Shown here piece by piece: positions 1 to 64,000 of a stretch of 64,000 bases of DNA. The DNA lies in the NCBI GenBank assembly GCA_043228905.1, contig JBHGNT010000015.1, positions 10,168,001 through 10,232,000 on the forward strand, in the 5' to 3' direction. Position numbers and translations under genes: made by a program. The stretch's first letter is position 1, and every line of letters starts with the position of its first letter. Below the pieces are notes generated by a model, which was given only the letters and a program-made list of their open reading frames with translations, was not told where the DNA came from and made no database searches. This stretch comes from Azolla caroliniana. Its lineage: Eukaryota; Plantae; Polypodiophyta.

Positions 1-250
1 GGTCTCCCAACTCTGACACAACTATATTGGTCGGTTTACTCACCGACTCAGATTTGGCTGTGCCGACTAGTTGTCTTCAAACTGCCGACTGTGTTAGTTC
101 GATTTTCCTTAAGTCAGTGGTAGTGGGATTCAACTGGGATGTCGATTTTGACTTCTATTGCTTGTAGTCCTCAATCATCTTGTCTTCCAAGAAGACTACG
201 TCCTGACTCCTCACTACCTTCTTGTTGACTAAGTCCCACAACCTATAGCG
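1..250 (-). pseudogene. Ty1/Copia pol fragment (C-terminal part of integrase region)
   Basis: Minus-strand translation gives YRLWDLVNKKVVRSQDVVFLEDKMIEDYKQ, matching the GYRLWD..VVRSRDVVF motif in the two intact Copias of this window. It is cut at about 251 by the next element. Confidence 0.75.
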
Positions 251-251
251 T

Positions 252-3200
252 TGTCTGCCTAAGTCGGCCTAGTGGGAGAAGTTGGAAGAAAAGGAAGGTG
301 TAGAGACATGAACAACCGTAGCATAATTATAAGGTCATAGGTACAGACCGAAGCATTATGAATGCCTAGAACGGTTCATGCTCCAAGCTAACCGACCATG
401 ACCCAGTATATAAAAGGGCATGGGAAACTTGTAAAAGGTAGCGTAGAATTTTGGGTAATCCTTGAATATAGTTTTGTTGCTCTGAATCGTTGTCTCTCTT
501 TGGTGGGTATACCATGTGGGTGATTAATTGTGTAAGTGATTCTATGTAAAGATTACGAATCGTGCGAAGGAAGTCGGTTGTAGCCATCTTCCTACTTCTC
601 TTTCCCCTAAGCTTATGTCATGCTACGCATTACGCTCACAACCATTCATGAATAGGTTGTATACGCTCTCCATTCCTTGCACCATAATCTTCTTGAGTTG
701 TACCACAAAGAACCGAGGGTAGGCAGTGTTCACCCTCGCCGGTAACACTTTTGGCACGCTTGGTGATCTGTGATTTTCAGAAACAAACCTCAGGGAATGG
801 ATGTCTAGTCTAACCGCTGACACAACAAAGAACCAATTCGCCAAGTTAGACGATAGACCCAAGCTGAAACCCGAAGGGCAGCAGAACACTTTGCGCAAAA
901 AGCATGCCTCAACAATTGCTTTCCGGATCTCTCAGAGAGTACACTTGAGTCTATGCTCATTGAGCAAAGTGGGACTAGGCAGGAGGTCCTATCCCCACTT
1001 CACTACCATGGTGAAACCACCAGCACAACACAAACCTCCCCACACCACATCGGTGGTACTTACCCCAGCTTCAGACAATACACTCCAATCACTTTCTCGT
1101 ACCCCTACTTCAGCGGAGAAACCTACATCGAAGGTCATGTTCGATCGTTCCAAAATGTTTGGAATGCCAACCATGTGTTGTAATGGCTTCTATAAGCCAA
1201 AGCCCAGGCTTCCAAAATCGCAGAGTTTGGCCTGACCCTCGACGAACCATCTTGACATTGTGACTTTCACCTTCTTCAACCAACTTCACTCGGTGTTTTT
1301 ACGCTTCTTTCATCGAAGCATTCCGTAATGCAAAATTATCAGCCAATTCTACTCTATTCGGAAGCTCCGGTAGGAGTCCGTCGTTGATTTCAGCCTACAG
1401 TTCCAGAATGTAAGGCATTAGCTGACAAGAGCTCCCACGGAAGATTAGGCAAAAGAAATGTTTTTGGCTGCCTTGCGCCGACCCTTGCGGACGACGTTGC
1501 GGTCATTGAACGGGCCTTATAGCTAGAATTAGAAGACGAGGATGATGGGTTGCCCATGGCGTCGTTACGGCAAGCGTTACCAAGAGACAAGGAGTATCCT
1601 TTCCAATAGGCCATCCAATGCACAATTTGTTTAAGCCCGGGACACTCAACGGTTGATTGCAACATGAGAGTCTATTGTCCTATTTGTCACTCGTGGCGCA
1701 TTCGGTGGACCAATGAGAATATAATATGTTAAATCGCCCTATAACACCACTATGCCGTATCGAGCCTCAATGTTCTAATCGACAAAGCGATCAGAGCGAA
1801 CAAGAAGAGCGCTACCAGAGTTCGGAGCGCAATCATCGCTCAGGCCAACCGAATCATCCTCACCGCGAAAATGATCCATATTTGGAGGATGAGGATGAGG
1901 AGGACGAGGAGTATCCAAGAAATTATCGCTATAATCCTCAGGGAGGACGATCCTACAGCAACTGGTGTCCCACTAATAATCGTGATGGGCATGCTGAGTC
2001 ACATTTGTACGACAGAAATCGACAATTGTGGAATCAGGGAATCCACGATGACAATTCAGAGGATGAGTGTTGCCAGGATGACCACCGCGATTAGTGCCGA
2101 AAGCCCCATAATAACAGACATTACCAATGATCTCAAGATGAGCAAACGCCACCGGCCGAGCCGGTAGCACCCCCCATCGTCGAAAAAGGGGAGTCTAGTG
2201 TCCATTGTTTTATTTGCCAACAATCGGGACATTACGCAACTCAATGTCCGCGACGCGATAAGAGAAAAGGGCCAGCCGTGAACACCATTATAGCGGAAGT
2301 CCAACAAGTTACGACCCGCATGATACGACACCGATGGAGGACCCGATATGGCAAGCACATGGGGATTGTTAGCTGACTCTGACAATGGATAAGTTATTGA
2401 ACCTGGTTCCTCAATTCCGGCAGGCTATGGGAACACAAACACAAGGCTTGGATAGAGTCGAGATTCTGACCAATTTTATAGAGTCTAGCATGGGACTAGC
2501 GGTGATCGACCATCAAAATCCGGGAATCAAGGTGGTTTTGCAAGGTGAGGAAATCCCAGGATGTATTGTCAATGGAGGTTCCGGTCTGAACGTTATCAAT
2601 AAAGGGACATGTAATCGTCTAGGCATTACAGAGTGGGAAGTATGCCCATTGTGGCTCTGTATGGCGGATACACATTCCGTCCGACCATTGGGGTTGGTCA
2701 GAAAACTAAAAATCGTGATAGGTGGCCATGCTTTTGAAATAGGAGTCGTCGTCCTGGCTCTCGATGCCTTGATGCATAGCCTATCTTGCTAGGTCGTCCA
2801 TGGTTACGTTCCGCTAATATCAAGCTGAACTGGCAGTTCAACAATATTAGCTTCCGACAGGCCCAAGCCAAAGTTCAGGTTCCAACGTAGGAGTCGACAT
2901 CACCCATAAAAGTGATAACGCCGCTTTACACAGAAGAAGTCAACATACTGGAAGGGCTAGACGAGACGGAAATCAAGGCATATCTAGACAAGAATCCAGG
3001 AATAGTACCGTTGTTCGAAATAGTCATCGGAACGGCCAACGGGTACATCACGGTAGTCGCGCTAGATGGGGAGGAATACGAACGTCAAACGAAAATCACT
3101 ATTGGAACTTAGCAGGGCACATGACGCGTTTGATCGAGAAATGGAAATGTCTTGACTGGTTACAATGTCAGCCTTGGAGGAAATTAATGTAGGGATGCTC

Positions 3201-3441
3201 GGGGCACCACGGCCTCTGTCCATAGCAAAGGACCTTACACCTCCTAAATGGGTGGCGATGATCGACCTATTGCGGGAATACAAGGATGTATTTGCTTGGT
3301 GACACGAAGATATGAAGGGACTGGATCCCAAGTGTTACTAGCATTAGATCAATTTGGTAACGGTCACTAGGTCTGTCCAGCAAAGGCGCTACCGAATTAA
3401 CCCTAATTACGCGGCACGCGTAAAAGAAGAAATTGATAAAT
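252..3441 (+). mobile_element. Degenerate, 3'-truncated non-chromoviral Ty3/Gypsy element (Tat/Athila-like): putative LTR, gag, protease, start of RT
   Basis: Starts TGTC at 252 with a TATATAAAAGG near 407; the LTR end is not resolved. Zn knuckle CFICQQSGHYATQC lies near 2205. ORF 2385-2792 has the protease-like IVNGGSGLNVI. The region 3270-3440 reads LLREYKDVFAW..DMKGLDP..VQQRRYRINPNYAARVKEEIDKL. Many stops and frameshifts. Confidence 0.7.
2385..2792 (+). pseudogene. Retroviral-type aspartic protease remnant of the Gypsy element
   Basis: ORF track reads CIVNGGSGLNVI..MADTHSVRPLGLV..FEIGVVVL, with the catalytic D replaced by N. LLGRPWL follows in another frame. Confidence 0.7.
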
Positions 3442-3819
3442 TGTCACGGATGAACAATTGGAGATAAAGAGATGGGTAAGTTTATGAGATATGGAGATCG
3501 AGTAGTTGATGATAATGAGTAAAAGTATCTATTCCATGACTGGTGTTGATCTCCTTGATGTTAACAAGGGAGATTAACCCTTTTTATACATGTAGTGATG
3601 CATGATAAGCATGCTCATGCCTAGTCTTACATACTATAATATCAAGCATACTAATTCTTGCATGCCAAGTCTTACATACTGAGTCTTACATACTAGGTCT
3701 TACATATTGAGTCTTACATACCACTCTTTATACAAAAGTTTGAAGTCTAAAGTTTGTCTAGGAGAAATATATATATATACAAGGGCCTAAGGTTCACATT
3801 TGAGTCGATGTTTATGACA
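3442..3819 (-). repeat. 3' LTR of the chromovirus (378 bp)
   Basis: TGTCA...TGACA termini, adjacent to the PPT. It interrupts the upstream Gypsy RT in mid-motif. Confidence 0.8.
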
Positions 3820-3843
3820 TTATCCTCCCCTTAAGTGCGGACT

Positions 3844-6800
3844 TCAAGAAGGTGCGGGTTTGTACAGATATTGGAGATGAAAATTATGAACCACTTCCGG
3901 GGCATTTAGTAAATTTCTAGCGGGCTCCCATTTAGCCTTAGAGATGGGATATCCTTTCCATAATACAAGATATTGGAACTTTCGCCGGCTCTTCCGCGAG
4001 TCCAAAATGGTCTCGACTTCATACTCATCCCCAATCGCCAAAGCCACAGGGGGAGGTGGCTCGATGCTTCTTCCTGGAATTGAGGATGGATGATAGAGCT
4101 CAAGAAGTGATTCATGGAAGACATTGTGAATTCGGTAGTGTGATGGAAGAGCAAGACGGAAAGCCACAGGGTCGACTTTATCAATGATGCGGAATGGACC
4201 CAACTTTTTGTAATCAAGTTTGTTGCATGGGCGAGTTGTCGAAATATGCCGATGTAATAACCAAACCATGTCATCGACTTTGAAACCAGGCGCAACCCGT
4301 CGATGTTGATTAGCCTTCTCTTTGTGTCGTTCCTGACCAATGGAGAGTTCTAGGGATAGGTCATGATGCACTTCTTTCAACAGACGAGCTCGTTCTTCAG
4401 CAGATGGATTCACAGAACCAGCAGGGATAGCTATGCTAAAGCATGGGTGGAACCCATAATTTGCGAAGAAGGGTGTTACGCTAGTTGATGTGTGGAGAGT
4501 ATTGTTGTAGGCGAACTCAGCCATTAGAAGAAATTTGATCCAATCATCTTGTTGATAACTTATCATACATCGAAGATATTGCTCTAGGATCTGATTTACT
4601 CATTCTGTTTGGCCGTCTATCTCAAGATGGAAGACCGTTGAAAATTTTGTGGAAGTTCCAAGAGTCCGGAAGAGGCGCGTCCAGAAATGAGACATAAACT
4701 GGGGACCACGATCAGAGATAATGTCATCCGGTAAACCAATGAAGCCGCACAATATTTGTTAACAATAGATCTATTGTTTCCATCCTGAAATTGCTTTAGA
4801 ACATGGAATAAAATGTGCCATCTTTGTGGATCTATCCACCACCACCAATACTGAATTGAATCCCTCAATGTTGGGAAGGTCGGTGATAAAATCCATCGAG
4901 ATGGAGGCCCATGGCCTACTTGGAATTGGCAAAGGTTGAAGTAGACCGTAGGGACGATGATGTACTGCTTTGGCGCGGGCACATGTATCACATGTTTTCA
5001 CAAATTTTTTAGCGAGTTTCCAAGGTTGCAGCCACCAATAACTTCTAGAGATTAACTCCAAAGTTTTTGCAATGCCAAAATGTCCAGCTAGGCTGTCATC
5101 ATGGCATTCCTTCTTGATACGAATATGACAAGGACCATCTGGGACATACATTAAGTTGTTCTGGAAAACAAAACCATCTCGAAACATAAATTGGTCTTGA
5201 CTATTCCGTACCTCCTTTATGGTTGATTTGTTGACTCGATTCTCCTTAATTTCTTTTGCAAATTTGTCAGTGGTAGTATCTATGGCTATTGCGTTGAGTA
5301 ATGATTCATCCGCACCCATATATGTTGCGAAGAGTTGAATCTGATGTGGCTGTAGGAGACAACATGATTGTTGATTGTAGGTCTCATCTCCTGGTTGGAT
5401 TTCGAATTTCAAACACCGAGATAGGGCATCGGCTTTACCATGTTGGGCACCGGGACGAAAAACAATTTCAAAGTTGTAGTCAGCTAGGAAGGTCGACCAC
5501 CACGCTTGCCTCCAGTTCAAAATGCGAGTAGTGGTGAGGTAGACGAGGTTCCTATGATCAGTCACCACCTGGACACGACATTGGGCGCTTGCTAAGTAAG
5601 GACACCATTCTTCAAATATTGCAATAATGGCAGAGAGTTCTTTGTCATAAACTGGGTAGTTGATCTCGGGAGGTGTGAACTTCCGAGAATAAAAGGCAAC
5701 AGGATGAAAATTCCCATTGTTATTTGATTGAGAGAGAATGGCACCGATGGCGAAGTCAGAGCCATCAGTTTCGATCGTAAATGATTTGGTCAAATCTGGG
5801 TGTAGAAGTACCTGAGCCGAGGTAAAAGATTTCTTTAGTGTCTCAAATGCTAGTTGGGTTGTAGGAGTCCAACAAAAAGGGGAATCCTTCCGAGTGAGTG
5901 CTATAAATGGTTGCGCAATGTAGAGAATCCTTGAATGAATCGATGATAGAAGTTGGCAAAACCCAAAAATGATTGCACATCCTTGACCCTAGTGGGGACT
6001 TCCCACTCTTGAACCGTTTCGACTTTCTTCTCGTCCATATTGAGACCATCAGATGAAATGACATACCCAAGGAATTCAATTGAGGTTCGATCAAACTCAC
6101 ACTTCTCGGGTTTCACATAAAGTCCATGTTCCCGAATTTTGGACAAGATAAGTCGAACATGCTTGGTGTGCTCTATGTAGTCCTGTGAGAAGATAAGTAT
6201 GTCATCGAGATAGATGACCACAAATTGGTCTAGATATTCTCGGAAGATGTCATGCATCATATGCTGGAAAATGGCAGGAGAATTTGTGAGACCAAATGGC
6301 CTTACCATGTATTCAAAATGCCCATACCTGGTTCGAAATGCCATTTTCCACTCATCTCTAGGTTTGATGCGCACCAAGTTGTAGGCACCTCTGAGATGGA
6401 TTTTGGAGAATATATGCCCAGCCCAAAGTCGGTCGAGGAGTTCGGGGATTAGAGGTAGTGGATAGTGGTTTCGAACCGTGACTCCATTGAGCCTGCGATA
6501 GTCGATACATAGGCATAACGTTCCATCTTTCTTTTTGACAAATAGAATAGGAGAGCCAGCTGGAGATTTTAAGTGGTGAATGAATCCATTTGCGAGATTC
6601 TCTTCAATGTATATTTTGAGTGTCTTGAGTTCAAGTTTAGATAACCCATAAATAGGGCCAAATGGAGGACAAGCACTACCTTTCAAGTCAATTGGACAAT
6701 CGTATGGGCGATGTTTAGGCAGGCGATCATCATTTTTCTTCTCAAATACATCAAAGAAATCAATGTATTTTGATGGAAAAGAGCTAGTACATAGAGTAGT

Positions 6801-7526
6801 ATCTAGAGTGGACATGACTGCCATGTCCTTAGAATTAGAAATGGATGCAAACAACACTGTATCACTTACCCGAACAAGAGTTGGAACTGTTTCTGAGGCT
6901 GACACGGAACTTACTATTGATGTTGTTTCTATTGGAGCAACCGTTGACATGGTTCTTGACAAAGAGGAAATGGGAGAGACCGACAACCTAGTCCTCACCG
7001 GAGCAGAAACATGAGTGGGAGCGACTGTTGACGTGGTCCTCATTGCAGCAGAAACTGGAATCGAAGCAACCATTGATGTGGTTCTCACTGGAGCAGAAAT
7101 GGGAGTTGTCCCCGAAACATGAGTGGGAGCAACCGTTGAGACGGTCCTGACCGGAGTAGGTGGCCAAATGAATGGCGGAGCATTGGCTCGAAGAAGGGTG
7201 GACGTAATCCCTTGTAAGTGAAATTTTGAGGTGAAGTTGATGAAGCGAGATCGCCTATCCACAACTGGATTGTGAGTCTCGAGCCATGATAACCCCAAGA
7301 TGATAGGATGTCGAGGTGATGTGATGAGGTTAAAAGTGATTTCTTCCTGGTGGGCTCCTATGTGGAGACCCAAGGGAATTGTTGTATCGGTGATGGCACT
7401 AGAAGAGAGCGTTTGACCGTCGATCACTTCAACTGGAATCGGGATGGTTATTTTGTTGCTTGGAATGTTGTGTTTCCGTGCAAACATGATGTCAATAAAG
7501 CATGACGTAGCCCCAGAATCCAACAA
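3844..7526 (-). pseudogene. pol: Chromovirus pol (frameshifted): protease, RT, RNase H, integrase, chromodomain
   Basis: ORFs 5901-7526, 5843-6100, 4771-5793 and 3844-4566 give consecutive pol pieces. The C-terminal EYEVETILDSR..QYLVLWKGYP..WEP is a chromodomain. Confidence 0.9.
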
Positions 7527-7664
7527 AGCTTTTGTCCTCAGAGTGGTAGAGCCAAACTAAAGAGTAATCGGAAGCGTGAAGCTTGTTGTCGAGGAAGTCA
7601 GTTGATTGGGCCCTTGACATAATTGTCGACTCTTGTGGTCCAGATCTACATTGGAGTTTTCCTG

Positions 7665-8270
7665 TTAACAGGAAATGTCAACTCCATCCACACGATGTGG
7701 TGTTTGACGGGGTTCCTTTTTTAGGCAAGAGTAGATCAAATGGTCAGGGCCGCCACAATAGAGACATAAATTGTTGGCACGTCGATGTTGTCGTTGCACA
7801 TTAGTCAATGGTCGGTAGCGAATTCGATCGATCTCCATTGGCGAGCTAGAATTTGTTGTGGGAGTTGAAGATAAAGTGGAGGACGACATGGGAGGTGGGG
7901 TCGTCAACCATGGTAGGTGACTTCGCGTAGCTGCTGGCCAAGGTGGATGGATCCGGTGAGGATGTTCCTCTTGCCGGAACTCAAAGAGATAGTTATCGCA
8001 GTGCACAGCTTGGAAAATAGCCTCATTCAAAGATGTGGGCTCAGGACAGTTAAGTAAAAGATTTTTTATCTCACCTCGTAATCCTTGGCGGAATTGATCG
8101 AGGAGGGCTTGTCCGTCCCACTTGACATTGCACAGGAGCTGATGAAACTCGGATGCATAGATTGATGCCACACGATCTCCTTGTTGTAACGCGTATAGTT
8201 TGTTGAGTGTGGCTCGTCGTTTGTCGGTCTCCCCAAAAGTTGCCTCAAATTCGGTAAGAAATGCTCTTAA
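7665..8270 (-). pseudogene. gag: Chromovirus gag, N-terminally truncated
   Basis: Contains LQQG..YASEF..QFRQGL, the PMEID motif and the Zn knuckle LCLYCGGPDHLIYSC. Similarity is lost above about 8270. Confidence 0.8.
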
Positions 8271-8399
8271 ATCCTTTCTTGCTAAAGTTAGTGCAAACTT
8301 CGAAATTATCCTACTGGTCCAGAACCCCAGTGGTATCACCTCATGATCCGCGCCTAGTGACGCATCTTCACGACAACGCACAACACAAGGAAGGCTTAC

Positions 8400-8750
8400 A
8401 CAAACAAGGCACGAGTATTCAAACGTGTTTGTGAAAAGGAGAGGTGCACGGGCAAGCCCGAATCAACCCCTAGTCACAAGTCACACGAACACACAATCAA
8501 GATTTACACTAACACGCAAGACACGAAAGTTTGAATGTCTTTGTGAAATGAGAGGTGCATGAGCAAGCCTGAAATGCTCCCTTTTCACAAGAAACACAAA
8601 CAAATAAGCACAAACGACAATAACATATAAGATACATAAGTTTGAATGCCTTTGTGAAAGGAGAGGTGCATGGGCAAGCCCGAAACGCTCCCTTGTCACA
8701 AGACACACAAACAAATAAGCAAAAATGACGATAACATATTAGATATGTAG
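8400..8750. repeat. Three diverged ~110-bp tandem units
   Basis: TTTGTGAAA.GAGAGGTGCA.G.GCAAGCC.GAA recurs near 8428, 8540 and 8651. Confidence 0.6.
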
Positions 8751-9434
8751 GTGAAATCAAACACTATTTTATTGCAATATAATAGATTCTTTTATAAAAT
8801 AAGAATCAAATTTTCAACGGGTTTGATATGAATATGAGAGATAATTTATAAAGGAAGGGGGAAGAGAGGTGGAGGAAAGAAGAGAGTGGAATATAGAAGA
8901 AAGTGATTCTTTGTTGATGATGCCTCTCAATGTTGTCAATCCTTCTTCTTTGGCTTTCCAATTGAGTAGAGCTTCCGCGTTCCTTCTCTCCCCCCCCCCC
9001 CCCCCCCCCCCTTTTTCTTCATTAGAATAGGCTCTTATTTATAGGTTTAGGATTGCTTGCCTTTTTCTCCTAAAAAAAAGCTTGTCTATATGAGTCAACT
9101 TTTCCTTTCCTCACTATTTCTGTTTTCTAGCCTCCAATTTCTAGCCTAAAAAAAAGCTCGAGCGTTTTTCTCTACTGTGCTCCTCATATCCACGCATGCT
9201 TCTTTTTTTTTCCACTCCATCTTTTTCTCTACTTTTGTCTACTTTTGAAAAGTGCCTCTAACTTAATATTCATCATTATTTATCGTAAGGTTCAATACTT
9301 TGACGTTTTATTTATAAGGAGTTATCATGGCGAATGAAAAAGTATTTTTGCTACCAATAAAGTTGACTTCACAATACTATTTTATTTGAACTACTATTTT
9401 ACTTCTTTTTGAGGGTGGTTTCACACTGTGTTAG

Positions 9435-10400
9435 AAACATCACGACACTGGCACAAAACGTGAGCATTGGAGGAAGCCGTTACTTCGTAACCTTCATCGA
9501 TGACTTCACTCGGCAGACTTGGGCGTGCTTGATTGCGAAAAAGATTGAAGTCTTCGTGTGTTTCTTGAAGGTGCAAGGCCTTGCGGAAAGGGAAACCGGG
9601 CGAAAGATCAAGTGCCTAAGGTCCTATGGTGAGAAGTAGTACTTCTCCGACTAGTTCTCGAGTTATCTATAGAAGGAGGGAATTCGAAGTCAATTCTCTT
9701 GTAGATATATACTGTAGCAAAACGTCATGGCCGAGAGGAAGAATCAGATGAAAGAGTAGGCGGCAAGGGAAATTCTTGAAGAGAAGCATCTACTGAAGTT
9801 CTATTGGACTGAAGCTATCACAATAGCCACCTACCTCCAGAATTGGGCATTTGCCAATGCAGGAGTGTCACCACATGAGCTGTACTTCAAGAAGAAGCGG
9901 AACTTGGCACACTTGAGGGTTTTCGAGAGCATCACGTATGCGCATGTGCCGAAGGAGAAACAGAGGAAGTTGGATGCCAAAGCTGAGAATTGTATAACTT
10001 GGTTGGTTACTCGGACGAACAAAAGGGTTGTATGTGTTATAACCCCCGAACCAAGCAAGCTTGCGTAAGTCGTGATGTTGTGTTCGACGTGTCCGCATCG
10101 TGGTACTTGCCTTTGCCTCCAACCCGTGACGACTCCATTATGATCTCTGACGAAGAGGTCACAAAGGCTGAAATGCCTCGGGATGAAGGATACATCGGAG
10201 CTCTTGAAGAGAGTCCGATCTCATTCAGACTAAGTGGGCCGAATGAGTGACTGAGTCGGCATGACCAGTCAGACGCAAAGCCGGCGAGTAGTGGAGACTC
10301 GGCCATGCATTCCCTGCGCAGAAAGCCGAGGAGATGATTTACGCGCAAAGAGAAGGGAAAGAAGAAGATGTTGGAGTACGGTGTCGTGAAGTAGGAAAGC
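9435..10400 (+). pseudogene. Degenerate Ty1/Copia integrase fragment
   Basis: SIGGSRYFVTFIDDFTR, ERETGRKIKCLRS, HLRVFES, RKLDAKA, VGYSDEQKG and VSRDVVFD occur across several frames with stops. Confidence 0.85.
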
Positions 10401-10668
10401 TTCACAATAGAAGTCTACAATAAGATAAATATGTAACTAAAATAAAATAAATCTTGATAATATTTTATACATAAAGATAATATTAACAACACACTATGAT
10501 AATATTATACATTATATGTAGTGGTAAATAAAATATATATATGTAATATATTACATGCACACCATATAGCATATTACATGGGCAAAAGTGGACTTGAACC
10601 AACAACCAACCTTATGGCATTCAAATCTTACCATTTAACCTATACTTGTGATGTATATAAAACATATG

Positions 10669-11094
10669 TGTTGTACTATTGTATGGTTTAAACCATGAAA
10701 TGTACTACATGTGCACCATATAGCACACATGCAAGAGCCTCTCTACATGTGTGCCACATGGCCCACATGTAGAACCATCTCTTCCCTATAAAAGGAGAAG
10801 GGAGTATGGTCACAAGGGATATGAAAGGAATTCAAATCGAAACACTATATTATATGATATACCAAGACAATCAAATAGAATTATATTACATGAGAGATAT
10901 CATAAGATAGAAAGAGCAAGAGAAGAAGAAAAGACAAGAGAAGAGCTAGTTTTGCGGTTGTGGTGCTCAACTCGCAACAATAGGGCGGCAGTTCGATTCT
11001 TATCTTCATAGAAATATTGAAGTGAAGATTGTTGTGGCTTACTATTAAGAAATAGAAGAGCGATTACCTTATGAGACAAAGTTCGAATTCAACA
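10669..11094 (+). mobile_element. Possible solo LTR (Copia-type termini)
   Basis: TGTTG...CAACA ends and an internal CCTATAAAAGG. The flanks ATATG and ATGCT do not form a TSD. Confidence 0.35.
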
Positions 11095-11532
11095 ATGCTC
11101 GCAACCATTTTTTAACTCTTTCATCAAATAATTATAAATCTCTTTTATTGCTTCAAATATCATTAACACGTTCGCGTTCACAAGTGGAAGGATCGCGCAT
11201 AAATGGAAGGATAAGGAAAATTTTGGTTGATTTTAGGGCTTTTTCAATGATTTTACAAAACACGTTGATACTAGTATCATACATGTTCAAACATACTATG
11301 AAAAAGGTTAAAAATCCACTATTTTCGTGATTTAGAAGTAAATAATAAAAGAGGAATTTCAAAAAGTTACATTCTCAATTTATATCACAAACTTTACAAC
11401 CAATGTTATTTTATAAGAAACAAATTTTTAGAAATCATAAGAATTCAAAACACATGCTTTTATATTACTCGATTTGTTAAAAGCGGAATGTAGTTACACT
11501 TAATAGCCAAAAATACATTCATGATCACTCCT

Positions 11533-13547
11533 TTACGGAGAATCACTACTATAACTAATATACAATGACGATTCCTCCTCGTCATCCTCGGATGTACCAA
11601 TCAGTGCATTATCTTTGTCATAAACCAAATGGTTTGACTCTAGATTATATGTAGCAGATCTCGTTTGCCTTTGACTCGAGCCACCTTGTAGACCTGGTAA
11701 TTTTTCTTTTATTATATCTATTGTTGACTTCCTTAATCGTCCAGCTTTTGTAAGCGTGAAGTCATACACGATGATATCCACATCAGAGATATCAAGGGTC
11801 GAGGTGTTACGAATGTTTCACTTCCTCTTCCTACCTCCCCTTGTTGGGTATTCAATCATCTGCAATGTATACTTACATGTAAAAGCATTTGCACTTCTAG
11901 TGTTGTACCAATGAACGTTTATAGACTTGATCGTGTTTTCTATTTTATGCATTAGCACTTCTAGAATTTTAGCAACCCAAAATTGGTGCCCATGTGAGTT
12001 CTCATCAGCAGGCGTTGCAATCAACATCCTTGCCGTGAGCTTTTGCAAATTGCCTTGACATCTAGCTTCGGTTGCTTTGGTCATCCTTGGTCCCACATAA
12101 ATGTCTCTTTGTTGTGGATGGACCAAACTGTCATTAATCGCATTTGTTGGTTGCTCCGGAGTTTTATTTACACGATCATGTTGCAGCGACCATGAGAATG
12201 GCGTTTCCAAATTCCAATTATCACCAAATACACAATTGTCTATAATTCCTTTCTGATCACTATAAAATACATCCCACCATGACGTGTCTTGTTGTGTGGA
12301 AAATTTCTTGGCGGTCTCAATATGTTTTCTTTTTTCTTCTAAGGCTTGGAGCCATAACCGTTTTTGTTTCGATACCAAGTCAATATGCAACTGTCCTTTC
12401 TTCTCAATTGGCATTTGCTTAGCTCCATGGATAATTGTACTCGACATACAAAGTAATAACTGGCAACCACCTTCAGGTTCCCATGTTGTAGAAGATGAAT
12501 ATTGTTTAGCATACAAAAGCGTAGAACCACTTATTTCATTTTTCTTTATCATAAAAATGTGATTGAAACTTATATTGTTTAACTGGGTGAGCACTTTAAC
12601 ATTCCCAACACCCCCATCTGATATATATCTCTTAAAGTCATAAACCACCTTCAAGTGTAACACTTTTGGGCATGGTATATATGCATCACAAATGACATCA
12701 AATAGTTTAGGTAATGTGAAAGCACCATGCCAAGACAACTGTATGGAGAATGTGTTAAACATCTGATCTATATGATCATGTGTGTGGCCTACCAAAAAAA
12801 AATCGACTTTCACTTTTCTAAACAATCCTTGGTTGACCAACATACTTAGATAGCCAAACACAGTTGAATTTTTGTTCTCTCTAGCAGTATTGTCCAATTG
12901 AATGTATAGAACAGGGGGGAAAGGTTGGCCCCAAGACATCAAAACTCGGTGAATCACTGTAACTATTAGGTTAGGGTCATTGTCAACATTGGGGTATATA
13001 ATGAAGACGTGAGGTCCCACTGACCTATTATAAGTGCATTTGAACAAGGCACTCATCATTGACGTCTTTGGGGAGCCTCCGCATATGCGGTAAGCACGTC
13101 TTCTTCTGGTCCATGCCATCTATCCTTAAGCACATGTATTGTTCGGGCCTCTTCAAACACTTCACTCTATGATGCATCGCCTTCTTTTGTTCTAACAATT
13201 GTGCCTCATGATGCTCTTATAGTAACTTCGTGCTCATATCCTTTTCCATTAATGTCTTTGCACCTTTAGCCAAACTTTTAAGATTTGCACAAATGGAGCA
13301 ATACCCCATGCATACATTACGTGGAATGATAACATTTGAAAACCGAGCTCTCCATAATCTTGTGAATTGGCTATATGTGATAGACTTATTACGTGAGCCC
13401 ACCATATCAAATCGATAGACATCATAAACTTCCAGACTTGTGTAATTATCAGAGAGGTGTACCTGTAGTGGGCATTACTTCACAATTTAACTGAAAGTAA
13501 CTTTTCATCCAACCAATAGCATGTCTTCCAATTGCACCTTTCATACT
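11533..13547 (-). pseudogene. Sola1-like DDD transposase gene, decayed and 5'-truncated by the Sola2-like element
   Basis: ORF 11818-13119 has LYIQLDNTARENKN and FFLVGHTHDHIDQMF. Upstream pieces read FTRLWRARF..CSIC (13217-13405) and AIGWMKSYFQLNCEVMP (to 13547); a C-terminal piece is at 11533-11817. The family call is from recalled motifs, not a search. Confidence 0.6.
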
Positions 13548-13573
13548 GGGTCGAAGCATGCTACGGTGTACCA
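13548..13573 (+). repeat. Left TIR of the Sola2-like element
   Basis: GGGTCGAAGCATGCTACGGTGTACCA. Confidence 0.85.
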
Positions 13574-26055: not shown

Positions 26056-27986
26056 ATGTTCATGTTCGAAGTATCGATCATACATCTCATTTCGACCATG
26101 GACCCGAATATCAAAATCCAAAGTCGGTTTCGTCGTATTTGCAAGGGTTGCAACGAATTCGTCCGATTATAAGCAGTCCTAGGCAGCATTGCCTTAGGGT
26201 ATCGAACATACACCTCATTTCGAGCATGGACCCGAATGTCAAAATCCAAAGTCGGTTTTGTCGTATCTGCAAGGGTTGCAACGAATTTGTCCGCTTATAG
26301 GCAGCAATACCCAGGAGTGCTTTCGAACGAGAGATCATATGATGATATGCGCCCAACCAACCTCGTGGACGACCGACTGTCCCCCCAAGGTCCTAAACGT
26401 GGTAGAGGATACATTGGAAAAAGGAAAGCATTGTCAATATGGTGGTGCGGAAAACGTGGTAGACGATACAAGGGAAGAAGCAAAGCATTGTCGATATGGT
26501 GGTGCGAGATCCGAGACGGCAAAGCCATAGTAGATGACATCAGATTTGCACCGCCCTTGGCGCCGTTGCTGGGGATCGAACCGGGGTCATCCACGTGACA
26601 GGCGGGAATACTCACCACTATACTCCAACGAAATGGGTGGACAACCGACTGTTCCCCCAAGGTTCTAAACGTGGTAGAGGATACGAGGGAAAAAAGAAAG
26701 CATTGACGATATGGTGGTGCGGGATTTGGAACATGGACCCGAATGTCAAAATCCAGACCCGGTTTCGTCGTATCTGCAGGGATTGCAACGAATTTGTCCG
26801 CTTATAGGCAGCAATACCCAGGAGTGCACTCGAACCAGAGATCATATGATGGTATGTGCCCAACCAACCTCGTGGACGACCGACTCTCCCCCCAAGGTCA
26901 AAAACAGGGTAAAGGATACGAGGGAAGAAGGAGAGCGTTGACGATATGGTGGTTCGGGATCCTTGGCGGCGATGCCTTAGTAGATGACATTAGATTCGCA
27001 CCGTCCTTGGCGCCGTTGCCGGGGATCGAACTTGGGTCACCCGCGTGACATGCGGGAATACTCACCACTATACTACAATGACATGCTCGTGTTGGATGTA
27101 TCGATCAAACACCTCATTTGGAGCATGCACCCGTATGTCAAAATCCAGACCCTGTTTCGTCGTATCTATAGGTGTTGCAACAAAATCGTCCGCTTAAAGG
27201 CAGCAATGCCCAGGAGGGCACTCCAACGAGAGACCATATGATGATATGTGCCCAACCAACCTCGTGCATGACCAGTTGTCCCCCAAGGTCAAAAACGTGG
27301 TAGAGGATACGAGGGATGAAGGAAAGCATTGATGATATGGTGGTGCGGGGTCCTAGGCGCCGTTTCCGGGGATCGAACCCGGGTCACCCGCGTGACAGGC
27401 GGGAATACTCACCACTATACTACAACGACATGCTCGTGTTGGATGTATCGATCATACACCTCATTCGGAGCATGGACCCGAATGTCAAAATGCAGACCCG
27501 GTTTCGTCGTATCTGTAGGGGTTGCAACGAAATCGTCCGCTTATAGGCAGAAATACCCAGGAGTGCACTCCAACGAGAGACCATATCATGATATGTGCCC
27601 AACCAACCTCGTGGATGACCAGCTATACCCCCAAGGTCGAAAACGTGGTAGAGGATACGAGGGAAGAAGGAAAGCATTGATGATACGGCGGTGCGGGATC
27701 CTAGGCGGCGATGCCTCTGTAGATGACATCAGATTCGCACCGCCCTTGGGGCCGTTGTTGGGGATCGAGCCCGGGTCACCCGCGTGACAGGTGGGAATAC
27801 TCACCACTATACTACAACAACATGCTCTTGTTGGATGTATCGATCATACACCTCATTTGGAGCTTGGACCCAAATGTCAAAATCAAGACCCAGTTTCGTC
27901 GTATCTACAGGGGTTGCAACGAATTCGTCCGCTTATAGGCAGCAATACCCAGGAGTGCACTCGAACGAGAGATCAGATGATGATAC

Positions 27987-28647
27987 TGTCGGGGATCGAC
28001 GCTCCGATTCACCTTCTTCTCCCGGCCACAACCGAGTAATTGCGAATCAAAGGAGCAGAAAATAGGAAACACAGAGAAAGACACGATGACACAGGGATTA
28101 GCGTGGAAAACCCTAAATGGGAAAAACCACGGGAGTCCTCAAACTCCAACTATCACTATGAACAGAGATGTACAATGGTGAAGCTACAAGGCAACAACCT
28201 TGAGTTCACTGTCTTCGCCACAGGCGGCGGTAATACACAGAGGCAACGACCTCTTCCTCTCTCTCTCTCTCTCTCTTTCTCTCTCGGTTGCTCTCACTTC
28301 GCTCCCTCTTAGTGGAAAACAGAAAATGAGCAACAACATTAAAACTGTTTGCCCTAAGTCATATTTATACACATATGACTTTCGGGCTATTTACAAATAT
28401 AGCCTCAAAGGGCTCTTGGCAAAACATATTCACAAAATATGTCCCCGCATCCGGATCTCTCTCCGGGTACATTCGTCATCCGGCTCCGTTACCGGGGTCT
28501 TCAGTCATCCGGCTCCGTAATCGGAACCGGGCTTGCCGTCATCCGGATCTCTCTCCGGGTACATTCGTCATCCGGCTCCGTAACCGGAACCGGGCTTGCA
28601 GTCATTCATCTCCGGACATCCCATCCGGAGGGACCGAAATCCCAACA
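27987..28647 (-). repeat. 3' LTR of Copia A
   Basis: Matches 32761-33421. The PPT GAAGTGAAGGGGGAG is adjacent at about 28650-28664. Contains internal CATCCGG repeats. Confidence 0.95.
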
Positions 28648-28657
28648 AACTCCCCCT

Positions 28658-31600
28658 TCACTTCGGCATGGGATGTCTCTCCAGTCCGATCCTCTTCTGG
28701 CATGCTTCCAGCTTGTCGGGTGTGAGCACCTTGGTCAGCATATCCGACCCGTTCTGGTCCGTGTGGACCTTCGTCAGCACGAACTCCTTGTCTTCTATCC
28801 TTTCCCGGATCCAGTGATATCTTCGCTGGATGTGCTTCGTCCGGGAGTGATAGGCCGCGTTCTTCGCAAGGTGGATTGCACTCTGACTGTCGCAGTAGAG
28901 TCGGTACTCCTCCTGCCGGATACCGAGCTCTCTAATGAAGTCCTTCATCCATATTATTTCCTTGCCGGCTTCAACAGCCGCCATGTACTCCGCCTCCGTG
29001 GTTGACAGCGCAACCGTCTTCTGCAGCCTCGACTGCCATGAAACAGCTCCCCCTGCATACGTCATCACATACCCTGATGTGGACCGGCTGGTATCTGTAT
29101 CAGCCGACATATGCGAGTCGGTGAAGCCGTCGAGTTCGGGCTTACCGGAGCCGAATCGGAGGCACACGTTTGCCGTACCCTTCAGGTATCGGAGTAACCA
29201 CTTGACCGCATTCCAATGCTCTTTGCCAGGATTGCTCATGTACCGGCTCACCACTCCGACTGCGTATCCGATGTCCGGTCTCGTACACACCATGGCGTAC
29301 ATCAAGCTCCCGACGGCTGAGGCATACGGCACTTTCATCATATCCTCCTTTTCAGCCTTTGTCTTGGGACTTTGCTTGCTGGACAACTTGCAGTTTGCCG
29401 GTAGGGTTGATCCGACCGGTTTTGCTTCCGACATGTTGAACCGGTGAAGCACCTTTGTCACGTACTTCTCCTGTGACTGCCACAACTGCTTCTTCTTCCG
29501 GTCCCGGATGATGTGCATCCCTAGTATTTGCCTCGCCGGACCCAGGTCCTTCATTGAGAAGGTTCGGTGAAGCGCTTTCTTCAGCGTCCGTATCTTGACC
29601 TGGTCCCGTCCGACGATCAACATGTCGTCCACGTACAGGAGGAGTATTAGAGAGTCTCCTCCTTCGAACTTCTTCACAAACACGCAGTGGTCGGACTGCG
29701 TTTTGAGGTACCCTTCGTCGGTCATGAAGGAGTCGAACTTCCGGTACCATTGCCGGGGAGCCTGCTTCAGTCCGTAAAGGCTCTTCTTCAACCGGCATAC
29801 CAGGTGCTCCTTCCCTTTCTTCTCGAATCCTTCCGGTTGCTGCATGTAGATCTCTTCTTCGAGGTCACCGTGAAGGAATGCCGTCTTCACGTCCATCTGA
29901 TCTACCTCGAGGTCCATGCTTGCCGCTATGCTCAGCACCGTCCGGATGGAGGTCATCTTTACTACCGGGGCAAATATCTCGTCGAAGTCGACGCCCTTCT
30001 TCTGCTGAAACCCCTTCACCACGATCCTGGCTTTGTATCTCGGGGGGTTTCCGGCATCTCCTGGTTTCAGCTTGAACACCCACTTGTTACGGAGTGCCCG
30101 TTTTCCTTTCGGCAACTCCACAAGTTCATATGTGTGGTTCTCATGCAGGGAATCCATCTCGTCCTGCATGGCACTCAACCACCTGCGGCTCTGGGTGTCA
30201 TGCTTTGCTTCTTCAAAGCTCTCCGGCTCCCCCTCGTCGGTTAGCAGCAAGTGCTCTGGTTCCGGAAATCTCCGGGGGGCCCTTCTCTCTCTTAGAGGAT
30301 ATCTCCGTTCCGGAGCTTCGGTAACCGGTTCTTCCGATTCTTCTTCATCCGAATCCATTTCGGGATCGGGGCCGGTACCGGTATCATTTTCATCTTCTTC
30401 GGCCGGTTCTGTTTCTTCACCGTCTTCGGCCGGATCCTCGAGTGCTAACCGGTCCCTTGCCGGTCGGGACTGCCCCTCGTAGAGTTGATCCTCACCGGTC
30501 GACTTGGAGCTCTTCATCTTCTTCTCCGACTCCCAGTCGGCGAGTGTCTTGTCCTCCATGAAGATGATGTCTCGACTCCTGAATATCTTCTTGTCGACCG
30601 GGTCCCATACTCGGTAGCCGAACTCGTCGTCACCGTAACCGAGGAATATGCATGGCCGGGTCTTTGGATCTAGCTTTCCTCTCCGGTCCTTTGCCACATG
30701 CACGTATGCGAGACACCCGAACACCTTCAGATGCCGGTAGGATACTTCCCTACCGGTCCACACTCTCTGCGGCGTGTCTCCGTCCAAAGGTACTGAGGGT
30801 GATCGGTTTATCACATATGTCGCCGTCGACATTGCCTCAGCCCAAAATCCCTTGGGTAATTTCGCATGCGCCAGCATACTCCGGACCCTCTCCATTATGG
30901 TCCGGTTCATCCTCTCGGCCAGCCCGTTCAGTTCCGGCGTCTTCGGCACAGTAAACTCGAGCCGGATTCCCTTCGAGCGACAGTACTCCTGGAACTGCCC
31001 CCGGTATTCCCCTCCGTTATCCGCTCGTATCGCTTTCAGCTTCTTGCCGGATTCCCTTTCCACTCTCGCGTGGAGTTCTTTGAAGACGGACAATACTTGG
31101 TCCTTTGTCTTCAACGGTGCCGTCCACAACTTCCGGCTGTGATCATCAATGAATGTCACGAAGTACTGGGCTCTGCCATGTGACTTCGTTTCTACCTGAC
31201 ACACATCAGTGTGCACCAGCTCCAATGGTGCGCTACGTCTCGTCGGTGGCCTTGAGTGGAAGGAGGTCCGGTTTTGCTTACCGGCCAGGCAGTCGGTGCA
31301 CTTCTCCAGGTGCACATGCTTCACTGGAATAAGGTTGTCTTCTGCAAGCCTCTTCATCCCCTTCTCACTCATGTGGCACAGTCTCTTGTGCCACAGCTCA
31401 CCGGCAGCGTCGGCTGCCACGTTCAGCTCCTCCGGACATAGCCGGGCATTCATCAGGTATAGTGTGTTGACCTTCCGGGCCCGAGCCACTATCAGGCTCC
31501 CCTTGCTGAACTTCATGACACCGTTCCGGATGCTGCCCGTGTAGCCTTCATCGTCTAGCCTCCCGGCCGAGATCAGGTTCAATCGGACCTCCGGAACGTG

Positions 31601-32656
31601 TCGAACATCCTTCAGCAGCATCTTGCATCCAGTTGATGTCATCAGCCACACGTCTCCTATGCCGGCAATCCGGCATGTACCTTCATTTCCCATCCGGACA
31701 CAGCCATGCTCACCGGCTGTGTAGGATGAGAAGTATTTCTTCTCCGGGGTCAGGTGGAACGATGCTCCGGAATCGACCACCCAGGTCATCTCTTCACCGG
31801 CAAGGTTCAGCTCCCTCTCTTCGGTAATGAGCATTATCTCTTCTTCACTTGCCGCAAGTGCCGTCGTTCCTTTCCGGTCCTGCCCTCGCCGATCCGGACC
31901 TCTCCGGTCCGTGGCTCCCCGGTATGCACCGTTTCTCTCCGGTGACTTCTTCGAATCGGTGTCGTCGGCTCCGTTGTCCTTTCGGTAATGCCGACAATTC
32001 TTCCGGAAGTGCCCCGGCTTCCCACAGTGGAAGCACGTGGGCCTTCCTCTTGACTGCGACCGGGTCCCCGACTTCTCCCGTCTTTGCGGACTCCGGTTCC
32101 ACTGTCTTCCCCGTTCCGATTCGGTAAGCAGCGCCTTCGAGTCGGAGGCCGGTTCTTTATCTCTCCGACGCGCTTCTTCGTTCAAAATACTTGTCTTTAC
32201 CGTTTGTAGGGACAAGTTGTCTTCCGTGCAGGAGGTGCTGAGAGTCACCACCAAGTTCTCCCAGCTGTCCGGCAATGTACACATCAGGATGATGGCTTGC
32301 ATTGCATCCTCCAACGGGAACTTGATCGCCGCAAGCTGATTCACGAATCCCATGAACGTGCTTACGTGTTCCACCATACTCTCGCCGTCCCGGTACTTGA
32401 GATTCACTATCTTCCTCATCAGGGAGGTCCGGTTCAACGCATTCTTCCTCTCGTAGAGGCCCGACAGCTTCTTCCACATCTCATATGCGTTGGTGTCGTT
32501 CGCCACATGTTGTAGGACGCTTACATCGACATATTGTCGGATCGTCGCTACGGCTTTCCGGTTCAGGAGCTTCCACTCCGACTCAAGTACCCCCTTCGGT
32601 ATTTCCGACCTGTCGATCGGTTCGTACAGGTCTCGAACAATCAGAAGATCCTCCAT
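28658..32656 (-). CDS. gag-pol: Copia A gag-pol polyprotein (Gag, Zn knuckle, PR, INT, RT, RNase H)
   Basis: Contains CFHCGKPGHFRKNC, WVVDSGASFH, HTDVC..FIDD, LLYVDDML and ALSTTEAEY. The natural start is probably ATG 32731, with an in-frame TAG at 32681-32683. Confidence 0.93.
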   Translation of the reverse strand: MEDLLIVRDLYEPIDRSEIPKGVLESEWKLLNRKAVATIRQYVDVSVLQHVANDTNAYEMWKKLSGLYERKNALNRTSLMRKIVNLKYRDGESMVEHVSTFMGFVNQLAAIKFPLEDAMQAIILMCTLPDSWENLVVTLSTSCTEDNLSLQTVKTSILNEEARRRDKEPASDSKALLTESERGRQWNRSPQRREKSGTRSQSRGRPTCFHCGKPGHFRKNCRHYRKDNGADDTDSKKSPERNGAYRGATDRRGPDRRGQDRKGTTALAASEEEIMLITEERELNLAGEEMTWVVDSGASFHLTPEKKYFSSYTAGEHGCVRMGNEGTCRIAGIGDVWLMTSTGCKMLLKDVRHVPEVRLNLISAGRLDDEGYTGSIRNGVMKFSKGSLIVARARKVNTLYLMNARLCPEELNVAADAAGELWHKRLCHMSEKGMKRLAEDNLIPVKHVHLEKCTDCLAGKQNRTSFHSRPPTRRSAPLELVHTDVCQVETKSHGRAQYFVTFIDDHSRKLWTAPLKTKDQVLSVFKELHARVERESGKKLKAIRADNGGEYRGQFQEYCRSKGIRLEFTVPKTPELNGLAERMNRTIMERVRSMLAHAKLPKGFWAEAMSTATYVINRSPSVPLDGDTPQRVWTGREVSYRHLKVFGCLAYVHVAKDRRGKLDPKTRPCIFLGYGDDEFGYRVWDPVDKKIFRSRDIIFMEDKTLADWESEKKMKSSKSTGEDQLYEGQSRPARDRLALEDPAEDGEETEPAEEDENDTGTGPDPEMDSDEEESEEPVTEAPERRYPLRERRAPRRFPEPEHLLLTDEGEPESFEEAKHDTQSRRWLSAMQDEMDSLHENHTYELVELPKGKRALRNKWVFKLKPGDAGNPPRYKARIVVKGFQQKKGVDFDEIFAPVVKMTSIRTVLSIAASMDLEVDQMDVKTAFLHGDLEEEIYMQQPEGFEKKGKEHLVCRLKKSLYGLKQAPRQWYRKFDSFMTDEGYLKTQSDHCVFVKKFEGGDSLILLLYVDDMLIVGRDQVKIRTLKKALHRTFSMKDLGPARQILGMHIIRDRKKKQLWQSQEKYVTKVLHRFNMSEAKPVGSTLPANCKLSSKQSPKTKAEKEDMMKVPYASAVGSLMYAMVCTRPDIGYAVGVVSRYMSNPGKEHWNAVKWLLRYLKGTANVCLRFGSGKPELDGFTDSHMSADTDTSRSTSGYVMTYAGGAVSWQSRLQKTVALSTTEAEYMAAVEAGKEIIWMKDFIRELGIRQEEYRLYCDSQSAIHLAKNAAYHSRTKHIQRRYHWIRERIEDKEFVLTKVHTDQNGSDMLTKVLTPDKLEACQKRIGLERHPMPK

Positions 32657-32745
32657 CTTGATCTTCCAGTCGGCGTAATTCTATGCATTCAGCACCATCA
32701 TCCCCGGCTGCCCGCTACCGCCGCCTTCCATTTTCTGCAACAGTC

Positions 32746-32757
32746 GCTCTGATACCA
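32746..32757 (-). promoter_or_regulatory. Primer binding site (initiator tRNA-Met) of Copia A
   Basis: TGGTATCAGAGC, 3 nt inside the 5' LTR boundary. Confidence 0.92.
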
Positions 32758-32760
32758 GTT

Positions 32761-33421
32761 TGTCGGGGATCGACGCTCCGATTCACCTTCTTCTCCCGGC
32801 CACAACCGAGTAATTGCGAATCAAAGGAGCAGAAAATAGGAAACACAGAGAAAGACACGATGACACAGGGATTAGCGTGGAAAACCCTAAATGGGAAAAA
32901 CCACGGGAGTCCTCAAACTCCAACTATCACTATGAACAGAGATGTACAATGGTGAAGCTACAAGGCAACAACCTTGAGTTCACTGTCTTCGCCACAGGCG
33001 GCGGTAATACACAGAGGCAACGACCTCTTCCTCTCTCTCTCTCTCTCTCTTTCTCTCTCGGCTGCTCTCACTTCGCTCCCTCTTAGTGGAAAACAGAAAA
33101 TGAGCAACAACATTAAAACTGTTTGCCCTAAGTCATATTTATACACATATGACTTTCGGGCTATTTACAAATATAGCCTCAAAGGGCTCTTGGCAAAACA
33201 TATTCACAAAATATGTCCCCGCATCCGGATCTCTCTCCGGGTACATTCGTCATCCGGCTCCGTTACCGGGGTCTTCAGTCATCCGGCTCCGTAACCGGAA
33301 CCGGGCTTGCCGTCATCCGGATCTCTCTCCGGGTACATTCGTCATCCGGCTCCGTAACCGGAACCGGGCTTGCCGTCATTCATCTCCGGACATCCCATCC
33401 GGAGGGACCGAAATCCCAACA
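32761..33421 (-). repeat. 5' LTR of Copia A
   Basis: Matches 27987-28647 and is followed on the minus strand by the PBS. Confidence 0.95.
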
Positions 33422-36400
33422 GATACGTGCCCAACGAACCTCGTGGACAACCGACTGTTCCCCCAAACCTCTAAACGTGGTAGACGATACGAGGGAAAAA
33501 AGAAAGCATTGACGATATGGTGGTGCGGGATTCTACGCAGTAATGCCTCATTAGATGACAACAGATTTGCACCGCCGTTGGTGCCGTTGCCGGGGATCGA
33601 ACCCGGGTCACCCGCATGACAGGCGGGAATACTCACCACTATACTATAACGACATGCTCGTATTGGAAGTATCGATCATACAGCTCCTTTGGAGCATGGA
33701 CCCGAATGTCAAAATCCAGACCTGGTTTCGTCGTATCTTCAGGGGTTGCAACGAATTCGTCCGCTTATAGGCAGCAATACCCAGGAGATCACTCGAAGGT
33801 GAGATCATATGATGATATGCGCCCAACCAACCTCGTGGACAACCGACTGTCCCCCCAAGGTCCTAAACGTGGTAGAGGATACGAGGGAAGAAAGAAAGCA
33901 TTGACGATATGGTGGTGCGGAATCCTAGGCGGCAATGCCTTAGCAGATGACATCAGATTCGCACCGCCCTTGGCGCCGTTGCCGGGGATCGAACCGGGTC
34001 AACCGTGTGACAGGCGGGAATACTCACCACTATAATACAACGCCATGCTCGTGTTGGAAGTATCGATCATACACCTCATTTGGAGCATTGACCCGAATAT
34101 CAAAATCGAAACTTGATTTCGTCGTATCTGCAAGGGTTGTAATGAATTCGTCCGCTTATAGGCAGCAATACCCAGGAGTGCACTCCAATGAGAGACCATA
34201 TGATGATATGTGCCCAACCAACCTCATGGATGACCAGTTGTCCCCCCAACGTCAATAACGTGGTAGAGGATACGAGGGAAGAAGGAAAGCATTGATGATA
34301 TGGTGGTGCGGGATCCTAGGCGGCGATGCCTCAGTAGATGACATCAGATTCGCATCGCCCTTGGGGCCGTTGCCGGGGATCGAACCGGGTCAACCGTGTG
34401 ACAGGCGGGAATACTCACCACTATAATACAACGCCATGCTCGTGTTGGAAGTATCGATCATACACCTCATTTGGAGCATTGACCCGACTATCAAAATCGA
34501 AACTTGATTTCGTCGTATCTGCAGGGGTTGTAATGAATTCGTCCGCTTATAGGCAGCAATACCCAGGAGTGCACTCCAGTGAGAGACCATATGATGATAT
34601 GTGCCCAACCAACCTCTTGGATGACCAGCTGTCCCCCCAAGGTCAATAACGTGGTAGAGGATACGAGGGAAGAAGGAAAGCATTGATGATATGGTGGTGC
34701 GGGATCCTAGGCGGCGATGCCTCAGTAGATGACATCAGATTCGCACCGCCCTTGGGGCCGTTGTTCGGGATCGAGCCCGGGTCACCCGCGTGACAGGCGG
34801 GAATACTCACCACTATACTACAACAACATGCTCTTGTTGGATTTATCGATCATACACCTCATTTGGAGCTTGGACCCAAATGTCAAAATCTAGACCCAGT
34901 TTCGTCGTATCTACAGGGGTTGCAACGAATTCGTCCGCTTATAGGCAGCAATACCCAAGAGTGCACTCCAACGAGAGACCATATGATGATATGTCCCAAA
35001 CCAACCTCATGGATGACCAGCTGTCCCCCCAAGGTCAAAAACGTGGTAGAGGATACGAGGGAAGAAGGAAAGCATTGTCGATATGGTGGTGCGGTATCAG
35101 AGGCGGCAATGCCTTAGTAGATGACATCAGATTCGCACCGCCCTTGGCGCCGTTTCCGGGGATCGAACTCGGGTCACCCGCGTGACAAGCGGGAATACTG
35201 CCCACAATACTACAACGACATGCTCATGTTGGAAGTATCGATCATACACCTCATTTGGAGCATGGACCCGAATGTCAAAATGCAGACCTGGTTTCATCGT
35301 ATCCTCAGGGGTTGCAACGAATACGTCCGCTTATAGGCCGCAATACCCAGGAGTGCACTCGAACGAGAGATCATATGATGATATGCACCCAACGAACCTC
35401 GTGGACAACCGACTGTCCCCCCAAGGTCCTAAACCTGGTAGAGGATCCAAGGGAAGAAAGAAAGCATTGACGATATGGTGGTTCGGGATCCTAGGCAGCA
35501 ATACCTTCGTAGATGACATCAAATTTTCACCGCCCTCGGCGCCGTTGCCGGGGATCGAACCCGGGTCACCCGTGTGACAGGCGGGAATACTCACCACTAT
35601 ACTACAATGACATGCTCGTGTTGGAAGTATCGATCATACACCTCATTTGTAGCATGGACCCGAATATCAAAATCCAAACTCTGTTTCGTCGTATCTGCAG
35701 GGGTTACAACGAATTTGTGCGCTTATAGGTCACAGTACCCAGGAGTGCACTCGAACGACAGATCATATGATGATATGCGCCCAACCAACCTCGTGGACGA
35801 CCGACTGTCCCCCCAAGGTTCTAAACATGATAGAGGATAGAAGGGAACAAGGAAAGCATTGTCGATATGGTGGTGCGGGATCCGAGCCGGCAATGCCTTC
35901 GTAGATAACATCAGATTCGCACCGCCCTTGGCGCTGTTGCCGAGGATCGACCGGGGTCACCCGCGTGAGAGGCGGGAATACTCACCACTATGCTACAACA
36001 ACATGTTCGTGTTGGGAGTATCGATTATACACCTCATTTGGAGCTTGGACACGAATGTCAAAATCCAGACCCGGTTTCGTTCTATCCTCAGGGGTTGCAA
36101 CGAATTCGTCTGCTTATAGGCAGCAATACCCAGGAGTGCACTCCAACGAGAGACCATATCATGATATGTGCCCAACCAACCTCGTGGATGACCAGCTATA
36201 CCCCCAAGGTCGAAAACGTGGTAGAGGATACGAGGGAAGAAGGAAAGCATTGATGATACGGCGGTGCGGGATCCTAGGCGGCGATACCTCTGTAGATGAC
36301 ATCAGATTCGCACCGCCCTTGGGGCCGTTGTTGGGGATCGAGCCCGGGTCACCCGCGTGACAGGTGGGAATACTCACCACTATACTACAACAACATGCTC

Positions 36401-39400
36401 TTGTTGGATGTATCGATCATACACCTCATTTGGAGCTTGGAGCCAAATGTCAAAATCAAGACCCAGTTTCGTCGTATCTACAGGGGTTGCAACGAATTCG
36501 TCCGCTTATAGGCAGCAATACCCAGGAGTGCACTCGAACGAGAGATCAGATCATGATACGTGCCCAACGAACCTCGTGGACAACCGACTGTTCCCCCAAA
36601 CCTCTAAACGTGGTAGACGATACGAGGGAAAAAAGAAAGCATTGACGATATGGTGGTGCGGGATCCTACGCAGTAATGCCTCATTAGATGACAACAGATT
36701 TGCACCGCCGTTGGTGCCGTTGCCGGGGATCGAACCCGGGTCACCCGCATGACAGGCGGGAATACTCACCACTATACTATAACGACATGCTCGTATTGGA
36801 AGTATCGATCATACAGCTCCTTTGGAGCATGGACCCGAATGTCAAAATCCAGACCTGGTTTCGTCGTATCTTCAGGGGTTGCAACGAATTCGTCCGCTTA
36901 TAGGCAGCAATACCCAGGAGATCACTCGAAGGTGAGATCATATGATGATATGCGCCCAACCAACCTCGTGGACAACCGACTGTCCCCCCAAGGTCCTAAA
37001 CGTGGTAGAGGATACGAGGGAAGAAAGAAAGCATTGACGATATGGTGGTGCGGAATCCTAGGCGGCAATGCCTTAGCAGATGACATCAGATTCGCACCGC
37101 CCTTGGCGCCGTTGCCGGGGATCGAACCGGGTCAACCGTGTGACAGGCGGGAATACTCACCACTATAATACAACGCCATGCTCGTGTTGGAAGTATCGAT
37201 CATACACCTCATTTGGAGCATTGACCCGAATATCAAAATCGAAACTTGATTTTGTCGTATCTGCAGGGGTTGTAATGAATTCGTCCGCTTATAGGCAGCA
37301 ATACCCAGGAGTGCACTCCAATGAGAGACCATATGATGATATGTGCCCAACCAACCTCATGGATGACCAGTTGTCCACCCAACGTCAATAACGTGGTAGA
37401 GGATACGAGGGAAGAAGGAAAGCATTGATGATATGGTGGTGCGGGATCCTAGGCGGCGATGCCTCAGTAGATGACATCAGATTCGCACCGCCCTTGGGGC
37501 CGTTGCCGGGGATCGAACCGGGTCAACCGTGTGACAGGCGGGAATACTCACCACTATAATACAACGCCATGCTCGTGTTGGAAGTATCGATCATACACCT
37601 CATTTGGAGCATTGACCCGACTATCAAAATCGAAACTTGATTTCGTCGTATCTGCAGGGGTTGTAATGAATTCGTCCGCTTATAGGCAGCAATACCCAGG
37701 AGTGCACTCCAATGAGAGACCATATGATGATATGTGCCCAACCAACCTCTTGGATGACCAGCTGTCCCCCCAAGGTCAATAACGTGGTAGAGGATACGAG
37801 GGAAGAAGGAAAGCATTGATGATATGGTGGTGCGGGATCCTAGGCGGCGATGCCTCAGTAGATGACATCAGATTCGCACCGCCCTTGGGGCCGTTGTTCG
37901 GGATCGAGCCCGGGTCACCCGCGTGACAGGCGGGAATACTCACCACTATACTACAACAACATGCTCTGGTTGGATTTATCGATCATACACCTCATTTGGA
38001 GCTTGGACCCAAATGTCAAAATCTAGACCCAGTTTCGTCGTATCTACAGGGGTTGCAACGAATTCGTCCGCTTATAGGCAGCAATACCCAAGAGTGCACT
38101 CCAACGAGAGACCATATGATGATATGTCCCATACCAACCTCATGGATGACCAGCTGTCCCCCCAAGGTCAAAAACGTGGTAGAGGATACGAGGGAAGAAG
38201 GAAAGCATTGTCGATATGGTGGTGCGGGATCCAAGCCGGCAATTCCTTAGTAGATGACATCAGATTCGCACCGCCCTTGGCGCCGTTGCCGTGGATCGAA
38301 CCGGGGTCACCCGCGTGACAGGCGGGAATACTCTCACCACTATACTACAACGAAATGCGTGGACAACCGACTGTTCCCCCAAGGTTATAAACGTGGTAGA
38401 GGATACAAGGAAAGAAGGAAAGCATTGTTGATATCGTGGTGCGGTATCCGAGGCCGCAATGCCGTAGTATATGACATCAGATTCGCACTGCCCTTGGCGC
38501 CGTTGCCGGGGATCGAACCCGAGTCAACCGTGTGACAGGCGGCAATACTCACCACTATAATACAACGCCATGCTCGTGTTGGAAGTATCGATCATACACC
38601 TCATTTGGAGCATTGACCCGAATTTCAAAATCGAAACTTGATTTCGTCGTATCTGCAAGTGTTGTAATGAATTCGTCCGCTTATAGGCAGCAATACCCAG
38701 GAGTACACTCCAATGAGACACCATATGATGATATGCGCCCAACCAACCTCATGGATGACCAGCTGTCCCCCCAAGGTCAATAACGTGGTAGAGGATACGA
38801 GGGAAGAAGGAAAGCATTGATGATATGGTGGTGCAGGATCCTAGGCGGCGATGCCTGAGTAGATGACATCAAATTCGCACCGCCCTTGGGGCCGTTGTTG
38901 GGGATCGAGCCCGGGTCACCCGCGTGACAGGCGGGAATACTCACCACTATACTACAACAACATGCTCTTGTTGGATGTATCGATCATACACCTCATTTGG
39001 AGCTTGTACCCAAATGTCAAAATCTAGACCCAGTTTCGTCGTATCTACAGGGGTTGCAACGAATTCGTCCGCTTATAGGCAGCAATACCCAAGAGTGCAC
39101 TCCAACGAGAGACCATATGATGATATGTCCCCAACCAACCTCATGGATGACCAGTTGTCCCCCCAAGGTTACGAGGGAAGAAGGAAAGCATTGTCGATAT
39201 GGTGGTGCGGGATCCAAGCCGGCAATTCCTTAGTAGATGACATCAGATTCGCACCGCCCTTGGCGCCGTTGCCGTGGATCGAACCGGGGTCACCCGCGTG
39301 ACAGGCGGGAATACTGACCAGTATACTACAACGAAATGCGTGGACAATCGACTGTTCCCCCAAAGTTATAAACGTGGTAGAGGATACAAGGAAAGAAGGA

Positions 39401-40217
39401 AAGCATTGTTGATATCGTGGTGCGGTATCCGAGGCCGCAATGCCGTAGTATATGAAATCAGATTCGCACCGCCCTTGGCACCATTGCCGGGGATTGAACC
39501 CGGGTCACCCGTGTGATAGGCGGGAATACTGCCCACTCTACTACAACGACATGCTCATGTTGGAAGTTTCGATAATACACCTCGTTTGGAGCATGGACCC
39601 GAATGTCAAAATCAAGACCCGGTTTCGTCGTATCTCCAGGGTTTGCAACGAATTCGTCCGCTTATAGGAAGCAATACCCAGGAGTGCACTCGAACGAGAG
39701 ATCATATGATGGTATGTGCCCAACCAACCTCGTGGACGACCGACGCTCCCCCCAAGGTCAAAAACAGGTTAAAGGATACGAGGGAAGAAAGAGAGCGTTG
39801 ACGAAATGGTGGTTCGGGATCCTTGGCGGCGATGCCTTAGTAGATAACATTAGATTCGCACCGTCCTTGGCGCCGTTGCCGGGGATCGAATCTGGTTAAC
39901 CCGCGTGACAGACGGGAATACTCAACACTATACTACAACGACATGCTCGTGTTGGATGTATCGATCATACACCTCCTTTGGAGCATGGACCCAAATGTCA
40001 AAATCTAGACCCGGTTTCGTCGTATCTATAGGGGTCGCAACGAAATCGTCCGCTTATAGGCAGCAATACCCAAGAGTGCACTCCAACGAGAGACCATATG
40101 ATGATATGTGCCCAACCAACCTCGTGGATGACCAGTTGTCCCCCAAGGTCAAAAACATGGTAGAGGATACGAGGGAAGAAGGAAAGCATTTATGATATGG
40201 TAGAGCGGGATCCTAAG

Positions 40218-40289
40218 CGCCGTTGCCGGGGATCGAACCCGGGTCACCCGCGTGACAGGCGGGAATACTCACCACTATACTACAACGAC
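40218..40289 (-). tRNA. trnD-GUC: tRNA-Asp(GUC), perfect consensus
   Basis: Identical 72-mer; short monomer with downstream T5. Confidence 0.93.
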
Positions 40290-43200
40290 ATGCTCGTGTT
40301 GGATGTATCCATCATACACCACATTTGGAGCATGGACCCGAATGTCAAAATCCAGACCCGGTTTCGTCGTATCTGTAGGGGTTGCAACGAAATCGTCCGC
40401 TTATAGGCAGCAATACCCAGGAGTGCACTCCAACGAGAGACCATATAATGATATGTGCCCAACCAACCTCGTGGATGACCAGCTATCCCCCCAAGGTTAA
40501 TAACGTGGTAGAGGATACGAGGGAAGAAGGAAAGCATTGATGATATGGTGGTGCGGGATCCTAGGCGGCGATGCCTCAGTAGATGACATCAGATTCGCAC
40601 CGCCTTGGGGACGTTGTTGGGGATCGAGCCCGGGTCACCCGCGTGACAGGCGGGAATACTCAACATTATACTACAACAACATGCTCTTGTTGGATGTATC
40701 GATCATACACCTCATTTGGAGCTTGGACCCAAATGTCAAAATCTAGACCCAATTTCGTCGTATCTACAGGGGTTGCAACGAATTCGTCTGCTTATAGGCA
40801 ACAATACTCAAGAGTGCACTCGAACGAAAGACCATATGATGATATGTGCCCAACCAACCTCTTGGATGACCAGCTGTCCCCCCAAGGTAAAAAACGTGGT
40901 AGAGGATACGCGGGAAGAAGGAAAGCATTGCTGATATGGTAGCGCGGGATCCTAAGCGCCGTTTTGAGGGATCGAACCCGGGTCACCCGCGTGACAGGCG
41001 GGAATATTCACAACTATACTACAACGACATGCTCGTGTTGGATGTATCGATCATAGACCTCATTTGGAACATGGACTCGAATGTAAAAATCCAGACCCGG
41101 TTTCGTCGTATCTGTAGGGGTTGCAACGAAATCGTCCGCTTATAGGCAGCAATACCCAGGAGTGCACTCCAACGAGAGACCATATAATGATATGTGCCCA
41201 ACCAACCTCGTAGATGACCAGCTGTCCCCCCAAGGTCAATAACGTGGTAGAGGATACGAGGGAAGAAGGAAGGCATTGATGATATGGTGGTGCAGGATCC
41301 TAGGCGGCGATGCCTCAGTAGATGACATCAAATTCGCACCGCCCTTGGGGCCGTTGTTGGGGATCGAGCCCGGGTCACCCGCGTGACAGGCGGGAATACT
41401 CAACATTATATTACAACAACATGCTCTTGTTGGATGTATCGATCATACACCTCATTTGGAGCTTGGACCCAAATGTCAAAATCTAGACACAGTTTCGTCG
41501 TATCTACAGGGGTTGCAACGAATTCGTCTGCTTATAGGCACCAATACTCAAGAGTGCACTCGAACGAAAGACCATATGATGATATGTGCCCAACCAACCT
41601 CTTGGATGACCAGCTGTCCCCCCAAGGTAAAAAACGTGGTAGAGGATACGAGGGAAGAAGGAAAGCATTGCTGATATGGTAGCGCGGGATCCTAAGCGCC
41701 GTTTTGAGGGATTGAACCCGGGTCACCCGCGTGACAGGCGGGAATATTCACAACTATACTACAACGACATGCTCTTGTTGGATGTATCGATCATAGACCT
41801 CATTTGGAACATGGACTCGAATGTAAAAATCTAGACCCGGTTTCGTCGTATCTGTAGGGGTTGCAACGAAATCGTCCGCTTATAGGCAGCAATACCCAGG
41901 AGTGCACTCCAACGAGAGACCATATAATGATATGTGCCCAACCAACCTCGTAGATGACCAGCTGTCCCCCCAAGGTCAATAACGTGGTAGAGGATACGAG
42001 GGAAGAAGGAAGGCATTGATGATATGGTGGTGCAGGATCCTAGGCGGCGATGCCTCAGTAGATGACATCAAATTCGCACCGCCCTTGGGGCCGTTGTTGG
42101 GGATCGAGCCCGGGTCACCCGCGTGACAGGCGGGAATACTCAACATTATATTACAACAACATGCTCTTGTTGGATGTATCGATCATACACCTCATTTGGA
42201 GCTTGGACCCAAATGTCAAAATCTAGACACAGTTTCGTCGTATCTACAGGGGTTGCAACGAATTCGTCTGCTTATAGGCAACAATACTCAAGAGTGCACT
42301 CTAACGAAAGACCATATGATGATATGTGCCCAACCAACCTCTTGGATGACCAGCTGTCCCCCCAAGGTAAAAAACGTGGTAGAGGATACGAGGGAAGAAG
42401 GAAAGCATTGCTGATATGGTAGCGCGGGATCCTAAGCGCCGTTGTGAGGGATCGAACCCGGGTCACCCGCGTGACAGGCGGGAATATTCACAACTATACT
42501 ACAACGACATGCTCTTGTTGGATGTATCGATCATAGACCTCATTTGGAACATGGACTCGAATGTAAAAATCCAGACCCGGTTTCGTCGTATCTGTAGGGG
42601 TTGCAACGAAATCGTCCGCTTATAGGCAGCAATACCCAGGAGTGCACTCCAACGAGAGACCATATAATGATATGTGCCCAACCAACCTAGTGGATGACCA
42701 GCTGTCCCCCCAAGGTCAATAACGTGGTAGAGGATACGAGGGAAGAAGGAAAGCATTGATGATATGGTGGTGCGGGATCCTAGGCGGCGATGCCTCAGTA
42801 GATGAAATCAGATTCGCACCGCCCTTGGGGTCGTTGTTGGGGATCGAGCCCGGGTCACCTGCGTGACAAGCGGGAATACTCAACACTATACTACAACAAG
42901 ATGCTCTTGTTGGATGTATCGATCATACACCTCATTTGGAGCTTGGACCCAAATGTCAAAATCTAGACCCAGTTTCGTCGTATCTACAGGGGTTGCAACG
43001 AATTCGTCCGCTTATAAGTAGTAATACCCAAGAGTGCACTCCAACGAGAGACCATATGATGATATGTGCCCAACCAACCTCGTGGATGGACCAGTTGTCC
43101 CCCCAAGGTCAAAAACGTGGTAGAGGATACGAGGGAAGAAGGAAAGCATTGCTGATATGGTAGAGCGGGATCCTTAGCGCCGTTGCCGGGAATCGAACCC

Positions 43201-43850
43201 GGGTCACCCGCGTGACAGGCGGGAATACTCACCACTATACTACAACGACATGCTCGTGTTGGATGTATCGATCACACACCTCAGTTGGAGCATGGACCCG
43301 AATGTCAAAATCCAGACCTGGTTTCGTGGTATCTGTAGGGGTTGCAACGAAATCGTCCGCTTATAGGCAGCAATACCCAGGAGTGCACTCCAACGAGAGA
43401 CCATATAATGATATGTCCCCAACCAACCTCGTGGATGACCAGATGTCCCCCCAAGGTCAATAACGTGGTAGAGGATACGAGGGAAGAAGGAAAGTATTGA
43501 TGATGTAGTGGTGCGGGATCCTAGGCGGCGATGCCTCAGTAGATGACATCAGATTCGCACCGCCCTTGGGGCCGTTGTTCGGGATCGAGCCCGGGTCACC
43601 CGCGTGACAGGCGGGAATACTCAACACTATACTACAACAACATGCTTTTGTTGGATGTATCGATCATACACGTCATTTGGAGCTTGGACCCAAATGTCAA
43701 AATCTAGACCCAGTTTCGTCGTATCTACAGGGGTTGCAACGAATTCGTCCGCTTATAAGTAGTAATACCCAAGACTGCACTCCAACGAGAGACCATATGA
43801 TGATATGTGCCCAACCAACCTCGTGGATGACCAGCTGTCCCCGCAAGGTC

Positions 43851-43855
43851 AAAAA
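43851..43855 (-). terminator. Putative Pol III oligo-T terminator (representative of short monomers)
   Basis: TTTTT on the tRNA strand, 62 nt 3' of the tRNA. It is TTATT at the same position in the long monomers of the dimer region. Confidence 0.6.
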
Positions 43856-43917
43856 CGTGGTAGAGGATACGAGGGAAGAAGGAAAGCATTGCTGATATGG
43901 TAGAGCGGGATCCTGAG

Positions 43918-43989
43918 CGCCGTTGCCGGGGATCGAACCCGGGTCACCCGCGTGACAGGCGGGAATACTCACCACTATACTACAACGAC
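43918..43989 (-). tRNA. trnD-GUC: tRNA-Asp(GUC), perfect consensus
   Basis: Identical 72-mer; short monomer, T5 at 43851-43855. Confidence 0.93.
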
Positions 43990-46833
43990 CTGCTCGTGTT
44001 GGATGTATCGATCACACACCTCATTTGGAGCATGGACCCGAATGACAAAATCCAGACCCGGTTTCGTCGTATCTGTAGGGGTTGCAACGAAATCGTCCGC
44101 TTATAGGCAGCAATACCCAGGAGTGCACTCCAACGAGAGACCATATAATGATATGTGCCCAACCAACCTCGTGGATGACCAGCTGTCCCCGCAAGGTCAA
44201 AAACGTGGTAGAGGATACGAGAGAAGAAGGAAAGCATTGATGATATGGTAGACCGGGATCCTTAGCGCCGTTGCCGGGGATCGAACCTGGGTCACCCGCG
44301 TGACAGGCGGGAATACTCACCACTATACTACAACGACATGCTCGTGTTGGATGTATCGATCACACACCTCATTTGGAGCATGGACCCGAATGACAAAATC
44401 CAGACCCGGTTTCGTCGTATCTGTAGGGGTTGCAACCAAATCGTCTGCTTATAGGCAGCAATACCCAGGAATGCACTCCAACGAGAGACCATATAATGAT
44501 ATGTGCCCAACCAACCTCGTGGATGACCAGCTGTCCCCCCAAGGTCAATAACGTGGTAGAGGATACGAGGGAAGAAGGAAAGCATTGATGATATGGTGGT
44601 GCGGGATCCTAGGCGGCGATGCCTCAGTAGATGAAATCAGATTAGCACCGCACTTGGGGCCGTTGTTGGGGATCGAGCCCGGGTCACCCGCGTGACAGGC
44701 GGGAATACTCAACACTATACTACAACAACATGCTCTTGTTGGATATATCGATCATACACCTCATTTGGAGCTTGGACCCAAATGTCAAAATCTAGACCCA
44801 GTTTCGTCGTATCTACAGGGGTTGCAACGAATTCGTCCGCTTATAAGTAGTAATACCCAAGACTGCACTCCAACGAGAGACCATATAATGATATGTGCCC
44901 AACCAACCTCGTGGATGACCAGCTGTCCCCCCAAGGTCAAAAACGTGGTAGAGGATACGAGGGAAGAAGGAAAGCATTGCTGATATGTTAGAGCGGGATC
45001 CTTAGCGCCGTTGCCGGGGATCGAACCCGGGTCACCCGCGTGACAGGCGGGAATACTCAACACTATACTACAACGACATGCTCGTGTTGGATGTATCGAT
45101 CACACACCTCAGTTGGAGCATGGACCCGAATGTCAAAATCCAGACCTGGTTTCGTTGTATCTGTAGGGGTTGCAACGAAATCGTCCGCTTATAGGCAGCA
45201 ATACCCAGGAGTGCACTCCAACGAGAGACCATATAATGATATGTCCCCAACCAACCTCGTGGATGACCAGATGTCCCCCCAAGGTAAATAACGTGGTAGA
45301 GGATACGAGGGAAGAAGGAAAGTATTGATGATATAGTGGTGCGGGATCCTAGGCGGCGATGCCTCAGTAGATGACATCAGATTCGCACCGCCCTTGGGGC
45401 CGTTGTTCGGGATCGAGCCCGGGTCACCCGCGTGACAGGCGGGAATACTCAACACTATACTACAACAACATGCTCTTGTTGGATGTATCGATCATACACC
45501 TCATTTGGAGCTTGGACCCAAATGTCAAAATCTAGACCCAGTTTCGTCGTATCTACAGGGGTTGCAACGAATTCGTCCGCTTATAAGTAGTAATACCCAA
45601 GACTGCACTCCAACGAGAGACCATATGATGATATGTGCCCAACCAACCTCGTGGATGACCAGCTGTCCCCGCAAGGTCAAAAACGTGGTAGAGGATACGA
45701 GGGAAGAAGGAAAGCATTGCTGATATGGTAGAGCGGGATCCTGAGCGCCGTTGCCGGGGATCGAACCCGGGTCACCCGCGTGACACGCGGGAATACTCAC
45801 CACTATACTACAACGACCTGCTCGTGTTGGATGTATCGATCACACACCTCATTTGGAGCATGGACCCGAATGACAAAATCCAGACCCGGTTTCGTCGTAT
45901 CTGTAGGGGTTGCAACGAAATCGTCCGCTTATAGGCAGCAATACCCAGGAGTGCACTCCAACGAGAGACCATATAATGATATGTGCCCAACCAACCTCGT
46001 GGATGACCAGCTGTCCCCGCAAGGTCAAAAACGTGGTAGAGGATACGAGAGAAGAAGGAAAGCATTGATGATATGGTAGACCGGGATCCTTAGCGCCGTT
46101 GCCGGGGATCGAACCTGGGTCACCCGCGTGACAGGCGGGAATACTCACCACTATACTACAACGACATGCTCGTGTTGGATGTATCGATCACACACCTCAT
46201 TTGGAGCATGGACCCGAATGACAAAATCCAGACCCGGTTTCGTCGTATCTGTAGGGGTTGCAACGAAATCGTCCGCTTATAGGCAGCAATACCCAGGAGT
46301 GCACTCCAACGAGAGACCATATAATGATATGTGCCCAACCAACCTCGTGGATGACCAGCTGTCCCCCCAAGGTCAATAACGTGGTAGAGGATACGAGGGA
46401 AGAAGGAAAGCATTGATGATATGGTGGTGCGGGATCCTAGGCGGCGATGCCTCAGTAGATGAAATCAGATTAGCACCGCACTTGGGGCCGTTGTTGGGGA
46501 TCGAGCCCGGGTCACCCGCGTGACAGGCGGCAATACTCAACACTATACTACAACAACATGCTCTTGTTGGATATATCGATCATACACCTCATTTGGAGCT
46601 TGGACCCAAATGTCAAAATTTAGACCCAGTTTCGTCGTATCTACAGGGGTTGCAACGAATTCGTCCGCTTATAAGTAGTAATACCCAAGACTACACTCCA
46701 ACGAGAGACCATATGATGATATGTGCCCCACCAACCTCGTGGATGACCAGCTGTCCCCCCAAGGTCAAAAACGTGGTAGAGGATACGAGGGAAGAAGGAA
46801 AGCATTGCTGATATGGTAGAGCGGGATCCTTAG

Positions 46834-46905
46834 CGCCGTTGCCGGGGATCGAACCCGGGTCACCCGCGTGACAGGCGGGAATACTCACCACTATACTACA
46901 ACGAC
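46834..46905 (-). tRNA. trnD-GUC: tRNA-Asp(GUC), perfect consensus
   Basis: Identical 72-mer; short monomer. Confidence 0.93.
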
Positions 46906-47965
46906 ATGCTCGTGTTGGGTGTATCGATCACACACCTCATTTGGAGCAGGGACCCGAATGTCAAAATCCAGACCCGGTTTCGTCGTATCTGTAGGGGTTG
47001 CAACGAAATCGTCCGCTTATAGGCAGCAATACCCAGGAGTGCACTCCAACGAGAGACCATATAATGATATGTGCCCAACCAACCTCGTGGATGACCAGCT
47101 GTCCCCCCAAGGTCAATAACGTGGTAGAGGATACGAGGGAAGAAGGAAAGTATTGATGATATAGTGGTGCGGGATCCTAGGCGGCGATGCCTCAGTAGAT
47201 GACATCAGATTCGCACCGCCCTTGGGGTCGTTGTTGGGGATCGAGCCCGGGTCACCTGCGTGACAAGCGGGAATACTCAACACTATACTACAACAAGATG
47301 CTCTTGTTGGATGTATCGATCATACACCTCATTTGGAGCTTGGACCCAAATGTCAAAATCTAGACCCAGTTTCGTCGTATCTACAGGGGTTGCAACGAAT
47401 TCGTCCGCTTATAAGTAGTAATACCCAAGACTGCACTCCAACGAGAGACCATATGATGATATGTGCCCAACCAACCTCGTGGATGACCAGCTGTCCCCGC
47501 AAGGTCAAAAACGTGGTAGAGGATACGAGGGAAGAAGGAAAGCATTGCTGATATGGTAGAGCGGGATCCTGAGCTCCGTTGCCGGGGATCGAACCCGGGT
47601 CACCCGCGTGACAGGCGGGAATACTCACCACTATACTACAACGACCTGCTCGTGTTGGATGTATCGATCACACACCTCATTTGGAGCATGGACCTGAATG
47701 ACAAAATCCAGACCCGGTTTCGTCGTATCTGTAGGGGTTGCAACGAAATCGTCCGCTTATAGGCAGCAATACCCAGGAGTGCACTCCAACGAGAGACCAT
47801 ATAATGATATGTGCCCAACCAACCTCGTCGATGACCAGCTGTCCCCCCAAGGTCAATAACGTGGTAGAGGATACGAGGGAAGAAGGAAAGCATAGATGAT
47901 ATGGTGGTGCGGGATCCTAGGCGGCGATGCCTCAGTAGATGAAATCAGATTCGCACCGCACTTGG

Positions 47966-48037
47966 GGCCGTTGTTGGGGATCGAGCCCGGGTCACCCGCG
48001 TGACAGGCGGGAATACTCAACACTATACTACAACAAC
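47966..48037 (-). pseudogene. Representative tRNA-Asp pseudogene of the long monomer in the dimer region
   Basis: Carries C3T, D-loop GG to GT, T54C (GGGCTCGATC), T-stem GG to AA and discriminator G to C. Confidence 0.85.
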
Positions 48038-48313
48038 ATGCTCTTGTTGGATATATCGATCATACACCTCATTTGGAGCTTGGACCCAAATGTCAAAATC
48101 TAGACCCAGTTTCGTCGTATCTACAGGGGTTGCAACGAATTCGTCCGCTTATAAGTAGTAATACCCAAGACTGCACTCCAACGAGAGACCATATGATGAT
48201 ATGTGCCCAACCAACCTCGTGGATGACCAGCTGTCCCCCCAAGGTCAAAAATGTGGTAGAGGATACGAGGGAAGAAGGAAAGCATTGCTGATATGGTAGA
48301 GCGGGATCCTGAG

Positions 48314-48385
48314 CGCCGTTGCCGGGGATCGAACCCGGGTCACCCGCGTGACAGGCGGGAATACTCACCACTATACTACAACGAC
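48314..48385 (-). tRNA. trnD-GUC: tRNA-Asp(GUC), perfect consensus
   Basis: Identical 72-mer; short monomer. Confidence 0.93.
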
Positions 48386-49053
48386 ATGCTCGTGTTGGAT
48401 GTATCGATCACACACCTCATTTGGAGCATGGACCCGAATGACAAAATCCAGACCCGGTTTCGTCGTATCTGTAGGGGTTGCAACGAAATCGTCCGCTTAT
48501 AGGCAGCAATACCCAGGAGTGCACTCCAACAAGAGACCATATAATGATATGTGCCCAACCAACCTCGTGGATGACCAGCTGTCCCCCCAAGGTCAATACC
48601 GTGGTAGAGGATACGAGGGAAGAAGGAAAGCATTGATGATATGGTGGTGCGGGATCCTAGGCGGCGATGCCTCAGTAGATGAAATCAGATTCGCACCGCA
48701 CTTGGGGCCGTTGTTGGGGATCGAGCCCGGGTCACCCGCGTGACAGGCGGGAATACTCAACACTATACTACAACAACATGCTCTTGTTGGATATATCGAT
48801 CATACACCTCATTTGGAGCTTGGACCCAAATGTCAAAATCTAGACCCAGTTTCGTCGTATCTACAGGGGTTGCAACGAATTCGTCCGCTTATAAGTAGTA
48901 ATACCCAAGACTGCACTCCAACGAGAGACCATATGATGATATGTGCCCAACCAACCTCGTGGATGACCAGCTGTCCCCGCAAGGTCAAAAACGTGGTAGA
49001 GGATACGAGGGAAGAAGGAAAGCATTGCTGATATGGTAGAGCGGGATCCTGAG

Positions 49054-49125
49054 CGCCGTTGCCGGGGATCGAACCCGGGTCACCCGCGTGACAGGCGGGA
49101 ATACTCACCACTATACTACAACGAC
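49054..49125 (-). tRNA. trnD-GUC: tRNA-Asp(GUC), perfect consensus
   Basis: Identical 72-mer; short monomer. Confidence 0.93.
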
Positions 49126-49793
49126 CTGCTCGTGTTGGATGTATCGATCACACACCTCATTTGGAGCATGGACCCGAATGACAAAATCCAGACCCGGTTT
49201 CGTCGTATCTGTAGGGGTTGCAACGAAATCGTCCGCTTATAGGCAGCAATACCCAGGAGTGCACTCCAACGAGAGACCATATAATGATATGTGCCCAACC
49301 AACCTCGTGGATGACCAGCTGTCCCCGCAAGGTCAAAAACGTGGTAGAGGATACGAGAGAAGAAGGAAAGCATTGATGATATGGTGGTGCGGGATCCTAG
49401 GCGGCGATGCCTCAGTAGATGAAATCAGATTCGCACCGCACTTGGGGCCGTTGTTGGGGATCGAGCCCGGGTCACCCGCGTGACAGGCGGGAATACTCAA
49501 CACTATACTACAACAACATGCTCTTGTTGGATATATCGATCATACACCTCATTTGGAGCTTGGACCCAAATGTCAAAATCTAGACCCAGTTTCGTCGTAT
49601 CTACAGGGGTTGCAACGAATTCGTCCGCTTATAAGTAGTAATACCGAAGACTGCACTCCAACGAGAGACCATATGATGATATGTGCCCAACCAACCTCGT
49701 GGATGACCAGCTGTCCCCGCAAGGTCAAAAACGTGGTAGAGGATACGAGGGAAGAAGGAAAGCATTGCTGATATGGTAGAGCGGGATCCTGAG

Positions 49794-49865
49794 CGCCGTT
49801 GCCGGGGATCGAACCCGGGTCACCCGCGTGACAGGCGGGAATACTCACCACTATACTACAACGAC
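49794..49865 (-). tRNA. trnD-GUC: tRNA-Asp(GUC), perfect consensus
   Basis: Identical 72-mer; short monomer. Confidence 0.93.
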
Positions 49866-50881
49866 CTGCTCGTGTTGGATGTATCGATCACACACCTCAT
49901 TTGGAGCATGGACCCGAATGACAAAATCCAGACCCGGTTTCGTCGTATCTGTAGGGGTTGCAACGAAATCGTCCGCTTATAGGCAGCAATACCCAGGAGT
50001 GCACTCCAACGAGAGACCATATAATGATATGTGCCCAACCAACCTCGTGGATGACCAGCTGTCCCCGCAAGGTCAAAAACGTGGTAGAGGATACGAGAGA
50101 AGAAGGAAAGCATTGATGATATGGTAGAGCGGGATCCTTAGCGCCGTTGCCGGGGATCGAACCTGGGTCACCCGCGTGACAGGCGGGAATACTCACCACT
50201 ATACTACAACGACATGCTCGTGTTGGATGTATCGATCACACACCTCATTTGGAGCATGGACCCGAATGACAAAATCCAGACCCGGTTTCGTCGTATCTGT
50301 AGGGGTTGCAACGAAATCGTCCGCTTATAGGCAGCAATACCCAGGAGTGCACTCCAACGAGAGACCATATAATGATATGTGCCCAACCAACCTCGTGGAT
50401 GACCAGCTGTCCCCCCAAGGTCAATAACGTGGTAGAGGATACGAGGGAAGAAGGAAAGCATTGATGATATGGTGGTGCGGGATCCTAGGCGGCGATGCCT
50501 CAGTAGATGAAATCAGATTAGCACCGCACTTGGGGCCGTTGTTGGGGATCGAGCCCGGGTCACCCGCGTGACAGGCGGCAATACTCAACACTATACTACA
50601 ACAACATGCTCTTGTTGGATATATCGATCATACACCTCATTTGGAGCTTGGACCCAAATGTCAAAATCTAGACCCAGTTTCGTCGTATCTACAGGGGTTG
50701 CAACGAATTCGTCCGCTTATAAGTAGTAATACCCAAGACTACACTCCAACGAGAGACCATATGATGATATGTGCCCCACCAACCTCGTGGATGACCAGCT
50801 GTCCCCCCAAGGTCAAAAACGTGGTAGAGGATACGAGGGAAGAAGGAAAGCATTGCTGATATGGTAGAGCGGGATCCTTAG

Positions 50882-50953
50882 CGCCGTTGCCGGGGATCGA
50901 ACCCGGGTCACCCGCGTGACAGGCGGGAATACTCACCACTATACTACAACGAC
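50882..50953 (-). tRNA. trnD-GUC: tRNA-Asp(GUC), perfect consensus
   Basis: Identical 72-mer; short monomer. Confidence 0.93.
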
Positions 50954-52360
50954 ATGCTCGTGTTGGATGTATCGATCACACACCTCATTTGGAGCAGGGA
51001 CCCGAATGTCAAAATCCAGACCCGGTTTCGTCGTATCTGTAGGGGTTGCAACGAAATCGTCCGCTTATAGGCAGCAATACCCAGGAGTGCACTCCAACGA
51101 GAGACCATATAATGATATGTGCCCAACCAACCTCGTGGATGACCAGCTGTCCCCCCAAGGTCAATAACGTGGTAGAGGATACGAGGGAAGAAGGAAAGTA
51201 TTGATGATATAGTGGTGCGGGATCCTAGGCGGCGATGCCTCAGTAGATGACATCAGATTCGCACCGCCCTTGGGGTCGTTGTTGGGGATCGAGCCCGGGT
51301 CACCTGCGTGACAAGCGGGAATACTCAACACTATACTACAACAAGATGCTCTTGTTGGATGTATCGATCATACACCTCATTTGGAGCTTGGACCCAAATG
51401 TCAAAATATAGACCCAGTTTCGTCGTATCTACAGGGGTTGCAACGAATTCGTCCGCTTATAAGTAGTAATACCCAAGACTGCACTCCAATGAGAGACCAT
51501 ATGATGATATGTGCCCAACCAACCTCGTGGATGACCAGCTGTCCCCGCAAGGTCAAAAACGTGGTAGAGGATACGAGGGAAGAAGGAAAGCATTGCTGAT
51601 ATGGTAGAGCGGGATCCTGAGCTCTGTTGCCGGGGATCGAACCCGGGTCACCCGCGTGACAGGCGGGAATACTCACCACTATACTACAACGACCTGCTCG
51701 TGTTGGATGTATCGATCACACACCTCATTTGGAGCATGGACCTGAATGACAAAATCCAGACCCGGTTTCGTCGTATCTGTAGGGGTTGCAACGAAATCGT
51801 CCGCTTATAGGCAGCAATACCCAGGAGTGCACTCCAACGAGAGACCATATAATGATATTGCCCAACCAACCTCGTCGATGACCAGCTGTCCCCCCAAGGT
51901 CAATAACGTGGTAGAGGATACGAGGGAAGAAGGAAAGCATAGATGATATGGTGGTGCGGGATCCTAGGCGGCGATGCCTCAGTAGATGAAATCAGATTCG
52001 CACCGCACTTGGGGCCGTTGTTGGGGATCGAGCCCGGGTCACCCGCGTGACAGGCGGGAATACTCAACACTATACTACAACAACATGCTCTTGTTGGATA
52101 TATCGATCATACACCTCATTTGGAGCTTGGACCCAAATGTCAAAATCTAGACCCAGTTTCGTCGTATCTACAGGGGTTGCAACGAATTCGTCCGCTTATA
52201 AGTAGTAATACCCAAGACTGCACTCCAACGAGAGACCATATGATGATATGTGCCCAACCAACCTCGTGGATGACCAGCTGTCCCCCCAAGGTCAAAAACG
52301 TGGTAGAGGATACGAGGGAAGAAGGAAAGCATTGCTGATATGGTAGAGCGGGATCCTTAG

Positions 52361-52432
52361 CGCCGTTGCCGGGGATCGAACCCGGGTCACCCGCGTGACA
52401 GGCGGGAATACTCACCACTATACTACAACGAC
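52361..52432 (-). tRNA. trnD-GUC: tRNA-Asp(GUC), perfect consensus
   Basis: Identical 72-mer; short monomer. Confidence 0.93.
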
Positions 52433-53100
52433 ATGCTCGTGTTGGATGTATCGATCACACACCTCAGTTGGAGCATGGACCCGAATGTCAAAATCCAGAC
52501 CTGGTTTCGTTGTATCTGTAGGGGTTGCAACGAAATCGTCCGCTTATAGGCAGCAATACCCAGGAGTGCACTCCAACGAGAGACCATATAATGATATGTC
52601 CCCAACCAACCTCGTGGATGAACAGATGTCCCCCCAAGGTCAATAACGTGGTAGAGGATACGAGGGAAGAAGGAAAGTATTGATGATATAGTGGTGCGGG
52701 ATCCTAGGCGGCGATGCCTCAGTAGATGACATCAGATTCGCACCGCCCTTGGGGCCGTTGTTGGGGATCGAGCCCGGGTCACCCGCGTGACAGGCGGGAA
52801 TACTCAACACTATACTACAACAACATGCTTTTGTTGGATGTATCGATCATACACCTCATTTGGAGCTTGGACCCAAATGTCAAAATCTAGACCCAGTTTC
52901 GTCGTATCTACAGGGGTTGCAACGAATTCGTCCGCTTATAAGTAGTAATACCCAAGACTGCACTCCAACGAGAGACCATATGATGATATGTGCCCAACCA
53001 ACCTCGTGGATGACCAGCTGTCCCCGCAAGGTCAAAAACGTGGTAGAGGATACGAGGGAAGAAGGAAAGCATTGCTGATATGGTAGAGCGGGATCCTGAG

Positions 53101-53172
53101 CGCCGTTGCCGGGGATCGAACCCGGGTCACCCGCGTGACAGGCGGGAATACTCACCACTATACTACAACGAC
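53101..53172 (-). tRNA. trnD-GUC: tRNA-Asp(GUC), perfect consensus
   Basis: Identical 72-mer; short monomer. Confidence 0.93.
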
Positions 53173-54569
53173 ATGCTCGTGTTGGATGTATCGATCACAC
53201 ACCTCATTTGGAGCATGGACCCGAATGACAAAATCCAGACCCGGTTTCGTCGTATCTGTAGGGGTTGCAACGAAATCGTCCGCTTATAGGCAGCAATACC
53301 CAGGAGTGCACTCCAACAAGAGACCATATAATGATATGTGCCCAACCAACCTCGTGGATGACCAGCTGTCCCCCCAAGGTCAATACCGTGGTAGAGGATA
53401 CGAGGGAAGAAGGAAAGCATTGATGATATGGTGGTGCGGGATCCTAGGCGGCGATGCCTCAGTAGATGAAATCAGATTCGCACCGCACTTGGGGCCGTTG
53501 TTGGGGATCGAGCCCGGGTCACCCGCGTGACAGGCGGGAATACTCAACACTATACTACAACAACATGCTCTTGTTGGATATATCGATCATACACCTCATT
53601 TGGAGCTTGGACCCAAATGTCAAAATCTAGACCCAGTTTCGTCGTATCTACAGGGGTTGCAACGAATTCGTCTGCTTATAGGCAGCAAAACCCAAGAGTG
53701 CACTCCAACGAGAGACCATATGATGATATATGCCCAACCAACCTCGTGGATGACCAGCTGTCCCCCGAAGGTCAAAAACGTGGTAGAGGATACGAGGGAA
53801 GAGGGAAAGCATTGCTGATATGATAGAGGGGGATCCTAAGCGCCGTTGCCATGTATCGAACCCGGGTCACCCGCGTGACAGGCGGGATTACTCACCACTA
53901 TACTACAAGGACATGCTCGTGTTGGATGTATCGATCACACACCTCATTTGGAGCATGGACCCGAATGTCAAAATCCAGACCCGGTTTCGTCGTATCTGTA
54001 GGGGTTGCAACGAAAGCGTCCGCTTATAGGCAGCAATACCCAGGACTGCACTCCAACGAGAGACCATCTAATGATATGTGCCCAACCAACCTCGTAGATG
54101 ACCAGTTGTCCCCCCAAGGTCCTAAACGTGGTAGAGGATACGAGGGAAGAAAGAAAGCATTGATGATATGGTGTTGCGGGATCCTAGGCGGCGATGCCTC
54201 AGTAGATGACATCAGATTCGCACCGCCCTTGGGGCAGTTGTTGGGGATCGAGCCCGAGTCACCCGCGTGACAGGCGGGAATACTCACCTCTATACTACAA
54301 CAACATGCTCTTGTTGGATGTATCGATCATACACCTCATTTGGAGCTTGGACCCAAATGTCAAAATCAAGACCCAGTTTCGTCGTATCAACAGGGGTTGC
54401 AACGAATTCGTCTACTTATAGGCAGCAATACTCAAGAGTGCACTCCAACGAAAGACCATATGATGTTATGTGCCCACCCAACCTCGTGGATGACCAGCTG
54501 TCCCCCCAAGGTAAGAGGATACGAGGGAAGAAGGAAAGCATTGCTGATATGGTAGAGCGGGATCCTGAG

Positions 54570-54641
54570 CGCCGTTGCCGGGGATCGAACCCGGGTCACC
54601 CGCGTGACAGGCGGGAATACTCACCACTATACTACAACGAC
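54570..54641 (-). tRNA. trnD-GUC: tRNA-Asp(GUC), perfect consensus
   Basis: Identical 72-mer; 337-bp monomer in which an 11-bp deletion removes the T5. Confidence 0.9.
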
Positions 54642-56778
54642 CTGCTCGTGTTGGATGTATCGATCACACACCTCATTTGGAGCATGGACCCGAATCACAA
54701 AATCCAAACCCGGTTTCGTCGTATCTGTAGGGGTTGCAACGAAATCGTCCGCTTATAGGCAGCAATACCCAGGAGTGCACTCCAACGAGAGACCATATAA
54801 TGATATGTGCCCAACCAACCTCGTCGATGACCAGCTGTCCCCCCAAGGTCAATACCGTGGTAGAGGATACGAGGGAAGAAGGAAAGCATTGATGATATGG
54901 TGGTGCGGGATCCTAGGCGGCGATGCCTCAGTAGATGAAATCAGATTCGCACCGCACTTGGGGCCGTTGTTCGGGATCGAGCCCGGGTCACCCGCGTGAC
55001 AGGCGGGAATACTCAACAATATACTACAACAACATGCTCTTGTTGGATGTATCGATCATACACCTCATTTGGAGCTTGCACCCAAATGTCAAAATCTAGA
55101 CCCAGTTTCGTCGTATCTACAGGGGTTGCAACGAATTCGTCCGCTTATAAGTAGTAATACCCAAGACTGCACTCCAACGAGAGACCATATGATGATATGT
55201 GCCCCACCAACCTCGTGGATGACCAGCTGTCCCCCCAAGGTCAAAAACGTGGTAGAGGATACGAGGGAAGAAGGAAAGCATTGCTGATATGGTAGAGCGG
55301 GATCCTTAGCGCCGTTGCCGGGGATCGAACCCGGGTCACCCGCGTGACAGGCGGGAATACTCACCACTATACTAGAACGACATGCTCGTGTTGGATGTAT
55401 CGATCACACACCTCATTTGGAGCATGGACCCGAATGACAAAATCCAGACCCGGTTTCGTCGTATCTGTAGGGGTTGCAACGAAATCGTCCGCTTATAGGC
55501 AGCAATACCCAGGAGTGCACTCCAACAAGAGACCATATAATGATATGTGCCCAACCAACCTCGTGGATGACCAGCTGTCCCCCCAAGGTCAATACCGTGG
55601 TAGAGGATACGAGGGAAGAAGGGAAGCATTGATGATATGGTGGTGCGGGATCCTAGGCGGCGATGCCTCAGTAGATGAAATCAAATTCGCACCGCACTTG
55701 GGGCCGTTGTTGGGGATCGAGCCCGGGTCACCCACGTGACAGGCGGGAATACTCAACACTATACTACAACAACATGCTCTTGTTGGATATATCGATCATA
55801 CACCTCATTTGGAGCTTGGACCCAAATGTCAAAATCTAGACCCAGTTTCGTCGTATCTACAGGGGTTGCAACGAATTCGTCTGCTTATAGGCAGCAAAAC
55901 CCAAGAGTGCACTCCAACGAGAGACCATATGATGATATATGCCCAACCAACCTCGTGGATGACCAGCTGTCCCCCCAAGGTCAAAAACGTGGTAGAGGAT
56001 ACGAGGGAAGAGGGAAAGCATTGCTGATATGATAGAGGGGGATCCTAAGCGCCGTTGCCATGTATCGAACCCGGGTCACCCGCGTAACAGGCGGGATTAC
56101 TCACCACTATACTACAAGGACATGCTCGTGTTGGATGTATCGATCACACACCTCATTTGGAGCATGGACCCGAATGTCAAAATCCAGACCCGGTTTCGTC
56201 GTATCTGTAGGGGTTGCAACGAAAGCGTCCGCTTATAGGCAGCAATACGCAGGACTGCACTCCAACGAGAGACCATCTAATGATATGTGCCCAACCAACC
56301 TCGTAGATGACCAGCTGTCCCCCCAAGGTCCTAAACGTGGTAGAGGATACGAGGGAAGAAAGAAAGCATTGATGATATGGTGTTGCGGGATCCTAGGCGG
56401 CGATGCCTCAGTAGATGACATCAGATTCGCACCGCCCTTGGGGCAGTTGTTGGGGATCGAGCCCGAGTCACCCGTGTGACAGGCGGGAATACTCACCTCT
56501 ATACTACAACAACATGCTCTTGTTGGATGTATCGATCATACACCTCATTTGGAGCTTGGACCCAAATGTCAAAATCAAGACCCAGTTTCGTCGTATCAAC
56601 AGGGGTTGCAACGAATTCGTCTACTTATAGGCAGCAATACTCAAGAGTGCACTCCAACGAAAGACCATATGATGTTATGTGCCCACCCAACCTCGTGGAT
56701 GACCAGCTGTCCCCCCAAGGTAAGAGGATACGAGGGAAGAAGGAAAGCATTGCTGATATGGTAGAGCGGGATCCTGAG

Positions 56779-56850
56779 CGCCGTTGCCGGGGATCGAACC
56801 CGGGTCACCCGCGTGACAGGCGGGAATACTCACCACTATACTACAACGAC
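56779..56850 (-). tRNA. trnD-GUC: tRNA-Asp(GUC), perfect consensus
   Basis: Identical 72-mer; 337-bp monomer. Confidence 0.9.
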
Positions 56851-57570
56851 CTGCTCGTGTTGGATGTATCGATCACACACCTCATTTGGAGCATGGACCC
56901 GAATGACCAAATCCAGACCCGGTTTCGTCGTATCTGTAGGGGTTGCAACGAAATCGTCCGCTTATAGGCAGCAATACCCAGGAGTGCACTCCAACGAGAG
57001 ACCATATAATGTTATGTGCCCAACCAACCTCGTCGATGACCAGCTGTCCCCCCAAGGTCAATAACGTGGTAGAGGATACGAGGGAAGAAGGAAAGCATTG
57101 CTGATATGGTAGCGCGGGATCCTAAGCGTCGTTGCCGGGGATCGAACCCGGGTCACCCGCGTGACAGGCGGGAATATTCACCACTATACTACAACGACAT
57201 GCTCGTGTTGGATGTATCGATCATAGACGTCATTTGGAACATGGACTCGAATGTCAAAATCCAGACCCGGTTTTGTCGTATCTGTAGGGGTTGCAAGGAA
57301 ATCGTCCGCTTATAGGCAGCAATACCCAGGAGTGCACTCCAACGAGAGACCATATTATGATATGTGCCCAACCAACCTCGTGGATGACCAGCTGTCCCCC
57401 CAAGGTCAATAACGTGGTAGAGGATACGAGGGAAGAAGGAAAGCATTGATGATATGCTGGTGCGGGATCTTAGGCGGCGATGCCTCAGTAGATGACATCA
57501 GGCTCGCACCGCCCTTGGGGCCATTGTTGGGGATCGAGCCCGGGTCACCCGCGTGACAGGCGGGAATACT

Positions 57571-57862
57571 TGTTGGAGACAATGTCGTCTTTGCGGAAGA
57601 TCTTGAAGCATTCGATAGCTGCTGAATACCTGCGTATGACAGTTTCTAGGTCGTTGCACAGAGAGAGAGAGAGAGAGAGAGACAAAGAGGCACAAAAGAC
57701 ACTCTATTTCTTAAAGCAATAATACAACAGCCAACCTTACAAAAAGGTTACAAGGTCACTATATATAGTGACCGACTTAGGGCAACTACCCTTTATGCTA
57801 ATTACATAAATGTACCAAAACGGGATAGTGTGAATACGTCCATTATACACATGTATTCGACA
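57571..57862 (-). repeat. 3' LTR of Copia B
   Basis: Matches 62743-63034. The PPT GGGGGAG is adjacent at 57863-57869. Confidence 0.95.
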
Positions 57863-58055
57863 CTCCCCCGTAATGGGCGTATACATGGGTTATCTAAGAT
57901 TACAGGTATAGACTTAGGTTCTCGGACATATCAGCTTTGTTCGAGTCGGCAGGATCCGAAGGCAGAAGACCGAACTGGTCGGGTCGGAAGAGTTGAAGCC
58001 GATCATTAAGGAACTGATGTCGGTTGTCGGGAACCATCCTGCTCTGTGTCCGGCT

Positions 58056-61000
58056 CTAACCGGACTGGTTTGTCATTACGCCCATCTGATGCCGAAGAGA
58101 CCGAAAACGGTTTGCCGAAAGACATTTGGTCATTCCATCTGCGACATTGTCGGTTGTGGATATTTTCTCTAGACCGATTTTCCCTGAAATGACGCAGTCC
58201 CGAACGAAGTGATATCGAACGTCGATATGTTTGGAGGCGTTGTGGTGAACCGGATTTTTCGACAAGGCAACAGCACCTTGACTGTCGCTGTAAACAACTG
58301 GAGCCGAGTCATGGTCGACTTGTCGAAATGTGTGCGCCAGCCGACCGAGCCACAAAGCTTCTTTTGCTGCGTCGGACGCAGCTACATATTCTGCTTCGGT
58401 CGTTGAGGTCGCTGTGCACTCCTGAAGTTTCGACTTCCACGAGATTGCTCCATTGCCGAATTTGAAGCAGTATCCGGTTGTAGATTTCCGACTGTCTATG
58501 CAGCCGGCGAAGTCCGAGTCGGTGTAACCGACTACGCCTGAGGTTCGGTTCGGACCGAAAAGAATGCCATGGTCTTTTGTGCCAGCCAGATATCTGAACA
58601 CATGCTTGACTGCGTTCCAATGCGATCGGCCAGGATTGTGCATGAATCTGCTAACGACTCCTACGGCGTGAGAAATATCAGGCCGTGTCGCGACCATCAG
58701 GTACATAAGGGAGCCGACTGCCGGTGCATACGGTACCGACTTCATATCTTCCCCCTCCGGACCGGATGTCGGGCAGTCTCGCTGAGAGAGCCGAAGATTC
58801 ATGGGGAGCGGGGTTGAAGCAGATTTGGCTGATTGCATGTTGAAGCGTTCTAAGACACGTCGGGTATAGTCGGTCTGAGACAAAAAAAGATGTCGTTTAT
58901 CGCGATGCCGACTGATCTTCATGCCAAGGATGTGTCGTGCCGGACCGAGGTCCTTCATGGCAAACTTCAACCGCAGTTGCCGAACGAGATCGGCAAGTTC
59001 GCCCGCGTGGCGTCCAGAAATTAGCATGTCGTCCACGTAAATGATGAGGAAGATGGGTGATCCATCTTGAGCTGTGTTGGTGAAGAGACAATGGTCCTCA
59101 TAGCTTTTGGAGAAGCCGATCGATTGGATGAAGTCGTCGAACTTCTTGTACCATTGTCGCGGTGCCTGTTTGAGGCCGTATAGACTCTTCCTGAGTCGGC
59201 AGACTAGATGTTCTTGGCCGGTTGCCACGAAGCCTTTTGGCTGCTCCATATAAATTTCCTCCTCGAGATCACCATGGAGGAAGGCTGTTTTTACATCTAG
59301 CTGAATCAGCTCCAAGTTGTCGGCTGCCACTACGCCGAGTAGGAAACGAAGGGTTGTCATTTTCACCACTGGTGAAAAAATCTCGTCGAAGTCGACGCCA
59401 TATTCTTGTCGGAAGCCCTTCGCAACTAGTCTGGCCTTGTACTTTGGGGTGGTCGAATCAGACGTCTCTTTTAGTCGATAGACCCACTTGCAAGGAAGAG
59501 CACGTCGGTTCCTAGGTAATTCGACCAGATCCCAAGTCTTGTTCGCCCGAATGGAGTGCATTTCCGACTCCATCGCCAGATGCCAGGTGGCTGAATCGAC
59601 AGATGTCGATGCTTCTTCGTAAGACGTCGGTTCGCCGGCATCGGTGAAGAAAATTCCAGGAGAATACCTCTCCGGAGGTTGCGACAGTCTCTCGGATCGT
59701 CGAGGCATGATTGGACTGGTCGCATCGGGTATCGTGGTCGGATGGTCCGGAAGCGGATTGTTCTGCTGTGCCGAGTCGGAGTTGTCCGAGTCGGTAGTGT
59801 AAGGTTCAGCTACCCGTGAAGCTGACCGTGTGTTGAGAGCGGGGCCTTCTTGAAGGGTCGGCACATCGGAGAATGTTACCCTTCGGACTTCGATCGGTTT
59901 TTCGACTGATGGATTCATAGCCGACTCGTTGAACACAACGTCCGAACTTCGAACGATTTGTCTGCGTTCGGGGTCCCAGAGTCGGTATCCCATTTCGCCG
60001 TCGGATCCATATCCAAGGAAAATGCATTTCCTGGACCGAGGTGCAAGTTTTCGGCGATCATCTTTCGGAATAAGGGCGTACGCCTCACATCCGAAGATCC
60101 TCAGCTTGTCGTAATTCGGCTTACTGCCGATCCATAGTTCCTGAGGAATTTGAAGTCCTAGAGGTCTACTTGGCGACATATTGATTATGTGTACTGCCGT
60201 GAGTAGAGCCTCTGCCCAGAAGCCATCCGTCAGTCCGGAGTGTTGGAGCATGGAAACTATCCTTTCTTGGATTGTTCGATTCATTCGTTCTGCAATCCCG
60301 TTTTGCTCCGGACTGTGTGGTGCCGTAAATTCACGTCGGATGCCGCGTTGTCGGCAGAATTTGACGAATTCTTCGGATTTGAACTCTCCCCCATTGTCGG
60401 TCCGAAAGCATTTCAGTTTTCAGTCGGTTTGATTTTCTACCATAGCGAGCCAATCTGAGAAGATCGAGAAGACACGATCTTTGGTGCGAATTGGATACGC
60501 CCACACCTTTCGAGTCGAGTCGTCAATAAAAGTGACGAAGTAAGAGGCACCGCCGAGAGACTGATGCGGCATTGGGCCACAGACGTCCGAATGGACTAAA
60601 TCGAGAGGTCTCGTTTCTCTTGGTGCTGATGTCGGGTGTGATGCGGCTGCTTGTTTGCCATACTGGCAATGCTCGCAGAATTGATGGTCCGAGAAGGAGA
60701 GTTTGGGGATGTATCCGGCTCTAGATAGGTGCGTGATGCCGGCCTTGCTGAGGTGTCCTAATCTTCGGTGCCATAGTGATGACACAGGAATATCCACCAA
60801 GAACAGGTTACCCTCTCTGAGCGTAACATGTAACGGATACAGTGAGTGTATCTTGGGTCCTCTAGCAAGCAGGAGGTTCCCCCTGTGGAGTGTCCACCCT
60901 CCCGAAGAAAAACCGGCACGAATGCCGTCTTCATCTAGTTGTCCGACTGAGATCAATGGCCTTGAGAGCTCGGGTACATGTCGGACATTGTGGAGTACAA

Positions 61001-62072
61001 GTGTAGAGCCACCTGCAAGGTTGAGCTCTACTGTGCCGATTCCGATGATGTCACAGTGTTGCGAGTTGCCGACCCGAACTGAGTCGGAGTGACGGATCGT
61101 ATATTGCCGAAATTGGGATCGATGAGGAGTCACGTGAAATGACGCGCCCGAATCCAAGAGCCATGTGCTCGATTCTTCAGTCGTGAGCAGAACTTCTGAG
61201 CCAACTGGATTTTCGATTGATAGTATGTTCGGGTCGTCTGGTAGCACATCAGCTGAGAAGCTGACGTAGTTGATCTCCTCATGCCGGCCACTCTTCTTGT
61301 TGTTCTTGTTCTTGAGTGCGCGGCAGTCGGCTTTGATGTGTCCGGGTTTCTTGCAGTAGTTGCAGATTCGGTTATCCCGTGACTGGCTCCGTCTTCGCTG
61401 ATTGTTCGGCGGCCGTGAGGAATCTCTTCCTCGTATGTTCGATCGGTCTGTCGAACCTTGTACCACATAAGCGTCTTCTGTTGAGTCTTTGGCGAAAGAC
61501 TTTCTCCGAGCTGCTTCGGTCAGGATTGCGCTCGTGACTTCGGAGTATTTAACAGCCGTGGTTGACGCGTTGCACACAGTTGTGACGAAAGTTTCCCATG
61601 ATGAGGGAAGGCTGCTCATGAGTATCATTGCTCTGAGTTCATCCTCGATTGCCGTCCCCTGAGATGAGATTTGGGAGCTGATGCTTTCGTACTCATTTAG
61701 GTGTGCCTGAACCGAATCGGATTCTTTCATCCGCAAGTTGTAGAGGCGCCGGATCAGAAACATCTTCGTTGCGGCTACCTTCTTTTCGTAAGTGTCCGAC
61801 AGTGTTTTCCACAGTTCGAATGTTGTCGTACAGGATTGCACCGTAAAGTATACCGATTCCGATAGGTGCATCCGAATCGTGGCGCGGACAATTCTGTCCA
61901 GCTTCTGCCACTCAATTGGTTTGTATCCTTCTGGAGGTTCTTCATTTTCGATGGGATCGATTTGCCCCTTGACTATGAGATAGTCCTGCATTTGCTCCTT
62001 CCAGAAGTTGAAGTTCGATCCATCGAACTTTCGTAGACTCATTTCTGACGAGCCGGATGTTGATGCCATCAA
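58056..62072 (-). pseudogene. gag-pol: Copia B gag-pol with one in-frame TGA (60420-60422) in integrase
   Basis: ORFs 60420-62072 and 58056-60284 are in the same frame. Readthrough gives VENQTD*KLKCFRTDNGGEF. Confidence 0.92.
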
Positions 62073-62728
62073 ATTCGGTTTCGGTTGACGAAGCTCGGTT
62101 CGGAGTTGACTACGAGCCTTGTTGGAGTGCAGCCGGTTGGCTCACCCGATATCGCTCTAGTCGGATTCGAACCCGAGTCGGTTCGGCTTCGGAACTTGCT
62201 CGAATTGACTCCGGTAGCTCGAGGGACAGAACCGACTGGTCTTCCCGAATGTTGCCGAGTCGGAGTGAGCCCGGTTCGCTTCGGATATATATGCCGAATA
62301 CCGATTACTGAAACCGATTATCTGGACCGATTCTGCTTCGGGTGACTGCAGCGACGAGAGAGATGAATCTAACTGATCCTCTCGAGTGTCGATCAGCCTG
62401 ATGAAGCACGAATTTGGGGTTGTTGTCTTGAGACCGATCTGCACCGAGTGGTTACAACGAGCGGCGTTTGATGACCTCTTCGGATGCCGTTTAACCGAAT
62501 GGAGCACGAATCGTGTCAATGTTGCACAAGGGGATTTCACCTCGAGCGGTTACAATCACAAGGGACGGAGTACAACCTGCTGGCTTACTCCAAACAAAGA
62601 TGATCTAACGCGATGAGATGCAAACCTGGGTTTTTTTTTTTTCCTTCTTCTCTCTTCTTCGAATGACGCAGGAAACCGAATGCTGAGACGACGGCCGACA
62701 GCGGATTGAGGGACCGACTACTGTGCAC

Positions 62729-62740
62729 GCTCTGATACCA
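62729..62740 (-). promoter_or_regulatory. Primer binding site (initiator tRNA-Met) of Copia B
   Basis: TGGTATCAGAGC, 2 nt inside the 5' LTR boundary. Confidence 0.92.
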
Positions 62741-62742
62741 GA

Positions 62743-63034
62743 TGTTGGAGACAATGTCGTCTTTGCGGAAGATCTTGAAGCATTCGATTGCTGCTGAATA
62801 CCTGCGTATGACAGTTTCTAGGTCGTTGCACAGAGAGAGAGAGAGAGAGAGAGACAAAGAGGCACAAAAGACACTCTATTTCTTAAAGCAATAATACAAC
62901 AGCCAACCTTACAAAAAGGTTACAAGGTCACTATATATAGTGACCGACTTAGGGCAACTACCCTTTATGCTAATTACATAAATTTACCAAAACGGGATAG
63001 TGTGAATACGTCCATTATACACATGTATTCGACA
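62743..63034 (-). repeat. 5' LTR of Copia B
   Basis: Matches 57571-57862. Confidence 0.95.
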
Positions 63035-63335
63035 ATACTCACCACTATACTACAAGACCATGCTCTTGTTGGATGTATTGATCATACACCTCATTTGGAG
63101 CATGGACCAAAATGTCAAAATCTAGACCCAGTTTCGTCGTATCTACAGGGGTTGCAACGAATTCGTCTGCTAATAGGCAGCAATACTCAAGAGTGCACTC
63201 CAACGAAAGACCATATGATGATATGTGCCAAATCAACCTCGTGGATGACCAGCTGTCCCCCCAAGGTAAAAAACGTGGTAGAGGATACAAGGGAAGAAGG
63301 AAAGCATTGCTGATATGGTAGTGCGGGATCCTAAG

Positions 63336-63407
63336 CGCCGTTGCCGGGGATCGAACCCGGGTCACCCGCGTGACAGGCGGGAATACTCACCACTATACTA
63401 CAACGAC
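63336..63407 (-). tRNA. trnD-GUC: tRNA-Asp(GUC), perfect consensus
   Basis: Identical 72-mer; short monomer with downstream T6. Confidence 0.93.

Positions 63408-64000: not shown

Follow-up and report, generated by a model that had tools for sequence, protein, structure and literature searches.

A dimeric higher-order repeat array occupies positions 40140 to 57570 (minus strand) of a 64-kb stretch of Azolla caroliniana DNA (hereafter the window). Its 740-bp unit pairs a short monomer, often carrying a perfect tRNA-Asp gene, with a long monomer carrying a tRNA-Asp pseudogene. We consider it probable that the array is a young higher-order repeat of a satellite built from a tRNA-Asp(GUC) gene, and that its intact tRNAs stem from recent copying and not from selection on each copy.

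Structure of the array

ARAGORN predicts 60 tRNA-Asp genes in the 64-kb window, all on the minus strand, and an anchored search identifies 82 tRNA-like units between 22.0 and 63.8 kb. When monomer length is measured from position 1 of a tRNA to the next downstream tRNA, the interval 40140-57600 contains 48 minus-strand tRNA-Asp(GTC) monomers. Twenty-six are short (348 bp, n = 22; 337 bp, n = 2; 347 and 349 bp, n = 1 each) and 22 are long (392 bp, n = 20; 391 bp, n = 2). Short and long monomers follow each other in strict alternation, broken by four short-short joins (43989/44337, 45817/46165, 49865/50213 and 56850/57198), and no long-long join occurs among the 48 monomers. The best autocorrelation lag is 740 bp. 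Mean identity is 95.1% between short monomers and 96.3% between long monomers, versus 90.6% between short and long ones. The two types thus alternate, and members of the same type resemble each other more than they resemble their neighbours, as is characteristic of a higher-order repeat. The alternation of 348- and 392-bp monomers from about 40.2 kb had been described in a first-pass annotation of this DNA, whose observation proved correct in each detail that we examined. We also share its caveat that the dimers have a common ancestry: the alternating structure is far beyond chance, yet descended from very few founder units. With 13-14 tRNA-Asp units per 5 kb on a single (minus) strand, the array is a plant tandem tRNA gene cluster as defined by at least five tRNA genes of restricted isotypes, head to tail, within 5 kb (PMC13437025).

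A representative short monomer of 348 bp (48778 to 49125, minus strand) contains a perfect tRNA-Asp(GTC) at 49054-49125, scoring 60.3 bits, and a T5 run at 48987-48991, that is at +63. The adjacent long monomer of 392 bp (48386 to 48777, minus strand) contains a pseudo-tRNA at 48706-48777, scoring 38.8 bits, with the changes C3T, D-loop GT, T54C, G64A/G65A and G73C. It keeps an encoded CCA and 44 bp missing from the short units (about 48662-48705), and its T-run at about 48595-48599 is broken.

The tRNA-Asp units of the window are interrupted twice by Ty1/copia LTR retrotransposons on the minus strand. In one (27987 to 33414) the polyprotein ORF, of 1332 aa, is intact, and the two LTRs, each about 650 bp long, show about 3 differences. 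The other (57571 to 63034) has 292-bp LTRs, a 5-bp target duplication (ATACT) and an ORF in two pieces, and it landed in the tRNA body of a long monomer. Past this second element the dimer array resumes in phase (63035 to 64000, minus strand), with a short unit containing a perfect tRNA (63336-63407) and a long unit (63799).

Intact and degraded tRNA bodies

There are 14 perfect 72-nt tRNAs in the window: 11 in short monomers of the dimeric stretch, one in the short unit 63407 and two in units of the old 392-bp type (24096 and 26055). Twelve of the 14 are therefore in short monomers, in agreement with the first-pass count, and within 40.2-57.6 kb the proportion is 11 of 11. These 11 copies are identical to the array consensus tRNA, fold into the canonical cloverleaf and score 60.3 bits against the Rfam tRNA model. 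G73 and the anticodon GUC are identity elements of tRNA-Asp; both are intact in the perfect short copies, as are the A and B boxes when compared with their consensus. The other short monomers have already diverged: 15 of the 26 short tRNAs are mutated, with changes in stems, in the B box and even in the anticodon (GTT in 56121), and their scores range from 34 to 58 bits.

The long copies score at most 38.8 bits against the same model, except 54304 (41.5 bits), and their standard cloverleaf is unstable (-2.3 vs -11.7 kcal/mol). The changes that the first-pass annotation had listed as shared by the long monomers are indeed there: T54C, the T-stem GG to AA change and G73C in 22 of 22, and D-loop GG to GT in 19 of 22. 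C3T is present in 21 of 22. The first three are seen in none of the 26 short monomers. Between them the shared changes affect the A box, the B box, the T stem and an identity element. The long copies would not be expected to give a chargeable tRNA-Asp. C3T together with the GG to AA change creates a 7-bp acceptor stem in a shifted register, which we judged to be a by-product, the T arm being left with 3 bp. A CCA triplet follows the discriminator base in all 22 long units and in most old units, the chance of such a triplet being 1 in 64. An encoded CCA hinders eukaryotic tRNase Z.

Terminator run and flanking sequences

A T5 or T6 run is found at +63 in 23 of the 26 short monomers and is absent at the corresponding +107 in 21 of the 22 long ones. 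The first run of at least four T is at +63 in short units, at +260 in most long units and at +205 in the 337-bp units. The first-pass annotation had pointed to four exceptions, near 49335, 54510, 56720 and 57060; all are real and located where it placed them. The long unit 49517 retains T5, an 11-bp deletion removed the run from the two units of 337 bp (54641 and 56850), and the short unit 57198 reads TTATT. The 337-bp variant (54305 to 54641, minus strand; duplicated at 56514-56850) carries a perfect tRNA beside the deleted +63 run. Since two perfect tRNAs (54641 and 56850) have lost their T-run, conservation of the tRNA does not go hand in hand with that of the run.

In work on Arabidopsis, positions -50 to +25 were taken as the promoter and terminator window (PMC7544208). 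A terminator near the 3' end, within the approximately 25 nt usual in plants, is not found in the array, where the nearest is at +63. Such a distant terminator does not exclude transcription. The 50 bases upstream of the short tRNA are 50% A+T, with CAA at -12 to -10, and no TATA-like motif is present from -50 to -1. The CpG observed/expected ratio of about 0.9-1.0 in the array shows no strong mark of long-term methylation decay.

Equal divergence of tRNA and spacer

The first-pass annotation had proposed one active gene per 740 bp, its partner being degraded to a spacer, and had named equal divergence of tRNA body and spacer in short monomers among the results that would speak against this view. 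Equal divergence is what we obtained. Counting independent changes by the Fitch method, short monomers exhibit 22 changes over 72 tRNA sites (0.306 per site) and 91 over 276 spacer sites (0.330 per site; p = 0.82), a modest number of events (n = 113) on a tree of repeats, which may be distorted by gene conversion. When distinct derived alleles are counted without a tree, the tRNA has 20/72 and the spacer 79/276. In the youngest short clade the values are 6/72 (0.083) and 19/276 (0.069). Long monomers exhibit 0.306 changes per site in the pseudo-tRNA and 0.206 in the spacer (p = 0.13). No deficit in the tRNA appears when CpG and non-CpG classes are analysed separately, and a constraint of 50% or more on the short tRNA is rejected (p about 0.01). 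The tRNA body of the short units thus shows no sign of being conserved by purifying selection more than its flanks are.

Of the proposed dimer, the pairing of an intact-type monomer with a pseudogene (damaged in both promoter boxes, the T stem and the discriminator) is retained, and the functional half is not supported, given the equal rates and the T-run lost beside two perfect tRNAs. Equal rates do not prove that the array is dead, as a redundant set of genes can be useful without constraint on each copy.

A decayed second tRNA in the spacer

Every spacer contains a decayed second tRNA-Asp, or "ghost". In the representative short monomer it lies at 48853 to 48924 (minus strand), with a T4 run at +15, and its long-monomer counterpart is at 48461-48530. 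The local alignment of the tRNA with the spacer scores 38, versus 20.7 +/- 3.3 for shuffled sequences (none of 500 reached 38), and 47 of 65 aligned columns are identical. Homology outside the two tRNAs themselves is unsupported: extending the alignment of main and ghost copies into their flanks adds only 1 score point. The ghost is evidence of an earlier round, in this tRNA-Asp satellite family, in which two tRNAs were paired and one of them then decayed. In the monomer consensus the main tRNA stayed perfect during the decay of the ghost; the progenitor was therefore constrained at one time.

Origin and growth of the dimer

An older, diverged array of 392-bp tRNA-Asp units lies on the same strand. 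Its left part (22004 to 27986) has a mean pairwise identity of 86.8%, and its right part (33415 to 40139) includes, according to the tRNA census, an eight-monomer higher-order repeat of 3133 bp. The short monomer corresponds to the 392-bp ancestral unit, its tRNA intact, from which the 44 bp immediately following the discriminator base have been lost. This deletion lies between two copies of CGCC (microhomology); it took out the encoded CCA and moved the old T5 run from +107 to +63. A proto-dimer is found in the older array (27083 to 27821, minus strand), where a 347-bp unit (tRNA 27358-27429) with the 44-bp deletion in unmutated form stands beside a long-type unit (tRNA 27750-27821).

The long lineage is a separate one. 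C3T, T54C, G64A, G65A and G73C, that is the long-type marks except the D-loop change, are already present in the older 392-bp array, in units 27821, 34827, 36394, 37960 and 38961. The idea that the long partner was degraded within the dimer therefore has to be abandoned.

The dimer was copied in blocks of 0.74, 1.1, 1.8, 2.2 and 4.0 kb. A seven-monomer block, f g F i G f H in our notation (45470 to 48037, minus strand), is duplicated at 49518-52084 with a lag of 4048 bp; the strings I k K l and D f g are also repeated, and near-identical runs are seen at lags of 1828, 2209, 3308 and 4048. Members of the main short clade are 98.5% identical.

A metagenome search with the most conserved 18-mer of the spacer returned 12 loci, 11 of them chance single hits. 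The sole satellite match, a locus of 1381 bp (L009), is too short for a cross-species comparison. In the literature we found no description of a fern tRNA-Asp satellite, only total tRNA gene counts for Azolla filiculoides.

A probable satellite rather than a series of maintained genes

The reading that we favour would run as follows. The repeat unit would be satellite-like DNA derived from a nuclear tRNA-Asp(GUC) gene. The short unit was made by the 44-bp microhomology deletion and paired with the pre-existing long lineage, after which blocks of 0.7-4 kb were duplicated, presumably by unequal crossing-over or replication slippage. Since the duplication, both tRNA types and both spacers have gathered changes at the same per-site rate. 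The tRNAs would owe their intactness to a founder short unit that was itself intact and to an apparently young amplification, not to selection keeping each copy. Judging from their sequence, the short copies retain their internal Pol III promoter, and in permissive chromatin a pre-tRNA ending in a 62-nt trailer could be made from them; by analogy with the tRNA gene clusters of Arabidopsis, the short copies are probably redundant and, for the most part, silent. Two young copia elements inside the array, one of them within a tRNA body, also count for this reading. Against it count the undepleted CpG, the constraint once exerted on the progenitor, and the fact that the most amplified short lineage is the one combining a perfect tRNA and a T5 run with the loss of the encoded CCA. 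Selection at the level of the array for better genes would also produce the amplification of this lineage.

That each dimer harbours one active tRNA-Asp gene (tRNA plus T5 terminator) under purifying selection, with its partner degraded to a spacer, now appears improbable. The confinement of the 11 perfect tRNAs of the stretch to short units, the T5-6 run at +63 in most of these, the CAA motif at -12, and the damaged A box, B box, T stem and G73 of long units that also lack the run would all suit such a gene. However, the short tRNA changes as fast as the spacer and the long pseudo-tRNA, a constraint of at least 50% being rejected; many of the 15 mutated short tRNAs are hit destructively, two perfect ones lack the run, the long-type marks are older than the dimer, and the terminator is far from a tRNA whose upstream region is not A+T-rich. 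Selection could instead act through array turnover on the number of intact copies, the array being a conditionally used and mostly silent stock of tRNA-Asp genes. There is a precedent in Arabidopsis: its clustered tRNA genes, though silenced, remain competent for transcription, and root tips reactivate the SYY cluster (PMC7544208, PMC12308677). The pre-eminence of the intact short lineage, a short unit freed of the CCA with its T-run nearer than in the ancestral unit, and the undepleted CpG fit this reading, which we nevertheless find doubtful: amplification was just as strong for the long pseudogene as for the short unit, and copia elements insert into tRNA bodies and persist there. A bolder version, to which we give little credence, would make the array a working and tunable tRNA-Asp stock. 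The 44-bp deletion would have made a better gene, with the CCA gone and the terminator nearer, which was preferentially amplified; release of the 62-nt trailer would yield a small RNA of defined sequence; and the recurrent pairing then decay, of the ghost and later of the long monomer, would reflect a rule of about 700 bp spacing between Pol III units.

A retroelement origin, in which the monomer came from a small retroelement or a reverse-transcribed mature tRNA and was then tandemised, the tRNA being a passenger and never a gene here, seems to us very improbable. The encoded CCA of all long and most old units points in this direction, as do the tandem Cassandra arrays known in plants including ferns (PMC7215508). 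Yet the monomer has neither LTR-like terminal repeats nor a retroelement ORF, the whole tRNA is present and not just its 3' 12-18 nt, and the decayed second tRNA with its own T4 at +15 resembles an old gene pair.

With the satellite reading preferred, the stretch illustrates a route to high tRNA counts, from tRNA gene to satellite, the intact copies having arisen as by-products when blocks were recently duplicated. Thousands of tRNA genes (about 7500) have been reported from ferns such as Azolla, a count loosely linked to fast growth (PMC13578239, PMC13437025). If the intact copies are such by-products, gene counts from tRNA scans would overstate the working repertoire of such genomes. The locus is also a clean, datable example of a higher-order repeat born from two existing monomer variants. 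Should the short units be expressed, the idea of a "silent reserve cluster" would extend from Arabidopsis to ferns.

Comparison with known repeat systems

The closest parallels are the clusters of Arabidopsis thaliana, with Ser-Tyr-Tyr units of 1.5 kb on chromosome 1, Pro units, and Cys units of 0.4 kb on chromosome 5 (PMC7544208, PMC10701932, PMC12308677). Like them, the Azolla array is compact, made of head-to-tail units with a tRNA gene of one or few isotypes, and has pseudogenes amid intact copies; in both cases repeat-rich DNA surrounds the extra copies, and at about 0.4 kb the Cys unit is close in length to the Azolla monomers. Unlike them, it is an Asp array of a fern, covers more than 35 kb in the window and continues past it, and alternates two monomer types as a dimer. 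Its T-run is at +63 and not within about 25 nt, and its upstream region is not A+T-rich. Silencing has been shown for the Arabidopsis clusters.

The higher-order repeats of alpha-satellite similarly have two diverged alternating types, higher identity within a type than between neighbours, and growth by block duplication. In dimeric alpha-satellite the CENP-B box is kept in every other monomer only, and the Azolla array likewise has its functional motif in one monomer type only. This motif is, however, a whole Pol III gene and not a protein-binding box, and we saw no sign of a centromeric role.

Tandem arrays of Cassandra TRIMs, with 5S rRNA-derived Pol III sequences, form long arrays in plants, ferns included, and resemble the Azolla array in having a sequence derived from a Pol III gene in each unit (PMC7215508); the LTRs, primer-binding site and polypurine tract of Cassandra are not seen in the 348- and 392-bp monomers. 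The human tRNA variable-number tandem repeat at 1q23.3, with 7.3-kb units (PMC4041453), is another case of tRNA genes amplified as a copy-number-variable tandem repeat. Its unit, from another kingdom, is 20 times larger than that of Azolla and comprises several tRNA genes and a CTCF site.

Results

The minus strand carries nuclear-type tRNA-Asp(GTC) units repeated head to tail in a very long array; ARAGORN called 60 of these units in the window, and a search anchored on the anticodon arm located 82 at 22.0-63.8 kb. Periods of 392 and 348 bp were detected with Tandem Repeats Finder. Letting each monomer start at tRNA position 1 and end where the next downstream tRNA begins, and naming units by the window coordinate of that position 1, we delimited 48 monomers in the stretch 40140-57600: 26 short (22 of 348 bp, two of 337 bp, one each of 347 and 349 bp) and 22 long (20 of 392 bp, two of 391 bp). 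The top self-similarity lag is 740 bp. The alternation of short and long monomers described in the first-pass annotation is broken only by four short-short joins, long-long joins being absent among the 48. Perfect tRNAs (72 nt, identical to the consensus of the array) had been assigned mostly to short monomers; all 11 in the stretch are in short units and, with short unit 63407, 12 of 14, the remaining two belonging to old 392-type units (24096 and 26055).

The two monomer types are separated by discrete marks, most of them noticed earlier. T54C, the T-stem change GG to AA and the discriminator change G73C are each present in 22/22 long units and 0/26 short units; the D-loop change GG to GT is found in 19/22 long units and C3T in 21/22. 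A run of T5 or T6 lies 63 nt 3' of the tRNA (+63) in 23/26 short units, and the matching run of the long units, at +107, is broken in 21/22. The four reported exceptions to the T-run pattern are all real: long unit 49517 retains T5, the 337-bp units 54641 and 56850 lost the run by an 11-bp deletion, and short unit 57198 reads TTATT. Against the Rfam tRNA model, perfect short copies score 60.3 bits and long copies at most 38.8 bits, except 54304 (41.5 bits). The initial observation is confirmed. In long units, for example at 48709-48777, C3T and the T-stem GG to AA change together create a perfect acceptor stem of 7 bp in a register displaced by 3 nt, and the Rfam alignment of long units follows that 69-nt register; this shifted stem is probably a by-product.

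Same-type monomers are 95-96% identical and cross-type monomers 90.6%, the contrast by which a higher-order repeat is defined. When monomers differing at no more than 3 positions are given the same label, the label strings f g F i G f H (lag 4048), I k K l (lag 2209) and D f g each occur twice. The dimer grew by block duplication, and the array is a plant tandem tRNA gene cluster that behaves like satellite DNA organized in a higher-order repeat. Our literature searches turned up no earlier account of a tRNA-Asp satellite in ferns, and nothing closer than reports of very high numbers of tRNA genes in Azolla filiculoides. The older array of 392-bp units (33579-39942) shows a 3133-bp repeat of its own, made up of eight monomers (33653 to 36786), and has variant monomers in common with the segment at 24.4-25.3 kb (24414-25271) at an offset of 10731 bp. 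It also contains half-length units of 215-217 bp at 38352/38569 and 39335/39550. A metagenome scan returned one true but short relative, contig L009 (1-1381), with four units of this satellite; one of them, of the short type and 348 bp long, shares 97.9% identity with the sub-family 44337/46165/50213, and the units after it, at spacings of 372 and 563 bp, match neither monomer type of the window.

Two Ty1/copia retrotransposons are inserted in the satellite. The one at 27987-33414 interrupts the array, and about 3 positions distinguish its LTRs (about 650 bp), indicating a very young insertion; its polyprotein is encoded by an uninterrupted gag-pol ORF of 1332 aa (28658-32656, minus strand), and the element is possibly still mobile. 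The second (57571-63034; 292-bp LTRs with one mismatch, 5-bp target duplication ATACT) landed within the tRNA body of a long unit, and its ORF is broken into two parts, of 742 and 550 aa. Past this insertion the array picks up again in phase at 63035.

The 44-bp length difference between the monomer types corresponds to a single gap in the consensus alignment, immediately 3' of the tRNA end. In 392-bp units the CGCC at the tRNA end (positions 71-73 and the first C of an encoded CCA) is repeated 44 bp downstream, and short units have one CGCC, at the junction; a microhomology deletion left this footprint. With it went the CCA encoded after the discriminator in the ancestral unit, and a pre-existing T5 run, formerly at +107, came to lie at +63. 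The least altered form of the junction is a 347-bp unit in the older array (27083-27429), and since it adjoins a long-type unit (27430-27821) the two form a proto-dimer. The idea that the partner was degraded within the dimer does not hold, because five old units (27821, 34827, 36394, 37960 and 38961) already bear the long-type marks, minus the D-loop change, and the monomer tree groups them with the long units. A CCA directly following the discriminator, unusual for a eukaryotic tRNA gene, is present in old 392-bp units and in 22/22 long units (e.g. 48703-48705), and hints that a mature tRNA or a retroelement was the source of the founder copy.

Alignment of the tRNA with the spacer consensus reveals a second, badly decayed tRNA-Asp in every monomer, at about 245-317 of the 392-bp unit (for instance 48853-48924 and 48461-48530). 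Its score is 38, compared with 20.7 +/- 3.3 for shuffled sequences, none of 500 reaching 38. Identity in young units is 47 of 65 aligned columns, and 15 nt past the end of this ghost tRNA there is a run of T4. The 392-bp monomer is thus an old tRNA pair of which one partner decayed. It follows that the progenitor once kept its main tRNA intact and not the neighbouring one, and that "intact plus decayed partner" is a recurrent outcome in this satellite family.

The divergence of tRNA body and spacer, a check proposed with the annotation, is equal in short units, a result named there as refuting its own reading. To avoid recounting inherited changes, events were counted both as distinct derived alleles per column and by the Fitch method on a tree. 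For short units the first count gives 20/72 in the tRNA versus 79/276 in the spacer (p about 1), and the second, on a maximum-likelihood tree, 22/72 (0.306 per site) versus 91/276 (0.330; p = 0.82). Fitch rates differ significantly neither at CpG sites (0.44 versus 0.41) nor at other sites (0.26 versus 0.32). Were the tRNA evolving at half the spacer rate, the probability of at least 22 of 113 events in the tRNA would be 0.01. Fitch counts are 6/72 versus 19/276 (p = 0.63) in the youngest short clade (14 units, 98.5% identical), and 22/72 (0.306) versus 66/320 (0.206; p = 0.13) in long units. Mutated short tRNAs have changes in the acceptor stem, T stem, B box and, once, the anticodon, with scores down to 34 bits, and two perfect tRNAs (units 54641 and 56850) have no T-run. 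The equal rates, the damaged short tRNAs and the perfect tRNAs lacking a T-run thus give no sign of selection on single copies or on the tRNA-terminator pair. The short-unit tRNA at 56049-56121 has the anticodon GTC changed to GTT (reading as Asn) and five other changes.

Discussion

One active gene per 740 bp with a degraded partner had been proposed. Of this, the pairing of an intact with a pseudogene unit in a dimer is confirmed, but selection maintaining an active gene in each dimer is unsupported. The intact state of the short tRNAs most likely comes instead from an intact founder and the short time since amplification.

A number of points tell against dismissing the array as dead. Short units retain the A and B boxes, G73, the GUC anticodon and a CAA motif at -12, and amplification has gone furthest in the lineage with the intact tRNA. 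Short units have also lost the encoded CCA, a feature that hinders eukaryotic tRNase Z. CpG is not depleted in the array, and equal rates are expected of highly redundant genes even where the set is used. Against a normal gene context count the sole terminator of the short units, 63 nt off, and the 50 nt upstream of the tRNA, with no TATA-like motif and an A+T content of 50%. That the array is a reserve of tRNA-Asp genes seems to us unlikely, and is suggested by analogy with the clustered tRNA genes of Arabidopsis, which are silenced by methylation although all cis elements are present, and among which the Ser-Tyr-Tyr cluster regains activity in root tips (PMC7544208, PMC12308677).
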